Position numbers and translations under genes: made by a program
Shown here: positions 1-64,000 of the stretch, one piece after another
Numbering within the stretch: the stretch's first letter is position 1
How the letters are laid out: the number at the start of each line of letters is the position of its first letter
DNA from: an uncultured Gammaproteobacteria bacterium
GTDB taxonomy: Bacteria; Patescibacteriota; Microgenomatia; UBA8517
NCBI GenBank assembly: GCA_964568925.1
Contig: CAZMSJ010000001.1
Coordinates: forward strand, 1,115 to 65,114
Direction: 5' to 3'
DNA: 64,000 nucleotides
Notes under the pieces: generated by a model
What the model saw: the letters and a program-made list of their open reading frames with translations, nothing else
Told to the model about the DNA's origin: nothing
Database searches by the model: none

Positions 1-485
1 ACTTTAAGACCAGCAATTTCACCAGCTTGTTTGGTTGCTTGTCGTTGTGCATCGTCAAAATATGCAGGAACAGTAATAACAGCTTGGGTAACAGTCTCAC
101 CCAAATAACTTTCAGCATCAGCCTTCAACTTCATCAAGACCTTTGCTCCAATTTCTTGTGGGGTATATACCTTTCCTTCAACATTAATTGCAGCAAGTCC
201 ATCTTTTGAGACAATTTCAAATGGAACCATATCTCGAGTTCGTTTGACTTCTGAGTCATCAAATCGTCGACCCATGAGTCTTTTTGCTGAAGCAATTGTG
301 TTTTTTGCATTCAAAATCATCTGACGTTTTGCAACGTCTCCGACTAAGTTTTTAACAGGTTCAACAACAGATGGAGTAATATTTCGTCCGGTGTCAGCTG
401 CTGGAATTACTTTTGGACTTCCAGCTTCCATAACAGACACAACAGAATTTGTTGTTCCTAAATCGATTCCAATAATTTTTGACAT
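1..485 (-). CDS. dnaK: Molecular chaperone DnaK, N-terminal ~161 aa (partial, continues left of window)
   Basis: Reverse-strand translation from ATG (complement at 483-485) reads [22 protein letters not shown]...[20 protein letters not shown], the Hsp70 N-terminal ATPase signatures. Operon position after hrcA-grpE. Confidence 0.85.
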
Positions 486-493
486 ATTTTTAA

Positions 494-979
494 TTAATTT
501 TTCTTATACACTTTCACTTTTGCGTACCGAATGACGGGACCATCAATAAATTTATACCCTGGAAGCGTTACCTCTGCAATTGTATCTTCATCATGTTCTT
601 CTGAAACAATTGTGTCTACTGCTTCACAGACCGTATGATCAAATATCATACCACTTTTAACCTCAATTTCAACTATTCCTTCATCCTTCAATGTGTCTTG
701 CAACACTTTCAAACTAATACCCAAACCTGCATCACCTAAGTGGCGTTGTGCGTCTGCAATCATATCAAAGATTGGCAAAAACCGAGTGATAAAACGTTTG
801 GTGATCATATCAATCATTTCACTTCGTTCACGATCAACTCTTTTTCTTAAATTTTCATAATCAGCCAGTGCTCGTGCTAATTGCATCTTCACGTTATCAA
901 GTTCAGAAGGAGTAATAACTTCTGTTTCTTCTTGAATAATTTCTTCTTCTTGTTTGGTCTGACTTTTCTTGTCGTTCAT
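494..979 (-). CDS. grpE: Nucleotide exchange factor GrpE
   Basis: ORF track 494..1066. Likely internal start MNDKKSQ at 979 to avoid overlap with hrcA. Acidic N-term, coiled-coil and the ENLRKR...VKVYKKN GrpE pattern. Sits between hrcA and dnaK. Confidence 0.75.
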
Positions 980-995
980 AATTTTAAAATTAAGA

Positions 996-1730
996 TTACG
1001 CTGTTTGGCTGAGAGCTTCCTGAGCAAGTACTCCGAAATATCGAACGGTTGGAATGACTTGGGCATAGTTTAAACGAAAAGGCCCGACCACGCTAACTGC
1101 AAAATCATGATTGTTTGCACGGAACTTTGTTGCAACAATTCCAATAGGTGCCAAGTAGTCCCAACCCATCTCTTCACCAAACAAAACTTCAATTGGTGAA
1201 ACACCAGTTAGTCTTTCAAAAAAGAGCTCTTTCATAAAGCGCTCCTTTTCAAAGGATGCGAAAAGGTGCTGACACACTAAATAGTTAGCAAATTCTGGAT
1301 TGACGAACAAATTTGAATGCCCATATTGCCAAACAGAACCATCATCCATTGTAGAAATTGCAAATGCGTGCGTGTTTTGCGACAACATTTGTGTAATTTC
1401 TCGCATCAATCGATCTACATTTTGTCTTGAAGAATTAATTTGTTGTTTTGCACGAACTTCTTCAGCCAAACCAATCTTTTTCTCATCCATTAACTGACTG
1501 ATGTAAAACTTCATTGCAATTGGGGTTGGAACACGACCTGCGGAGGTGTGTGGCTGCTTTAAGTACCCTAAGGTGGTTAAGTCTGCCATTTCATTTCGAA
1601 TGGTCGCAGGAGATACGCCCAAGTTATATTTCTTTTCTAAGGCAAGAGAACCAACAGGCTCTGCTGTTTCTAAATACTCATCAATCAAAGCCTTTAATAT
1701 ATGTGTCTGACGAGGTGAAAGTCCTTCCAT
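996..1730 (-). CDS. hrcA: Heat-inducible transcription repressor HrcA
   Basis: N-terminal LSPRQTHILKALIDEYLETAEPVGSLALEKKYNLGVSPATIRNEMADL matches the HrcA wHTH signature. First gene of the hrcA-grpE-dnaK operon. Confidence 0.85.
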   Translation of the reverse strand: MEGLSPRQTHILKALIDEYLETAEPVGSLALEKKYNLGVSPATIRNEMADLTTLGYLKQPHTSAGRVPTPIAMKFYISQLMDEKKIGLAEEVRAKQQINSSRQNVDRLMREITQMLSQNTHAFAISTMDDGSVWQYGHSNLFVNPEFANYLVCQHLFASFEKERFMKELFFERLTGVSPIEVLFGEEMGWDYLAPIGIVATKFRANNHDFAVSVVGPFRLNYAQVIPTVRYFGVLAQEALSQTA

Positions 1731-1733
1731 ACT

Positions 1734-1760
1734 CTGGCACTATCCTACATCGAGTGCTAA
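1734..1760. promoter_or_regulatory. CIRCE-like inverted repeat (HrcA operator) at hrcA 5' end
   Basis: Minus-strand reading TTAGCACTC-gatgtagga-TAGTGCCAG. Left half is a perfect CIRCE half-site, the spacer is 9 nt, the right half matches 5/9. Confidence 0.4.
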
Positions 1761-1850
1761 TTCATGTCAAGACCTTCTGTAAGGTTATTTTTGACTTAAA
1801 AACTGAGGTAGAATATAATATAGGTAGGCATTTTTATAAGGAGGATCGCT

Positions 1851-2345
1851 TTGATTCCGTTAAAATTTCCTCGTGTTTTTGATGGTGACTTAGTTGCATT
1901 AAGTGAACTTCGACTGGTATTGAGGATGGAACCGTTTGAATGGGAACTCAAGATGCTACCTCTGCTCTACATCAGTAACGAGTATTTGCTGCATAACCAA
2001 ATTAAGATTGTGCAAAGAGATACCGGTAAAATGGAGCTGCTTGATGGTAATAATCCCAATATTGCCACCAGACTAAAATCAACATTTGTTGAAAACTCGG
2101 TTCTCATAGACAAAGTTCTCGCAGAAAGGATCATAAAGGCTCGAGATGCCGGCGTCCGCTCATTTTTAAAAAGACTCACACAAAACATGATTCCGAATTC
2201 GAGCTGGAACGACGTCATAACATTCGAATCTGAAGGGACACGCCAATATGCATGTGCAATTGGAATAAATGCGGCAGGTCATGAGGTTACTAATCCACAA
2301 CACAATTTTTCGACGCACGAGAAGTTACGATTGTTTCAGACCTGA
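1851..2345 (+). CDS. Hypothetical protein (164 aa), divergent from hrcA
   Basis: Intact ORF followed immediately by a strong rho-independent terminator. No recognisable motif. Confidence 0.35.
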   Translation: MIPLKFPRVFDGDLVALSELRLVLRMEPFEWELKMLPLLYISNEYLLHNQIKIVQRDTGKMELLDGNNPNIATRLKSTFVENSVLIDKVLAERIIKARDAGVRSFLKRLTQNMIPNSSWNDVITFESEGTRQYACAIGINAAGHEVTNPQHNFSTHEKLRLFQT

Positions 2346-2350
2346 CAGTA

Positions 2351-2379
2351 GGGCGGCTTTAATAAGCCGCCTTTTTTTC
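2351..2379 (+). terminator. Rho-independent terminator
   Basis: gggcggctt-taat-aagccgcc stem-loop followed by TTTTTTT. Confidence 0.6.
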
Positions 2380-2921
2380 TACTCTCCTCGATATATTCGT
2401 AATTGAGCAGTTGCCACCCCAATGACATAGGGCTTGAGTTCATTTTTCCCCTTGGCTTGAAACACTTCGCAGGTATGAAAACGCAGATATCCAGTAACTT
2501 CTGGCCCAATAACAATCTTCTGTTTTCCACACTCCCGGAGAGAGACAATTGTCAGTGATTCATAGTCAACAGGGTTTGCCCGAGATTTCCTCATCAAATC
2601 GACAAACGATTCATCAGTTGGGGACTTGGGAGCTACCAGAATATGCTGGGTCGCAGTCATGATCCCAAAATGCTCAACAGGTGAAAAATAATTGCACTGA
2701 ACTTGAATACTCCCTAAACAGACAACCCCGTCATAAAAAGCCAATTGATATTTCAAGGTTGTGTGTGTGAAAGAAAAGTCAATGGCGCCACTGGTTACTT
2801 TCTTCAAGCTAAACGATCGAATCGAGGGAATCGTAGATAGATCATGTGAATGAACGGTCAAATGAGCGGTCAAAAGAGCCTCCTTCTTGGGTCTTACGAG
2901 CCACAAGTATATCAAAAACAA
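2379..2921 (-). CDS. Hypothetical protein with N-terminal TM segment (180 aa)
   Basis: ORF only. Hydrophobic N-terminus MFLIYLWLV. No family recognised. Confidence 0.3.
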   Translation of the reverse strand: MFLIYLWLVRPKKEALLTAHLTVHSHDLSTIPSIRSFSLKKVTSGAIDFSFTHTTLKYQLAFYDGVVCLGSIQVQCNYFSPVEHFGIMTATQHILVAPKSPTDESFVDLMRKSRANPVDYESLTIVSLRECGKQKIVIGPEVTGYLRFHTCEVFQAKGKNELKPYVIGVATAQLRIYRGE

Positions 2922-2950
2922 AAACAGGCAGAAAAAGACAGTGAGATTAA

Positions 2951-4651
2951 CTAGAGAGAAGAGTCTTGTGTTGGGGTATTAATAGGCTCAGTTTCACGAG
3001 CAGGTCGAGGAAACGCACGACTTTTAATAACCTTAATGAATACTTGTAATTCCTCACTCTGCAAGAGAGCTGCAACCAACAGGTAAATGCAGATACCAGC
3101 GAGGGCGGTTAACACCGTTAACACAATCAAATTTCCGGTATAGCGAGTATCCAAAACAAAGCGTTCAAAATTAACTCCCATATCGATCGTGTTCATGAAA
3201 GAGAGGCGCTTTACCCAAACAGAACGGTCAAATGTTTTCAAAATCATAAACATTGAAACACCAGAAACGGTTGCAGCAATAAGGCTCTTGGCAATTGGTG
3301 CAACTGAAAACAGAGCACCATCATGCAATTTTCGAGCCAGTAGTACGTATAAGCTTCCAATCTGAACAGCACCTGACAGCGTGTTAGCCAAAGCTAATGA
3401 CCAGACAGGCAGATGGAAAACAAACACACAAATCATTTGGATGATCACAGTTAAAACAACATCGATAATGGCAAATTTAACTGGCGTCTTTGTGTCATGT
3501 AACGCATAGAAAGCACGGGAGATAAGCATTAAAGCTGCCTGCAGAGGAATACCGATTGCGTAAGCTGAGAGTGCGAGTCCTGTTTGAATCGTTGCTTGCC
3601 AATCAAACTTGTCTGCACCAAAGAGCAGACGAACGGCAGGGACACGAAGAACAATTAAAGTGCTAGCAATTGGAATGACAAAAAACATCATTTGGTTCAA
3701 GGTTGAAAGAAACGTTTTTCGAAATGCAACATGATCATCAGCCTGTCGAGTAAGCGTTGGCAGAGCTGCTTTTGCGAGTGAAACCCCTAAGAGGGTTACC
3801 GGAAAAGCCTGCAGAGAACCAGCAAGAGTTAAATATGTGTATGAGGCGGTTGAGGTAAGAGATGCAAAAAAGAGCTCTGAGGTTTTCAGTAACTGTAAGA
3901 TTCCTAATTCAAGCATTCGAGGAGCTGCAAGCTTCCCAACCTTTCTCACTCCATCATCAATATGGAGCTTTCGAGTAAAACGAAAACCTAATCGATACGC
4001 AAACGGCAGCTGAATACCAAGGTGCGCAAATGCGCCAATCACAACACCCAAGGCTGGGGCATACAACCCAAGTTGAGGAGTTAATAACACGGTTGTGATG
4101 ATAATACCTAAGTTATAAAAGAGCGGAGCCAAGGCAGGGATAAAGAAGCGACGAGAAGATTCAAGGACCCCAGTCACCACATAACTGACCACAAAGATAC
4201 CCTGGGCCATAAAGAGAATACGGGCAACACTTGCGATGACAACAGTTTCAGGCTCAGAGAAACCTGCGGCAATGAAACTATAGAGAGGAAATGCGAACAG
4301 ACTAAATAGAATGGCCAGAGGCAAAAAGACCAAGACCCCAATATTTACTACTTTTGAGGCAATGTCCCATGCTTCCTTCGGATCCTTTTTAAGAGTTGAG
4401 GTCACAACTGGGATAAATGCTGAGGAGAAAACACCTAAGGCTAAAACCTCAAACAAAAGATCTGGGAGTCGAAAAGCAGCAAAAAACATTGCATACTCTG
4501 TTGGGTTAAAGTAGGAAAGGAGGATTCGTTTGCTCACAAAACCGAGCACTTGAGACAGAACAACCATGCTCATAATGACGAATGCAGCACTCATCACTGA
4601 AGATTGAGGCTCAGTAAAGATTTTTTTGCCCCTTCCGAATATTTCTCTCAT
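2951..4651 (-). CDS. murJ: Lipid II flippase MurJ/MviN
   Basis: Polytopic membrane protein. N-terminal LSQVLGFVSKRILLSYF...AFRLPDLLFEVLALGVFSSAFIPVV is the MurJ signature. ORF track extends to 4702; the start is probably an internal Met. Confidence 0.75.
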   Translation of the reverse strand: MREIFGRGKKIFTEPQSSVMSAAFVIMSMVVLSQVLGFVSKRILLSYFNPTEYAMFFAAFRLPDLLFEVLALGVFSSAFIPVVTSTLKKDPKEAWDIASKVVNIGVLVFLPLAILFSLFAFPLYSFIAAGFSEPETVVIASVARILFMAQGIFVVSYVVTGVLESSRRFFIPALAPLFYNLGIIITTVLLTPQLGLYAPALGVVIGAFAHLGIQLPFAYRLGFRFTRKLHIDDGVRKVGKLAAPRMLELGILQLLKTSELFFASLTSTASYTYLTLAGSLQAFPVTLLGVSLAKAALPTLTRQADDHVAFRKTFLSTLNQMMFFVIPIASTLIVLRVPAVRLLFGADKFDWQATIQTGLALSAYAIGIPLQAALMLISRAFYALHDTKTPVKFAIIDVVLTVIIQMICVFVFHLPVWSLALANTLSGAVQIGSLYVLLARKLHDGALFSVAPIAKSLIAATVSGVSMFMILKTFDRSVWVKRLSFMNTIDMGVNFERFVLDTRYTGNLIVLTVLTALAGICIYLLVAALLQSEELQVFIKVIKSRAFPRPARETEPINTPTQDSSL

Positions 4652-4702
4652 TGCTTGCCATTCTAACGTGAAACATGTATACTCACAAACAGCTAAATTC
4701 AT

Positions 4703-4942
4703 ATGCCAGTAATTGAAAACGCCAAACGAGCCCTCCGGGGTTCAGAAAGAAAGAGAATCATGAACGACCTCACTCGTACAAAGTTTGAGGTAGCTGTTCG
4801 TGTTGCTAAAAAAGAGAAGACTGTTAAGGCAGTTTCTGAAGCATTCTCTCAAGTTGATAAAGCTGCAAAAAAGAATGTAATGCACAAAAATCGAGCTTCT
4901 CGAATCAAAAGTAGACTCGCAAAGCTCATTGCTTCTAAATAA
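4703..4942 (+). CDS. rpsT: 30S ribosomal protein S20
   Basis: 79-aa basic protein, MPVIENAKRALRGSERKR...NRASRIKSRLAKLI, typical S20. Confidence 0.8.
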   Translation: MPVIENAKRALRGSERKRIMNDLTRTKFEVAVRVAKKEKTVKAVSEAFSQVDKAAKKNVMHKNRASRIKSRLAKLIASK

Positions 4943-5007
4943 CTCCTCGTTTCCACCCTGTTTTTACGTATCCTTTCTTTGCTATGATGGAGTAGTCGAT
5001 ACTGTCT

Positions 5008-5580
5008 ATGGCTGCCCAAAAGAAAAGATCACTGATTAACTTGCTCCCGTCTGATGACTATCCAGATACCCTGGGTGGAAGAATTATTGCGTGGCTTTTG
5101 ACCACATTCCGCTTCATGGTCATTGCAGTTGAGTTAGTTGTTATCTCCGGATTTCTCTTTAGATTCTTCCTTGATACCCAAAATGCAGACCTAACTGACG
5201 AGATAAATCAGAAAAAGGCACTGATTAGCTCATACCTTCCATTTGAAAATGAATTTAAAAAGACACAAAAGCAGCTCACGACCTTTGTAACCTTTGCCAA
5301 TGAAGCAAATACCTCAGAGCCAATCTTTACGGCGATAGCCGCTAAAATTCCAGAAAACATTAAAATCTCAGCCTTCTCTCAAACAGGGCCTTTGGTTAAC
5401 CTCCGTGTGACAAGTAACTCAGAACCTTCAGTTGCAGGATTTGTTGCAGACTTACAAAAAGATGAACGTTTTGCAAACACCTTAATTTCCCAAATCGAAA
5501 ACCGTGGAGCAACTGCGGCAGTTACCACGTACACAATAGAAATTAATGTAAAAGAGAAAGGAGCTCAAAATGGCAGCTAG
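5008..5580 (+). CDS. pilN: Type IV pilus assembly protein PilN-like
   Basis: N-terminal INLLP motif, then a single TM, then a coiled-coil periplasmic domain. Confidence 0.55.
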   Translation: MAAQKKRSLINLLPSDDYPDTLGGRIIAWLLTTFRFMVIAVELVVISGFLFRFFLDTQNADLTDEINQKKALISSYLPFENEFKKTQKQLTTFVTFANEANTSEPIFTAIAAKIPENIKISAFSQTGPLVNLRVTSNSEPSVAGFVADLQKDERFANTLISQIENRGATAAVTTYTIEINVKEKGAQNGS

Positions 5581-6217
5581 ATGGGGTTCTGACAATCAAC
5601 TATACAAACGATACATTGCAGAGCTTGTGAATTTGTATGGAACACGATCTGATATACGAGCATTCACTGAAGTAATTTTGTCTGTCATTGCTATCTTTGT
5701 TTTTGGTGTCTTTGCACTCAGACCGACATTAACAACAATCGGTGGACTCACAACAGACATCTCACAAAAACGAGATACCTTGGCACAAATGGACCAAAAG
5801 ATAACAAACATCGCGACAGCTCAAAGTTTGTATGACTCACAAAAAACAAATATCGATCTGTTGCAAATTGCCGTTCCAACCACTCCAAGTGTCTTTGAGT
5901 ATTTAGGACAAATAGAACTCGTTGCCAAAAAGGATGGAGTGCAGATGACTTCATTAACAACAGAACGTGTTCCACTTCTTGGAGAAACACCAGTGGCACC
6001 TGTTGAAGCACAACCAAAGGAGGTAACAGATTCATCAGTTAACTTTGCGGTTACCTTCACCGGAACATATGCAGGTCTCTTTCAAACTCTTTCAGATATC
6101 GAGCATCTTCGAAGACCAAATCTTTCAAAGAACGTCTTTATGAGTAGTGAAACAACACTTACCGGAACGGTGATTACCCTGACAATAACAGGAACAGTGC
6201 CGTATATTAAAAACTAA
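5570..6217 (+). CDS. pilO: Type IV pilus assembly protein PilO-like
   Basis: Follows the pilN-like gene with overlap. N-terminal TM plus coiled-coil topology typical of PilO. Confidence 0.4.
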   Translation: MAARWGSDNQLYKRYIAELVNLYGTRSDIRAFTEVILSVIAIFVFGVFALRPTLTTIGGLTTDISQKRDTLAQMDQKITNIATAQSLYDSQKTNIDLLQIAVPTTPSVFEYLGQIELVAKKDGVQMTSLTTERVPLLGETPVAPVEAQPKEVTDSSVNFAVTFTGTYAGLFQTLSDIEHLRRPNLSKNVFMSSETTLTGTVITLTITGTVPYIKN

Positions 6218-6218
6218 T

Positions 6219-6434
6219 ATGCAAAGTACAAAATACATGCCAAAAAGTTTGAAGTTAATTCTTGCGTTAACACTTATTACCACCTTTTCGTGGATTGGAT
6301 TTGATGTATATCGATCGTTTACTCAACTGCCTCCTCCAATTGTCTCAGCAGAAATCTTGGCACCAGTTGACCCAACATTAAATGTGGATATTTTAAATGC
6401 ACTACCAAACAGGGTATATTTAAATAATCAATAA
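6219..6434 (+). CDS. Small membrane protein (71 aa)
   Basis: ORF with a hydrophobic N-terminus LKLILALTLITTFSWIGF. Translationally coupled position after the pilO-like gene. Confidence 0.3.
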   Translation: MQSTKYMPKSLKLILALTLITTFSWIGFDVYRSFTQLPPPIVSAEILAPVDPTLNVDILNALPNRVYLNNQ

Positions 6435-7781
6435 ATGAAGAAATCTAGAATTCCTACAGTCATCGGTGTTTTTACTCTCGTCATAGGCGTTGCCGTGGGT
6501 GTGTTTGCCGTTAATCAAACCCAATCATTTAGACTCGGTGCCTCTCCTGAAACAACTCCACAAGATGTTCAGATCTCAAACATTCAAGATAAGTCTGCAA
6601 CAATTACATGGAAGACAGATAAAGCAGTTGTCGGCAGTATTGTCTGGGATGAAACAGCAAATGTTTCAAAGGCAGCTGCAGACGGAACAAGTTTAAAAAA
6701 TCTTCACTCAGTAAACCTAACCGGGCTTACCCCAGGAAAGAGATATTACTTTAAGATTATTTCTTCAAACGCAACGTACTCAAACAGTGGATCCCCATGG
6801 ACATTTGATACCCAAGCAAAGGTCCCAACAAAGACGCAAGTGTTAACAGGTTCTATCTTAACGGCGACCGGACAACCAGCTGCAAATGCTCAGGTGTTTG
6901 TTTCTTCTGCAAATATGGCACTCTTGTCAGGCACCACAACTGATAGTGGAAACTGGACAGTTACTGCTCCTATTGCATCAGATGCACTCTTAAAGGAAAC
7001 CATTGATATCTTTGTACAAGGTGGAACCGAGGGAATTGCATCAGCTCAGATTAACTTTAAAGATGCACAAAACACTCCTCCAATCACGATGGGGAAGACT
7101 CACGACTTTAGAGGTACTGCAGCAATTAACAACAGTAATCAACCAGAGTCATCTCTCTCACTTCCAGTTACCCAAACAACAAGTAAGCAATCCGGTTTTG
7201 CAGTTGAAGAGACCAAGACTACCAAATCAACAACCGTTGACCTAAAGAGTATTAAAGACAAAGAACAAGTCTTCACAAAGAAGCCTGAGTTTTTTGGAGA
7301 TGGTACCCCAGGTACGTCAATTACCATTACTGTTCACTCTACTGCTGTTGCAACACAAACACTTAAGATTCCATCAAGTGGAAGCTGGAGATGGAGCCCT
7401 TCAACACAACTTGAAGAGGGTGCTCATACAATCACCATTACCTGGAAAGATGCTGCAGGAATTTTAAGAACGTTAACGAGAAACTTCACCGTAAGTGCTG
7501 CTGACAATACATCACTTGCATTTGAATCTACCCCTTCTGGTTCTACTGCTACACCAAAAGCAACTGCAACACCAAAGGCCACGAAGACTCCAACACCAAC
7601 CGTTGAGCCAACATCAACACCATCTGCTACACCAGTGGCAACAAAGACTCCTCGACCAACAGCAACACCGGCATCAACGTCAGCGTTACCTGAAGCTGGA
7701 GTAGCTGAAAACACCTACATACTTCTTGCTGCAGGTTTTGCACTCATTGCTGCATCGTTCATCATTTTTAAGAAGGCCTGA
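6435..7781 (+). CDS. Secreted surface protein with FN3-like domain, Thr/Pro-rich stalk and a C-terminal LPEAG sorting signal
   Basis: Signal/TM at N-term. ATITWKTDKAVVGSIVWDE...GKRYYFKI is an FN3/PAP-N-like motif. C-terminus is ATPKATATPKATKTP... then LPEAG + hydrophobic span + KKA. Confidence 0.5.
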   Translation: MKKSRIPTVIGVFTLVIGVAVGVFAVNQTQSFRLGASPETTPQDVQISNIQDKSATITWKTDKAVVGSIVWDETANVSKAAADGTSLKNLHSVNLTGLTPGKRYYFKIISSNATYSNSGSPWTFDTQAKVPTKTQVLTGSILTATGQPAANAQVFVSSANMALLSGTTTDSGNWTVTAPIASDALLKETIDIFVQGGTEGIASAQINFKDAQNTPPITMGKTHDFRGTAAINNSNQPESSLSLPVTQTTSKQSGFAVEETKTTKSTTVDLKSIKDKEQVFTKKPEFFGDGTPGTSITITVHSTAVATQTLKIPSSGSWRWSPSTQLEEGAHTITITWKDAAGILRTLTRNFTVSAADNTSLAFESTPSGSTATPKATATPKATKTPTPTVEPTSTPSATPVATKTPRPTATPASTSALPEAGVAENTYILLAAGFALIAASFIIFKKA

Positions 7782-7786
7782 CAATC

Positions 7787-8542
7787 ATGGACCAATCTAC
7801 GAACGCGGTATCACCGTTTCCTACAATAAACCCTCCGGCTCCAACAACTACGATCGTTTCTCAAAGTAAACCTGGTGGAGTAAATAAAAAGATGATTGGT
7901 GCCATCATTGGTATTGTTTTATTAGTTATTGGTCTTGTGAGTGGATTGTTTTTAGTAAGTCAAAGACAACAGTTTCAGCAAAAAGCATGGGACTGCAGTA
8001 AGTATCACTTTGTAATGACCAAAGAGGGACAAATTACAGCGGTAAACGACAGTACCAATAGTGAACCACTTCAACAGGCGGACGTTTATATAAACAATGC
8101 AAAGGCGACAACACTTGATGTACCAGCTCTAAACCCTGGACAATCAGCAGTGATTGGACAAGTAACCGTGCCAGTAAGTGGAACATTTAGTTGGGAAGTA
8201 CGAGGACTCGCTGACTGTTCTTCAACCGGAAGTTTCACGGCACAAGAAACAGCAAAGTGCGTTGACATCAAAGCATATGACGACAAGTGGACAGTTTTAT
8301 CTGCAACAGAACTTACAAACTTAAAGGCAGGAAGTGTTGTGAGGTTTGCAGTAACTGGAAGTACATCAACTGGTGCATTTTCAAAAGCTCGATTCAAAAT
8401 AAATGGTGTTGTTGGTACTGAAGTAACAACAAAGAGACCAGCATCAGAAGATTTCTATACTGAATATACCGTTCCAAAAGGAACAACAACATTTACGATT
8501 TCAGCTGAGCTGTTTCACAACACCTTTAATAAGTGGTTTTAA
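7787..8542 (+). CDS. N-terminally anchored secreted protein (251 aa)
   Basis: TM at residues ~35-58 then a beta-rich extracellular domain. Part of the surface-protein gene run. Confidence 0.4.
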   Translation: MDQSTNAVSPFPTINPPAPTTTIVSQSKPGGVNKKMIGAIIGIVLLVIGLVSGLFLVSQRQQFQQKAWDCSKYHFVMTKEGQITAVNDSTNSEPLQQADVYINNAKATTLDVPALNPGQSAVIGQVTVPVSGTFSWEVRGLADCSSTGSFTAQETAKCVDIKAYDDKWTVLSATELTNLKAGSVVRFAVTGSTSTGAFSKARFKINGVVGTEVTTKRPASEDFYTEYTVPKGTTTFTISAELFHNTFNKWF

Positions 8543-9795
8543 TCCCTATGAAAAAATTCATATCAGAAAACAAATTAGCAGTTGGAGGAATTGGTATAAC
8601 AGCAGTTCTCGCCTTTGTTGCAGTCTTTACCGCACTTCGCTTGTACTCTCTTCGTGCTCCTAATGCACCTGAAAGTAATCCAGGCGCAACTGATCTTCAG
8701 TGTCAGAACGGAGACCAAAATCGAGATCAAAACATGTGGCTTATTTGTGAATGTCCAAATGGATGTACACAAAAATGTGACACCTCAGCCGGTGGCGGTG
8801 GCTGTGGTTGGGTATGTGATCAAAATTGTCGACTTGTTCCTCGAGGGACAAACCCACAAGGGCAATGTACTCAAACTGATTATGTTCATGATGGCACCAG
8901 CAATTATTGTGGTGTAGCAAACATTAGCTGTGGCACATCATGCCAAGGAGGCGGTTCTACTCCGGTACCGACCCCAAGGGGGCTTTGTGATAACAGTTGT
9001 ACAACCGATGCTGATTGTGAAGCAACAAGCCCAACAGGTGCTCAATTAACATGTAATACGACTCTCAAGAAATGTGTAAATAAATTATGTCCAAACGATA
9101 CAATTCCTGGCAATAACTGCGACTGTAAAACAGCGGTACAACAATGTGGCCAGCCATGTGGTGGTGGATATCCACTTTGTGGTGCAGGATTCACCTGTGT
9201 CTATACAAAGGGGCCAACCTGTGTTGCTTCAAGTGTGGCGAACCCAACAAGTTATTGTGTGCCACAGCCGCAAGCACCAGGCTATTCATTTGCAAACTGT
9301 GTTTCACGAGACAAACTTAATTCATATCTTGTAAAGGGAACGAAGACTGTCTTTACTCCAGCGGAAGTTCTTGAAGCATGTAGTCCACAAGCGACATCTA
9401 CGCCAACAGCAACACCAACATCGACTCCTGACATTGTTACGATGGCATGTACCGCTCTTACCTTTACCTTAACAACTGCAACAGGAACCCCAACAGCTAC
9501 TGCCACGGCCACAGCAACTGCTACGGCAACCGCCACAGCCACCGCTACTGCGACTGCGACATCTACCGCTACGGCCACAGCAACTGCTACGAGTACCGCG
9601 ACAAGTACTCCTGTGGCAACAAGTACACCGACTGGAACTTCAACGGCAACGCCACGAGTAACAAACTCACCAATTGCAAAGGCAACAGAATCACCAACAC
9701 CATCACTTCCAAATGCAGGCGTTGCGTGGCCTACAATTCTCACTGCTACAGTTGGAATTCTCTTAATGGGGCTTGCGATCTTCCTCGCAATGTAA
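8533..9795 (+). CDS. Cys-rich secreted protein with (TA)n low-complexity stalk and C-terminal LPNAG sorting signal
   Basis: >40 Cys in CxxC/CxC patterns (CECPNGCTQKCD...). Run of TATATATATATATATATATATST. C-terminal LPNAG + TM. Confidence 0.5.
   Translation: MVLIPMKKFISENKLAVGGIGITAVLAFVAVFTALRLYSLRAPNAPESNPGATDLQCQNGDQNRDQNMWLICECPNGCTQKCDTSAGGGGCGWVCDQNCRLVPRGTNPQGQCTQTDYVHDGTSNYCGVANISCGTSCQGGGSTPVPTPRGLCDNSCTTDADCEATSPTGAQLTCNTTLKKCVNKLCPNDTIPGNNCDCKTAVQQCGQPCGGGYPLCGAGFTCVYTKGPTCVASSVANPTSYCVPQPQAPGYSFANCVSRDKLNSYLVKGTKTVFTPAEVLEACSPQATSTPTATPTSTPDIVTMACTALTFTLTTATGTPTATATATATATATATATATATATSTATATATATSTATSTPVATSTPTGTSTATPRVTNSPIAKATESPTPSLPNAGVAWPTILTATVGILLMGLAIFLAM
9493..9612 (+). repeat. 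Imperfect hexanucleotide (GCNACN) tandem repeat encoding the (Thr-Ala)n tract
   Basis: About 20 tandem 6-nt units visible directly (acagctactgccacggccacagcaactgctacggcaacc...). Confidence 0.6.
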
Positions 9796-9913
9796 AAGTC
9801 ACTTTACTTCTTTTTCTTTCGTGAAGGTATCTGCCTTTTCTTCACAGATATTGAGTGTCAAATTACACAGCTAATATTGTTAATCTTTCCTAAATGAAGA
9901 AACTCACTGGTGG

Positions 9914-12370
9914 TTATCTCCAACTTGGAAGCCAGTAATACGATTCGTTTAACCAGAGAGGAACAGGGAGACCAGTTAATCGTGGGAAGAAATACAAGAA
10001 CACAACGCCAGCAATAATTAAGAATGGAAGTATGAGTTTTGGTGAACGAGATAGACAATAGGCAAGACTAATACAAAGGAACGGAACAGCTGGAAAATAA
10101 TGATACAAAAACATAATACGAGGAGAGAATGCCCATGGCATAAACAGACCTGCATAGGACGCAACTACGAGTGCCGCGGACTTACTTTTGTCCTTCAATG
10201 CATACCAGGACGTAAGAAAGATTGACGCCAATCCTCCCCAAAAGATAATCGGATTCCCCATCGCATAAATATTTGAAATAACACCATTATGTTCACCACT
10301 GGTGTAGAGCCAAATTGGTCGACCTAATACTGGCCAACTCCACCACGGAGAACTGAATGGATGAGTTGCAACAAGTCCGGTGTGATACCACCAAATTTGT
10401 TTCTGCATTCCCCAAAAAATATCGAACGTATGTCCCGAGGTAAACATAAAGAGATATGAACCAATGTAGATGGCAACGGGAATAATAAGGAACGAGAGAT
10501 ATGAAATTTTTATTCTTTTTTGTTTCAGAATAAAGGTGACAACAAGGATTGGTAGCAACCACAACGTCGTCCATTTTGCAGAAGCTGCTAAACCTAATGC
10601 GATTGAAGCAAACACAATTTTATTTTTCAAAAATAAAATAATTGTAAGAAGCAGGAAGAAGACGAGATAGATATCATTCATTCCAATACGACTTAAGACT
10701 AGGGCCAAACCATCGAGACTAAAGAGAAATGCAGCAAGTAACGCAACCTTTTCTTTCTTAAATAATTCCTTTGTTAGGGCATAGACCAAATACACACTCC
10801 CCGTTCCAAAAAGTGCAGCAGGCAAACGCCATCCAAAACTTGTTTCCCCTACCAAAACCATCGACATAACCATCGCAAGTTTTGCAAACGGTGGATGGGT
10901 CCATTCATATGCAAACCCTTCAGGACTTTCATTCCACCATTCCCACACCTTTATATTTCCATGCAACATTTGTCGAGCTGTGAAAGCATGGTATACCTCA
11001 TCAAAGTATTCATGTTCAGGAGATACCAGAGCAAATAAACGGGTAGACAACGCCCACACAAGAATCACTACAAGGAGAATTTTTGCCGTCTTGTTTGAAA
11101 TATCTTTCGCAAAAACTTTTGGCTCAGGGCTTGAAAGGAATGCTTTAACGTAGCCTACCAAACCGCCGACACGACTGGCTTTGATAAAGCCAATAAAAGA
11201 CTTTGTTTTTTCTTCTTGCAAGACAATCACAAGAGACATGATATTAAGCAAAATAAAAAAGAAAATGAGAAGCGGTGAATAGCTCTCTTTAAAATTCTCT
11301 GTAATCCAGATAAAGGCATAGTTCATATTTGCGATGTATACAAAAGACAACAGCACATAGGAGATTAAAAGCTCTGTGGAAATTGCAGCCAGTGGAGCAA
11401 GTGCCACTATTGCTGGAAGTAAATGTCTCTCATGCATACGAGTGAAGAATAAAAAGTTTGCGAGAAACAGGAGGACAAGCATTTTTATTGATGACAATTG
11501 TCGATCTCCCTTTTGTTTACGAAATTGTATGTAGCCAACAAGAGACACAAGACCAAACAGCAAGTAGCCCAAGTATTTATTGGTAAACAGGCTTGCTCCT
11601 TCTGGTTTCCAAAATCCAAAGAGCCCCCAAAAATTAAATGCGTTTACACTTCCATATGGATATTGGTTTAGGGTTACACCAAGTCGTTCAAAGATAAACG
11701 TGACGATGTTTTGTCCATTTGAAAATGGGAAAAACAAAAGGAGGAGAACCCCCGTTGCAACGAGGACAAAAACAATCTTTTGTTTAAAACTTTTTTGTAA
11801 AAAGAGGGGAAGAAGAACCAAACCAGTTAACGCCGCTTGTGGTTTTATTGCGGAACCAATTGAAAGAAAGATTGCTGAGAGAATTACACTTGATTCAAAA
11901 CTCACGACACTTGCTAAGGAAAACAGAACGGTCAAAATATCAACTTGTCCCCACAGAGTAGAGTTAGCAATCGTTGCTGGGTTAAACCATACAAGAACAG
12001 CACCAAACAATGCTTTGTCTGGATACTTTTTCTTCAAGATATAGTAGGTCGTTAAACCAGCAAATATGTCTGCCGTAATTGCTGGCAATTTATATAAAAC
12101 TACCGTTGGTATTCCGATTGACTCGATGCCAGACAGAAATGACAAGACATATAAATATCCAGGCAAGTAATCACTCCAACTGGTGTAAAACATTGAAAAG
12201 CCATTCGTGGTAAGTGAATGTGCCCATGCAATAAACGTATTTTGATCTAGTAGCAGGGTCCCAAACTGTGCAAGTATAATGCGAAGCATGAAGGCACTAA
12301 TGGCGAGCAAAAAGACCCGGAGGATAGTAGGTCCGCTTGTTGTTTTTTTCTTCTTTTTCATCATATTCAA
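9914..12370 (-). CDS. Large polytopic membrane glycosyltransferase, GT39/GT83 (PMT/ArnT)-like, apparently two fused membrane modules
   Basis: 818 aa with >20 predicted TM segments. YxxxA/DE-rich loops typical of lipid-linked sugar transferases. 5' end overlaps the divergent gene 12279..13478, so the exact start is uncertain. Confidence 0.45.
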   Translation of the reverse strand: MNMMKKKKKTTSGPTILRVFLLAISAFMLRIILAQFGTLLLDQNTFIAWAHSLTTNGFSMFYTSWSDYLPGYLYVLSFLSGIESIGIPTVVLYKLPAITADIFAGLTTYYILKKKYPDKALFGAVLVWFNPATIANSTLWGQVDILTVLFSLASVVSFESSVILSAIFLSIGSAIKPQAALTGLVLLPLFLQKSFKQKIVFVLVATGVLLLLFFPFSNGQNIVTFIFERLGVTLNQYPYGSVNAFNFWGLFGFWKPEGASLFTNKYLGYLLFGLVSLVGYIQFRKQKGDRQLSSIKMLVLLFLANFLFFTRMHERHLLPAIVALAPLAAISTELLISYVLLSFVYIANMNYAFIWITENFKESYSPLLIFFFILLNIMSLVIVLQEEKTKSFIGFIKASRVGGLVGYVKAFLSSPEPKVFAKDISNKTAKILLVVILVWALSTRLFALVSPEHEYFDEVYHAFTARQMLHGNIKVWEWWNESPEGFAYEWTHPPFAKLAMVMSMVLVGETSFGWRLPAALFGTGSVYLVYALTKELFKKEKVALLAAFLFSLDGLALVLSRIGMNDIYLVFFLLLTIILFLKNKIVFASIALGLAASAKWTTLWLLPILVVTFILKQKRIKISYLSFLIIPVAIYIGSYLFMFTSGHTFDIFWGMQKQIWWYHTGLVATHPFSSPWWSWPVLGRPIWLYTSGEHNGVISNIYAMGNPIIFWGGLASIFLTSWYALKDKSKSAALVVASYAGLFMPWAFSPRIMFLYHYFPAVPFLCISLAYCLSRSPKLILPFLIIAGVVFLYFFPRLTGLPVPLWLNESYYWLPSWR

Positions 12371-13478
12371 ACTTACGTCTGGTGGCGATACTCCATATAA
12401 CTATTTTGTGAGATTAGCTGACGCCTTTGCTCATGGCCGATTATACCTCAAGAATAGTGAACCATGGTTATCGGAATTAATTCCAACAGATTCAGGTTAC
12501 TTTGTACCATATTCTCCATTTCCTGCAATAATCGCTCTGCCCTTTGTTTTCCTCTTTGGTGATTTCTCACAAACAACAATAACAAACCTTGTTGGTGCAA
12601 CGATTCCCCTTTCGATGTATCTACTCGGACGAAGAAAGGGTATGAATGCTTCTTCTCTCGTCTTCCTTACGCTCTTAACTGGTATTGGTACGATCCTTTG
12701 GTTTGAGTCAGCGGTTGGTTCAACTTGGTACTTTGGACAAGTAACGGCCGCTGCATGTCTTATGTGGGCAATATACGCGGCTACTACACAAAAATTCCCA
12801 CTCCTTGTTGGTGCACTTGTCGGAGCTGCATATATGTCGAGAGTTCACACCATTTTCTCACTTCCCTTTTTTGTCTATCTTTTAAAAGATGTTTTCTATA
12901 AAGAAAACAAAATACAATGGAAACCAGTTTTTCTCTTTGCCACTGGGCTTTCACTTTTTCTCGTCACAAACGCTTGGTATAACTTTGCCCGCTTTGGAGT
13001 TATCTGGGACCGCGGATATCTCTTAATTCCCGGGGTACTTGAAGAACCATGGTTTTCCAAAGGCATCATTCACTACTCCTATATCCCAAAGAACCTTCAT
13101 ACCTTGTTCCTTTCAATGCCAGTAATCATTCAGACACCTCCATACATTCAACCGTCGTGGTTTGGATTATCTATTCTTATTACAACTCCAGTGTTTCTCT
13201 TTGCAATGAAAGCACGAGCAAAAAGATGGGATATACGACTATCCCTCCTTTCGGTTCTTTGTATTGGAACCTTTGTCTTAATGCACGGCAATAACGGGGG
13301 CACTCAGTTCGGAGTGCGATATGCCATCGACTTTTATCCATTCCTCTTTTTTATCTTGATGGACCTCTTTCACACAAAGAAACCATCAACCATAGCTTGG
13401 GTGTTACTGATGATTGGAATACTCATCAATACCTGGGGAGTACTCTGGATCAACTTCTTTCACTGGGTGAGCTTCTAA
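12279..13478 (+). CDS. Membrane glycosyltransferase, GT39/GT83 (ArnT/PMT)-like
   Basis: N-terminal YNYFVRLADAFAHGRLYL, a DE..Y-type motif of ArnT/PMT-family loop 1. About 10 TM segments. Confidence 0.45.
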   Translation: MRSMKALMASKKTRRIVGPLVVFFFFFIIFKLTSGGDTPYNYFVRLADAFAHGRLYLKNSEPWLSELIPTDSGYFVPYSPFPAIIALPFVFLFGDFSQTTITNLVGATIPLSMYLLGRRKGMNASSLVFLTLLTGIGTILWFESAVGSTWYFGQVTAAACLMWAIYAATTQKFPLLVGALVGAAYMSRVHTIFSLPFFVYLLKDVFYKENKIQWKPVFLFATGLSLFLVTNAWYNFARFGVIWDRGYLLIPGVLEEPWFSKGIIHYSYIPKNLHTLFLSMPVIIQTPPYIQPSWFGLSILITTPVFLFAMKARAKRWDIRLSLLSVLCIGTFVLMHGNNGGTQFGVRYAIDFYPFLFFILMDLFHTKKPSTIAWVLLMIGILINTWGVLWINFFHWVSF

Positions 13479-13517
13479 AGGCAAATTGGTTGTACCAAGA
13501 TAAGGAAAGAAGGTACA

Positions 13518-13943
13518 ATGAATATCATGAATCCTGCTGTCCAGGAAGCTGCGTCGACGAGTGCACACGCCGTGCCTCACACTCCGTTTGTCCTCATTGT
13601 TGAGGACGATCTTCTCCTCTCAAAAATGTATGCAGAAAAGTTTGCAATCGATGGATTCTTTACACAAGTTGTCCATGATGGAGAAAGCGCTCTTGCGACG
13701 ATTAAGGCAAAGCTTCCTGATTGTGTACTCCTTGATCTTCACATCCCAAAAATTGATGGCCTTGAAGTAGTAACGAGAGCAAAGGCAGAGCTCGGGGTAA
13801 TTCCGCCCTTTATTGCGCTAACCAACATTGCTGAAAAAGAGAGACGAGACCAAGCAATGGCATTGGGGGTTCGTGAATACTTAATTAAAGCAATGCTTAC
13901 TCCTGAACAGGTTGTGCAGAAGGTGAAGCAAGTATTGAGTTAA
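13518..13943 (+). CDS. Single-domain response regulator (CheY-like receiver)
   Basis: VLIVEDD...LLDLHIPKIDGLEV...ALTN...A is the receiver-domain pattern. The phospho-acceptor Asp is in LLDLHIP. Confidence 0.7.
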   Translation: MNIMNPAVQEAASTSAHAVPHTPFVLIVEDDLLLSKMYAEKFAIDGFFTQVVHDGESALATIKAKLPDCVLLDLHIPKIDGLEVVTRAKAELGVIPPFIALTNIAEKERRDQAMALGVREYLIKAMLTPEQVVQKVKQVLS

Positions 13944-15009
13944 CCCATTCGTGAACACTACTCCAGTTTCCAGCCTTTGGAAGAAAGATAAACTGTTTGT
14001 TTGGTGCCTTTTTTAACGGTGGTGAATAGAGATAGGTGGAGTCAATTACGTGTGTTGCAAGTGTTCCTCTGTTTTTCAGTAAAAACCGAGCAAGGACTGC
14101 CCCTTCTTCAGGCAAAATATCTGTTTCAATTGATGAAAACACCGCATCTCGTACTGCTATGATTCGAGGAATTGAAGTCATCGTCTCAACGGACAAGGCT
14201 TTTGATTGAATTGCTGAGATAACTTCTTGCTGCCGCGCTGCTCGTGCAAGATCATTCCCTTCATTGGGGTCAAGAGAGTGCCGGGAGCGGACATATTTTA
14301 AGGCAGTAACACCATCCATATGAGTAACCCCTTGGCTAAAAGTAATTGTTTCGTATCGACAAGCAAACGTTTTGTCCCCGTTACACGGGTCATTCTCTTT
14401 TCCAAAGAGAGGATATCTGTTGTCAGTGAAACCTTTGGAAACAGTAACATCAACCCCACCTAATGCGTCTACTATTCCAATAAAGCCACTGTAATCAAGA
14501 ACTGCCGCATATTGAATTGGGAACCCTACTACTACTCGTGCCTCTTGTTTGGCCAGAGAGAACGCTTCAATACGCCCTTTTTCCCGTCCCACAAGGTATG
14601 CGTGATTAATCTTAGCCTTCAGGGTTTCTGACCAAATATCACGTGGTATAGAGATTAAATTAATGGTGTTTTTCTTCTGATCAAACACAGCAACAATCAT
14701 CGTATCTGTTAAGTTTGGTGTGTCGTTTAAGATGCCACCTCTTCCCAGGAGAAGAATTGCAGTTTTTCCATCAACTTGACTTACACCATAATCAGGCAAG
14801 GTGAGAAATGATGTTAATAACGAGATACCTTGGCCATCAGTTACTTTTTGAAAAAAGAAAACTCCGACAAGAGTGATAACCAGAAGGACCAGCGTTACGC
14901 TCAAAAAAATCTTTTTCCAGAGTCCTGTTCGCGAAACTTTTACTGGTTCAGCTTCTCCCTCTTTGGGTGTGGTAACCTCTTTTGCATGAGATTTTTTCAT
15001 TTTTTTCAT
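13897..15009 (-). CDS. LytR-CpsA-Psr (LCP) family cell-wall glycopolymer transferase
   Basis: TM anchor then LLGRGGILNDTPNLTDTMIVAVFDQKKNTINLISIPRD, the LCP core motif. ORF extends to 15129 but MKKMKK at 15009 is the more plausible start. Confidence 0.7.
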   Translation of the reverse strand: MKKMKKSHAKEVTTPKEGEAEPVKVSRTGLWKKIFLSVTLVLLVITLVGVFFFQKVTDGQGISLLTSFLTLPDYGVSQVDGKTAILLLGRGGILNDTPNLTDTMIVAVFDQKKNTINLISIPRDIWSETLKAKINHAYLVGREKGRIEAFSLAKQEARVVVGFPIQYAAVLDYSGFIGIVDALGGVDVTVSKGFTDNRYPLFGKENDPCNGDKTFACRYETITFSQGVTHMDGVTALKYVRSRHSLDPNEGNDLARAARQQEVISAIQSKALSVETMTSIPRIIAVRDAVFSSIETDILPEEGAVLARFLLKNRGTLATHVIDSTYLYSPPLKKAPNKQFIFLPKAGNWSSVHEWVNSILASPSAQPVQE

Positions 15010-15121
15010 AAGGAGTTCTTCTCGTCTTCTCTCATGATAATTGTACCGTGACAAAAGTGCTTTGCCATAGTCACTGACAAAAAGGTTAGCCAAGTACGAG
15101 AAAACAGTGTATTGTAATTCG

Positions 15122-16942
15122 ATGAGCATAGACCTAACAACACTAAACGAACAACAGAGAAAAGCCGTAACACATGAAGGAAGCCATTTACTCGTTTTAG
15201 CCGGAGCAGGGAGTGGAAAAACACGAGTCCTTACCTTTCGCGCAGCCTACTTACTTGAAGAGAAGAAAGCTGAACCTCAAGAAATGCTTCTGTTAACCTT
15301 TACCAACAAAGCAGCAAAAGAGATGAAGGAACGCATCATGGCATTAACGAGTCACATGCCATACTTTGCAGGTACGTTTCATAGTTTTGCTGTAAAACTT
15401 CTTCGCGTAGAAGGAAAGCACCTTGGACTCTCAGATCACTTCGTGATCTACGACACAGATGACCAAAAGGACCTTATTAAAACAATTCTTGATGATCAGA
15501 ATATTAATCCTGATTCATACAACCCAAATGCACTGCTGGCTCAAATTGGTGAGGCAAAGAATGAAATGATGTCACCGACTGAATATGCAGCAATTGCCAG
15601 AGGAGAGTTTCAAGAAGTAGCTGCACGCGTGTATGCCCTCTATGAGGAGTATTTAAAAAAGGCACAAGCCTTGGACTTTGATGATTTGTTAATCAAGTCA
15701 GTGCAATTACTTTCAGACCACAAAGAAGTGAGAGATCGATGGCAAAACAGATTGAAGTACGTTTTTGTCGACGAATGGCAAGACACCAATAAAATTCAAT
15801 ATAAGCTCGTTAAGTTACTGGTTGGAACAAAAGGATTTGTAACAGCAGTAGGTGACGCCAGTCAATCTATTTATGGATGGCGTGGAGCAGACTATCGAAA
15901 TGTAAATTACATCACCCGTGATTATCCAAACATTACGGTTATAAACATGGAACAGAACTACCGTTCAACCCAAACAATCCTCACGGCAGCAAACGCTATT
16001 ATTTCAAAAAACACCAGTCACCCAATCTTGGACTTATGGACTGAGAATGCACAAGGGGAACGAATCAAACTCTACAAGGCTGAAAGTGGACTTACAGAAG
16101 CAAGCTTTGTTGTTAAAAAAATTAAGGAGTTGGTTAAAACTGGTTACACCTATCAAGATGTTGCAGTTTTATATAGAACAAACTCACAATCTCGTGTCAT
16201 TGAAGAGTCGCTCTTGCATGATGGTATTCCCTACACCCTCGTTGGTGGTACAAAGTTTTATGAGCGCGCTGAAATCCGAGATGTCTTATGCTACTTACGG
16301 CTCTTAACAAACCCGAGTGACACTGTCTCCCGTGCACGAGCTGAGAAAATTGGTAAAAAGAGACTTGCTGCTTTTGAGGAATATCAAAAGAAGGCTGATA
16401 TCACAAAATCAACAATCACCCTCTTAGATGATGTAATTCGAGTAACGACTTACCTTGATAAATTTGCTCGTGATAGTGAAGAGAATCAAAGTAGACTAGA
16501 AAACATTAAAGAACTTCGATCAGTTGCATCAGAGTTTCCTATTATTTTGGAATTTTTAGAAAACGTTGCCTTAGTTGAAGCACAGGAAACAAAACATGCT
16601 GATGACCAAAATGCAGTGACGTTAATGACGTTGCACTCGGCAAAGGGTCTCGAGTTTCCAGTTGTCTTTATGGTTGGAATGGAAGAAGGGTTGTTCCCTC
16701 ATTCCCGAGCATTGTGGGACACCAATCAACTGGAAGAAGAACGTCGACTTGCCTACGTCGGGATAACACGAGCAAAAGAAGTACTATTTTTAACCTATGC
16801 AGACAGGCGTCTCTACTTTGGACAGAGATCCAGTAACCCACCATCTCGATTTTTAATCGACCTTCCACAAAAGTTGGTTGATGCCTCAGAAAATTTCACA
16901 CGAGTTAAGCCTTCATACGACTTTGAAAACGAAGGGTACTAA
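15122..16942 (+). CDS. ATP-dependent DNA helicase, UvrD/PcrA/Rep family
   Basis: Walker A GAGSGKTRVLT. Motif II VDEWQDTN. Motif V/VI TLHSAKGLEFPVVFMVG...RLAYVGITRAK. Confidence 0.8.
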   Translation: MSIDLTTLNEQQRKAVTHEGSHLLVLAGAGSGKTRVLTFRAAYLLEEKKAEPQEMLLLTFTNKAAKEMKERIMALTSHMPYFAGTFHSFAVKLLRVEGKHLGLSDHFVIYDTDDQKDLIKTILDDQNINPDSYNPNALLAQIGEAKNEMMSPTEYAAIARGEFQEVAARVYALYEEYLKKAQALDFDDLLIKSVQLLSDHKEVRDRWQNRLKYVFVDEWQDTNKIQYKLVKLLVGTKGFVTAVGDASQSIYGWRGADYRNVNYITRDYPNITVINMEQNYRSTQTILTAANAIISKNTSHPILDLWTENAQGERIKLYKAESGLTEASFVVKKIKELVKTGYTYQDVAVLYRTNSQSRVIEESLLHDGIPYTLVGGTKFYERAEIRDVLCYLRLLTNPSDTVSRARAEKIGKKRLAAFEEYQKKADITKSTITLLDDVIRVTTYLDKFARDSEENQSRLENIKELRSVASEFPIILEFLENVALVEAQETKHADDQNAVTLMTLHSAKGLEFPVVFMVGMEEGLFPHSRALWDTNQLEEERRLAYVGITRAKEVLFLTYADRRLYFGQRSSNPPSRFLIDLPQKLVDASENFTRVKPSYDFENEGY

Positions 16943-16946
16943 AAAG

Positions 16947-16970
16947 CCCCTCCGGGCTAACCCGGAGAGG
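16947..16970. terminator. GC-rich hairpin after uvrD-like gene
   Basis: cctccggg-ctaa-cccggagg stem with an A/T run on the 5' side. Could terminate either strand. Confidence 0.35.
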
Positions 16971-17345
16971 AGAGACATGCATGAGCTTCTTCTAACAATT
17001 TTTTCAGTTCAGACGACAAATGTGGTTCGTATACCTCGCCAACATATACGTCTGCCATAGGCACCTGGTGTGGACTATATAAATCTACCCACCAAACATC
17101 ATCGATAAATACCTGAATCGTACAATTTTCTTGCCAGCACCTGAGAATTTTTCCAAGCTTTTGAATAGGAATTGGGTGTCCTTGTTTGTGAAACCAAAGG
17201 GAAACAACAACTATATAGGCAACAACCTCAATATCTGAAAGCCACATCGCATTAAGCTCCTTTCAGTGCAGTTTCAACAAGTATAGAGGCTGACATAGCC
17301 AAACACAAGCTATAGGTGAAAACTGATCGTGTTAGAATAATTTCA

Positions 17346-18281
17346 ATGACTGTTACGAAAGAAGAACTAAACGCAGTAGCTACACACCCATTGCAAACAT
17401 GGGAATGGGGTGAGTTCCGAAAAAAGTGGGGCAACCAGGTTGTTCAATTCCCATTTGGCCAGTTGACCGTCCACAAACTTCCCATCCTTCCGTTCTCAGT
17501 TGCCATTTTTGAGCGTGGAACAAAACCGACAAGCGAAATACTTACAACATTAAAAGAGTATGCCAAAAAGCATCAAATTCTCTTTATTAAGCTTGAACCA
17601 AACATAGAACAAGACAGCGAAACGGTGAAGCTACTTACCTCCTTTGGTGCAGTTGCCGGCAAGACACTGTTTACCCCAACTACTTTTCTTCTTGATATAA
17701 CCAAGTCTGAAGAACAGCTACTTCAAAGTTTTCACCCGAAAACTCGATATAACATTCGATTAGCTTCCAAAAAAGGAGTAGTGGTCTCCGTTGATAACAG
17801 TGAAAAAGCATTTGAAACGTATTGGAAGTTAACTAAGGAGACGACAAAAAGACAAGGATTTTATGCACACACAAAGAGATACCACGAACTCATGTGGAAT
17901 ACATTGCACCCTGCTGGAATTGCACATTTGTTAACAGCTACCTATGAAGGCGAGACACTAGCCACATGGGTACTGTTTTTATGGAAAGATACCCTCTATT
18001 ACCCATATGGGGCATCAACTGATACTCATAAAAATGTAATGGCCCCAAACCTCATGATGTGGGAAGCAATTCGATTTGGGAAAAAGCATCATGCAAAAAC
18101 ATTTGATCTGTGGGGACGAGAACCTGGGAAAGGATTTACAAAATTTAAAGAAGGATATAACCCAGAAATATTTACCTTTATTGGAACGTGGGACCTTGTT
18201 TGTTCTCCATTGTATTGGCTCTACCGGGCTGCCGAATATCTTCGATGGAAACTTCTCAAATTAAAGGCAAAGGCACACTAA
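17346..18281 (+). CDS. FemAB-family peptidoglycan interpeptide-bridge aminoacyltransferase-like protein
   Basis: Size, tandem arrangement and a GNAT-like core (WEWGEFRKKWG...YAHTKRYHELMWN) resemble FemX/FemAB proteins. Assignment from memory of family features. Confidence 0.5.
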   Translation: MTVTKEELNAVATHPLQTWEWGEFRKKWGNQVVQFPFGQLTVHKLPILPFSVAIFERGTKPTSEILTTLKEYAKKHQILFIKLEPNIEQDSETVKLLTSFGAVAGKTLFTPTTFLLDITKSEEQLLQSFHPKTRYNIRLASKKGVVVSVDNSEKAFETYWKLTKETTKRQGFYAHTKRYHELMWNTLHPAGIAHLLTATYEGETLATWVLFLWKDTLYYPYGASTDTHKNVMAPNLMMWEAIRFGKKHHAKTFDLWGREPGKGFTKFKEGYNPEIFTFIGTWDLVCSPLYWLYRAAEYLRWKLLKLKAKAH

Positions 18282-18302
18282 TACACAATCTGACTTGAGA
18301 GT

Positions 18303-19109
18303 ATGGATATTAGACAAACGAAAACATATGGAGCCTTTTTAACCGGTATTGGGTGGAAGGTAAAAAGGGAAAAAGGTACACAGATCTTTTTTAAAAAAAT
18401 CCCCATCATTGGCTCTGCAATGAAAATACAACGAACAGATGATTTTAATATTAAAGACGTACTTACCCTTGCCAAAGAGCATCATGTGTTTCAGATAATC
18501 ATTGAACCAAAGAGTGACCTTCACACGAAAGAACTATCTGAACATGGATTTTCACTTTCAAAAAGCACATTCCTTCCGAGTAAAACTGTTCAAATTAATT
18601 TAGACCAATCACTTCCTTCAATTTTGTCTCATATGAAGAAAGATGCCAGATACTCGATTAAGAAATCGAGCTCTTGTGTCATCAAAGAATGCACTGACAC
18701 CCAAACCTTTCGAAATGCATGGAGACAAGCGGTTGCACACAGACGACATGTACTACCGATGCATGACCTTGACGCTCTGAGAAAGGCATTTGGAAGCGAT
18801 CTGATCTATCTCTTAAATGAAGACCACACTTCAGGTGGAATGTTTTTAAAAGCAGACAAAACTGTCTATTACTGGGCTGGGTTTACAACACAAGGAGCAC
18901 GAAAGACACTTGTGCAGTATCAGGTAATCTGGAAGGCAATTAAGTGGGCTAAGGAGAAGAGGGCAACGACCTTTGATTTTGAAGGGATATACGATGAGAG
19001 ATTCCCCAAAAAAGATTGGCTTGGGTTTACCCATTTTAAAAAAAGTTTTGGAGGAGAAGAAGTTTCTTTTCCTGGGTGTTATACAAAATCAAGAATTCCC
19101 TTCTTTTAA
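18303..19109 (+). CDS. Second FemAB-family-like protein
   Basis: Paralogous organisation directly downstream. Similar size and composition. Confidence 0.45.
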   Translation: MDIRQTKTYGAFLTGIGWKVKREKGTQIFFKKIPIIGSAMKIQRTDDFNIKDVLTLAKEHHVFQIIIEPKSDLHTKELSEHGFSLSKSTFLPSKTVQINLDQSLPSILSHMKKDARYSIKKSSSCVIKECTDTQTFRNAWRQAVAHRRHVLPMHDLDALRKAFGSDLIYLLNEDHTSGGMFLKADKTVYYWAGFTTQGARKTLVQYQVIWKAIKWAKEKRATTFDFEGIYDERFPKKDWLGFTHFKKSFGGEEVSFPGCYTKSRIPFF

Positions 19110-19120
19110 AGCACAAGAAA

Positions 19121-19143
19121 AGGGCCAGCTATGCTGGCCCTTT
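19121..19143 (+). terminator. Hairpin terminator after FemAB-like pair
   Basis: agggccagc-tat-gctggccct, perfect 9-bp stem, then tttggg. Confidence 0.45.
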
Positions 19144-19597
19144 GGGCAAATGGTTTTTAAATAATAATGTTTTAGGCTGCTCAGGTCATAATGACCTCCT
19201 CTTTAATCGGTGTGAGCGGCTTAAGCCGTAGGCAAAAATTTACAAGTAGCCAAGGAAAACCCTAACAAAAAAATCCTTCCTTGCACACCTGTGCATTTCT
19301 TAACGGTAGGAGTACTATATCACCCATCTTATATTTTGTCAAATAGGGATATTTTTTGAGGGTAAAAATAAGGGGAGAGGGGTTGCCTCTCCCAAATTTA
19401 CTGGCTGGAAGCGCTAACACGAAGGTTAAAAAACAAGCTTCCTCGGCCACATACTGCGGCGAATGAGTCCTGTGCGCCTTAACCCTTTATGGTCAACAGA
19501 CTTGGCGTACATTTTGGGATCACCGTCCTTTCATTCACCGGATGATAGGTGTATTTATACGGCCAAGACAGACACACGTCAAGAGTGGAAAACAGAT

Positions 19598-22477
19598 TTA
19601 ATGATCTTTCTTGCTTGCAAAGGACTGCGCACAGTATGGAGCAAATTCACACTCATTACAGAAAAAGTTTCCAGAACAACTAAAATCGCTTTCTTCAATT
19701 TGGCGACGCCACTCAAGTATTTCTTTTCGTGCTTCAGCCAGTTGTTGCATGGTTCTTTTGGTCTTAATTACTCGCAGTGGATCAAAATAAATTAATGTTA
19801 AATCAACAGAGTCAGGGGACACACCAAATGGCTTTTCGTATATCTCGGTTGCAGCCAGGGCATATATTGAAAGCTGGAGACTCTGATCTGCCTCTTTCTG
19901 AGTCATTGCATTAGCACCTGTTTTATAGTCAATAATTTCAATTCCGGTCGCTGTTTTTTGTATCCGGTCTATTACTCCGCCAACTTTTAAATCATCTATT
20001 TTAATTGCAAAAGGTGTTTCTACTCCTAAGGTTGTGGCCTCAGGTTCATAGAGCTCATCGACAAAGGTATCTATAAAGGTAGTAGCTCTCTGAAACATTT
20101 CTAACTCATGCTTTTTATTTAAATACCCTTCTCGTATCCAGTTTTTCTCTAAAATGTTTTTTCGTGCTTCAGCTACGGTAATTTGAGACTGATCTGTATA
20201 GAGATCTTTTAAGATTGCATGAAAGCTTGTACCAAAACTCTGCGCTGCTGTAGGCGCTGAAGGGAAGTTCATGATGTAGTGCAATTTATAGTGCAACGGA
20301 CACATTTTAAATGTTTCAATTTGTGAGAATGATAGGTAGGAAATAGAAAGCTTTTTACTGGTAACCTGTTGTTTCTCTACAGAAATTGAAGATTTATCAA
20401 GTGGTTTTCGTGAGGTTCTTGTGTGACTGTCTTCACTCCCCAGTGCTTCAGAAACAAAAATAGATACTTTCTTCTCTCGCTTTGCGTCTCCATAGAACTT
20501 GGCTGCAGTTAAGTATAAGTGGTCTTTGGCTCGAGTCATTCCGACATAAAACAATCGTCTTTCTTCTTGTAAATGAAAGTCACCTGAGGGGAGTGTCTCA
20601 GCAACTAGATCATCTGGAATTGGAATCTGCTCTTTGCGATCAGTACCTGGAAAACGAAGACTCACTAAATTAACAAGAAAGACTACGGGGAACTCAAGTC
20701 CCTTAGACGAGTGCACCGTCATGATTTTAACGGAATCATCATCTGACCAATCAATTTCAGCTGCAGATGGTGACTCACCTAAATCCATTTGTAGAACTAT
20801 CCAATTTAAAACATCCGCAACAGTAGCCTTTGGCATGTTTGTTTCGTATGCACGAATTTTTGCAAAAAATTTAGCGATATTTGAGGCCCTAGCTTCCCCT
20901 TCTGGAGAGGCATCTTTAAGAAGATAACTAAGCACTCCGACACGCTTCATATATTCATATAAAATCTCACCAGCTTTTGCGCTCGAAGTTTTCGCAATAT
21001 CAACGTATATTCCTGAAAGAAAATTGGCTATTTTTTCTCTCGAAGAAGGTGAGATTGACAACTCGTCACTATTTACAACAAGTGTTTCAAATAATGTGTC
21101 ATTATTTTTTCTCGCAAATGATGCAACACGAGCGACATCAACTGGATCAATTTCCAGTTCTTTTGAAACAAGCAATTCATAAAGTGCTTGAGAATCATGA
21201 ACGTTTACGAGTACTTTTAAGTAACTAATAAGCTGCGTTATTTCTGGCTGTTCAAAGAGCTTACCTGGCCCTAAAAATTGATATGGAATTCCTGCACCTT
21301 GAAGTGAATTAATAAAGGCAGCGGCGTGGCTATTTGCACGAACTAAAATTGCAAAATCTTTGTAAGAATATTCCGACAATAATTCAGATATCTTTTCGGT
21401 AACAAAATCAGCTTCCTCCTCAGCCGTTTGTAGCAATGAAAATTGAACAATGCCAGTCCCTTCTCGACTTGCGACAAGTCGCTTATCAATGTGCTCAAGG
21501 GCTTCGAGTCGATCAGGGTTATTGTGTTCAATAGCGTCATGTGCCCGATCTAGGATAAGCTGCAAACTTCTGTAGTTTTGTGTCAGGGTAACAAGCTTGA
21601 CGTTTTCAAAGTTTTTTCTGAAAGACAAAACGTTAGATACTGCAGCTCCACGGAAGCGATAGATTGATTGGTCATCGTCAGCCACAACAGTAATGTTTCC
21701 TGCAGTTCCTGATATCTGTTTAACTAATTCATTCTGTGCAAAGTTTGTGTCTTGAAACTCATCAACAAGAATATATTTAAACTTCTTTTTGTATTCTTTT
21801 AGTACATTGGGACGTGAACTAAAGAGTTCAATTGTTTTTACAATTACGTCACCGAAATCCATTAAAGAATTCCTAATTTTTAATTGGTCATAGGCAACAT
21901 ATGCGTTTGCAAGTTCGAGGTATTTTTCTACTTCTAAACGATCTTCATCTGCTTCATATGTTTCCTGCACTTTTGACTGTGCCCAGGATAGATACGTTTT
22001 AGGAAGAATATTCTCATCCTGAAGACGAGAGAAGTGAGTAAGGAGGCCAAAGAGAAACTTTGTAGGGTTTCCAAGTGGTCGAAAATAATTTAGTCCAAGA
22101 TCAAATATGTGAGTTGTAAGAAGATCAATTGACTCAGCGGTTGTCATTAATCGATAGGAAGGGTCAAGACCAATATGAATAGCACTCTCGCGAAGAATAC
22201 GATCACAGAAGCCATGGAAGGTCATTACCCACATAGTGGAGTACCCCAAGGGGAGTGCTTCATCTATTCTCATCTCCATCTCCTGAGCTGCCTTTTCAGT
22301 GAAGGTTAATGCAAGTATTTCACTCGGAGATGCAAGTTTTTGGGTGACTAAGTACTTAACACGTTCAGTGATAACGGTAGTTTTTCCTGTTCCTGCACCA
22401 GCAATGATTAATAGTGGACCATCTTTGTGGGTAATGGCTTCTGTTTGAGCTTGATTCAGTTTCTTCTCTTCTGACAT
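19598..22477 (-). CDS. UvrD-like helicase fused to C-terminal PD-(D/E)XK (RecB/Cas4-type) nuclease with 4-Cys cluster (AddA-like helicase-nuclease)
   Basis: GAGTGKTT Walker A, DEFQDTN, MTVHSSKGLEFPVVFLV. C-terminal GVIDRI...EIIDYKTG and CSGNFFCNECEFAPYC. Confidence 0.75.
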   Translation of the reverse strand: MSEEKKLNQAQTEAITHKDGPLLIIAGAGTGKTTVITERVKYLVTQKLASPSEILALTFTEKAAQEMEMRIDEALPLGYSTMWVMTFHGFCDRILRESAIHIGLDPSYRLMTTAESIDLLTTHIFDLGLNYFRPLGNPTKFLFGLLTHFSRLQDENILPKTYLSWAQSKVQETYEADEDRLEVEKYLELANAYVAYDQLKIRNSLMDFGDVIVKTIELFSSRPNVLKEYKKKFKYILVDEFQDTNFAQNELVKQISGTAGNITVVADDDQSIYRFRGAAVSNVLSFRKNFENVKLVTLTQNYRSLQLILDRAHDAIEHNNPDRLEALEHIDKRLVASREGTGIVQFSLLQTAEEEADFVTEKISELLSEYSYKDFAILVRANSHAAAFINSLQGAGIPYQFLGPGKLFEQPEITQLISYLKVLVNVHDSQALYELLVSKELEIDPVDVARVASFARKNNDTLFETLVVNSDELSISPSSREKIANFLSGIYVDIAKTSSAKAGEILYEYMKRVGVLSYLLKDASPEGEARASNIAKFFAKIRAYETNMPKATVADVLNWIVLQMDLGESPSAAEIDWSDDDSVKIMTVHSSKGLEFPVVFLVNLVSLRFPGTDRKEQIPIPDDLVAETLPSGDFHLQEERRLFYVGMTRAKDHLYLTAAKFYGDAKREKKVSIFVSEALGSEDSHTRTSRKPLDKSSISVEKQQVTSKKLSISYLSFSQIETFKMCPLHYKLHYIMNFPSAPTAAQSFGTSFHAILKDLYTDQSQITVAEARKNILEKNWIREGYLNKKHELEMFQRATTFIDTFVDELYEPEATTLGVETPFAIKIDDLKVGGVIDRIQKTATGIEIIDYKTGANAMTQKEADQSLQLSIYALAATEIYEKPFGVSPDSVDLTLIYFDPLRVIKTKRTMQQLAEARKEILEWRRQIEESDFSCSGNFFCNECEFAPYCAQSFASKKDH

Positions 22478-22494
22478 GACACAGTAGTATACCA

Positions 22495-22523
22495 TTGACT
22501 TTTACCTTGCTATGGGTTATAAT
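22495..22523 (+). promoter_or_regulatory. Consensus-like sigma70 promoter (TTGACT-17-TATAAT) for SPFH gene
   Basis: ttgacttttaccttgctatgggttataat. Confidence 0.5.
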
Positions 22524-22642
22524 AATGCCCGCACATTTAAATCTTTCGTCCCCAAAAGGGAGATGAGAAAAGAATTATTTAATTCTTCTTTTTTCTCCCC
22601 TTTAAAAAGGGGGCGTTTATATAGGTCAATAAGGAGAATGCG

Positions 22643-23761
22643 ATGAGTAACTATCAAGGTGGTTCGGGTGTTTCAGCCTCGACTAAGGTCGGTGGAGTAA
22701 TCGCAGGCATCGTCGTAATTGTTGGTATTTTATGTATTGTGGTGTTCCCAAGTATCTTTGGGTACATTTTTCACAGCGTCGATGCAACTGAAATCGGAAT
22801 AAAAATCCACAATGGACAGGTCGACGAAATTCTCGGCCCCGGCATCTACACTGAACCCTTTGCCTTTTTCACGGACATTGTTAACGTGAAGGTGAATGGT
22901 ATCAATTTCCTGGCGGAAGATCCCGAAGTATTAACGAAGGATTTTCAGCGAATTGGAGTCCAGGTATCTGGACAGGTTTTTCGACCAACAATCGGAAGTA
23001 TGGATGTTAAGAAATGGTCACAATATCGAAGCATCTATTTGAACGATACAGATCTTGATGCAGTCATCCAATCACAATCTAAGCAGGCGATGAAAGTCTG
23101 TGTTGGAGGCAAAACATTTCAAGATGCAGCAGTTGGTGCAAGTCGCAACGACTTGCGCGAATGCATTGATAACGAACTGACAAAGCTAACCGCAGATATT
23201 GGACTTGTTATACAAAATCTGGTTGTGCCAGATATTATTCTGAGCGAACAATCGAAACAAAATCTTGATGCCCTTACAAATTCACGCCAACAAACAGCAC
23301 TTGCTCAGCAAGATGCCGAAAAGGCTGTTGCTGATGCTGCTCGTGATCTGGCTGTAAGTCAGGGACAGATTCAAGTAGAGCAAGGCAAAATCCAAGAGAC
23401 GCTGCGTCAAGAAACGATCTCAGCAGATCTTGAGAAACAAAAGACCGAAGCTCAACTTGCAGTCATTACTGCGGCAAAAGAGAATGAGCTTTTCATTGCG
23501 CAGAAAAATCTTGAAATTGCAGAGGCTAACTTACAAGTAGCTGAAGTAGATGCGCGATCCAAGGTTGCAGCCGAGGTAGCACGAGCAAAGATTATTGAAA
23601 CTAATCCTGCTTATGGTATTTACTTGCAGGCTGTTGCATACGCAGAAGCGTTGAAAGATGCGACACTGACTATGATTCCAAGTGGATCAAATCCGTTTTT
23701 CATGTTCGGGAATGGTCAAACACCATCCGTTTCAATACCAACAGATTCCGGTTCTAAATAA
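22643..23761 (+). CDS. SPFH/band-7 (flotillin/HflK-like) membrane protein with long coiled-coil C-terminus
   Basis: N-terminal TM. GIKIHNGQVDEILGPGIYTEPFAFFTDIV is an SPFH-type core. Ala/Gln/Glu-rich coiled-coil tail. Confidence 0.55.
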   Translation: MSNYQGGSGVSASTKVGGVIAGIVVIVGILCIVVFPSIFGYIFHSVDATEIGIKIHNGQVDEILGPGIYTEPFAFFTDIVNVKVNGINFLAEDPEVLTKDFQRIGVQVSGQVFRPTIGSMDVKKWSQYRSIYLNDTDLDAVIQSQSKQAMKVCVGGKTFQDAAVGASRNDLRECIDNELTKLTADIGLVIQNLVVPDIILSEQSKQNLDALTNSRQQTALAQQDAEKAVADAARDLAVSQGQIQVEQGKIQETLRQETISADLEKQKTEAQLAVITAAKENELFIAQKNLEIAEANLQVAEVDARSKVAAEVARAKIIETNPAYGIYLQAVAYAEALKDATLTMIPSGSNPFFMFGNGQTPSVSIPTDSGSK

Positions 23762-23779
23762 CTGGAAATTGGAGTTTAA

Positions 23780-23959
23780 ATGGCTGCTCGATTGTTGCCA
23801 CTTATCTTACTCGTTTTATCGATATTTCTAATTGGGAAGTATGGATACGAGCTGGTAAATCATGTTAATAAACACCGAACTCGAGGGGACTGGGTAATTG
23901 TGGTTTTTATCAGTATTGTAGTACTGATCGCAATTATGTCCCGCATCAATCAGACCTAA
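23780..23959 (+). CDS. Small membrane protein (59 aa), below ORF-track length cutoff
   Basis: ATG at 23780 preceded by ggag. MAARLLPLILLVLSIFLIGKYGYELVNHVNKHRTRGDWVIVVFISIVVLIAIMSRINQT. Followed by a terminator. Confidence 0.3.
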   Translation: MAARLLPLILLVLSIFLIGKYGYELVNHVNKHRTRGDWVIVVFISIVVLIAIMSRINQT

Positions 23960-23962
23960 ACG

Positions 23963-23998
23963 CAGAGCCCTTCACACACAGTGTGGAGGGTTTTTTTA
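23963..23998. terminator. Bidirectional rho-independent terminator
   Basis: cccttcacacacagtgtggaggg stem-loop followed by TTTTTTT. Lies between convergent genes. Confidence 0.55.
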
Positions 23999-24004
23999 TT
24001 GTAG

Positions 24005-25024
24005 TTATTCAATTAGTGGTGTTTCTTTCTTCTCTAAATTCTTCGTTTGTGTAATCTTTTGCCCTAGAGAAGTAAACCCGGTTAACACCGTTGTCATCAT
24101 ATTATTTGCATTCACCATATGCTTCTGAAGTGTCCCCAAGTTCTCTTCAACTTTTCCATAGTCTTTCTGTATTGCACGCAGAGACGCGAGTATTTCTTTT
24201 GCTTGTGCTTCCACCTTTTGCCCTTCAAAACTCATCAAAATCGCTTTTAGGTATGCATAGAAGGTTGTTGGGGAAACAGGAAGAACCCGCTTTTCTCCTG
24301 CATAATCAAAAAGAGTAGCACTGTTAACAACTTCATAATAGACTGCCTCACTTGGTACATACATTAATGCATAATCAATCGTACCTTCGTCAGTTAAAAT
24401 GTACTTTCTTGAGATTGCATCAATATGCAATTTAATATCTCGTTCAAATTGTTTTCGAAGCCCTGCTTGTTCTTCATCAGTTTGGGCAGCCATCATCTTT
24501 TGAAAGTTTTCCATTGGAAACTTTGAATCAATAGGAATAAAGCCGCCACTGGTTTTAACCAATGCATCTACTTTTTCACCAGAACGGAAAGCATATTGCA
24601 AGAAGTATGAATCCTTTGGGAGGGATTGAGACAGAAGCTCTTTTAATATGTGTTCACCTAAGTTACCTCGAAGCTTTGGGCTTCGAAGAAACGACTGCAG
24701 GTCTTTCATTGACCGTCCAATCTCACTCATCTCACCAACGTTTCTTGAAACATCTGACAAAAGTCGTGCTGTCTGATCTAGTCGTGAATTAAGTGACTCA
24801 CTATTTCGAGATAAATTTTCAAGTAACATCCTGCGATCTGAACCGGAGGACTCTTGCAACATTCTCATGATTTCAATCATTTCAGGTGAAGAGGTATTCT
24901 TTCGATTTACTAAATATGCAATGACAGAGAAGCCAACAATAAGTATGATGAGGAAAAGAATTTCCATGAAACCCATTATACCGTTCTCAAGCAAAATACA
25001 AAAAAGACATGAGACGTTAACCAA
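24005..25024 (-). CDS. rmuC: DNA recombination protein RmuC
   Basis: N-terminal TM, long coiled-coil, C-terminal YALMYVPSEAVYYEVV RmuC-domain motif. Confidence 0.6.
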   Translation of the reverse strand: MVNVSCLFCILLENGIMGFMEILFLIILIVGFSVIAYLVNRKNTSSPEMIEIMRMLQESSGSDRRMLLENLSRNSESLNSRLDQTARLLSDVSRNVGEMSEIGRSMKDLQSFLRSPKLRGNLGEHILKELLSQSLPKDSYFLQYAFRSGEKVDALVKTSGGFIPIDSKFPMENFQKMMAAQTDEEQAGLRKQFERDIKLHIDAISRKYILTDEGTIDYALMYVPSEAVYYEVVNSATLFDYAGEKRVLPVSPTTFYAYLKAILMSFEGQKVEAQAKEILASLRAIQKDYGKVEENLGTLQKHMVNANNMMTTVLTGFTSLGQKITQTKNLEKKETPLIE

Positions 25025-25339
25025 GAGAAGATACTTCTACCCAGCACTCTTTCTTGATTTTGTCTTGTGGACATTGGTTGCCCTAACCATTGTTGGAACA
25101 AACCCTGACACTCTCTGGGCTAAAATCTTCTTTTTCCTCTTTCTGTTTCTTGCTCTGTTTCTGTTTCTCGCTTTAATCTTTGACAACTCACGACGTGGAA
25201 TCTTAATTACTCTATCAATAACAATTTTTCTCTTCCTTCGTATTTTGGGAGTAGGGACACTGGTTAATGCACTGCTACTTATTGCAATTGGTATTGCAGC
25301 CGAAATGTACCTAAAATCTCCGTGATATACTGCCAACTA

Positions 25340-25720
25340 ATGACAAGGAATTCAAAAATACAGGTAAATACACACCTAAAAAGAGAAATTGAAAGAGGAT
25401 TTGTAAAGACACTGTCAGACTTAAAATCAGTAGAACAATTGAGTGTCTTTGTTCACGACTTCTTCTCAGAGTCTGAGATTGAATCAATGACAAAACGGCT
25501 CGCCATTGCCTATTGGCTAAAAAAGGGCAGAAGTTACCGAAATATCATAGATAACTTAAAGGTAAGTGCCGCAACCGTTGCCTCAGTCCAAGAATCTATG
25601 AATAAAGAAGGCTTCAAATTAGCCCTAAAACAGCTTGAGGCTGAGGAATGGGCAAACAAGTGGAGTGAACGCATTAAAAGGATCGTTAAAACCTCCCCAA
25701 AACAACACCCCATAACTTGA
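25340..25720 (+). CDS. TrpR-like (YerC/YecD family) DNA-binding protein
   Basis: LSVFVHDFFSESEIESMTKRLAIAYWLKKGRSYRNIIDNLKVSAATVASV matches the Trp-repressor-like family. Confidence 0.55.
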   Translation: MTRNSKIQVNTHLKREIERGFVKTLSDLKSVEQLSVFVHDFFSESEIESMTKRLAIAYWLKKGRSYRNIIDNLKVSAATVASVQESMNKEGFKLALKQLEAEEWANKWSERIKRIVKTSPKQHPIT

Positions 25721-25783
25721 CTTTTTAGCCTTTTTGAGGTACAATAAAGTACTTATTTTGCAGATAGATCAAGGAGTCTTCAA

Positions 25784-26167
25784 ATGACTGACTATAGCAA
25801 GATTGCGAATGCCGCAGAGTATTTTTTGGAGCTGGCATCTGAAGCCTTCAATCGTGTGATTGAAGCACGAAGTATTGTATGGGCAAACGCCCAACCCAAA
25901 ATTGATTTTAAAAGAATGCCACTTCTGGAAGGGGCGTTCTCGGGTCTTTTTTACCCAGATAAGGGTTTTAATATCTTGGTTATTTTTGACCAAGACAATG
26001 GAGGGTACACGACTTACCGTGTACTAACCCAAGTTGGCAAGGAGTATTTTCTCGCCACGATCAAGATCGATGACGAGAACGTCATCGGAGTTGAAGTGGA
26101 AGCATCGAGCAGCCCACTCGTGTATGAGAGGTTTGCGTTCAGACACGGAATGTGGGTAGTCGTCTAA
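25784..26167 (+). CDS. Hypothetical protein (127 aa)
   Basis: ORF with RBS-like caaggag upstream. No family recognised. Confidence 0.35.
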   Translation: MTDYSKIANAAEYFLELASEAFNRVIEARSIVWANAQPKIDFKRMPLLEGAFSGLFYPDKGFNILVIFDQDNGGYTTYRVLTQVGKEYFLATIKIDDENVIGVEVEASSSPLVYERFAFRHGMWVVV

Positions 26168-26242
26168 CCTCTTTTTTGACCCTCCGCATGTCGGGGGGTT
26201 CATTTTGTGCTAAAATACCCTCACTATAGTACGTTTAAGACT

Positions 26243-27658
26243 ATGAATAAAAAATTCTATATAACCACAACCTTGCCCTATGTAAATGCAGACCCACACA
26301 TTGGTTTTGCTTTAGAGATTGTGCAAGCAGATGTCATTGCCAGAATGAAAGCAATTGAAGGGTTTGATGTCTTTTTTAATTTTGGAACAGATGAACATGG
26401 ATTGAAAATCTTCAGAAAAGCTCAAGAGCAACACATTGACCCAAAAGAGTACTGTGATGCTTTTGCCGCTAAATTTGATGAACTTAAAAAGGCACTAAAC
26501 CTCTCATACAACAACTTCATTCGTACAACAGATCCACATCACCTGTCAGCTGCTCAAGAGTTTTGGCGAAGATCAAAAGAAAATGGAGACATCTATAAAA
26601 AGGACTATGAAGTAAAATACTGTGTTGGTTGTGAACTTGAAAAAACTGACTCAGAACTTGTAGAGAATAGATGTCCGTTGCACCCAAATCAAGAAATTGA
26701 AATTATTCATGAAGAAAACTACTTCTTCCGCTTCTCAAAGTACCAAGAACCGCTTCTTGCCTTCTATAAAGAACACCCTGATTTTGTAATACCAGCTTTC
26801 AGACAAGCAGAGATTACAAAGTTTGTATCAGAAGGACTTTCTGACTTTAGTATCTCTCGACTGAAATCAAAAATGCCGTGGGGAGTGGATGTACCAGATG
26901 ACAGTGAACATGTTATGTATGTGTGGTTTGATGCATTAATTAACTACATCTCTGCCCTTGGTTGGCCAGAGAACACAGAGAAGTTTGAAAACTTTTGGCC
27001 AGGGCTACAAGTTGCAGGGAAAGACAACTTGAGACAACAAACAGCTATCTGGCAAGCAATGCTCATGTCAGCAGGTCTCCCAAACTCAAAGCAGGTGTTT
27101 ATTCATGGATTCATCACCGCAAATGGACAGAAGATGAGTAAAAGTTTAGGGAATGTGGTAAACCCCTATGAAATCGTCGAAAAATACGGAACTGATACCA
27201 CTCGATACTATTTATTAGCCAAAGTAAGTCCAGTTGAAGATGGTGACTTTACAAAAGAAAAGTTTGAGGAAGCATATACAGCAGATCTAGCCAATGGTCT
27301 CGGGAACTTAACCAGTCGTGTAGCCAAAATGGTACAAAATGCAGGACTATCTGTGCCCTTGGTTACTCTTTCCACAAGCCCAGAGGTTATTAAACACGTA
27401 GAGGCGTATGAATTTGATAAAGCCTTGTTTTCTATCTGGGAGAGGATTCGAGAGTGCGACAAACTCATTAACGAAAAAGAAGTCTGGAAACTTGCCGGGA
27501 CTGAGCAAAAAGAGGTACTTAGTAAGCTTGTTACTTCAATTCGACAGATTGCCTTTGATTTGCAAGCGTTCCTTCCTGAAACAGCTCAAAAAATTGGGGA
27601 TCAATACAATACAGAGTCAGTCCAGTCTGGTAACCCTCTTTTCCCAAGACTACAATAA
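26243..27658 (+). CDS. metG: Methionine--tRNA ligase
   Basis: HIGH motif (PHIGFALE) and KMSKS (KMSKSLGN). Class I anticodon-binding tail. Start taken at MNKKFYITT. Confidence 0.85.
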   Translation: MNKKFYITTTLPYVNADPHIGFALEIVQADVIARMKAIEGFDVFFNFGTDEHGLKIFRKAQEQHIDPKEYCDAFAAKFDELKKALNLSYNNFIRTTDPHHLSAAQEFWRRSKENGDIYKKDYEVKYCVGCELEKTDSELVENRCPLHPNQEIEIIHEENYFFRFSKYQEPLLAFYKEHPDFVIPAFRQAEITKFVSEGLSDFSISRLKSKMPWGVDVPDDSEHVMYVWFDALINYISALGWPENTEKFENFWPGLQVAGKDNLRQQTAIWQAMLMSAGLPNSKQVFIHGFITANGQKMSKSLGNVVNPYEIVEKYGTDTTRYYLLAKVSPVEDGDFTKEKFEEAYTADLANGLGNLTSRVAKMVQNAGLSVPLVTLSTSPEVIKHVEAYEFDKALFSIWERIRECDKLINEKEVWKLAGTEQKEVLSKLVTSIRQIAFDLQAFLPETAQKIGDQYNTESVQSGNPLFPRLQ

Positions 27659-27671
27659 ACATACCCCACCC

Positions 27672-29165
27672 ATGATAAATAGATTTATCAATAACCATGA
27701 AAAGGGAGTGCTTCGTGCCCTCGAAATTTTGCCAGGTTTTGTGTCTTGGAACTTAATTCTTTTTCCATACTGGGGTATCTTTGTCATCCCCAACGCCGTT
27801 GCCTATTTTATTCTTCTGTTTAACATCTATTGGTTCTATCAGTCCTTAACCATTGCCTTAACGGCAACCATCTCTCATTTGCGTATTCAAGCCTCGATGA
27901 ATTTTGATTGGATGGGTGACAATCAAAGTTTCCCTGACTTAGATGAAGTTCGACATTTAGTCATTATCCCAACATATAAAGAACCTCTCAAAACTCTTGA
28001 GCGAACATTCCAATCATTAGCTGATCAGGATCTACCTACCAAGCACATTGTTCCGGTCCTTGCGATGGAGGCCAAAGAACCAGAAGAAGATCGAAACATG
28101 AAAGTTGCTGCACTCAGAAAACAATTTGGTCATCTGTTTCCAGAATTTACGGTTACGGTACACACCTTGTCAGAAGGGGAAATCGTCGGAAAGGCAAGTA
28201 ACGAGCGATATGCCGCAATCTGGATGAAGAAGCACTATATAGATGAGAAGAAAAAAAACATTGACTACGTAACAGTGACCAGTTGTGACGCAGATCATGT
28301 GTTTCATAAAAAGCATTTTGCCTGTCTTACCTTCAAATTTTTAGATAACCCAGATAGATATCGACGATTCTGGCAACCAGCAGTACTTTTCTACAATAAT
28401 ATTTGGGAAATCCCAGCAATTACTCGGGTGCCTAACACTTTTATGTCTTTGTGGAACTTGTCTCAACTTCCTCGACGAGACAGACTTATTAACGGACAAA
28501 ACTATTCACTTTCATTTAAATTGTTGTCTGAAGTTGATTATTGGGATGCAGATAAAATTCCAGAAGATTGGGGAATATTTTTTAAGTCGTTTTACAAAAT
28601 GGGGGGAGGTATTGAAGTTGAACCAATTTATTTGCCTCTCTACACCGATGCTGCTCAATCAACAACAACATGGAAAACAATTAAGAATCAGTATGAACAA
28701 TTAAAGAGATGGGCATGGGGTGCCTCAGACGATCCTTGGATTATTAAAAACTATTTCACAACACCAAACGTTCCGTTCTTTGACAAAACAATGAGACTTA
28801 TTACTGTTATCTGGGCACACTTTTTGTGGCCTGTTAACTGGTTTATCATTACCATTGGGTTAACCGTTCCAACCCTTCTAAATCCAGCATTTGGTCGAAC
28901 AACCCTTGGCTACATGGTTCCTCAGATTTCTTCCTTTGTCTTAACCATAGGCTTAAGTTTCTTAATCGTGCTTTTAGTCCTTGATAGTATCTATAAGCCA
29001 AAGAGACCAAAGAACTTCCCATTGTGGAGAGCCGTTATCATGCCACTCGAGTTTGTATTGATGCCAATCACTGGTTTTATCTTTGGGGCACTTCCAGGAC
29101 TTGATGCACATACCCGCTTAATGCTTGGCAAATATATCGAGTACAAGGTCACAGAAAAAGTTTGA
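27672..29165 (+). CDS. GT2-family membrane glycosyltransferase (cellulose synthase/NodC-like processive type)
   Basis: D, DxD (SCDADH) and QxxRW (QLKRWAWG) motifs with N- and C-terminal TM helices. ORF track start 27408 overlaps metG; MINRF at 27672 preferred. Confidence 0.6.
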   Translation: MINRFINNHEKGVLRALEILPGFVSWNLILFPYWGIFVIPNAVAYFILLFNIYWFYQSLTIALTATISHLRIQASMNFDWMGDNQSFPDLDEVRHLVIIPTYKEPLKTLERTFQSLADQDLPTKHIVPVLAMEAKEPEEDRNMKVAALRKQFGHLFPEFTVTVHTLSEGEIVGKASNERYAAIWMKKHYIDEKKKNIDYVTVTSCDADHVFHKKHFACLTFKFLDNPDRYRRFWQPAVLFYNNIWEIPAITRVPNTFMSLWNLSQLPRRDRLINGQNYSLSFKLLSEVDYWDADKIPEDWGIFFKSFYKMGGGIEVEPIYLPLYTDAAQSTTTWKTIKNQYEQLKRWAWGASDDPWIIKNYFTTPNVPFFDKTMRLITVIWAHFLWPVNWFIITIGLTVPTLLNPAFGRTTLGYMVPQISSFVLTIGLSFLIVLLVLDSIYKPKRPKNFPLWRAVIMPLEFVLMPITGFIFGALPGLDAHTRLMLGKYIEYKVTEKV

Positions 29166-29183
29166 TGATGGTATAGTGAATGC

Positions 29184-30641
29184 ATGAGATTTCGTCTTCC
29201 AACGTGGTTACTTCTTCTGTTTATTGGTATCTTTTTGCTTCGTATACCATCACTCTTTGAACCCTACTATTACGGTGACGAAATGATCTATTTAGTCTTA
29301 GGTCAAGCAGTTCGTCGTGGGCTTGTCTTATATAAAGATGTCCATGACAACAAACCACCGTTGTTGTACTTTGTTGCAGCTATCTCTGAAAACCTCTTCT
29401 GGTTCCGTGCCATTCTTACCGCCTGGGTTATAGCCAGCACCTTTCTCTTTTGGAAACTGGCCAATACCTTCTTTCTTAAAAACAAACGAATCGTAACGGT
29501 TGCAACAATCTTTCTTGCAGTTTCCTCAAGTCTTCCTATTTTTGAAGGGCACATTGCAAACGCAGAACTTTTTATGATGCTGCCAACGCTTGGTGCGTTT
29601 TTGGCTCTTTCGACACAAACAACAAACAAGAGACTCATTATTTCAGGGCTCATGTTGTCTGTTGCTGCTTTATTTAAAATACCAGCAGCCTTTGATGCCT
29701 TTGCGCTTCTTGCTCTCATTGTGATCAATGAATATGAAAAGAAGTCACCATCACTAAAAAGAATTGTGCTGTCTGTTTCTCTTTTCTCTGTAAGCTTTCT
29801 CTTGCCACTGGCTGCAAGCGTTCTCTATTACGTTTTAAAGGGGGCTGGGAGTGAATACTTGGTGGCAGCATTCCTGCAAAACATTGGATATGTGTCTTCA
29901 TTTAGACCACAAGACAAGGTAGAACCTTTTTGGGTTAAAAATGCACCTCTCCTGATCCGCTTTGGACTGATGAGTCTTTCAATTGGGGTTTTGTTTTTCC
30001 TGAAGAGGAAACTCTCGAAACCATTTGTCATTTCCTTCATATGGCTTGCAACCTCATTATTTGCAATTACATTGTCTGAGCGACCATACCCTCACTATTT
30101 TATTCAAGCAATCCCAGCCATTGCACTATTAATTGGACTTCTTGTTGCAAGCAAACGAATGGAGCAGGCATATACCGTTATTCCTCTCTGGGCAGCCAGT
30201 ATCGTTTTGCTCTATTACCATTTTTGGTATTATCCAATTCCACCAGTCATGACACGATTTGCCTCACTTGTAACTAGAGAGGTAAACACTGAGTCATATC
30301 GAGCAAGCTTTGGAGAGAATGTAAACCAGACCTATCATCTGTCTCAATTTATACAAGAAACGATTCAACCAAATGAACGTATTTTTGTATGGAAAGATAG
30401 TGCACCGGTATATGCATTGTCCAGGCACTTGCCACCAAACAAGTACACAGCGGGATATCATATCGATGATTTCTCTTCTCCTGAGAAAACACTTGAGATG
30501 CTTACAAAAGAGAAACCATCAGCCATCATTTTATTACCAAACGCACCAACCATTCCAAATCTTTCAACACTGCTTTCTAAAGAATATTACCTTCTCCAAC
30601 AAATAGATGGTGCAGAAGTGTGGAAAAAGCGTACCTCGTAG
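29184..30641 (+). CDS. GT39/GT83 (ArnT/PMT)-like membrane glycosyltransferase
   Basis: YYGDEMIYLVLGQAV...KPPLLYF loop-1 motif and >10 TM helices. Confidence 0.5.
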   Translation: MRFRLPTWLLLLFIGIFLLRIPSLFEPYYYGDEMIYLVLGQAVRRGLVLYKDVHDNKPPLLYFVAAISENLFWFRAILTAWVIASTFLFWKLANTFFLKNKRIVTVATIFLAVSSSLPIFEGHIANAELFMMLPTLGAFLALSTQTTNKRLIISGLMLSVAALFKIPAAFDAFALLALIVINEYEKKSPSLKRIVLSVSLFSVSFLLPLAASVLYYVLKGAGSEYLVAAFLQNIGYVSSFRPQDKVEPFWVKNAPLLIRFGLMSLSIGVLFFLKRKLSKPFVISFIWLATSLFAITLSERPYPHYFIQAIPAIALLIGLLVASKRMEQAYTVIPLWAASIVLLYYHFWYYPIPPVMTRFASLVTREVNTESYRASFGENVNQTYHLSQFIQETIQPNERIFVWKDSAPVYALSRHLPPNKYTAGYHIDDFSSPEKTLEMLTKEKPSAIILLPNAPTIPNLSTLLSKEYYLLQQIDGAEVWKKRTS

Positions 30642-30653
30642 TACAATAGGGAG

Positions 30654-31007
30654 ATGAAAAGAATCTCAGTCCGCTTGATCTCTCACAAAAAAACAGTGGT
30701 TACGATCCTTGTGGTGAACCTCACGATGATACTCACGGTTTTCCTTTTTGCTCGATATCTGCCTCCAGAGGTACCATTGTTTTTTGGCCGTCCAAGTGGT
30801 GCAAGTCAACTCGTGTCCTCATCAAGCTTAATTATTCCACCGCTGTTGGCCATTGGCTTAATTGCAATCTGCACCGGAATCAGTCAACTTTTGAAAGATG
30901 AGTTTATCGATAATATGATTGTAGGGATATTAACCGTTGTAACCCTGCTTTCAACTCTCGCGATTGTTAATATTTATCATCTTGTGGCAGTTATACCATT
31001 TTTGTGA
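30654..31007 (+). CDS. Small polytopic membrane protein (117 aa)
   Basis: Three predicted TM segments. Translationally coupled to the next gene. Confidence 0.3.
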   Translation: MKRISVRLISHKKTVVTILVVNLTMILTVFLFARYLPPEVPLFFGRPSGASQLVSSSSLIIPPLLAIGLIAICTGISQLLKDEFIDNMIVGILTVVTLLSTLAIVNIYHLVAVIPFL

Positions 31008-32083
31008 ACCAATACTTTCTACTACATATCGTTTTGCCTTTTCTGGTAACAGCTGCGATCTCATATGCAGTAACACCTCTTGTTATCTCTCTTGCATGGA
31101 AAATAGGGATTATCGATGATCCAAAAAAAAGTAGTCACCCAAAAACGATACATACGAAACCAATTCCTCGTGGGGGAGGGCTCGCCATTGGGATAGCGCT
31201 CTTTGTGGCAAGTCTTATCTTTCTTCCCTTAAATGGTCATTTAAAAGGCATCCTGTCTGGAGCCCTCATTTTGGTTGTGATGGGATTAATTGATGACAAG
31301 AAGAACTTAAATCCGTATTTAAGGCTACTTGTCCAATTTGTAGCAGCTGCCTGTCCAATTATTGCTGGTATCGGTATTTCCTATATATCAAACCCAACAG
31401 GAGGAATCATTGACGTATCAAACCCACAACTATCATTTGAGTTGTTTGGACAAACAAGAACGCTCTGGATCTTGTCTGATCTATTTGCTCTTTTGTGGAT
31501 TGTTACATTAATGAACTTTATAAACATGGGAGCCAAGGGGGTAGCAGGGCAGCTAACCGGAGTTGTCATGATCGCAGCACTCTTTATTGCAGTCCTTTCA
31601 CTTCAATACTCAGCAGACATTGCTGAGTGGCCAGTAACGATTCTCTCAGCAATTACTGCTGGTGCATTTGCTGGCTTTTTACCATTCCATGTAGAGCCAC
31701 AAAAAATTATGCCAAGCTTTGCCGGCAGCAACCTCGCAGGTTTTATGCTTGGAGTGTTATCTATTTTAACAACGACAAAAGTCGGGACACTGGCAGTGGT
31801 TTTAGCTGTTCCGTTAATTGATACTTTCTACACGGTTATTCGACGAATACTGCAAGGCAAATCTCCCGTCTGGGGGGACCGAGGTCATTTGCATCACAAA
31901 CTCCTTGATCGTGGATGGAGTACCAATCGCATTGCATATTTTTACTGGGCAGTAACAGCAACACTTGGAATAGTGAGCTTGTATTTGAATACTGGAATGA
32001 AGTTACTTACAATACTCCTAATAGGGGTAACCTTAGCCATCTTCCTTATATGGATTCAATTGAAAAAACGATCTTCGGATTAA
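31004..32083 (+). CDS. Polyprenyl-phosphate N-acetylhexosamine-1-phosphate transferase (MraY/WecA family, GT4)
   Basis: IIDDPKK...H near the N-term, LMNFINMGAKGVAGQ resembling the NxxNxxDGxDGL motif, and 10-11 TM. Confidence 0.6.
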   Translation: MNQYFLLHIVLPFLVTAAISYAVTPLVISLAWKIGIIDDPKKSSHPKTIHTKPIPRGGGLAIGIALFVASLIFLPLNGHLKGILSGALILVVMGLIDDKKNLNPYLRLLVQFVAAACPIIAGIGISYISNPTGGIIDVSNPQLSFELFGQTRTLWILSDLFALLWIVTLMNFINMGAKGVAGQLTGVVMIAALFIAVLSLQYSADIAEWPVTILSAITAGAFAGFLPFHVEPQKIMPSFAGSNLAGFMLGVLSILTTTKVGTLAVVLAVPLIDTFYTVIRRILQGKSPVWGDRGHLHHKLLDRGWSTNRIAYFYWAVTATLGIVSLYLNTGMKLLTILLIGVTLAIFLIWIQLKKRSSD

Positions 32084-32985
32084 TACGTGTTGCTCGACCA
32101 GTACACTGGACAAAAAATATTGCCGTGTTTGCTGGTATTGTTTTTGCAGGACAATTATTTGAGAAAGCCCAAATGACACGTGTGATTGAAGCCTTCATTA
32201 CGTTTTGTTTGGCTTCCAGTGCAACCTATGTAATTAATGATATCCTAGATCGAGGTCGTGATCGTATGCACCCGATTAAGAAGCATCGACCAATTGCATC
32301 AGGTGTCATCTCAATTCCACTTGCCTTGGCGTTTGCCTCGGGCCTCGTTTTGTCATCACTGTTCTTAGCCTCAAGAATTTCAGATCTCTTTACCTTCATG
32401 ATTTTAGGTTACCTTCTGTTGCAAGCGGCATATTCACTCTATTTAAAGCACATAGCGGTTGTAGACATTATGGTTATCGCGACCGGCTTTGTATTACGTA
32501 TCTATGCCGGAGCCTACATCATCGATGCACATCTCTCTGTTTGGTTTTTATTGTGTGTCATTTCAACTGCATTGTTCTTGGCATCAGGAAAACGAAGAGC
32601 AGAGCTCGGTGCAATAGGGGCAACTGGAGAAACAAGAAAGAGTTTAGTGGGGTACAACAAAGAAGCATTAAATTCCTATGTAACGATGTTCGGCAATGCG
32701 TCTTGGATGAGTTGGGCACTCTTTACCTTTTTTGAGTCACCACGGGCGAGTGAGCCATTGGTTTTGTTCTTGTCTGAAATTTCAAGAACAACAACAATTA
32801 ATAAATTACTCATGATCACAATACCTGTGGCCATTTTTGGAATCATGAGATATCAAGGACTGATTTCAAGTGAGAGAACTGAGGCTCCTGAAAAGATACT
32901 CTTAAAAGATGTGAGTTTAGTAACTGCAATCGCTATCTGGGTAGGAATTGTTTTAATTGTCTACTACGGTGGAGTTACTGGATAG
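32050..32985 (+). CDS. UbiA-family prenyltransferase (decaprenyl-phosphate phosphoribosyltransferase-like)
   Basis: NDILDRGRDRMHPIKKHRP is the Asp-rich UbiA motif. 8-9 TM. Start taken at MDSIEK to avoid overlap. Confidence 0.6.
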   Translation: MDSIEKTIFGLIRVARPVHWTKNIAVFAGIVFAGQLFEKAQMTRVIEAFITFCLASSATYVINDILDRGRDRMHPIKKHRPIASGVISIPLALAFASGLVLSSLFLASRISDLFTFMILGYLLLQAAYSLYLKHIAVVDIMVIATGFVLRIYAGAYIIDAHLSVWFLLCVISTALFLASGKRRAELGAIGATGETRKSLVGYNKEALNSYVTMFGNASWMSWALFTFFESPRASEPLVLFLSEISRTTTINKLLMITIPVAIFGIMRYQGLISSERTEAPEKILLKDVSLVTAIAIWVGIVLIVYYGGVTG

Positions 32986-33796
32986 AAGCAGAGGGTGAAC
33001 TATATTTCTCCTGAATCCACCCTGAAATCTCCTGAGAATATATCTTAATAAAAAGGTTTTTCTCATCTCGATCAAGCACTTCAACTTGTTTTCCTGAGGC
33101 TATTTGTCCAACTTCCTTTGCATACAGGTTAGGTGATTCATAGACCTGGACCTTGCTTCCAGGTGCCTTTTTTATAACAGCAAATGAGGTCTCCTCTGAT
33201 CTAACAAATACAGGGGAGGGGGAGGACAAGGCCGACAGCTCTACATAAACTGTTAAGTCATATCCTGATTGTGCTTGTATATCTACATTTTTGACTTCAA
33301 AATCATCTCTCTTGATTGCAATGGTGTGAACTCCAGGAGTTGTAACAAAGCGAACTGGAAGCCTTTTCGGTGAATTTCCATCCAAAGAAACTTCGGAATC
33401 TGCAGGTTTTGTGACCACCGTAATACTAGCCTCAGAATTGACTTTTTTCTGAAACGATATGATCTCGGTTGAGGTTAAATACGTTTTTTGAGAAAACTTA
33501 TGTCGCACAATAGTTTTAACTTGGGGAGTGAGGGGGAGGGCTACTTCGTAGGGGAGGAGCTGGCTGTCTTCAGCTACTAACGTTAATGTTTGTGTTGTTG
33601 TTTCAAGGTCTGTTGCCTCGTATGGTGTCATCCCTTTGTAGACCCCGTTTAGGTATACCTTGGCCTTCACACTCGTTGTAACGGTAACCCCAGCCCGAAA
33701 ACCCGAAGAAAAACCTATAACATAAATGAGGATTGCTGCAGAGGCAATAAGAGGGATACCACCCAAGAGAAGAGTGCGACGACGTAGTAGTGTCAT
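32975..33796 (-). CDS. Membrane-anchored PEGA-like/beta-sandwich domain protein
   Basis: N-terminal TM, then KAKVYLNGVYKGMTPYE (PEGA-like) and repeated beta-rich modules. Weak assignment. Confidence 0.3.
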   Translation of the reverse strand: MTLLRRRTLLLGGIPLIASAAILIYVIGFSSGFRAGVTVTTSVKAKVYLNGVYKGMTPYEATDLETTTQTLTLVAEDSQLLPYEVALPLTPQVKTIVRHKFSQKTYLTSTEIISFQKKVNSEASITVVTKPADSEVSLDGNSPKRLPVRFVTTPGVHTIAIKRDDFEVKNVDIQAQSGYDLTVYVELSALSSPSPVFVRSEETSFAVIKKAPGSKVQVYESPNLYAKEVGQIASGKQVEVLDRDEKNLFIKIYSQEISGWIQEKYSSPSASIQ

Positions 33797-34006
33797 GTAT
33801 CAAAGTCTAGCAAAGCGCGTATCTATTCACAAACAACCCCACAACACGTTTTCGGTATTTCTTTTGCTTAATCATAATCACTCTCCATTTGTTACTGATA
33901 AATATGTCTTATAATTATACTTTCTTTTCACGCACACCCCATATTTCTTTCACGTTAGTTATCCACAATTTCGTTCTCTCTCCCCTTCACCTGTCCTACA
34001 TGCTTT

Positions 34007-34801
34007 TTGTACCAAGGTTCTGTGCATTCATGTAGAATAAATACACATATGTATTTGTTTGAACTTGCCCTGGTTGTTCTGTCATTCCTTGGAATCCTTG
34101 GTACTCCAATTTATCTCTTTTTAAGAAGCAAGATGGTAAAAGCAGACTTTTCTTACTCGAAAAGACATATATTTAAGGTAGTTTTGCTGCATTTAGCCAC
34201 AATGGTAGCGGTTACCCTCCTCCATGCAATGATTCTCCTTTCAATGCTTAATACCAAAGAATCAATCTCACCAGTTAAATTACAGTACTTTGTAGCTCAA
34301 ATTATCTTGCTAGCTGTCGCCCTCTATGGTGGTGGCATGTATGTAACCTGTATCCTCGTTGAACACTTTGCAGCTCCGAACACGAAAGATGGTCTTCTCC
34401 TTAAAAAAACACTGAGACTGCTGCATGGCCCTGCAAGTCATTTACTCTTTGAATTGGCTTATTTGCTTGCCTTCTGGAACATAGCAGCAATACAGCAAGA
34501 TTTACTCCTCCCAGGTACTCCTCCACTCTTTCCCTTCTTTAACTTGTTAGGTATTGCAGTTGGTGCAGGATTTGTTTTTGCAACAATTGGGAATGGCACG
34601 TATGTATTGTTTCTTTTATGTGAAGTATTCCTTCTCCCCTTCTGCTGGTCTCTCGTTCAAAACACAACAAGCGGAGGAGTGTACACCTGGGGGTTTATGA
34701 CTGCCTCAATAACGGGAGCACTGGCTTTTATAACAATAAGAGCACTCTTGGGCAAAAAGATACTCCTCTATCAACCAATAAACCTGTTTGAGCGAAACTG
34801 A
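34007..34801 (+). CDS. Polytopic membrane protein, hypothetical
   Basis: Seven to eight hydrophobic segments. No motif recognised. Confidence 0.35.
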   Translation: MYQGSVHSCRINTHMYLFELALVVLSFLGILGTPIYLFLRSKMVKADFSYSKRHIFKVVLLHLATMVAVTLLHAMILLSMLNTKESISPVKLQYFVAQIILLAVALYGGGMYVTCILVEHFAAPNTKDGLLLKKTLRLLHGPASHLLFELAYLLAFWNIAAIQQDLLLPGTPPLFPFFNLLGIAVGAGFVFATIGNGTYVLFLLCEVFLLPFCWSLVQNTTSGGVYTWGFMTASITGALAFITIRALLGKKILLYQPINLFERN

Positions 34802-34814
34802 AGAGATGTTTCTT

Positions 34815-34890
34815 TGGAGGCCAGAGCGGGAGTCGAACCCGCGCATAACGGTTTTGCAGACCGTCGTGTTAACCACTTCACCATCTGGCC
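34815..34890 (-). tRNA. tRNA-Cys (GCA) with encoded CCA end
   Basis: Reverse complement folds as a 76-nt cloverleaf: GGCCAGA acceptor, anticodon stem ACGGT/ACCGT with loop CUGCAAA, T-arm GCGGGTTCGACTCCCGC, and a 3' TCCA. Confidence 0.8.
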
Positions 34891-34944
34891 GAAAAACACG
34901 TAAGACTATTGTACCAGAAATGCTGCTTAATCAGCTAAAAACTT

Positions 34945-34955
34945 GTGATATAATC
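34945..34955 (+). promoter_or_regulatory. Extended -10 promoter element TGaTATAAT
   Basis: Directly upstream of the stem at 34959. A divergent minus-strand TGgTACAAT lies at ~34900-34910 for tRNA-Cys. Confidence 0.4.
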
Positions 34956-34958
34956 CCC

Positions 34959-35072
34959 GGTAGAGTCGAGCCAAACCTGTGAAGTCCTGGATTCCTTGCA
35001 CTAAAGAACGAGACGGTCCCCCTGGCACCTGGCATACCTCGAATTACCCAACGTAAGTGAGGCTCGACTCTC
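34959..35072 (+). ncRNA. Candidate structured 5' leader or small RNA (long-range 11-bp closing stem) upstream of zinc-ribbon gene
   Basis: agagtcgagcc at 34961-34971 pairs perfectly with ggctcgactct at 35061-35071. Starts ~5 nt after the extended -10. No known RNA family recognised. Confidence 0.25.
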
Positions 35073-35110
35073 ACTTTACAACACACTCCATTATCCTGTA
35101 TAAAGACTCT

Positions 35111-35350
35111 ATGGAAGAGACACAAAATCCAAAGATTAAATTCATTTGTCCAAACGATGGTGAAGTTTCCCAAGACGATGTTGTGTTTCTCTGTAACGTC
35201 TGTTCAGCTGATCAGATTAAAGAAGTTGATGGTCTCTATATCTGTAAGCAATGCGAAAAGACAGCAAATCCCCTTGAATGTCGTATCTGTGGTTCTAAAG
35301 ATGTGAAGATGCATGCACCTCACATTGATCTTCCAACAGACAAGAAGTAA
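35111..35350 (+). CDS. Double zinc-ribbon mini-protein (80 aa)
   Basis: CPNDG...CNVCS and CKQCEK...CRICG give two CxxC...CxxC pairs. Start chosen at MEETQ. Confidence 0.45.
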   Translation: MEETQNPKIKFICPNDGEVSQDDVVFLCNVCSADQIKEVDGLYICKQCEKTANPLECRICGSKDVKMHAPHIDLPTDKK

Positions 35351-35393
35351 CCCCTTATCTTTCCTTTCCCCCAACTCTTTGCTACAGTGAGCT

Positions 35394-35861
35394 ATGGAAG
35401 AGAAAACAAAACAAGAAGAAGCAAAACAAGCACCAAAGTATCCGCCACAAGAAATACGTGTTTTCCCTTCTGAAAGTAGTGAGATAAAAGCAAAAGTAGA
35501 AGGATACAACCACTTACGAGATAGGCTCAGGGTATCAACCCCTCAGGAAGTTATAACGAATACTGACAAGGATAAAGAAACAGAGAAGTTCATCCGTTTT
35601 ATTCGAGAATTAGCAACCAGTGGTGAGGCAAATCAGCAAGAAATCCTTGGAAGGATAAAAGGTAAAGGAGATGAGGAGTTACTAGGTGTTGTGAGTGAAA
35701 TTGTTCACGGTTTAGATGTAGATGCCCAAGTAGCTCTGACACAGGGACAGCAATTAGCAGCAGAGAGACAGGCACAAGTTCAAATGGCAACACAAACAGA
35801 ACAGCCTAAAACCATATGGGAGAAAGTAAAAAGCAAACTCTGGACACAAAAAGCTGCATAA
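35394..35861 (+). CDS. Hypothetical acidic/coiled-coil protein (155 aa)
   Basis: ORF with a terminator immediately after. No family recognised. Confidence 0.35.
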   Translation: MEEKTKQEEAKQAPKYPPQEIRVFPSESSEIKAKVEGYNHLRDRLRVSTPQEVITNTDKDKETEKFIRFIRELATSGEANQQEILGRIKGKGDEELLGVVSEIVHGLDVDAQVALTQGQQLAAERQAQVQMATQTEQPKTIWEKVKSKLWTQKAA

Positions 35862-35866
35862 AAAAA

Positions 35867-35891
35867 GGCCAAGGATAAAATAACCTTGGCC
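35867..35891. terminator. Bidirectional terminator
   Basis: ggccaagg-ataaaataa-ccttggcc flanked by A-runs on both sides, between convergent genes. Confidence 0.55.
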
Positions 35892-35904
35892 CTGAAAAAG
35901 AAAC

Positions 35905-36222
35905 CTATTGAGCGAAACCATATTGTTTAGCAACCTTTAAAGCAAGCTCGAGTTCTTTCATATCATCGGTTGTTCCCCGAGCAGCAATATCACGGAGTTG
36001 CGTGATCTTCTTTACAACAATCTTACTTGCATGTGTTGAACGAGGGTTCACATCAAAACGAGCTTTAAATCTTTCAATCATCAGTGTCTCCTCTGCACTC
36101 TTTCGTGACTTTGCACGAAGAACAAAAACAAAGAGGACAACTGCAAAGAAAAGTACTACTGGCACGGTCATGATATTTCCTTTCCTTAAACTCCCTTGTG
36201 CAAGATAGTGTAAATATAACAC
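35905..36222 (-). CDS. Small membrane-anchored protein
   Basis: MTVPVVLFFAVVLFVFVL TM then a charged tail. Confidence 0.3.
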   Translation of the reverse strand: MLYLHYLAQGSLRKGNIMTVPVVLFFAVVLFVFVLRAKSRKSAEETLMIERFKARFDVNPRSTHASKIVVKKITQLRDIAARGTTDDMKELELALKVAKQYGFAQ

Positions 36223-36261
36223 GAAGTATTGTCTTTGTCAAGCCTTTTGTCTCCCCTAAAC

Positions 36262-36290
36262 TTGACTTTTACCCCCTTTTTACATATAAT
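36262..36290 (+). promoter_or_regulatory. Consensus sigma70 promoter TTGACT-17-TATAAT upstream of M23 peptidase
   Basis: cttgacttttaccccctttttacatataat. Shares the 12-mer ttgacttttacc with the promoter at 22495. Confidence 0.5.
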
Positions 36291-36371
36291 TGAGTTCTCG
36301 CTTAAGGTTATACTTATGCGATTTTTGTTGTCTCTTAAACCTCGGGAAACCTGCTCCTGACCGGGGACACT

Positions 36372-37082
36372 ATGAGAAAACTCACCCTCAATCTGCCCCA
36401 AGGGTACCGTATCGACCTTAAAATGGTTAAAGTACGGGACGTTGCCCTCGTGGCCGAACCTTTTATTCCCCGAGTTCGACACATTAAAGCCTGGAAGAAT
36501 GGAAATAAAGTCTCCCGTATCTTCCGCCACATGTTTGAGCACAAACGCCTAAATCGCGTGCTTGGAACCAATTTGGCAGCTGTAGCCATTGCGACTTCCA
36601 TTTTGCCTCATGCTGGGGCTACCTCTTTCGTTGAAACGAACCCAGAAATCATTAGTATGGTGACCTCAACCATGAAAACTGAGCACGGACTACAAAACCC
36701 GTTGGCTACTATTAAAATTAACCAAGGGTTCTTTAGCTACCACCCAGGAGTTGACCTTGGAGCCCCAACTGGGACCCCGGTTAAGTCTATTATGGCTGGA
36801 CGTGTTGCCGTCGTTCTCCACGTAAAGTATGACTACGGAAACCACATTATTATTGACCATGGAAATGGTATTACCTCTTTGTACGCTCATTTGTCTAAGA
36901 CATTTGTAACTGAAGGGCAAACGGTTAACCTTGATACCGTTATTGGTGAAGTTGGTTCAACTGGGCACTCAACAGGGCCTCATTTGCATTTGGAAGTACG
37001 AAGTTACAACAAGCCATTAAACCCATTTAGTGTGTTACCGTTGAAGGGATCAGGCTCAAACTTCACTTCGATCCTGCAGTAA
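36372..37082 (+). CDS. M23/LytM-family peptidoglycan endopeptidase
   Basis: HPGVDLGAP...D and YGNHIIIDHGNG...GSTGHSTGPHLHLEV are the HxxxD and HxH zinc-ligand motifs. Confidence 0.7.
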   Translation: MRKLTLNLPQGYRIDLKMVKVRDVALVAEPFIPRVRHIKAWKNGNKVSRIFRHMFEHKRLNRVLGTNLAAVAIATSILPHAGATSFVETNPEIISMVTSTMKTEHGLQNPLATIKINQGFFSYHPGVDLGAPTGTPVKSIMAGRVAVVLHVKYDYGNHIIIDHGNGITSLYAHLSKTFVTEGQTVNLDTVIGEVGSTGHSTGPHLHLEVRSYNKPLNPFSVLPLKGSGSNFTSILQ

Positions 37083-37791
37083 CCACAATGTCCCATTTGC
37101 TGTCTGTAGACAGCGCTTTGCCAACCTCAACTGAATAGTCTCGAGAAAGAGACTTTTTAAGGATAGCAACCACATCAGCTGAGACTTTGTCAGTGGTTTG
37201 GATAATGGTGTCAGTGTAGTTAAAACTTGAAGCGTTTCCTGTGGTACCTACCTTAAACCCTGCATTTTCAAGCAAAGCCTTAATCTTGCCAGCTCCCCCA
37301 ATCTGACCACTTCCATTTAAAACACTTACTTTGAATGCTGCCAATACGTCAGCACTTACCGCAACAGGCGTTGGTGTAGCTGAAACAGTAGGAGTTGCTG
37401 AAACAGTTGGGGTACTGGTTGGTGTAGCCGTTTGGGTTGGTGTTTCTTGCTTTACTCCTGTTACATATACATACACCCCACCAGAGATAAATCCGACAAC
37501 CAATGCAGTGATAATCGTTATCACAAAGAGAAGCTTCATATTCATCTTGTCTTGTGACACTTCAGTGTGACCAGTCGTTATTTCAGCAAGTAACTCTTTG
37601 GCTCGATCATGACTAACTTCTTTCGACACAACCTCTGGAGTTTCTTTGTGATGATGCACATGAGGTGCTTCTTCTTCAACATGTCGCTTTGGCATCTCTG
37701 GAGGAGAAACCACAACTTCTTCTTTCACTGAAGGGCTATCTTCGACAATTTCTTCTATAACAGGACGAATCCTCCGCTTTGTTTCGGGCAT
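37063..37791 (-). CDS. LytR_C (cell-envelope-related attenuator C-terminal) domain protein with Thr/Pro linker
   Basis: TM, then TQTATPTSTPTVSATPTVSATP linker, then VSVLNGSGQIGGAGKIKALLENAGFKV. Confidence 0.5.
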   Translation of the reverse strand: MPETKRRIRPVIEEIVEDSPSVKEEVVVSPPEMPKRHVEEEAPHVHHHKETPEVVSKEVSHDRAKELLAEITTGHTEVSQDKMNMKLLFVITIITALVVGFISGGVYVYVTGVKQETPTQTATPTSTPTVSATPTVSATPTPVAVSADVLAAFKVSVLNGSGQIGGAGKIKALLENAGFKVGTTGNASSFNYTDTIIQTTDKVSADVVAILKKSLSRDYSVEVGKALSTDSKWDIVVTAGSK

Positions 37792-38020
37792 ACCTCATTG
37801 TATAGAAAAATAACTCTCTTTGACAACGGGAAAACAAAAAAATCTCCCCGACATGGTGTCCGGGGAGAAAACTCCTACCATTTGCGAATCTTTTTTCCAC
37901 TCTCTTTCAGAAGTGCGACCCAGGTCCCACATTTCTTTGAAAGGGTGATACACGTTTCAACAACATCACGAGTACCAAATTGTTTTTTCTTCACAAGGAA
38001 ACTCCTTCTTTATTAAAAGG

Positions 38021-39649
38021 TTAGTAGTCCATTCCACCCATATTTGGGTTTGCGGCTTGTGCCTTTTCAGGCTGAGGGATTTCAGCGACAAGAGCTTCTG
38101 TTGTTAAGACCATCATGGCAACTGATGCAGCATTTTGAAGTGCTGAACGAGTTACCTTCAATGGATCAAGAAGACCAAAGGCAAGCATTGAGCCAAATTC
38201 ATTGGTCAGTACGTTATAACCGAAATCCGTCTCTTTTGATTCCTCAACTTTTCGCAAAATGTATCCGTCATCTTCTCCTGCATTTTTAACAAGCATTCGA
38301 ACAGGATTTTCGAGAGCTTCGTAAACGATATCGATACCAACTTGTTCATCACGAACTTTACTGGTTACCTTGTGTAATACTTTTCGTGCCTTGAGAAGTG
38401 CTACTCCACCACCAGGCAAGACACCTTCTTCAATTGCAGCTTTAGTTGCACCAACGGCATCCTTTACTCGTTCTTTCTTATCATTTAATTCAACTTCAGT
38501 TGCAGCACCAACACTGATGACTGCTACCCCACCAGAGAGCTTTGCAAGTCTTTCTTCTAATTTTTCTCGATCAAAATCACTGGTTGTGTCTTCGATTTGT
38601 CGCTTAATCAATTTAATTTTAGAACTAATGGTGTTTTTGTCTCCCTTTCCACCAATAATTCTTGCAGAATCTTTCCCTGCCCACACCTTGTCAGCACGTC
38701 CAAGATCTTCAATTTCAACTGACTCAAAAGTGCGTCCTGTGTCATCAGAAATAACAGTTCCGCCCGTCAAATCGGCAATATCAGACAAGAGGTCTTTTCG
38801 TCTGTCACCAAAGCCTGGGGCCTTAATAGCCAATACATTAAACGCACCACGAAGTTTGTTTAAGACAAGAGTGGTGAGTGCTTCACCTTCGATGTCATCA
38901 GCGATGATAACGAGGGTTTTACTTACCTTCACAAATTTCTCAAGGAATGGAAGAAGATCTTGTACTGAAGCAATCTTTTTATCAGTCAAGAGAATGTATG
39001 CATTTTCAATTTCTGCTTCCATTCTTTCAGGATTTGTTACAAAGTAAGAAGACATATATCCTCGATCAAATTCCATACCTTCTTTATATTCAATTTCAAT
39101 TTCAAGTCCTTTACCTTCTTCAACGGTTACCACTCCATCACGACCAACTTGCTTTAAGGCTTCTGCAATTTTCTTTCCAATTGCTTCGTCACCAGCTGAG
39201 ACCATAGCTACCTGCTCGATTTCTGCTTCAGACTTAATTGGCTTTGCCATCGTCTTAAGTTCTGCAACAACTGCAGCAACAGCTTTTTCCATTCCTTTTT
39301 TAATAATCATTGGGTTAGCACCAGCTGTTACGTTTCTCATACCAGCGACACTCATGGTTGAAGCGAGGAGCGTTGATGTCGTTGTTCCGTCACCGGCTGC
39401 ATCGTTTGTTTTTGAAGAAGCTTCTTTTACAATTTGGGCACCCATGTTTTCAAATGGATCAGCAAGTTCAATTTCTTTTGCAACAGAAACACCATCATGA
39501 ATAACTGCTGGTGCTCCCCACTTTTTCTCAATAGCAACGTTACGTCCTTTTGGTCCAAGGGTTGTAACAACTGCCTTACTTACTGCTGCTATTCCATTCA
39601 AGAGTGCCTTTCGTGCGTCATCTCCGTATTTAATTTGTTTTGCTGCCAT
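38021..39649 (-). CDS. groL: Chaperonin GroEL (Cpn60)
   Basis: MAAKQIKYGDDAR...AAVEEGVLPGGGVALL...GGMDY. Confidence 0.9.
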   Translation of the reverse strand: MAAKQIKYGDDARKALLNGIAAVSKAVVTTLGPKGRNVAIEKKWGAPAVIHDGVSVAKEIELADPFENMGAQIVKEASSKTNDAAGDGTTTSTLLASTMSVAGMRNVTAGANPMIIKKGMEKAVAAVVAELKTMAKPIKSEAEIEQVAMVSAGDEAIGKKIAEALKQVGRDGVVTVEEGKGLEIEIEYKEGMEFDRGYMSSYFVTNPERMEAEIENAYILLTDKKIASVQDLLPFLEKFVKVSKTLVIIADDIEGEALTTLVLNKLRGAFNVLAIKAPGFGDRRKDLLSDIADLTGGTVISDDTGRTFESVEIEDLGRADKVWAGKDSARIIGGKGDKNTISSKIKLIKRQIEDTTSDFDREKLEERLAKLSGGVAVISVGAATEVELNDKKERVKDAVGATKAAIEEGVLPGGGVALLKARKVLHKVTSKVRDEQVGIDIVYEALENPVRMLVKNAGEDDGYILRKVEESKETDFGYNVLTNEFGSMLAFGLLDPLKVTRSALQNAASVAMMVLTTEALVAEIPQPEKAQAANPNMGGMDY

Positions 39650-39660
39650 AGGTATAAAAA

Positions 39661-39960
39661 TTATTTAACAATTGCCAATATATCATCAAACTTTACAAAC
39701 AAATAGTCATGTCCATCGATTTTAACTTCGTTTCCACCCCATTTTTTATAAATTACAACATCATCTACTTTCACAGGAGACTTTTTAACGGTACTGTTAT
39801 CAGTTGTTTCATCTGCACCAACAGCGAGTACTGTTCCTTTTTGTGGTTTGTCTGCTGACTTCTCTGGAAGATATATTCCTGAAGCTGTTTTTGTTTCAGA
39901 TTCTACTTGCTCAATAATCAAGTGACCTGGTGTTGGAGTTAGGTTTAATTTCTTTGCCAT
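39661..39960 (-). CDS. groS: Co-chaperonin GroES (Cpn10)
   Basis: MAKKLNLTPTPGHLIIEQVESETKTASGIYLPE... Confidence 0.85.
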   Translation of the reverse strand: MAKKLNLTPTPGHLIIEQVESETKTASGIYLPEKSADKPQKGTVLAVGADETTDNSTVKKSPVKVDDVVIYKKWGGNEVKIDGHDYLFVKFDDILAIVK

Positions 39961-39989
39961 AGCCTTGTGTTGGTATTATTACTACTTTG

Positions 39990-40016
39990 TTAGCATTCGT
40001 CAATCCCCATTGCTAA
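39990..40016. promoter_or_regulatory. CIRCE element (HrcA operator) upstream of groES
   Basis: TTAGCATTC-gtcaatccc-CATTGCTAA, 8/9 and 7/9 matches to TTAGCACTC-N9-GAGTGCTAA. A TTGACA-17-TTAGAAT-like promoter lies upstream on the minus strand. Confidence 0.55.
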
Positions 40017-40084
40017 TTTCTTTCGAAAACTATTCTAAGACATAAGAAATTATTATGTCAATATGTTTTTTAGGCACAAAAAAA

Positions 40085-40104
40085 GGAGAGGTGTTACCCT
40101 CTCC
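40085..40104 (-). terminator. Rho-independent terminator (minus strand) closing the island's left-hand gene
   Basis: ggagagg-tgtta-cctctcc. On the minus strand it is followed by TTTTTTTT. Confidence 0.55.
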
Positions 40105-40110
40105 ACAACA

Positions 40111-40485
40111 CTAGCCACCCCAACTAAGAAACAAGAATATTAAACCTGAGATTCCGAATTTAACCGGATCAACAATCCCAAGTGTTGGGCTAAATGCCCC
40201 AATCATGATGTGAATCAACGCACCATGAATAATGATTCCCAAACCAACAGCCAAGGTGACAAATACAACAATGCATCCACAGCCGAGGCCCGCTTCTGTG
40301 CGTGCAATAACGGCAACAATGAGCAAAACTACGCCAACGATGAAGATGATCACACCAACGGTGGATAATCCATCATAAATGCTGGCAACTTTATTCAGAA
40401 AGTCATACACGCCAGCGGCACTGCTCATGTTTGTGCCAGTACCAGCAACTGATATAAACGCAACAATCAGGATTATCAGAGCCAT
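40111..40485 (-). CDS. Small polytopic membrane protein (124 aa), own promoter and terminator
   Basis: Three to four TM segments. GC higher than the genome background. Confidence 0.4.
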   Translation of the reverse strand: MALIILIVAFISVAGTGTNMSSAAGVYDFLNKVASIYDGLSTVGVIIFIVGVVLLIVAVIARTEAGLGCGCIVVFVTLAVGLGIIIHGALIHIMIGAFSPTLGIVDPVKFGISGLIFLFLSWGG

Positions 40486-40522
40486 TTTTACCCTCTTCCT
40501 TAGGAAAAATTTGCTGCAGAGT

Positions 40523-40551
40523 ATAATAACACATTATTGTTATGGGGTCAA
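40523..40551 (-). promoter_or_regulatory. Putative promoter TTGACC-17-TATTAT (minus strand)
   Basis: Reverse complement reads ttgaccccataacaataatgtgttattat, ~35 nt upstream of the 124-aa gene. Confidence 0.4.
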
Positions 40552-40642
40552 ATAAGATGAAGTAATATCAAGGACATAGAACTCACCATTGTGGTAAGCG
40601 CGACTGCTCTTCACGCCCACCACAATAGTGAGAAAAATAGAA

Positions 40643-40667
40643 AGAGGCGGATGTTTAGTCCGCCTCT
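40643..40667 (-). terminator. Terminator of island module A
   Basis: agaggcgga-tgtttag-tccgcctct. The minus strand has a T-rich tail after it. Confidence 0.5.
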
Positions 40668-40675
40668 ACGTTAGT

Positions 40676-41251
40676 CTAGAGCGTTGCCTGTAGCACACCC
40701 ATAAACTTTTCAATCAATACCTTTGCCTCCGACGCAAACATCATCGTTGTGTTTGCATCACAGACAAACCCGTTTCCGTCACTGTCATAAGACCATGCCC
40801 ATTCAGGCACAGGCATATTGACAATCCGTTCCGGCAATTCTACTTCGATATTGTTACTGCCCAGTCCTTTAAAAAACCGGGGTTCAATTCTTCCTGATGA
40901 AGAAACAGCTCCTGAAAGGGACGGCTGGTAGACTAGCTTACCGTCTACAATTTTCTCGTACCAAATGACCTTGGCGGGTTTGTCAAAAATCTGACCTGCG
41001 TAGCGAGGAAAAGGTTTGCGCTCTTCCATAAACAGGCCGCGAGAAACGACTATTTCTTCAGTCTCTGGCCCCCATTTGGATAAAACCGCATATAATAGTC
41101 CACTTCGCATCTGGAAATGCGGGTGTTTACCAACATCTGTAATGAAGACCAAATCGGCGGCTTTCGCAGCACGCTGAACCTCTTCATATGTCAACAACTG
41201 TTCTGCAGGACGGTTCTCTTTTATGAAATCATTCAATTGTTTGCTGTACAT
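40676..41251 (-). CDS. Island protein, member of a local paralog family (191 aa)
   Basis: The C-terminal ~105 aa aligns with the 157-aa protein at 43878..44351 (LPERIVNMPVPEWAWSYDSDGNGFVCDANTTMMFASEAKVLIEKF vs FPEPVVTLPIPRWVKVWVHGDYGACDAGAESIQMFKSEAERLATEF). Confidence 0.45.
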   Translation of the reverse strand: MYSKQLNDFIKENRPAEQLLTYEEVQRAAKAADLVFITDVGKHPHFQMRSGLLYAVLSKWGPETEEIVVSRGLFMEERKPFPRYAGQIFDKPAKVIWYEKIVDGKLVYQPSLSGAVSSSGRIEPRFFKGLGSNNIEVELPERIVNMPVPEWAWSYDSDGNGFVCDANTTMMFASEAKVLIEKFMGVLQATL

Positions 41252-41382
41252 CTTGCTCTCCTGTTAGTTGGGTTAACTATTAATAAAATATAGATTACTT
41301 TTGATACTTAAAATATTTTTTTTAAATACGAACGGAAAATAAATATATGGTGACGGAAGTAGTTCCGCCACCATTTTTTTGA

Positions 41383-41874
41383 TTAGCTCGGAAGCCAAAA
41401 ACCTTCGCGACGAGCTTTCCGAACAAACGAAATAGCTAAGAACACATCGAGTGAGCGGCTGCTATCCACCCACTCACCTTTAAAGAGGTTCTCTAGTTTG
41501 AGGGTGAAATCGTCTCCCCCCTTATCAGATAGCGTCAACCGATATTCGGTCACGCCAATTGATTGGGGGAAACCCGCAACTTTGAAACTTACAGACTCAC
41601 CGGCCTGCAGTTTCATCGCAGGAATTACGGTGACAAGTGCTTCATCAAACGAAGCAAAGGCTTCAACTTTCCACCAATTGGTACTAATGGCTAGAAGATT
41701 CCCTTCCTCGTCCTCCAAGGCACGATACACGATAAAGTCAGGTGACGGACAGACGTTAAGTTCTTTTGCCTCCTCCAAAGCATCATTTAGCGAATTTGCT
41801 TTCAAATTCACTCGAACCTCATTGTCACCTAGTTCGATCCAGTTCCCAAAGATAACTCCAACATAGGACGGCAT
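41383..41874 (-). CDS. Island protein (163 aa), N-terminus resembles N-terminus of the 157-aa paralog
   Basis: MPSYVGVIFGNW vs MPKPAFVSLGNL, and ...KVAGFPQ...KGG vs VVAGFQVKENKGG. Weak similarity. RBS aaggagaagaatc identical to that of gene 42384..42623. Confidence 0.4.
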   Translation of the reverse strand: MPSYVGVIFGNWIELGDNEVRVNLKANSLNDALEEAKELNVCPSPDFIVYRALEDEEGNLLAISTNWWKVEAFASFDEALVTVIPAMKLQAGESVSFKVAGFPQSIGVTEYRLTLSDKGGDDFTLKLENLFKGEWVDSSRSLDVFLAISFVRKARREGFWLPS

Positions 41875-42010
41875 GATTCTTCTCCTTATTAATCAAAGCT
41901 CATGTAGCTTATAAATTGAAATGCCTCACACAAAAGATATGTTTATATCTTCTGGGTGAGGCACTTTTACTCTCACAACATTCAAACAAGATTTAAATGC
42001 TGAATTGAGT

Positions 42011-42029
42011 CCCCCACATGAAGTGGGGG
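42011..42029 (-). terminator. Conserved intra-operon hairpin (copy A)
   Basis: cccccac-atgaa-gtggggg with conserved flanks gaattgagt...tatttt.agacg shared with the copy at 44466. Confidence 0.45.
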
Positions 42030-42052
42030 CTATTTTAGACGAAGAGATCAGT

Positions 42053-42352
42053 CTACTTCCAACCTAAATCCCAGCCATACCCATTTGCTGAGTATCTAGG
42101 TTTGCGGACTGTGCCGTCCGAAAGGACAAAAATCGGAGCGTTTAAAGTAGAGTCCCACTCTACTTTCATTACTTCAAGCTCCGCAGGCTTCGTTTGCGCA
42201 CAAACCACCATTTGAACAGACTTGATTGCGGCCCAATCCTCCGCAGTTGGACCTGCGGTCGGATGCTGGTCAGCCGAAAGTGTTTCGGCAGCTTTAAAGG
42301 CAAATTCCAAAACCTTTAAAAGCGCATTATTATCAACAGTTATCTGGCCCAT
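42053..42352 (-). CDS. Island small protein (99 aa)
   Basis: ORF between the leader gene and the conserved hairpin. No family recognised. Confidence 0.4.
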   Translation of the reverse strand: MGQITVDNNALLKVLEFAFKAAETLSADQHPTAGPTAEDWAAIKSVQMVVCAQTKPAELEVMKVEWDSTLNAPIFVLSDGTVRKPRYSANGYGWDLGWK

Positions 42353-42383
42353 GATATCTCCTTATCCTATATGTAAAATTAAA

Positions 42384-42623
42384 CTAATTATCCAGCCATT
42401 CAAAAAATCTCATAGCGGGGTAAATGGCAAGAATCCCCCCAAAAAGTCCGATAAAATTGAGATTCATCGGTAAAAACATTACCGCAAATCCAATACCCAA
42501 CAAAATTGGGGATCCGATCGCGATAATGGAAATAAGAAATGCACGGGCAATCTCCCCTTCAGGGTGCCCAGTAGGTACAACTGGGAAAAACTTTTTCCAA
42601 ATTTGGCGAATTTTAATACTCAT
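42384..42623 (-). CDS. Island small membrane protein (79 aa), first gene after conserved leader A
   Basis: Two TM segments. Start preceded by aaggagaagaatc and the 14-bp palindrome. Confidence 0.4.
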   Translation of the reverse strand: MSIKIRQIWKKFFPVVPTGHPEGEIARAFLISIIAIGSPILLGIGFAVMFLPMNLNFIGLFGGILAIYPAMRFFEWLDN

Positions 42624-42643
42624 GATTCTTCTCCTTGTGAGTT

Positions 42644-42657
42644 GGGCTCATGTGCCC
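42644..42657 (-). promoter_or_regulatory. Conserved leader/operator motif A: near-palindrome GGGCACATGAGCCC ~10 nt upstream of RBS
   Basis: 12/14 self-complementary. The identical 14-mer is at 44908-44921 in the same position relative to another operon start. Confidence 0.45.
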
Positions 42658-42723
42658 ATATGGATTTAGATTTCTTTTGATATTTAAAAGATTTTTAAAT
42701 ATGAAAGAAAAGTAAAAATTGTA

Positions 42724-42745
42724 GGGGAAGGTTGGCTCCTTCCCC
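42724..42745 (-). terminator. Terminator after the 305-aa gene
   Basis: ggggaagg-ttggct-ccttcccc. On the minus strand it is followed by acaattttt. Confidence 0.5.
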
Positions 42746-42758
42746 CAAAAACAATGAA

Positions 42759-43676
42759 CTACTTAATCAGGTGTTTCGAAACAATCTCGACAACCTGCTC
42801 GATTTTCAGGGTGCTATTTATACCCTGAGGGCTGCCACCAATCGTCGGCGAACCACCCCAACCGGCTTCCAATGCCGAAAGCTCAGTAAAAGCTGCCTTT
42901 AGGTCCAGGTACCCAGCTTCATACTGGCTTACCGTGAACTTTGAGTGCTTAGGCCCACCTTGGAATGAAAACTCACGATTCAAGGCAACGACGACCGGCG
43001 CTAACGAATATCCCACCATCGTCGCTGCGCGGTGAGTCGAAACGACTACCGCAATCTTTCCTTCAGTGCGATGAGTGATCGCACCACTTTCAAGAGCGGC
43101 GATCATGTCGCTGCGCTCTTTATCAACCTGTGCGCGGTATGCGCAAGGTTCCTCGCCAGTCAAGAGCCATTTTTCCATCCAGGCGACACGATCTGCAATT
43201 GCGACTTTGAAGTCTGCAACCGCTGCGGCAATCGCCGCCAGTTCGCGTGTATCTGACGCGCTGGCGTTCTTCTCAGGCCACGGGTTTTCCGTAGTAGGCA
43301 GTGGCTTCACGCCTGCCCAATGGCCACGAGCAAACTTATCGGCAGCTGCTACTCGGAGAATCCGAGCGACGGCTGCGGCAGAAAACTGCCCATTGCGGGA
43401 ACGAATTTCCAGAAGGGCCATTGCTCCAATAGAATCCAGGTCGGCACGAACTGTGACCAGGGTCGATCCCTCAACCGGCAACTCTACTGTCAGGGCTGCT
43501 TCAATTGCAGCCTGATCTGCGTTTTGTCCGCTGTGCTGGGGGTCAAGGTTCCCCAAACAGCACTGCGCAGCCAAGGCAGGAATCGTTACCTCAACACCAA
43601 AGGTGTTGGGACCAACTAGCAAGGCATTTGCCTCAGTACCAACAGGACGGGGGTCAAGGATTCCAAATTTAAACAT
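42759..43676 (-). CDS. GC-rich uncharacterised protein (305 aa), Ala/Gly-rich, no TM
   Basis: Intact ORF. GC ~55% in sampled 60-mers against ~35% in the flanks. Motifs CCLGNLDPQH, VRADLDSIGAMALL, GWGGSP. No confident family assignment. Confidence 0.5.
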   Translation of the reverse strand: MFKFGILDPRPVGTEANALLVGPNTFGVEVTIPALAAQCCLGNLDPQHSGQNADQAAIEAALTVELPVEGSTLVTVRADLDSIGAMALLEIRSRNGQFSAAAVARILRVAAADKFARGHWAGVKPLPTTENPWPEKNASASDTRELAAIAAAVADFKVAIADRVAWMEKWLLTGEEPCAYRAQVDKERSDMIAALESGAITHRTEGKIAVVVSTHRAATMVGYSLAPVVVALNREFSFQGGPKHSKFTVSQYEAGYLDLKAAFTELSALEAGWGGSPTIGGSPQGINSTLKIEQVVEIVSKHLIK

Positions 43677-43877
43677 GATTTCTCCACTGCTCTTGGGGTT
43701 GAACTTTTGTCAACACATCCTTTTGGCAGCGCGGATAGGCGCCATCGATTGCGCCCTCCAAGCTGCCATCAACAGAGAAAGAACGGTTTGGAGAGAAAAA
43801 TGTTTCTATCAATCTTGAATTTCTTCAAAACTGATTTGAAACAGGGGAAGATAATGAACCTTCCCCTAATTTGTCTA

Positions 43878-44351
43878 CTAAATGAGTTTTTTAAGCTCAT
43901 TCGTGAACTCAGTTGCGAGACGCTCGGCCTCTGACTTAAACATTTGGATAGATTCGGCACCTGCATCGCAGGCACCGTAATCCCCGTGTACCCAAACTTT
44001 CACCCAACGAGGTATCGGTAGGGTTACGACAGGTTCTGGGAATGAAACTTCCACCGCAGGGTACCCTGCCGCTTCCAAGACTCCAGGGATAATGCCTGGG
44101 GCGTTATGGTAAAACCCCAATGTAGGGGTATAACGAACGACGCCCAACTGAGCATCGATTTCTGCATTCCACGAAAAAGTAATACCCGAGTCAACCTGCC
44201 AAGTCTCACCCCAAGTGGCGGTGATAGACAACCCTCCTTTATTTTCTTTAACCTGGAACCCCGCCACTACAGCAGCAATTTTCAAATTACCAAGAGAGAC
44301 AAATGCAGGCTTCGGCATGTTGTTCGAGACGAAAGATGATAGTGTAGACAT
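43878..44351 (-). CDS. Island protein, paralog family member (157 aa)
   Basis: See 40676..41251. The true start may be MPKP at 44318. Confidence 0.45.
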   Translation of the reverse strand: MSTLSSFVSNNMPKPAFVSLGNLKIAAVVAGFQVKENKGGLSITATWGETWQVDSGITFSWNAEIDAQLGVVRYTPTLGFYHNAPGIIPGVLEAAGYPAVEVSFPEPVVTLPIPRWVKVWVHGDYGACDAGAESIQMFKSEAERLATEFTNELKKLI

Positions 44352-44465
44352 TTAAGACCCCTTATTACTTGATTAAATACAAAATTTCAAAACAGATTGT
44401 GTTTACAATATTTATATTTAATGCTCTCACAAACTTGAAACTCGCATTTCAAATTTGAATTGAGT

Positions 44466-44484
44466 CCCCCACACAAGGTGGGGG
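44466..44484 (-). terminator. Conserved intra-operon hairpin (copy B)
   Basis: cccccac-acaag-gtggggg then atttttct on the plus strand. Flanks are conserved with copy A. Confidence 0.45.
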
Positions 44485-44518
44485 ATTTTTCTAGACGGAG
44501 CCTCAGATATAAGCCCTT

Positions 44519-44887
44519 TTATTGAGAAATATCAGGAGGAAGTGGATATCCTCCGTGCTCCTCCATTTTGCTATCAGGAGACGCCGCAATAGCAGCGTCA
44601 ATTCGTTCACGCGCATTTAAGCTGAGGGAGAGCTCACGCAGGTTCATCTTCTTGATGTATCTGCGGTCAACGAGAATATCATTGCGAAGAGCATCATCTG
44701 CCCAAACAATGATACCCGGCTCATCACTTGGCGTGCTTCCTTCAAGCATTGCATACACCAAAATTAACGCTGGCCGGCGCCCACCGACGCACTTTTTCTC
44801 AAGATCAAAAACTCGAACACCGCTTTCAGAGATCTGAACCTTGTAACGGCCAACCACAACTACCTGCTCGTTTGAATTCTGTGCCAT
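44519..44887 (-). CDS. Island small protein (122 aa), first gene after conserved leader B
   Basis: ORF. Start preceded by aaggagaaaaatc and the 14-bp palindrome. Confidence 0.4.
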   Translation of the reverse strand: MAQNSNEQVVVVGRYKVQISESGVRVFDLEKKCVGGRRPALILVYAMLEGSTPSDEPGIIVWADDALRNDILVDRRYIKKMNLRELSLSLNARERIDAAIAASPDSKMEEHGGYPLPPDISQ

Positions 44888-44907
44888 GATTTTTCTCCTT
44901 AATGAGT

Positions 44908-44921
44908 GGGCTCATGTGCCC
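44908..44921 (-). promoter_or_regulatory. Conserved leader/operator motif B (GGGCACATGAGCCC)
   Basis: Identical to the 14-mer at 42644. A putative -10 TATACT lies 7 nt upstream on the minus strand. Confidence 0.45.
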
Positions 44922-44932
44922 TAAATTTAGTA

Positions 44933-44974
44933 TATCTACCTAATAAACCACTAACATGGGCTAGTAGGTAGATA
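44933..44974. repeat. 10-bp perfect inverted repeat tatctaccta/taggtagata with 22-nt spacer overlapping the module-B promoter region
   Basis: Read directly from the sequence. Confidence 0.4.
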
Positions 44975-45359
44975 CACTGGACCACATAACTGAGCTTGAA
45001 ATAGGTATTTTGAGGCTAATAATGAAGTGAAACACACATATTGTGCTTAAAAACGAGCTTAGTTAGCCTCATTTTTGAGTTCAAGAGCAGTTATGTGGCT
45101 CAAAACCTCGCTTGTAGGCGGGTTTTTTATAATGAGCTTTTTATGTGAATGAGCAGAATCCACTTACCTCTTCTCTGACTTTCGATAACTTATAATACAC
45201 CCCAAACCTATATTTGTCAAGTGGCAATGACAAATAATACTAAACCCTATCTCACAAACTACCCATTATTTGTACTCAAAAACAGGGGTGGATATCTACA
45301 TTCTTTCGCGTATGTCAAAACGTGTTGACAATTATTTTTAAACAGACTATTCTATATAA

Positions 45360-46148
45360 ATGATTGATGAAACGCTCAAAAAGATTGGATTATCAAACGA
45401 AGAAACTGAAGTGTATCTCTCTCTTCTAAACTCCGGGACCGCCAATGCCTCACAAATTGCTAAGCAGACGTCTGTAAAAAGAACAAATGTCTACAATATT
45501 TGCGATAGTCTTATTACGAAAGGACTTGTAACAAAGAAGGCTCTTGCTCGAGGCATGGCATTTACTCCACTATCTCCAGATCACCTTTCGCCACTAGCAA
45601 TTCAACTTGAACAACGAATACAAAATGCAATGACAAGCTTGGAAAATATTCTACCTTCACTTAAAGAGCAATATAAATTAATTGATGAAAGACCAATCAT
45701 TACTGTCTATGAAGGAATTGAAGGTTTAAAGAAAATTTACAAAAACATATTGGAGGAAAAAGATGATATTCTTCTTCTCCGCTCATACTATGATGATAAA
45801 AGAATAGATCTTGATGCAATTGTAATGGCGCAAATTAAAAATCAAGTGAAAAGCGGTATACACGTTCGAACAATAACTCCATTGGAGAATGCAACAAAGG
45901 AAGTTTTTTTTAAGCACGATACCCCTAATTTAGTAAAACGACATATCATTCATTCAACACAATTTGAACTTCCCTCACAAATTATTGTCTATAAAAATAA
46001 AGTAGCAATGATTTCACTGAAAAAAGATATTGTAGCTACTCTCATTGATAACAAAGACATTAGTGACACATTTCGAATGCTCTTTGATTTTATGTGGGAG
46101 AAAACAGAGAAAGAACATGAAGAGATTGTGGCTGAATGGAAAGATTAA
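45360..46148 (+). CDS. TrmB-family transcriptional regulator
   Basis: N-terminal wHTH LGLSNEETEVYLSLLNSGTANASQIAKQTSVKRTNVYNICDSLITKGLV is the TrmB signature. C-terminal effector domain. Confidence 0.6.
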   Translation: MIDETLKKIGLSNEETEVYLSLLNSGTANASQIAKQTSVKRTNVYNICDSLITKGLVTKKALARGMAFTPLSPDHLSPLAIQLEQRIQNAMTSLENILPSLKEQYKLIDERPIITVYEGIEGLKKIYKNILEEKDDILLLRSYYDDKRIDLDAIVMAQIKNQVKSGIHVRTITPLENATKEVFFKHDTPNLVKRHIIHSTQFELPSQIIVYKNKVAMISLKKDIVATLIDNKDISDTFRMLFDFMWEKTEKEHEEIVAEWKD

Positions 46149-48196
46149 AGTGAAGTTTTCCATCCAAGGGCCTTCGGTATTTTTTGTGTAAATCGCTTAA
46201 ACACTTCTTTATTTGACAACCCTTTTTCAAATAAGCCTTGCGTATGGTGTGATAGTCCGAGCTGTTGAAGTTTGTTAACAAAATCAGAGCCCCGAGTTCC
46301 AATATCAAGTGACAAGCCGTATTCATCACAATCAAGTCGTAGATTCACTTTCTTTCCTTCAGCTGACGCAGTGACCCCTAATCGTGATTGACCAGTTTCA
46401 TACTCCTCATCAACTGCCTCTGGTCGAACCGTAAAGGTAACACGAGATGAATCAGAAAAAACATACCGTGCTGAAACACTTGCGTGTTTCTCATCTAATT
46501 TAATTCCAGGATCTTCATGAAATGAAACAACGCCTTCTCCAGAAAAGCCGTTTGAAGCTGAATCAAGTGCTTTTGTGTATAAAGACATCGTGTCGAGTGC
46601 TTCAGTTACTCCTTCTTGCCCAAATTCTGTTGCAAGTAAAATAAAATGTTGTGACCTATATGCAAACGATTGTTTCATTCTCTCCAAAATTATCCGGTCG
46701 GTGTTTGACATGAGTTTTGTTGATTGTAATTTTTCAGTAAGTGTATCTACAAACCGATTTGAAGCATTTCGAATCTTTGTGTACTGCTCAATAACATTTT
46801 TTTGAATATCAGGTGACTGATTTGTTAAATGTAAAACACGGATATCAAGCTCTCCATTTAGATAGGCATCTGCAAAAAGTTGAGCTGAGTCTGGTGCAGT
46901 TTCTAATAGTTCACGTGCTCTGGAATCACCTTTTTTATCTAAGTCCTGAACAAGTAGCATCGCACTTATCTGCTCTGCTGGACTCAAATCAGTAAAGGAA
47001 GATCGCCCTTCTGAACTTAAGCTCGTGCGAAAATCCATAAGTGTTTGAACATGGTCACCAATCATAATCCTATCTTTTCTGGCTCCGCCATGATCCACAA
47101 AAAATGAACCTAATTGTGAAGGGTTAATGACATCAAATGAACCTTGTGGAACAAGCGTAAATGAACGATCTTCTCCTTTGTCATAGGTTATATGGCAATT
47201 TCTCATATTTTCGCTACTTACATGAGCACGAAAAGCGCAACGAACTTCACCATTTACTGATACTGCATATTGATCCTGATAAATTTTAACGACATCTCCA
47301 TCTTTATATTGTGATCCAATAGAGAATCTACGATTCCCAATATTAATTCTCCCATCTTTTGAAACTTTCCGTACCTCAACATCACGATTATGCTCTGAAA
47401 AGTCTTCGACCGAAAGCAATTCATTGCTTTCCCAAAATGTACCTTTCTCTTCCATAAACTTCGTGGGATTATCCCAATTTACATTGTCTGTACCACCTCC
47501 ACGTATTCCTTGACGTACAAACCACGCACCGGATAGCCGCTGTCTGCCTGCCTCAGGATTTCCTGGAATTGCATCCACAAACAAAACTCCACCCTCATTA
47601 CGTCTTCCATTTGCTCTCGCATATACCTCATATGGAATGGCTATATCAAGAAGCGAGGTTTTAGCTGCAAAATCAGACTCAACTGTGGGGTGTCTCCTAT
47701 CCCAATCCATAGGTCGTTCCCACATGCGAATATAGTGATCATTTTTATGCTTAGCAAATGTTTCTGGGGAAAACCCTTCCTTTTCGCTTGGAACAAAAAA
47801 CAGATTTCTCTTCTCAGAGGGTATTGATCCATCAAGGGCTTTAACCGTAACGGGTATCCCTTTAAAGGTCCAATATAATATTTCTGAAGGAGAAAGTGCT
47901 GTCTCTGTATAGTTTATAAGCTCTTGTGCTGAAGTCTTTAGATATGTTTTACGCTTTACGAATGAACCTTCTTTGTTTGTAAAGCCGCGAGTCAGGTAAT
48001 CAAGGTGATTAATAACAACAGAGTCAATATTATTTTGGTCATCTCTTTTAACTTCCAAAAAGCCACGTTGTTGAAAATTGGAGAGCGTTACCTCTTGTAA
48101 TCGCTGTAGTTCGGGATCTTCTGGCCGAGGTATAATTTCTGTTTCAAGAGGCTTCCTTATTTCTGTTTCTATTCTTGGTATTTCGTTATTTTCCAT
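46145..48196 (-). CDS. Large cytoplasmic protein of unknown function (683 aa), last gene of SBP-NTase operon
   Basis: Intact ORF, no TM. 11-nt gap to the upstream gene. No recognisable catalytic motif. Confidence 0.5.
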   Translation of the reverse strand: MENNEIPRIETEIRKPLETEIIPRPEDPELQRLQEVTLSNFQQRGFLEVKRDDQNNIDSVVINHLDYLTRGFTNKEGSFVKRKTYLKTSAQELINYTETALSPSEILYWTFKGIPVTVKALDGSIPSEKRNLFFVPSEKEGFSPETFAKHKNDHYIRMWERPMDWDRRHPTVESDFAAKTSLLDIAIPYEVYARANGRRNEGGVLFVDAIPGNPEAGRQRLSGAWFVRQGIRGGGTDNVNWDNPTKFMEEKGTFWESNELLSVEDFSEHNRDVEVRKVSKDGRINIGNRRFSIGSQYKDGDVVKIYQDQYAVSVNGEVRCAFRAHVSSENMRNCHITYDKGEDRSFTLVPQGSFDVINPSQLGSFFVDHGGARKDRIMIGDHVQTLMDFRTSLSSEGRSSFTDLSPAEQISAMLLVQDLDKKGDSRARELLETAPDSAQLFADAYLNGELDIRVLHLTNQSPDIQKNVIEQYTKIRNASNRFVDTLTEKLQSTKLMSNTDRIILERMKQSFAYRSQHFILLATEFGQEGVTEALDTMSLYTKALDSASNGFSGEGVVSFHEDPGIKLDEKHASVSARYVFSDSSRVTFTVRPEAVDEEYETGQSRLGVTASAEGKKVNLRLDCDEYGLSLDIGTRGSDFVNKLQQLGLSHHTQGLFEKGLSNKEVFKRFTQKIPKALGWKTSL

Positions 48197-48205
48197 AGTT
48201 ACATT

Positions 48206-49006
48206 CTACACTGAAATAACCCCATTCTTCTCTAGGCGCTTCATAACGACATCACCCCAATCAAATGGATGGAAATAAGCAAAATGGAAAGAAAAGACCT
48301 CTCGTGTCACTTTGTGATTCATATAGATAACTTGAAAGTAATATGCCAATACATTCAGTGGTATCAATAAAAACAAAAGACTCTGAGATACAAATGCTTT
48401 TGCTCTTCTAATTGTAATGGCGTTTGGCCAGTACGATAAAACCCATTTATTAGAAGATAGCCACCTCTCAAATGTATTTTTTTTATTGATGAGTGGAATT
48501 ACTTGGGCAACCTCGTGGGCGGTATAGGCATTACGTGGCATACAAGGTAAAGCAAGAGACTTTTCATCTAGCCAAACATTCAAACAAATCCGATCTTTTT
48601 CATCTTTCATAGAGGCTCTCCTCATCTTTACGCCAGAAGCAAGTAACAATAGAAGTGAAATGGCTCGTGTAATCCACAGAGAATGGGCACTCGTTATGAT
48701 CATGAAATCAATATCACTGGTTTCTTTTGCATTCTCCATTGCAAGGGAACCAGTAACACCAACAAACAAAATTGTAGGAATGTGTGAGAGAATTTTTGCA
48801 GCTTTTCGTGCAATCAAGAGCTTCTGCTTTTGAATTGCATCAAGCTTGTTTTGTTCACTCTTACTTAAGGGGGAAAGGTGTGGAGTTACGCTACCAGTTC
48901 TAAGTGTCAACTTGTCTCCGGCAGTCCACCGATGCAAGTTTTTCTTCGACAAATGAAAAGAAAAAAATGAATGATAGATAATTGAGATGCTGTCAGAAGA
49001 TTTCAC
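48206..49006 (-). CDS. Pol-beta-superfamily nucleotidyltransferase
   Basis: GVTGSLAMENAKETSDIDFMII matches the hG[GS]x9-13Dh[DE]h minimal NTase motif. Confidence 0.55.
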   Translation of the reverse strand: MKSSDSISIIYHSFFSFHLSKKNLHRWTAGDKLTLRTGSVTPHLSPLSKSEQNKLDAIQKQKLLIARKAAKILSHIPTILFVGVTGSLAMENAKETSDIDFMIITSAHSLWITRAISLLLLLASGVKMRRASMKDEKDRICLNVWLDEKSLALPCMPRNAYTAHEVAQVIPLINKKNTFERWLSSNKWVLSYWPNAITIRRAKAFVSQSLLFLLIPLNVLAYYFQVIYMNHKVTREVFSFHFAYFHPFDWGDVVMKRLEKNGVISV

Positions 49007-49009
49007 ACC

Positions 49010-50683
49010 TTACTTCTTAACAGCTGGAGGAGGAGCAATCAAGCGGAACTGGACTAATACGCTTTGAACACCGGCTGAAACCGTTTCGAGTACTGATTTT
49101 CCATCAGAAGCTGATGAGCCATTCATTGCGTTTACCCCATCTTCAAAATACTTAGATAGTTGTGAATTAATTCCAGATTGACCATCAAATGTTCGACTAG
49201 CCAAGTACCAACTCTTTGCATTTGTAGCAGTTGCAATTACGCCGTTTACCAATGGATCTGAAGCAATAAGCTCCTGCATATCTCGTCGTGGGTAGAGAGC
49301 TCCAAATGCTCGTACTGCTGTGGCGTTCTTGTACATCTTGGTCAAAGACTCTTTCTCAGACAAGAACTTCAAGAATTTCCAAGCCTCAGTTGAAACTTTA
49401 CTCTGAGAGTTAACACCTTCTACCCAATAGGTTGCGTATGCAATATCAGGGTCCTCTGCTGTTGCCTTTGGAAGTTGTGGAACAGGAACAACACGGAACT
49501 TTAAGGTAGGATTTTGCTGTCTAATTTCATGTGCTCTCCATGAAGGTCCGATGTACATTGCAACTTTTCCTGAAGCAAAGGCAATAGTTGAAGTTGGGAG
49601 GGTGTCATTCCACACACCATATTGCTTAGAGAAAGCAGTGTAGAACTTTAATGCTTGAATTGCGTTCTCCCCTGTTGGGTTTTTTAGGTCCACGCCATTT
49701 TGAATCATCATTAAAGCCAAAATCTCTTGCCAGTTATCAACATTAGCTGTTGTTCCCAAAGAGACACCAGCTTGTTTAATAACCCCTGCTTCATCTTTAA
49801 CCGTCATCTGTTGTGCTAAATCACGAACGTCATACCAGGTAACTGGTGTTGTCTGTCCATAAGTTGTGAAAATATCTTCATTAATGTAGAGCCCTAATCC
49901 GTCATACATTAATGGAATACCAACAAAACCTGAACCTGCAGCAAGATCTGATACAACAACTGGATAGAAAGTCTGAGTAAACTCTTGTGCACTCATCACT
50001 GAAGACGGCATTGTTGAAAGTCGTGAAGAGAACATTGGTACCCAGGTATTGTGGAATCGGAAGATATCAGGTCCATCACCCTTAGCCAGTGCGTTTGTGA
50101 GTCGTTCTCGATAGTCTTCCTTTGACTGCTTTACATATTTAATTTCAACTCCTGGGTTCTTTGTCTGATATTCAGTAATAAGAGGAGTAATAATAGAATC
50201 ATCTTCCCAAAGGCTCCACCAGGTAATAGTGGTCTTTCCACCTGGTAACTTGACTCCTCCACTAATGGCCGCAAACACCCCAACAACACCAAGGACCAAA
50301 ACAAGTAAGAACACAATTATTGCGAGTAACTTCTTTGGGAATTTTCTGCTTGGTGCAATTACCGGTGGTGGTGGAACAGGACTAGCTGACTGAGGGAATG
50401 GAGAGGTCGGTTGTGAACTACTTTCTGTGTTCGCGTTTGCAAGCAAGTCAGCTGGTGGCATATTGCCTTCTAAAGAAACAGTTGGCTGTGATGGTTCTCC
50501 TGAAGGGGTCGGCTCAGGCATAGACATTGGTGATGGTGTGGCTGGCATTGGCTCAGCAGGAGTCGCTGACGTGGCTTCAGGTGTCATTGGTGTCATCGGA
50601 GTCATAGGCGCAGTTGGAGGCGCATCAAAAGACTGAGATACAAAAGGGGAACTAGATTGGTTGGCAGAATTCTTCGGATCCAT
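49010..50683 (-). CDS. ABC-transporter family-1 (sugar-type) substrate-binding protein with Pro/Thr/Met-rich N-terminal tract
   Basis: PMTPMTPMTPEATSATPAEP low-complexity tract, TM anchor, then ITWWSLWEDD...EYQTKNPGVEIKYV typical of cluster-B/family-1 SBPs. Confidence 0.6.
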   Translation of the reverse strand: MDPKNSANQSSSPFVSQSFDAPPTAPMTPMTPMTPEATSATPAEPMPATPSPMSMPEPTPSGEPSQPTVSLEGNMPPADLLANANTESSSQPTSPFPQSASPVPPPPVIAPSRKFPKKLLAIIVFLLVLVLGVVGVFAAISGGVKLPGGKTTITWWSLWEDDSIITPLITEYQTKNPGVEIKYVKQSKEDYRERLTNALAKGDGPDIFRFHNTWVPMFSSRLSTMPSSVMSAQEFTQTFYPVVVSDLAAGSGFVGIPLMYDGLGLYINEDIFTTYGQTTPVTWYDVRDLAQQMTVKDEAGVIKQAGVSLGTTANVDNWQEILALMMIQNGVDLKNPTGENAIQALKFYTAFSKQYGVWNDTLPTSTIAFASGKVAMYIGPSWRAHEIRQQNPTLKFRVVPVPQLPKATAEDPDIAYATYWVEGVNSQSKVSTEAWKFLKFLSEKESLTKMYKNATAVRAFGALYPRRDMQELIASDPLVNGVIATATNAKSWYLASRTFDGQSGINSQLSKYFEDGVNAMNGSSASDGKSVLETVSAGVQSVLVQFRLIAPPPAVKK

Positions 50684-50730
50684 ACAATTACGTAATCATT
50701 TTAGCGCACTATCCTGGTAATATACAAAGT

Positions 50731-52497
50731 ATGACAAAAGTGCCGACAAACAACAAGCATAAAAAGATTCGTGCAACTCACATTGGGGCACTAACGATCT
50801 CAGTTGCTTCAGCTTCTCTTGCCCTCTTTATTATTGTAACAGCAGGACGTGTGTATCCACAGATCTATGTAGAACAAATTCCCGTTGGTGGTCTTTCATT
50901 GAAAGACGCACAAACTGCTATTGAAAATGCTACCTTTGCTGACTCATACCAAGCAATTAAAATCACCGTGCGATCAGGAGAGGAAGTAAAAGACTTCATG
51001 ATTCCCCTTTCAGAGATTGACGCAGTGTATGACAGTAAAGAGACCGCAGTGGCTGCATATGAATATGGGAAAGATCAAGGACTTGTTCACCAAATTAACG
51101 TTGGCCTCTCTCTCCTTCGCGAACGAAAAACAATTCCCTTTGTTGTTTCATTTAATGAAACACTCTTAAAAGAAAAGATTGCCCAAATTGCAGAACAAGT
51201 TGGTGAACCACATACCATCCCCAAGCTAACCATTGTTGGTAATGAAGTCACTGTTATCGATGGAACAAAAGGAATAGAAATTAACCAAGAAGAACTTACC
51301 GCACAGATTGAAACTGCAATTAAAAAACACACCTTTACCCCTATTACGGTCGAAACGGTAGTCGTTGACCCAACACTTGATCCAATTTCAAAAAAAGCAT
51401 TTGAAGAGAAAGGAAAGGCACTCGTAGGAAAGACACTCACGATTACCTTTGATACTGGAAAAATAAAACGAAGTGCACAGGACCTCGCCACAATTATTTC
51501 TCCTGAAGGAGTGCAGCAAACGGCGCTGGCTACATTTACCAAAGACATAGCAGAGCTAATTAATAGACCAGTAACAAACCCCGTGTTCACATTTGAAAAC
51601 GGGAAGGTAAAAGAATTTAAGGCACCTGAACCAGGACTCGAAGTGAAAGAGAATGAAATGAAAGCTCTTATCGCACGATCAGTTGAGACACTCATTCAGT
51701 CTGATACAAAAGAACTATCAATTGAAGCCACTGTGAGTAAGACTAACCCAACTGGAAACATTTCAGACATTAATAGTTTTGGCATCACTGAACAGATTGG
51801 TGTAGGAAACTCAACCTATCGTGGATCAATCCCTGGTCGTATACACAATGTGGCATTGGCCGCTTCAAAAATAAATGGAACACTACTTGCACCAAATGAA
51901 ACCTTTTCATTTAACAAAGTGGTAGGTGATATTTCACAAAAGACAGGATTTCAGCAGGCATATGTCATCTCTGGGGGAAAAACAATTCTTGGGGATGGTG
52001 GAGGAGTATGCCAAGTATCAACGACGCTCTTTCGTGCAGCAATGAATGCTGGACTCCCAATTGTTGAGAGACGACCACATAGCTACCGTGTTGGCTATTA
52101 CGAACAAGATGCAGGACCAGGACTTGATGCAACGGTATTCTCACCTACAACCGATTTCAAGTTTACCAACGACACCGGTCACTATTTGTTAATTCAAGCA
52201 ACGGTTGATAGCAAGAAGACAAGCCTTACGTTTAAGTTCTATGGAACAAGTGATGGAAGAGTAGCTGAAGTAACCAAGCCAGTGATTACAGATCAAATTG
52301 CGCCGCCAGAGGATCTCTATGTAGATGACCCGACGCTAAAGGTTGGACAAACAAAACAGGTTGAACATAAAGCATGGGGCGGACGATCAACCTTTACCTA
52401 CACCGTTAAACGAAATGGTGAAATAGTTACACAAAAAAAGTTTGTGAGTGTCTATCAACCATGGCAAGCGGTGTATATGCGAGGAACGGCACTCTAG
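50731..52497 (+). CDS. VanW-like domain protein
   Basis: N-terminal TM. C-terminal GGKTILGDGGGVCQVSTTLFRAAMNAGLPIVERRPHSY is the VanW core. Confidence 0.6.
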   Translation: MTKVPTNNKHKKIRATHIGALTISVASASLALFIIVTAGRVYPQIYVEQIPVGGLSLKDAQTAIENATFADSYQAIKITVRSGEEVKDFMIPLSEIDAVYDSKETAVAAYEYGKDQGLVHQINVGLSLLRERKTIPFVVSFNETLLKEKIAQIAEQVGEPHTIPKLTIVGNEVTVIDGTKGIEINQEELTAQIETAIKKHTFTPITVETVVVDPTLDPISKKAFEEKGKALVGKTLTITFDTGKIKRSAQDLATIISPEGVQQTALATFTKDIAELINRPVTNPVFTFENGKVKEFKAPEPGLEVKENEMKALIARSVETLIQSDTKELSIEATVSKTNPTGNISDINSFGITEQIGVGNSTYRGSIPGRIHNVALAASKINGTLLAPNETFSFNKVVGDISQKTGFQQAYVISGGKTILGDGGGVCQVSTTLFRAAMNAGLPIVERRPHSYRVGYYEQDAGPGLDATVFSPTTDFKFTNDTGHYLLIQATVDSKKTSLTFKFYGTSDGRVAEVTKPVITDQIAPPEDLYVDDPTLKVGQTKQVEHKAWGGRSTFTYTVKRNGEIVTQKKFVSVYQPWQAVYMRGTAL

Positions 52498-52513
52498 ATG
52501 GTACAATGCGTGC

Positions 52514-53548
52514 ATGAATATTTTAGCAATCGAGACCTCTTGTGATGAAACTTCAGTCGCTGTTGTAAAGGATGGAGTAGATGTCCTCTCATTGTCTATT
52601 GCAAGCTCACAAGCACTTCACGCACAAAGTGGTGGAATCATTCCAGAGAAAGCTGCACGAAAACAAGTAGAGTACATGCTCCCAACACTCTCAGATGCAT
52701 TAAAAACTGCATTCCCCGACATTTCACCAAACGACAATCAATCATATTTTGATCAGATCGACAAAATTGCAGTGACCGTTGGTCCAGGACTCATTGGTTC
52801 CCTCTTAATTGGTGTTGAAACAGCAAAAACGTTAGCTACCTTGTACAACAAGCCCTTAATACCGGTAAACCATATGGAGGCGCACCTGTATGCAAATTGG
52901 ATTAATAAAAAAGAAGAGATTCCCCTCCCCTGCCTTGGCTTAATTGTGTCAGGTGGTCACACTGACATTGTATTAATTACTTCTCACACCGACATAAAAC
53001 GAATTGCAGGAACACGTGATGATGCGGCAGGAGAATGTTTTGATAAGTGCGCTCGCCTCTTGGGACTTGGCTATCCTGGGGGACCGGCAATTGGCAAGGC
53101 TGCAGAACTTTTTATGAAGGAGAACAAAGAGAAGAAACTTACATACTTCCCTCGTGCCTTGTCTCACGACCAAACACTTGATGTCTCCTTCTCAGGACTC
53201 AAGGCTGCAGTCTCTCGAGAAGTTGCTGCTCACTCTGAGGCAGACAAAAATGAATTAGCTGCTGAGATTCAAGAAGCTATTATAGACACCTTACTTACTA
53301 AGTTTGAGTTAGCTATGAGGTTATACAAAACTTCGTCTGTTTTGATTTGTGGCGGGGTTACGGCGAATTCCAGACTCCGTGAAAAATTTACCAAAATGAT
53401 TGCCAGACTCACCCCTCAATTACAGGCTTACATGCCAGATATTTTGTATTGCACCGATAACGCCGCCATGGTTGGAGCACGTGCATTTTTTAGCCCCGAA
53501 ACAATGCCAGTTGCTTCTGTTTCAGCAAATCCAGAACTTCATTTCTAA
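52514..53548 (+). CDS. tsaD: tRNA N6-adenosine threonylcarbamoyltransferase TsaD (Kae1/YgjD)
   Basis: MNILAIETSCDETSVAVV...VSGGHT...LCGGVTANSRLRE. Confidence 0.8.
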   Translation: MNILAIETSCDETSVAVVKDGVDVLSLSIASSQALHAQSGGIIPEKAARKQVEYMLPTLSDALKTAFPDISPNDNQSYFDQIDKIAVTVGPGLIGSLLIGVETAKTLATLYNKPLIPVNHMEAHLYANWINKKEEIPLPCLGLIVSGGHTDIVLITSHTDIKRIAGTRDDAAGECFDKCARLLGLGYPGGPAIGKAAELFMKENKEKKLTYFPRALSHDQTLDVSFSGLKAAVSREVAAHSEADKNELAAEIQEAIIDTLLTKFELAMRLYKTSSVLICGGVTANSRLREKFTKMIARLTPQLQAYMPDILYCTDNAAMVGARAFFSPETMPVASVSANPELHF

Positions 53549-53780
53549 CCAATTGCAGCTGCAGTTAGAGGTTATTCTTCGCATATGTACATAGTGTTCT
53601 TTCACGAACATATTCCAACACGGGTAAAAGCGCCACAGATTGGTAAGTACAAGAAAATGAGAGTGGTTAAAGAAAAAGAATGAATGAGGGGTAGCTGTGA
53701 GGCGTCAGAAGAAACAAACAAAAGAGAAAGGGATTGTCTGTGTAGGGAAAAGTAAAACGAAGAAAATGGAGAAAAACAAA

Positions 53781-53806
53781 AAGAAGCCGGTATTATTTGG
53801 CTTCTT
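53781..53806 (-). terminator. Terminator of rplY (minus strand)
   Basis: aagaagcc-ggtattattt-ggcttctt. The minus strand is followed by ttgtttttctcc. Confidence 0.5.
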
Positions 53807-54434
53807 CAGTCTTTGTTTCAGTTGCTTCAGCTACAGGAGCTTCAGTCGCTGCAGGTGCTTCTTCAATGACTACTTCTTTCTGTGGTGCTTCGATCTTAAC
53901 AACAATCAAATCAGCATCAGTCAAAATTTCAACTTGCTTACTGTCCCCTGCAATATCTTTAACAAAAATTGCTTGGTCAACTTCTACAAGTGAAGTAATA
54001 TCGACGTCAAAATGATCTGGAAGTTCTGTTGGAAGAGCTTCAACTTCAATCTCGTCAATCTGTTGCATCAAGTTTCCGATTCCACTCTTTACTGCAGGGG
54101 ATTCTCCAATAACGTGTACTGGAACGGTAGCTTGAACCTTTTCCTTCAAGTTAACTTTGTGGAAGTCAATGTGGATTGTTTCACCAGTGATTGGGTGAAT
54201 TTGGAATTCAGTAACAAGAACAGGATATGTTTTGTCGTTAACGACAATATCAATAAGTCCAGTTTCTCCTGCAACTTTAAATACTTTCTTAAATTCCTTG
54301 AGGTTAACAGTGATTGCTTCTGACTCAATTCCCTTCGCAAAAATATTAGCTGGTACCAAACCTTCCTTGCGAAGGTTTTTAACAGCTCGCCCTACGATGG
54401 TTCGCTTTTCTGCTGTAATTGTTTGTCGTGTCAT
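53793..54434 (-). CDS. rplY: 50S ribosomal protein L25/general stress protein Ctc
   Basis: MTRQTITAEKRTIVGRAVKNLRKEGLVPANIF...IHPITGETIHIDF. Confidence 0.75.
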   Translation of the reverse strand: MTRQTITAEKRTIVGRAVKNLRKEGLVPANIFAKGIESEAITVNLKEFKKVFKVAGETGLIDIVVNDKTYPVLVTEFQIHPITGETIHIDFHKVNLKEKVQATVPVHVIGESPAVKSGIGNLMQQIDEIEVEALPTELPDHFDVDITSLVEVDQAIFVKDIAGDSKQVEILTDADLIVVKIEAPQKEVVIEEAPAATEAPVAEATETKTEEAK

Positions 54435-56572
54435 TTTTGTAGATTAAATATCTTACTGTCCGTAAGTGACGTATTATAAACGCCTACCCCCGCTGCGGTC
54501 AAGGAAAGCGTAAAAGGTGCTACCCCTGGCTGCTTAATCCAGTAGATTTGAGCTCGATTTTGTGGAGACTTGATTGACCAGTGAAAGCGAATTTCTGCCG
54601 TCTCCCCTGCTTCTACCGTCAAAAGTGCCCCCGCTGAGAGGTATTTCTCCTCGTGAGAGAGGTCAGGAATAACGGACCCGACCTTCTGTCGAGAGTTCAC
54701 TTTGATTGAGGTAACACTCGCCTCCTTTGGCAAAAGGAACCGTATGTAGCTTTTGTATGATTCATTTCCTTTGTTTTCATACCCTCCTGCGTGAGTCAGT
54801 GACAAAACAACATCTCCAGTCACACTGTCCCCTTCTTTAGCTACCGTCTCAGTAATCGTTCTACTAATATACGGATTTACCTTGTTTACCCCAACGTTTG
54901 CTTCAATAATCTGGTGAACGATAGAATTACAGCCTTCACCACAGCTTCCCTCTCGAAATGAACCAGACAATTGTGCGGTATCAATTGCTGACTCAAGACC
55001 ACTATCTGCAAACCACACCATGATCTCACGTGCACGGATCTGCTGATCAAGCTTTTTAGCCAGTTCAAGCATTTGTGGTCGTGAAAGGTTTGAAAGAGCG
55101 ATCATCACTGACTCTGAAAGAGCTGACAGATACGTCTTTTTGCGAATTGAGCCTGGGAAAAAGGTGTCCCCTCCTCGTCGTTCAAGCATTTTGTATAAGT
55201 TCTCTGCTGTCACTTCATCCTCTTCCCAGCCAACGGGATGCACAGGACCAGTTACGCTAAGGACTTCTGCAAGTACTCGAGTGTTTACGGCAATGATTGC
55301 GTCAGGCTTCACATCAATCGCCTTTTGCAAAAACCAACTAATGCGCGTTGCGGTACTTGGGAAATCGATATCCCAATTGGCGTCTCTCATATGCCAACTC
55401 GCCTCTTTCAAGTATTCAGAGATGGCAAAGGGAGGTTTTACATATCCATTAATCTTCCCATCAGCGTCGTAGACATCCTGAATTTCCTTGGAAATGACTC
55501 TCCCCGATTGAACCGTAACTAATTGATATGAACCAAAAAATCCACCGGTTGGGCGAAGCTCTGCTGCGTTTTGAAACATAATCATGTAGGTAAACGGTTT
55601 CCCCTGTCCAGCAAGCGTGCCAGCCTCTTTGGCCAATCCCTCTGCTGCCGGGAGAAATGAGAGAAGGTAGGGAAGATCTGCCTTTTGATTAATAATGCTT
55701 GCTGAAAGGACTTCTCCTCCGTTAGCTAAGAGAAATGAACCATCATGGTAGAGAGAAGACAAAAGAGGTGCGACACGTGCTCCCGTGTCTTTCCAATCAA
55801 TAGGGTTGCCGGAAAAGTAGTTGTGTGCAAGAGTTTCAATCTGGGTAAGTAACACCACACCAGTTCTTGTTACCTGAGCAGCTGAGGAGGAGAGGGCAGA
55901 GAGCGAAAGAAAGTAGGTGATCTGTGGCTTTAGAACAGGAAGCACTGTCAAGGGAGTCATGGTTAAGCGAGAAACAGAAGCAGCACTGGTTGAGAGTGAC
56001 GTTAAGCGTGTTGAGAGCGTGGTGTGATCTGGCAGTGCCTTAAGCGATAAGTACAACGACCCGACAGATACGCCGAGACTGACAAAGGGAATTGATAGGG
56101 AAACGAGAAGCACAAGAACTGCATAGATAAAGGGCTTTAAAGGTATGTGTTTTGTTTTGCTCCTTTGTTTGGTAACTGGTACAACAGGAGCCGCAACCTG
56201 ACGAGCAACCTCTGGGAGAGGAAGAATACGTGGCGTACCGATGACTACTTCTTTTAAATGTTTAAAGCCAAAGAGAGAACGGGTGGCAAGTTGATACTCT
56301 GATTCAGTTGGGTCTGCTCCAATAAGTAACACAGAAACAGTAGATGGAAGACTCGTGTGATCTATTGTTTCGTCTCGAAAGTGGGGAAGGATCAGTAAAA
56401 CGGGCGCGCCGGCAGGAACTAAAGAAAGGGCCGAGGCTTCAAGGCAAACAAAGACATCATGAGGCTGATGCTCAATATGTGCGGTATATGCCTTGAGTTC
56501 AAAATGACGACTTAAGTGATGTAAGAAGCCAAGCTGAAACGCGTGTTTTTCACCCACAAGATACAGATGCAT
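54431..56572 (-). CDS. Large membrane-anchored extracytoplasmic protein, DUF4012-like (assignment from memory, tentative)
   Basis: TM near residue 140. MFQNAAELRPTGGFFGSYQLV motif. Overlaps rplY by 4 nt. Confidence 0.35.
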   Translation of the reverse strand: MHLYLVGEKHAFQLGFLHHLSRHFELKAYTAHIEHQPHDVFVCLEASALSLVPAGAPVLLILPHFRDETIDHTSLPSTVSVLLIGADPTESEYQLATRSLFGFKHLKEVVIGTPRILPLPEVARQVAAPVVPVTKQRSKTKHIPLKPFIYAVLVLLVSLSIPFVSLGVSVGSLYLSLKALPDHTTLSTRLTSLSTSAASVSRLTMTPLTVLPVLKPQITYFLSLSALSSSAAQVTRTGVVLLTQIETLAHNYFSGNPIDWKDTGARVAPLLSSLYHDGSFLLANGGEVLSASIINQKADLPYLLSFLPAAEGLAKEAGTLAGQGKPFTYMIMFQNAAELRPTGGFFGSYQLVTVQSGRVISKEIQDVYDADGKINGYVKPPFAISEYLKEASWHMRDANWDIDFPSTATRISWFLQKAIDVKPDAIIAVNTRVLAEVLSVTGPVHPVGWEEDEVTAENLYKMLERRGGDTFFPGSIRKKTYLSALSESVMIALSNLSRPQMLELAKKLDQQIRAREIMVWFADSGLESAIDTAQLSGSFREGSCGEGCNSIVHQIIEANVGVNKVNPYISRTITETVAKEGDSVTGDVVLSLTHAGGYENKGNESYKSYIRFLLPKEASVTSIKVNSRQKVGSVIPDLSHEEKYLSAGALLTVEAGETAEIRFHWSIKSPQNRAQIYWIKQPGVAPFTLSLTAAGVGVYNTSLTDSKIFNLQK

Positions 56573-56732
56573 ACTTCTATCTTACGAGCGGGAAACGTGG
56601 ACAGCAAGGAGATGCATGTGGAAGGGTACCTTTTATTATTTCCGTTTTTTGAAGCGGAAGTGGAAATATGAAGTTAGACAGGGCTCGTGAAACTTTCAAC
56701 GTGACAGAATTTTGCCATTCGGTAATTGTTTT

Positions 56733-57137
56733 TCAGGCTGCTGCGTCCATTGTTTGGTTGACAAGAAGATCCGCTTGGGTGTTTTCATTCCGAAAAACGT
56801 GGCGGTAATCAACTGGAACGTTTAACTCTCTTTCATATGACTTAATCTTTTGAACAAGAGGCAAGAGGAGTGGACTTTTGATTTTATAGATCCCTTTCAT
56901 TTGTTTCACAACCAATTCTGAATCAAGAACAAAGTGGACAGATGTAATGTCTGACTGTGTTTTTATCCATTCAAAAGCAGTAAGGACTGCAGTGTACTCT
57001 GCAACGTTATTTGTTGTAATTCCAAGGAACGTTCCTTTTGAAAAGATTTCAGTGCCATTGTGAAGAGCAACAAAAGCACATGCAGCAGGACCAGGGTTTC
57101 CTCTTGAGCCTCCGTCACAGTGAATAACAATATCCAT
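56733..57137 (-). CDS. rnhA: Ribonuclease HI
   Basis: MDIVIHCDGGSRGNPGPAACAFV...NNVAEYTAVLTAFEW. Confidence 0.7.
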   Translation of the reverse strand: MDIVIHCDGGSRGNPGPAACAFVALHNGTEIFSKGTFLGITTNNVAEYTAVLTAFEWIKTQSDITSVHFVLDSELVVKQMKGIYKIKSPLLLPLVQKIKSYERELNVPVDYRHVFRNENTQADLLVNQTMDAAA

Positions 57138-57153
57138 AGGCCCCCAGTATAAA

Positions 57154-58326
57154 TTAGACGACCTTCGTTGACGAGGGGGAAGAAGTAAGCCCTGCAAGAA
57201 GAGATAATGCAAGTACAGGCTGCAAAAGAGAGACCAAGTAATGGTCAGACAAACCAATTGTCATCACGGTTAAAACAAGTATTGCGACATGGAGTCGTGC
57301 GTGAAGAAGAACCCTCATCATGGTTAAGCACAAAACAAGTAACCCACCAATTCCCAGCTCAAGTGCTGTAATGAGAAAGATATTATGCACCGGCTGGATG
57401 AGAGTGCGAGGAGAAAAGAGAATTCCGGCCCCAAAGCCAACACCAAATGGATGATTGGCAAAGGTGATTAAAGCTCTGTGAGCTAAAACGAGTCTCTCGG
57501 CAATCTCTTTTGGATAAAAAGCGAGCACTGGAACCATCCCTGACACAATTGAGGCACAAAGGAAAAGCAACACACTTAACGAAAGGAGTGGACGTGGAAG
57601 CTTCTTTGAGAGAAGTATCCATACAGGAATCAAGAGAAGTGCCACCCATACCGTTTGAGAGAAGGTGAGTGAAATAACAACTGACAAGAGAAGAATTGAA
57701 ACTATTCTTTCGTTTCGTGAAAGAAAAGGGAAAAGGCCAAGAACTAACAAAAGATATGTTCCAGCCAAAGCATTAGGATGAGGGAATGTGGCATAGGGGC
57801 GAAGGTAGTCGACACCAAACAATGAAACGAGCGCAATACCAGGGGTGCTTGTTGAGAGTGGTCTTTCACCTAAGAGCACAAAAACACCTCCAACTGAGTG
57901 TTTGAGTAAAAATTGTAAAACAGTTAGTAGGGCAACAAGAAAGAAACTAGCTACAAAGGGTGTGGTGACCAAGGTAATTGCACGATCACGAGTACTTCTT
58001 ACGTACCAAAAGAGAAGACAAGCAGAAAACAAAATTGGAAGACGTGAAAGAGTAACAAGCGGATTGGTTGAAAGGAACGGAAGGAGACTAAGGAGGACCA
58101 GAATGGCTAGCTTTGGGAAAACAAATCGTTTGGTAAATAAAAGCTTCTCTTCAATGAGAAAGGTAAAAAAGGTTAGGACAAGTAATATTTGAGAAAAATA
58201 GAGTGTTGGGGAGAGGTAATCAATTCGGATTCCAAAAATAAAAGCCCAATCAGGCCAAAAATGTAATGCAAGTTGAGAGGGGAGAAAGAAAACAAAGATT
58301 AAAAAGAGTTTTTCGTGGAGTTTCAC
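57154..58326 (-). CDS. O-antigen ligase (WaaL)-like polytopic membrane protein
   Basis: About 11 TM, with a large loop near the C-terminal third. Confidence 0.4.
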   Translation of the reverse strand: MKLHEKLFLIFVFFLPSQLALHFWPDWAFIFGIRIDYLSPTLYFSQILLVLTFFTFLIEEKLLFTKRFVFPKLAILVLLSLLPFLSTNPLVTLSRLPILFSACLLFWYVRSTRDRAITLVTTPFVASFFLVALLTVLQFLLKHSVGGVFVLLGERPLSTSTPGIALVSLFGVDYLRPYATFPHPNALAGTYLLLVLGLFPFLSRNERIVSILLLSVVISLTFSQTVWVALLLIPVWILLSKKLPRPLLSLSVLLFLCASIVSGMVPVLAFYPKEIAERLVLAHRALITFANHPFGVGFGAGILFSPRTLIQPVHNIFLITALELGIGGLLVLCLTMMRVLLHARLHVAILVLTVMTIGLSDHYLVSLLQPVLALSLLAGLTSSPSSTKVV

Positions 58327-58829
58327 TTTGCTCGTACAACGAGATATCGATTTTCACCTTCGCCTTCACTTTCGGTGATCAAATCAGCTTCTTTAGACAA
58401 TGCAGTATGAATAACTCGTCGTTGTGCAGCATTTAAGTTATAGAGGTGTTGTGCCTCTCCACTGTTTCGAGCTCTGTCTGCTGCTTGTTCTGCGAGAGAA
58501 ACGAGGTAATCTTCGTGCTTTTCTTTCCAGCCAGCGATATCAACACTGACTCGTACCCATTCTCCAGTTGCTTGCTTAACAGCCATTCCGAGGAATGATT
58601 GAATTGCCAAGAGAGTAGCACCATGTGCACCGATTAAAAGACCAGCTTCTTCTGAAGTAATCACAACAGTTACCACTTCACCTTGTTCATCTGTTGTTGA
58701 ATTAACCTCAAAGGTTGCTTCAACTTTCAATAAATCAAAGAGAGAAGTGATTGTCTTTTCGACGAATGATTTTGTGTCTGTCTTGCTCATTTCAAGGGGA
58801 GTATACCATACCGGTCTGCGAGGTGTCAC
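58323..58829 (-). CDS. jag: RNA-binding protein Jag/KhpB (KH + R3H)
   Basis: GLLIGAHGATL (KH GxxG) and a C-terminal R3H-like QRRVIHTAL. Sits after yidC. Confidence 0.6.
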   Translation of the reverse strand: MTPRRPVWYTPLEMSKTDTKSFVEKTITSLFDLLKVEATFEVNSTTDEQGEVVTVVITSEEAGLLIGAHGATLLAIQSFLGMAVKQATGEWVRVSVDIAGWKEKHEDYLVSLAEQAADRARNSGEAQHLYNLNAAQRRVIHTALSKEADLITESEGEGENRYLVVRAK

Positions 58830-58898
58830 GCATAAAAACTATTATAGTAACCTCAAGTATGTTTACCCTCACGAAATTTTATCCATGAGGGTAGCTTT

Positions 58899-59150
58899 CT
58901 ATTTCAGGAACAAACTTGCAGCGTCTTCCTTCGAGATCTGTTTCCAAGTAAGCGCTGTCATACGTCTTCCGTGTACCCAGCTCATAAAAATCTCACTTCT
59001 TAAGGAAGCCTGCCACGTTTTGGCATCTTCACCTTCTAAACATTCTATCGTGCCATCTTCAAATTCCATGAGAACTCGTTTGAGCTTTACTTGAGGTACC
59101 TCACGATCGTCATCATCTGGAACAGTACCCATTATCAGATCACTATCCAT
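58899..59150 (-). CDS. Small acidic hypothetical protein (83 aa) inserted between yidC and jag
   Basis: ORF only. Confidence 0.25.
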   Translation of the reverse strand: MDSDLIMGTVPDDDDREVPQVKLKRVLMEFEDGTIECLEGEDAKTWQASLRSEIFMSWVHGRRMTALTWKQISKEDAASLFLK

Positions 59151-59229
59151 TTTAGAGCCTCCTTACAACAAAACGATGAGGAATAGTATCAAATGAATTA
59201 AGTAGGTTGAAGAGCTAATACCGTAACTG

Positions 59230-60051
59230 TTATGAACGTGCAAAGTAAGTCTTTGCTTTGTGAACCCAAGGAGTGAGTCCGCCCCATCCAAACATTTGGT
59301 ACTGAGTATATGCTTGCATGATTGAAAAGATGAACCAGTAGAGTGCAAGTCCTGAAGGGAACCCAACACCAACAAGGATGGTCATTAATGGGAATGTGTA
59401 AATCATTGATGATTGCATTGCTACCTGGAAGTCATCAGATGACTCTTTTGTTTTTTCAGCTACCTGCTTTTCCTTTTCAACCATTGGCATTGAAATCTTT
59501 GCAGACAAAAATTGAACTAAGGCTGCAAGAAGAAGGAGTGGACCAGGAAGTGGGAATGGCAATCCTTGTATAACAAACTTATCAGGCTGGGTAATGTCCA
59601 AGTACAAGAACTTGGTGTTTAATGTCTGTCCTTCCAAGAACTTTAATGGAGCGTACAACAAGTTGTTAATTGATTCAGTCACAGCGCCATGGCTTGAAAG
59701 AACACTCGTAAATACACGGAACAAAGCAATTAAGATAATAATCTGTAAAAGATAAGGAAGGCAGCCTGCACCTGGGTTAATTCCTTTTTCCTTATATAAA
59801 TCTGCTTGAGCTTTTAAAAATCCTTGTTTGTCGTCTTTGTACTTTTTCTTCAGTTTGTTAACAAGTGGAGTAATATCCTTCATTTTTTTAGCGTTAGCTA
59901 AATATGGTTTTTGAAGCGGTTGACTCACAAAACGCAAGAAAATAGAGAATCCAATGATCGCGAGTCCGAGGTTTCCACCAAGAATACGATAGAAAACAAT
60001 CAAACCGTTAGTAAGTGGTGCGGTCAATAGCAGCGTAAAAATATCTCCCAT
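59230..60051 (-). CDS. yidC: Membrane protein insertase YidC/Oxa1
   Basis: Short Gram-positive-type YidC with conserved TM core, QPLQKPYL...PGAGCLP. Confidence 0.75.
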   Translation of the reverse strand: MGDIFTLLLTAPLTNGLIVFYRILGGNLGLAIIGFSIFLRFVSQPLQKPYLANAKKMKDITPLVNKLKKKYKDDKQGFLKAQADLYKEKGINPGAGCLPYLLQIIILIALFRVFTSVLSSHGAVTESINNLLYAPLKFLEGQTLNTKFLYLDITQPDKFVIQGLPFPLPGPLLLLAALVQFLSAKISMPMVEKEKQVAEKTKESSDDFQVAMQSSMIYTFPLMTILVGVGFPSGLALYWFIFSIMQAYTQYQMFGWGGLTPWVHKAKTYFARS

Positions 60052-60056
60052 ATTGG

Positions 60057-60278
60057 CTATTGTACAGGGTCATAGCCAGATCTGCCACCGGGGCGGCAGG
60101 AAACAAATCGTGCGATACCCATTCGAAGTCCTTTTATTGCACCATACTTTTGGATGGCTTGATATGAATATTCTGAACAGGTTGGGGTGAACCTGCACGT
60201 GTGACCGAGGAAGAATACAAAGAGAGGAGAGAGGATTGCTTGATAGATTCGAATAAGAAAGAGAAGAAGGAACTTCAT
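60057..60278 (-). CDS. yidD: Membrane protein insertion efficiency factor YidD
   Basis: CRFTPTCSEYSYQAIQKYG...RCRPGG. Confidence 0.75.
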   Translation of the reverse strand: MKFLLLFLIRIYQAILSPLFVFFLGHTCRFTPTCSEYSYQAIQKYGAIKGLRMGIARFVSCRPGGRSGYDPVQ

Positions 60279-60625
60279 TGAGCTTTGGTTAAGCCAGCTG
60301 CAATTAAAGCATCACGTACTTCAGTCATGACCGCGTTAGCGTATGCACGAAGAATTGTGTTTTTTGGTAAATAGACACAGTCATATCCAGGTTTTAAGTA
60401 CACCAGATTGTGTCGTGTTGCCTCGGATAAGACTCTCTTAATTCGATTTCGGTCTGAGGCAAGCTTGGTTACCTTTGTTGGGATAACAAAGCCAAAACGA
60501 CACGGTTTATTGTCGCGGCGGTCTAAAAAGGAAAGGGTGAAGTTTGCACTGACAAAGCGTTTTCCTGAATCACGAACGGCATCAAAATCAGAAGATTCGG
60601 TTAATCTAAACTCGCTTGCAAGCAT
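60275..60625 (-). CDS. rnpA: RNase P protein component
   Basis: Basic 116-aa protein between rpmH and yidD. Confidence 0.7.
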   Translation of the reverse strand: MLASEFRLTESSDFDAVRDSGKRFVSANFTLSFLDRRDNKPCRFGFVIPTKVTKLASDRNRIKRVLSEATRHNLVYLKPGYDCVYLPKNTILRAYANAVMTEVRDALIAAGLTKAQ

Positions 60626-60655
60626 AAAAAGTAGATAAAAAAGAGAACAGGAAGC

Positions 60656-60808
60656 TTAGTGAGTAGCGGTTACGGCAATTCGGACTCGTCCTTTTGCTCG
60701 TCGTCGCTTTAAGACTTTTTGTCCGTCATGATCTGCCATACGAGCACGAAAACCGTGCACCTTGACTCGTCGGCGTTTACTTGGTTGGTATGTTCTCTTC
60801 ATTGCCAT
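60656..60808 (-). CDS. rpmH: 50S ribosomal protein L34
   Basis: Manual translation gives [50 protein letters not shown] (50 aa). Below the ORF-track cutoff. Confidence 0.8.
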
Positions 60809-60837
60809 AGCGGTATTGTACTAAAGAAACGGTCAAA

Positions 60838-61602
60838 ATGGAAGTGTGGTACTATTTTGCCAGAAAAATGTATGAACGAGGCGAGATAACCAGACGTGAG
60901 TTTTTACAGATTGCAGCCACTGGTGCAGTCTGTGGACTGCTGCCTGACATAGAAATTAAACAAGAGATTAAGGCTCCGGTTGATACGATTCTTCAGGGGA
61001 ATGAGGACATGTTTGGATCAGACATTATTCTTACAATAGATGACTGCGCCTCACGAGAGCATACTCGTGGCATATTTGAAACAATACGGTCAGTTGGTGG
61101 TACGGCAACATTCTTCCCTAACACTGACTACATAACAAAAGGAGAGGAAGACTCTCTCTTGTGGAAAGAGATACTCGCAAGTTGCTGTGAGATTGGGTAT
61201 CACACAAGGCACCATGATAAAGATTTGTCAGCACATGAACTTGCCCAAGATTACAAAAACTTCTGTGTAGAGATAAATAAACTTGTAGGAACAGATGTAT
61301 CAATTAGCCTGGCACGAGCACCATATGGAAACTGGACCACTGACTGGATGAAGTTTACTGAGAAACAAGGGCTAATAAATGTTCTCTGGAATTTTGTTCC
61401 TAATAAAGATCAAGTTACCCTTAACTACTTTGATGCGGTTTTGCATAGCAAAAAGGGGGGACACATCGTACTTGTTCATCCTCGAGCCTTTGATGACACC
61501 TGGATATCCACACACATTGAAGGACTTGCCGAGCTTGCCGCTCGTGACGGGGGAGCACTTCGTTCAGTCTTAGCTGACCACACGCAACAAAACTCCGGTT
61601 GA
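60838..61602 (+). CDS. Polysaccharide deacetylase (NodB-homology) with Tat-like signal
   Basis: RREFLQIAATGAV, then LTIDDCA and EIGYHTRHHD NodB motifs. Confidence 0.5.
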   Translation: MEVWYYFARKMYERGEITRREFLQIAATGAVCGLLPDIEIKQEIKAPVDTILQGNEDMFGSDIILTIDDCASREHTRGIFETIRSVGGTATFFPNTDYITKGEEDSLLWKEILASCCEIGYHTRHHDKDLSAHELAQDYKNFCVEINKLVGTDVSISLARAPYGNWTTDWMKFTEKQGLINVLWNFVPNKDQVTLNYFDAVLHSKKGGHIVLVHPRAFDDTWISTHIEGLAELAARDGGALRSVLADHTQQNSG

Positions 61603-61607
61603 CGAAT

Positions 61608-61616
61608 TGTGGATAA
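61608..61616. promoter_or_regulatory. DnaA box (TGTGGATAA) in dnaA promoter region
   Basis: Perfect complement of TTATCCACA. Overlaps the GTG start proposed by the ORF track. Confidence 0.4.
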
Positions 61617-61716
61617 GTGGGGTACAAAGAAGGCAACTCCTGCCCAACTTGTAAGAAAAGAGACACAAAAGAACCTTTCCTTACAAACATGTCGTTCCCT
61701 TAGATTTTTGTTTCCT

Positions 61717-63099
61717 ATGATTAAACCTGATAAAGACGCAATTTGGAAAGAAGTTTTAAACTCTGTACGAGTTTCTGTATCTACTCCTATTTTTAATACG
61801 TGGATTTCACAAACACATCTGGACTCACTTCGAAAGCTTGACCAAAAAAGATATATGGCTGAAATTGGTTGTAACTCAACCTTTGTTAAAGCTACCGTTG
61901 AGCAGCGATATTTTGGTCTTCTTCAAGATGCATTAATTAAAGCCTTAGGGAGTCACTGCGACATGACCTTCGTTATTAAAGCTGATCCAACTCGTGCAGC
62001 ACAGAAGATGGACCTCACCGCAACTCTTTTTGAAGAGAAAGAAATGAGTGAACAGTTTTTAGAGAAAGTTGCATCATCACGTTTGCGTCCTGGTTTTACC
62101 TTTGAATACTTTGCTGTTTCTGGAAGTAATCAAATGGCATGGGCTGCAGCTGACGCGGTGGCTAATAGACCAGGTAGTGCATATAACCCATTAGTTATCT
62201 GGGGTGGGGTTGGAGTTGGCAAAACACATTTAATGCATGCCGTTGGGCACACCTTGCTCTCTAAAGATTTAAGTTTAAAGATACTCGCGTGCACGGCAGA
62301 AGACTTTACCAATGACATCGTTGAAGGTATTCGCAATAAGTCTATGCAAAAGGTACGAGAGAAGTATCGAAAGCTTGATGCACTCTTTATAGATGATATT
62401 CAATTTATCGCCGGCAAAGACACAGCCCAAGAAGAATTCTTCCACACGTTTAATACGGTGACCTTGGCTGGAGGACAAATTATTTTAACCAGTGATAGAC
62501 CACCTCATGAAATTGAAAAGCTTGAAGATCGTTTAAAGAGTCGATTTGAAGCAGGTATGATTGTTGATATTGCTGAGCCTGATTTTGAACTTCGTTGTGC
62601 AATTGTCCAAATTAAGTCAGAAGAAAAAGGATTGCACTTGGCATCTGATATGGTGCAATTAATTGCAGGAAATGTCGAAAGTGCCCGAAAAATCGAAGGA
62701 TTCTTGACTCGTCTTGGTTCTGAAGTGAAGCTTAAGAATGCTCCGGTTACGGAAGAACTTGTTAAATCAGTTATCCAAAAGAGTGGAGGAGCCGTTGGAC
62801 AAGATTCTATAAAGAAGCTCTATTCAACAGACGCGGTTATCGATGCGGTATGTAAACACTACAATATTAGTAAACGATCACTTTTAGGGGAGGGGAGAAC
62901 CAAGATGATTGCACAACCCAGGCAAGTACTTATGTATATTTTAAGAATTGAGATGGGACTTCCCTTTGAAGAGGTAGGAAGACTCCTTGGAGGACGTGAT
63001 CACACGACGATTATGCATGGTGTGGAAAAGATAACAGCGTTGGCCTCAACAGATATCCACATTCGTGAGGATATCTCGGGGATAAAGGCAAACGTATAA
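61717..63099 (+). CDS. dnaA: Chromosomal replication initiator DnaA
   Basis: Domain I-like MIKPDKDAIWKEVLNSV. Walker A GVGKTHLMHAVG. Domain IV helix-turn-helix. ORF track start at 61609 is GTG. Confidence 0.85.
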   Translation: MIKPDKDAIWKEVLNSVRVSVSTPIFNTWISQTHLDSLRKLDQKRYMAEIGCNSTFVKATVEQRYFGLLQDALIKALGSHCDMTFVIKADPTRAAQKMDLTATLFEEKEMSEQFLEKVASSRLRPGFTFEYFAVSGSNQMAWAAADAVANRPGSAYNPLVIWGGVGVGKTHLMHAVGHTLLSKDLSLKILACTAEDFTNDIVEGIRNKSMQKVREKYRKLDALFIDDIQFIAGKDTAQEEFFHTFNTVTLAGGQIILTSDRPPHEIEKLEDRLKSRFEAGMIVDIAEPDFELRCAIVQIKSEEKGLHLASDMVQLIAGNVESARKIEGFLTRLGSEVKLKNAPVTEELVKSVIQKSGGAVGQDSIKKLYSTDAVIDAVCKHYNISKRSLLGEGRTKMIAQPRQVLMYILRIEMGLPFEEVGRLLGGRDHTTIMHGVEKITALASTDIHIREDISGIKANV

Positions 63100-63102
63100 T
63101 GG

Positions 63103-63300
63103 GCATAAGTGGACAGTAGGCCCGCATTTATCCACTTATCCACAAATTAAACGATTCTTTCCACAATTTTGTCCACAACCGTGTAAACTCGAACTGTTGA
63201 TAACTTTGATGAGGCTGTTTGCGGCGGAGTGTCCACTTATCCACTGACTCTACTACTGCTACTACTATTTTATATATATACAAAGGGGAGAACTCACCTT
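63103..63300. promoter_or_regulatory. oriC: DnaA-box cluster plus AT-rich unwinding element between dnaA and dnaN
   Basis: TTATCCACT 63128, TTATCCACA 63136, TTGTCCACA 63169, GTGTCCACT 63229, TTATCCACT 63237, an inverted box at ~63109, and tattttatatatatac at 63268-63285. Confidence 0.6.
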
Positions 63301-63369
63301 TTAGCAAAGTATGTGGACAAGTAAAAGACTAACTAGCAAAGAGACAGTGAGAGGCTCTATACTCGAAAA

Positions 63370-64000
63370 ATGAAATTTACCGTACTTCGAAAAGACTTTG
63401 CTAAAGTAGTATCGTTTGCAAGCAGATTCGTTTCACCACGTGTACAACTTCCAATACTTTCTAATATTTTAGTAACGACTGATAAAACAAAACTTGTTAT
63501 TCAAGCAACGAACCTCGAGATGTCCTTCTCTACTACCATAGGAGCCCAAATAGAAACGGAAGGATCAATCGCACTTCCTGCACGAGTACTCTCTGACCTT
63601 GCAAGTCATATGAGTGGGGAAAGTTTAACGGCGGAGATTGTGAAAGAATCATTAACTCTAACCGCTGAAGGATTCTCTTCTCAGATAGCAGCTCTAAACG
63701 CTCGCGATTTTCCACCGATTGCAACAACTCTTTCAGAACAAGCGGTTACTCTTCCTGAAACATTTATTCATGCGATTAATCACTTGTTGTTTGCAACCAG
63801 TACCGATGAAGCAAGACCTGTGTTAACTGGTATTTTGTTTTTAGTAACTGAAAATGGATTAACGTGTGTGTCCTCTGATGGATTCCGATTAAGTAAATAT
63901 GAATTAGAGATCTCTGAGGACGCAATTACGGCGCTTGGCGTAAATGATCGGTTCATCATCCCGAAGACCGCCTTGAGCGAATTTGTGAAGTTAGCAGGGG
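63370..64000 (+). CDS. dnaN: DNA polymerase III beta sliding clamp (N-terminal part, continues beyond window)
   Basis: MKFTVLRKDFAKVVSFASRFVS...LVIQATNLEMSF... Confidence 0.8.
   Translation, partial: MKFTVLRKDFAKVVSFASRFVSPRVQLPILSNILVTTDKTKLVIQATNLEMSFSTTIGAQIETEGSIALPARVLSDLASHMSGESLTAEIVKESLTLTAEGFSSQIAALNARDFPPIATTLSEQAVTLPETFIHAINHLLFATSTDEARPVLTGILFLVTENGLTCVSSDGFRLSKYELEISEDAITALGVNDRFIIPKTALSEFVKLAG

Follow-up and report, generated by a model that had tools for sequence, protein, structure and literature searches.

Adjacent SBP–nucleotidyltransferase and unk683–TrmB-like gene pairs at the nucleotidyltransferase–groES junction of a Patescibacteria genome

Genes and features of the locus

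The window (the whole 64-kb stretch of DNA analysed here) carries four open reading frames between positions 45360 and 50683, which are described below as two pairs: module A, a substrate-binding protein (SBP) and a nucleotidyltransferase (NTase), and module B, a 683-aa protein (unk683) and a TrmB-like regulator. A check of the ORFs gave the same coordinates and the same 3- and 9-nt gaps as a previous sequence-only reading of this DNA, whose positions, domain assignments and spacings for all four genes can be retained. The genes and their neighbours are as follows:

38021–39649, minus strand: groEL (with groES it spans 38021–39960)
39661–39960, minus strand: groES, which lies after the NTase gene, with 0 or 1 small ORF between, in genomes L006–L009
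40131–44884, minus strand: island that varies between strains, made up of small unannotatable genes and bounded by groES and the module B regulatory gap
44975–45135, unstranded: long imperfect hairpin (about 120 nt) in a stretch without ORFs that separates the island from putative operator O2 (below)
45360–46148, plus strand: TrmB-like regulator, module B gene 2 (262 aa, short-form TrmB-family wHTH)
46145–48196, minus strand: unk683, module B gene 1 (683 aa, cytoplasmic; uncharacterised modular family)
48206–49006, minus strand: NTase, module A gene 2 (266 aa, GTG start; Pol-beta fold)
49010–50683, minus strand: SBP, module A gene 1 (557 aa; family-1, CUT1 sugar-type; membrane-anchored)
50731–52497, plus strand: VanW-type gene (TM anchor + PG_binding_4 + VanW + G5; probable peptidoglycan L,D-transpeptidase)

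The gap from SBP to NTase is 3 nt and that from NTase to unk683 is 9 nt, and since these minus-strand genes are so tightly packed their co-transcription by read-through is plausible. The TrmB-like and unk683 genes are convergent and share 4 nt (46145–46148); the PF01978 match of the former agrees with the family originally assigned to it. The start codons of the NTase, unk683 and TrmB-like genes are backed by N-terminal conservation among homologues.

The SBP–NTase pair and its conserved neighbourhood

The assignment of the SBP to the family-1 sugar type stands: it matches Pfam SBP_bac_8 (E = 6.5e-28) and SBP_bac_1 (E = 3.6e-26), and its closest PDB sequence matches are sugar/maltose SBPs (4qrz, 4r9f and MalE types; E down to 5e-18). 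It consists of a 112-aa Pro-rich N-terminal tail, a basic RKFPKK stretch, one TM helix (about aa 117–140) and the SBP domain (aa ~150–490), and the tail and single TM are kept in 7 of 7 loci analysed. A free periplasmic protein was ruled out, as the SBP is membrane-anchored, N-in, behind this tail; the tail is predicted to be cytoplasmic and the SBP domain to lie outside the membrane. The NTase had been called minimal, a description that does not suit a 266-aa protein made up of a small N-terminal domain, a core (G86-S87...D98-x-D100) and a C-terminal helical region and confidently modelled by AF2 (pLDDT 94). Its Pfam matches are weak and cover residues 67–109 (NTP_transf_2, E = 9e-5; Polbeta, E = 1.6e-5), and its Foldseek likeness to AAD(9), ANT(4'), MntA and AadA is in the core fold only (TM about 0.3). 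Its 277 full-length homologues, at about 40% identity, form a Patescibacteria-wide family in which the invariant residues include G86, D98, D100, H164 and E165.

The SBP and NTase genes abut, with spacings from −38 to +18 nt, in 8 of 8 genomes sampled from the Patescibacteria, which are bacteria with tiny genomes, and all eight have a VanW-type L,D-transpeptidase-like gene divergent from the SBP. The product of this gene in the window (VanW, E = 1.6e-45; PG_binding_4, E = 6.9e-21; G5, E = 3.7e-5) has the architecture of C. difficile Ldt4 (PMC10980060). In the four more distant genomes (L006–L009), whose NTases are about 40% identical to that of the window, TsaD and VanW are transcribed in one direction and SBP, NTase, the optional small ORF, GroES and GroEL in the other, and unk683 and TrmB genes are absent beside the SBP–NTase pair in all four. 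These comparisons show the pair to be an ancient part of a conserved Patescibacteria block of TsaD, the VanW-type L,D-transpeptidase, SBP, NTase and groES/groEL. This block also carries unrelated housekeeping genes (TsaD, LeuRS, GroES/EL), so the adjacency of SBP and NTase alone is no proof of a functional unit.

The observation that no ABC permease or ATPase lies nearby extends to the entire window: the LSGGQ ABC-ATPase signature is found in none of its ORFs of at least 120 aa, and its multi-TM ORFs are MurJ, PMT, GT2, GT4, UbiA, Wzy_C, YidC and three with no match, with no BPD_transp_1 permease among them. Permease or ATPase genes were not found within reach, and in 7 other genomes none occurs within about 7 kb of the SBP–NTase pair. 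Nonetheless, module A could be quite ordinary, its SBP serving a sugar ABC transporter with permease and ATPase genes at another genomic location and its NTase being an unlinked, syntenic housekeeping neighbour. CUT1 systems are known to share ATPases and permeases or to encode them remotely, the CUT1-type domain here is full-length, closest to genuine sugar SBPs and anchored correctly outside the membrane, and the housekeeping genes of the block are what synteny without shared function would look like. However, this explanation has to accommodate the lack of transporter genes over the distances just given, an SBP–NTase junction kept in every genome across about 40% protein identity, and an unusual Pro-rich cytoplasmic tail on every SBP analysed; we regard it as a serious contender with a somewhat less than even chance of being correct.

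The unk683 family and its convergent regulator

Module B contains the following parts and associated sites:

46532–47884, minus strand: conserved N-module of unk683 (aa ~105–555), common to GNAT- and methyltransferase-bearing relatives
46148–46531, minus strand: C-terminal domain of unk683 (aa ~556–683), a beta-meander plus helices
45313–45330, unstranded: putative operator O1, TGTCAAAACGTGTTGACA (TGTCA-N8-TGACA), overlapping the −35 of the TrmB-like promoter-like site
45215–45232, unstranded: putative operator O2, TGTCAAGTGGCAATGACA, overlapping the −35 box of a leftward promoter-like site

The unk683 protein has no Pfam, NCBIfam, PADLOC or PHROG match and no PDB sequence match, no TM segment is predicted in it, and its AF2 model (pLDDT 88) has no Foldseek match in PDB or BFVD; it did not resolve into a common glycoside hydrolase, an outcome that the sequence-only reading had allowed for. 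Only 3 close homologues were found among 5.8 billion proteins, a profile search of 1.8 billion proteins gave a family of 92 cluster representatives, and the family is absent from the phage, plasmid and IMG/VR collections. The N-module is best conserved at aa ~110–330 (GNGxRD...G.L.V, W225, GLL..DF, G282 and G294; alignments A3 and A7); few of its polar residues are invariant (R199, D265 and Y472). In the C-terminal domain R591, D622 and D631 are invariant and P592, S629, H651 and F666 nearly so, and there is an HHTQ motif (alignment A6); this type of domain is present in about 30 of the 92 representatives and has no PDB or Pfam match. At the equivalent position (about residues 600–920), 12 of 20 distant members tested have a GNAT or SAM-methyltransferase domain, and the homology of these members to unk683 in the profile search is limited to about residues 105–590. 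The C-terminal domain is swappable within the family, being GNAT, SAM methyltransferase or, as here, a novel R/D/D/H-motif domain, and unk683 would be a conserved N-terminal target-recognition module joined to an exchangeable C-terminal effector. Given the GNAT and class-I SAM methyltransferase effectors of its relatives and its own R/D/D(/H) domain, unk683 is most likely an enzyme that modifies a substrate, by group transfer or otherwise.

A TrmB-like gene converges on the 3' end of the unk683-family gene in 9 of 9 contexts sampled from the 92 representatives (8 of them independent; L001, L002 and L004 share the synteny of the window), the two genes overlapping by as much as 54 nt or lying up to 12 nt apart, whatever genes lie upstream. 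Five of these contexts lack SBP and NTase and all five have the convergent TrmB (P0124/L010, the P0126 contig, P0130/L017, the GNAT-type P0181/L018 and the methyltransferase-type P0164/L019); the genes upstream of unk683 there are unrelated (AbiEii, small ORFs, UPF0102 with tRNA genes, T4SS pilins). Regulator identity tracks that of the unk683 partner (63/48, 61/36, 67/31, 52/25 and 24/22%, respectively). In the contexts sampled, the regulator is therefore a constant companion of the 683-aa family and not of the SBP.

Its PF01978 match (E = 7e-15) covers residues 6–61 only, and the TrmB sugar-binding domain is not detectable (NCBIfam equivalogs score 22–34 bits versus cut-offs of 500–650, with alignments that end near residue 135). 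The palindrome TGTCA-N8-TGACA occurs twice in the 64 kb, versus 0.12 expected, and both copies lie upstream of the TrmB-like gene on −35 boxes. The promoter-like site at O1 (TTGACA-17-TATTCT, 45325–45353) is followed 7 nt past its −10 box by the TrmB-like ATG and an SD is absent, so the mRNA is probably leaderless; the leftward site at O2 (45220 to 45192, TTGACA-17-TATTAT) has 11/12 matches, and O2 is also present in L004/L005. The palindrome recurs about 30 nt upstream of the partner-regulator start in L001, L004/5 and L018, and in a 1-mismatch version in L019, while none is found near the start of SBP, NTase or unk683, even when 1 mismatch is allowed. The suggestion of a sugar-type regulator acting on the SBP thus finds neither a sugar-binding domain nor an operator near the SBP promoter, and we predict that the SBP is not controlled by the TrmB-like protein in the manner of a sugar-responsive TrmB. 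The protein is probably a dedicated repressor that autoregulates through the putative operators on the −35 boxes of its own and the divergent leftward promoter. Any effect on unk683 may come not from an operator at the promoter but from the convergent transcription, with its obligatory 3' overlap, of the two genes.

These features raise the question of whether module B is a biological-conflict system (anti-phage defence, or a toxin and its controller), in which the C-terminal effector would modify a host or invader macromolecule and the TrmB-like protein would silence it until triggered. Exchangeable effectors on a constant N-module, a dedicated and putatively autoregulated wHTH partner, the sparse and patchy distribution of the family, its occurrence in variable or accessory regions near AbiEii, PIN toxins, an integrase with tRNA genes and bpMoxR AAA+ genes, and the strain-variable island adjoining it here would all suit such a role. 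The latter associations, however, are guilt by association from a handful of contexts; the family has no PADLOC or PHROG match and is missing from mobile-element collections (above), in the window's lineage it is passed on stably and vertically at a single locus, unk683 diverges no faster than the neighbouring DUF4012 or VanW, and convergent orientation is atypical of toxin-antitoxin pairs, all of which leave this role rather unlikely. Less probable still is that unk683 lacks enzymatic activity and serves as a scaffold or sensor: its C-terminal domain would recognise a ligand, and the protein would bind to the TrmB-like regulator, acting either as anti-repressor or as co-regulator. The parallel identities of the two partners, the scarcity of invariant polar residues in the N-module and the weak Foldseek resemblance of the C-terminal sheet to non-enzymatic p32/Mam33 could be read in this way, but simple co-inheritance also predicts co-divergence, bona fide catalytic GNAT and methyltransferase domains occupy the equivalent position in relatives, and an invariant R/D/D with a nearly invariant H is what active or metal sites typically show.

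Two modules side by side

In L001, L002 and L004, which belong to the window's lineage, the whole block is syntenic, with SBP–NTase gaps of 1–18 nt and an NTase–unk683 gap of 9 nt, so the three minus-strand genes may well be co-transcribed there. The neighbourhood search proposed for the three-gene arrangement thus recovered it in these three genomes and not in more distant ones; of the proposed triple, the SBP–NTase pair holds together in all eight genomes and unk683 is separable from it. Module B is shown to be lineage-specific and to sit in the NTase–groES junction beside the strain-variable island. This junction, nearly empty in other Patescibacteria, is filled here by the island and module B, and the interior of the island is replaced relative to L004 while its flanks are 95–97% identical; the island has repeated 5'UTR and terminator segments, and its genes have no Pfam, PADLOC or PHROG matches. 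The juxtaposition of the two modules is at an insertion hotspot between NTase and groES.

We therefore favour, with moderate confidence, the interpretation that the locus consists of two independent two-gene modules, A and B, lying side by side; a functional link between them may have been acquired secondarily in the window's lineage. That SBP, NTase and unk683 instead form one co-transcribed, binding-protein-triggered signalling or modification module under a sugar-responsive TrmB is highly improbable and already largely refuted by the neighbourhood data, since its supports (close spacing on one strand, an order kept in three related lineages with unk683 identity down to 36%, and 64 kb free of transporter genes) face a retention that comes with synteny of the whole block in a single narrow lineage, the occurrence of each pair without the other (4/4 more distant genomes and 5/5 other contexts) and the properties of the regulator given above. 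Module B is the interesting part of the region; it holds an undescribed modular enzyme-like family paired with its own regulator in every context sampled.

The hairpin beyond O2 is followed on the plus strand by a terminator-like stem and T-run. It has no Rfam match, its MFE is −54.3 kcal/mol (z = −6.05; 0 of 200 shuffles equally stable), and it is conserved in L004.

Gene order at the locus and the SBP–NTase pair

The four open reading frames of the locus lie where the sequence-only reading had placed them, with the same gaps, and its domain calls were confirmed by Pfam. They and their divergent neighbour are as follows:

45360–46148, plus strand, TrmB-like gene (262 aa; PF01978 winged helix-turn-helix, wHTH)
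46145–48196, minus strand, unk683, the gene for the 683-aa protein
48206–49006, minus strand, nucleotidyltransferase (NTase) gene (266 aa, GTG start)
49010–50683, minus strand, substrate-binding protein (SBP) gene (557 aa)
50731–52497, divergent from the SBP gene, gene for a protein with TM, PG_binding_4, VanW and G5 segments

The SBP and NTase genes are separated by 3 nt and the NTase and unk683 genes by 9 nt, and the TrmB-like gene and unk683 are convergent and overlap by 4 nt. The absence of a nearby ABC permease or ATPase, also claimed by that reading, extends through the whole window: the 64 kb contain no ORF with an ABC ATPase signature and no ABC permease. Eleven multi-TM ORFs are present, namely MurJ, a PMT-type glycosyltransferase, GT2, GT4, UbiA, Wzy_C, YidC, three ORFs that have no Pfam match and a short ORF of 152 aa, and none of the ten scanned with Pfam is an ABC permease. 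The window is rich in envelope-biogenesis genes.

Multi-TM ORFs and a DUF4012 gene in the window
2951–4702, MurJ
9914–12370, PMT-type glycosyltransferase
12279–13478, multi-TM ORF, no Pfam match
27408–29165, GT2
29184–30641, multi-TM ORF, no Pfam match
31004–32083, GT4
31915–32985, UbiA
34007–34801, multi-TM ORF, no Pfam match
54431–56572, DUF4012
57154–58326, Wzy_C

The genes of the window point to a Patescibacteria genome. The NTase family has at least 277 full-length members (~40% identity), and the closest named homologue, 95% identical, is from “Candidatus Woesebacteria”. Four homologues on long contigs, each from a different and more distant Patescibacteria genome (loci L006–L009), all have the same surroundings: TsaD and VanW genes point one way and, divergent from them, SBP, NTase, none or one small ORF, GroES and GroEL follow one another, and neither gene order nor local HMMs revealed an unk683 or TrmB gene in these four loci. 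In all eight genomes compared (the window, its syntenic relatives L001, L002 and L004, and L006–L009) the SBP gene lies beside, and divergent from, the VanW gene, and the NTase start is −38 to +18 nt from the SBP stop. The SBP and NTase genes are an old, widely conserved pair, and unk683 and the TrmB-like gene stand outside that pair. The SBP/NTase/683-aa signalling or modification module originally proposed for this DNA thus survives in part; the odd SBP–NTase coupling is real and conserved in 8/8 genomes, and the 683-aa gene and the regulator, absent from L006–L009, are a separate module. Below, the SBP–NTase pair is called module A and unk683 with its TrmB-like neighbour module B.

The SBP has a two-lobed family-1 domain (Pfam SBP_bac_8, E = 6.5e-28; SBP_bac_1, E = 3.6e-26), and its residues ~150–490 match sugar SBPs in the PDB with E-values down to 5e-18, its closest solved relatives being genuine sugar SBPs. 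The SBPs of all seven loci analysed begin with a Pro-rich N-terminal tail of 40–116 aa, followed by a basic patch and a single TM helix. They are therefore anchored N-in, their SBP domain lies outside the membrane, and the positive-inside rule places the tail in the cytoplasm. The tail (aa 1–112 in the window; also seen in L001, L002 and L006–L009) is 19–33% Pro, Ser/Thr-rich and N-terminal to the TM helix, and a cytoplasmic tail is unusual for an SBP anchor. A cognate permease or ATPase was found neither in the 64-kb window nor within ~7–10 kb in the related loci of L001–L009, and the protein is a bona fide CUT1-type SBP that lacks an adjacent cognate transporter. It resembles the MalE-type/CUT1 SBPs of sugar ABC importers in its full-length SBP_bac_1 and SBP_bac_8 matches and extracytoplasmic domain; it differs from them in having no cognate permease/ATPase in 64 kb or in seven related loci, in being anchored by an N-in TM helix behind a cytoplasmic tail, and in being always followed by a Pol-β NTase gene, with a VanW L,D-transpeptidase-like gene divergent upstream.

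The divergent gene product of 50731–52497, a probable L,D-transpeptidase, shares its TM + PG_binding_4 + VanW + G5 architecture with C. difficile Ldt4, a VanW-domain L,D-transpeptidase recently demonstrated by experiment (PMC10980060). VanW domains are relatively common in Patescibacteria (PMC10980060).

The NTase gives a weak Pol-β signal at residues 67–109 (Pfam NTP_transf_2, 23.2 bits against a cut-off of 21). It has the features of the superfamily, an hG[GS]x9-13Dh[DE]h motif and a third carboxylate on an α-β-α-β-α-β core, and in the homologue alignment G86, D98 and D100 are invariant and S87, D138 and D147 nearly so. Its AF2 model (pLDDT 94) matches AAD(9), ANT(4′), MntA and AadA in Foldseek over the core fold only (TM ~0.3). 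These proteins, with LinB and MntA-type enzymes, are the top Foldseek and weak profile matches, and they share with the NTase the Pol-β core (G-S...D-x-D), a long helix before it and a helical region after it. Close kinship with the antibiotic NTases is contradicted by the TM of only ~0.3 and by sequence E-values of 0.05 or worse. An MNT-HEPN (type VII) antitoxin fares no better: the NTase reaches 16.3 bits with the MntA model, whose cut-off is 60, the protein has 266 aa rather than ~100–140, and in the window and the L001–L009 loci no HEPN gene lies beside it, its neighbours being the SBP gene and GroES or unk683. Unlike the antibiotic and MntA-type enzymes, the window NTase has an extra conserved N-terminal domain (YH..F.YPL motif) and no HEPN partner, and it is a core syntenic Patescibacteria gene rather than a resistance or toxin–antitoxin gene.

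The unk683 family and its convergent partner

Among 5.8 billion proteins unk683 has only three close homologues. An exhaustive profile search with the family returned 92 cluster representatives (E < 1e-30 for 18); a separate search with the family profile returned the three close homologues only. In every one of nine contexts sampled (eight independent), comprising the window, the three relatives L001, L002 and L004 and five distant members, the 3′ end of the unk683-family gene faces a convergent TrmB-family gene, and the genes upstream of the distant members are unrelated.

Genomic contexts of five distant unk683-family members (member; identity to unk683; locus; junction with TrmB gene; upstream)
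P0124; 27–31%; L010; 4-nt overlap; contig ends
P0126; 24%; own contig; 54-nt overlap; AbiEii, with PIN toxins nearby
P0130; 22–25%; L017; 12-nt gap; small ORFs
P0181 (GNAT type); 16–22%; L018; 29-nt overlap; UPF0102, with four tRNA genes and an integrase
P0164 (methyltransferase type); identity not listed; L019; 5-nt gap; T4SS pilins

The identity of the regulators tracks that of their partners but stays higher (regulator/partner 63/48, 61/36, 67/31, 52/25 and 24/22%), and scans of genomes and metagenomes with the TrmB-like protein found only regulators of 23–36% identity that have no unk683 neighbours. Together, unk683 and the TrmB-like gene are a second, independent and previously undescribed module. 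Since the contexts of module B vary upstream and module A occurs alone, the apparent three-gene operon of the window is module A followed by an inserted module B.

Two unrelated contexts have a bpMoxR-type AAA+ ATPase gene on the divergent side of the TrmB-like gene, ~1.5–2.7 kb away from it (L018, 12540–13625; L019, 12447–13694). L018 also contains three TrmB-family genes within 18 kb, its four tRNA genes at 6827–7779 and its integrase at 4181–5056. At the junction of the two modules, the NTase–unk683 spacer (48197–48205) is exactly 9 nt in all four lineages with the insertion (window, L001, L002 and L004). No Shine-Dalgarno (SD) sequence can be recognised before the unk683 ATG of the window, whereas AAGG directly precedes the NTase GTG at the SBP–NTase junction.

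The unk683 protein has neither a TM segment nor a signal peptide and is therefore cytoplasmic. The sequence-only reading had allowed for its turning out to be a common glycoside hydrolase; it matched neither that nor any other known domain in Pfam, NCBIfam, PDB sequences, PADLOC or PHROG, and its AF2 model (31-sequence alignment; pLDDT 88, pTM 0.62) found no fold match by Foldseek in the PDB (best E = 0.05, TM ≤ 0.11) or in BFVD. Within the syntenic block its identity is 49% and 37%, a fast divergence but no faster than that of DUF4012 or VanW, which tempers any idea that unk683 evolves exceptionally fast.

Homology of the distant members to unk683 is limited to residues ~105–590, and 12 of the 20 distant members tested have, downstream of the homologous part, a GNAT acetyltransferase (seven) or a class-I SAM methyltransferase (five). 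About 30 of the 92 representatives have instead the C-terminal domain of the window protein, a β-meander with helices at aa ~556–683, in which R591, D622 and D631 are invariant and P592, S629, H651 and F666 nearly invariant. Pfam detects no GNAT or SAM methyltransferase domain in the window protein, whether the whole protein or the isolated C-terminal domain is searched, and a degenerate GNAT or other known domain was rejected after the profile of the domain gave no match in the PDB and Pfam gave none for 25 members. The conserved N-terminal part, or N-module, has few invariant polar residues, and an S4 RNA-binding domain there was likewise discarded (RluF S4 profile, E = 0.62 only; 0 of 27 N-modules match Pfam S4 at E up to 5). 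We infer that unk683 joins an unvarying recognition module to an effector domain that can be exchanged, and that in the window protein an uncharacterised, possibly catalytic domain stands in the place of the transferases of its relatives.

Such an arrangement has parallels. Pat/PatZ is a protein acetyltransferase with a large N-domain and a GNAT domain, and TlyA joins an S4 domain to a methyltransferase; unk683-family members similarly join a large, constant, non-catalytic N-module to a C-terminal GNAT or class-I methyltransferase. The N-module, however, has no sequence or fold similarity to either enzyme, the window protein carries a novel domain that is neither GNAT nor methyltransferase, and the obligatory convergent regulator is a feature of the unk683 family that those enzymes lack.

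The TrmB-like regulator and its candidate operators

The TrmB-like protein has a clear TrmB-type wHTH (PF01978; E = 7.1e-15; 55 bits, cut-off 25.6) confined to residues 6–61. The NCBIfam models TrmBL1, TrmB-Halo and TrmB, whose cut-offs are 650, 500 and 600 bits, give 34, 29 and 22.5 bits, with alignments running from residue 4 to ~135; Pfam has no match past the wHTH, and the C-terminal domain gave only noise against PDB sequences. The Pfam, NCBIfam and PDB sequence searches thus detect no TrmB sugar-binding effector domain, and control of an adjacent sugar ABC-transporter or glycolytic operon is contradicted by the 64 kb free of ABC permease and ATPase genes and by the absence of a candidate operator near the SBP promoter. 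With neither effector domain nor regulon detected, we regard the protein as a TrmB-family wHTH protein and not a TrmB orthologue, and it has no detectable tie to sugar transport. A TrmB-family match beside an SBP does not signify a sugar regulon here, and a mis-annotation is averted.

The 64 kb contain exactly two copies of the palindrome TGTCA-N8-TGACA (0.12 expected). Both are in the ORF-free stretch of 472 nt that precedes the TrmB-like gene, and with one mismatch allowed the window has no copy near the SBP/VanW intergenic region, the NTase start or the unk683 start:

45215–45232, putative operator O2, overlapping the −35 box of a strong promoter-like site that points leftward (11/12 matches)
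45313–45330, putative operator O1, overlapping the −35 box of the TrmB-like gene's own promoter-like site (TTGACA-17-TATTCT)

As the promoter and terminator scans gave counts no higher than shuffled expectation, we rely here on single sites only, those overlapping a palindrome. L001, L004/5 and L018 (whose regulator is only 24% identical) have the same palindrome ~30 nt before the start of the partner regulator, and in L019 it is present with one mismatch. The TrmB-like ATG is 7 nt past the −10 box and has no SD sequence, which suggests a leaderless mRNA. With putative operators on both −35 boxes, the protein looks like an auto-regulated repressor that also controls the divergent leftward transcript. 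It is like the TrmB/TrmBL1 proteins of Thermococcales and Halobacteria in having an N-terminal wHTH followed by a long helix and, probably, in binding a palindrome at a promoter; it differs in its length (262 aa versus ~340), in having no match to their sugar-binding C-terminal domain, in having as constant partner a convergent unk683-family gene rather than an ABC transporter operon, and in a candidate operator seen only 5′ of its own gene.

Between the TrmB-like gene and unk683 there is no terminator-like site, and any effect of the former on the latter would for this reason come from the conserved 3′-overlapping convergent transcription. A structured RNA conserved upstream of all TrmB-like genes was considered and rejected; each region is structured, but they share almost no sequence (two short L017/L019 matches) and have no Rfam match.

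Functional readings and the insertion site

Few Patescibacteria have been cultivated, most of the proteins specific to their lineages lack annotation, and unannotated families such as this one are common. The unk683 family stands out by its clear modular architecture, a confident model that has no structural match in the PDB or BFVD, and a testable regulator–operator pair, and its domain swaps and invariable private regulator make it experimentally tractable. An origin of module B in phages or plasmids is not supported (no tblastn match in phage or plasmid collections and none in IMG/VR; no PHROG phage family matched unk683). Against PADLOC-DB v2, unk683 and the GNAT-type P0181 gave no matches, and the regulator matched only the generic wHTH of Csa3/CasR. 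The accessory-region contexts of the family (AbiEii, PIN toxins, integrase with tRNA genes, bpMoxR), a small sample, hint at a role in a conflict system.

The functions that we infer for module A and module B can be combined into one reading, which as a whole we think unlikely, though worth stating. The unk683 family and the TrmB-like gene would be an undescribed, Patescibacteria-restricted two-gene system, in which a constant target-recognition module with interchangeable effectors (GNAT, SAM methyltransferase, or a new R/D/D/H-motif domain of no known fold) is held in check by an auto-repressed short TrmB-like regulator and by obligatory 3′-overlapping convergent transcription, and which would serve conflict/defence or self-modification in episymbiotic bacteria; separately, the SBP and NTase would form a transporter-independent envelope-sensing unit, the cytoplasmic NTase acting on the SBP's Pro/Ser/Thr-rich tail. 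A core-conserved, transporter-less SBP with an NTase beside a VanW-type L,D-transpeptidase may point to envelope or host-glycan sensing in cell-attached bacteria. Our literature search found no paper linking TrmB with Patescibacteria, nor CPR SBPs with NTases.

Other Patescibacteria have almost nothing at the NTase–groES junction (between 55 nt and one small ORF). This junction emerges as a hotspot of insertion that could be mined for the accessory genes of the group. In the lineage of the window it further contains a strain-variable island:

40131–44884, minus strand, eight small ORFs; flanks 95–97% identical to L004, interior replaced

The eight ORFs have no Pfam, PADLOC or PHROG match, and L004 has in their place two Lactamase_B_3 genes and an IS1595 transposase. 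On the right the break lies at 44884, at the start codon of ORF 44519–44887, so that promoter and leader are conserved and the coding cassette is swapped. A 5′UTR/RBS segment is present twice (42621–42657 and 44885–44921, 81% identical), as is a GC-rich terminator-like hairpin (41991–42035 and 44446–44490, 80% identical); these paired copies suggest cassette-like units of promoter/RBS, gene and terminator. ORFs 40676–41251 and 43878–44351 are paralogues (33% over 89 aa). Between the island and the leftward promoter-like site that bears O2, an imperfect hairpin of ~120 nt is followed by a terminator-like stem and T-run on the plus strand (44975–45135; z = −6.05, 0 of 200 shuffles as stable). 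It has no Rfam match, is present once in the window and is conserved in L004; possible identities are an sRNA, a leader and a recombination element.
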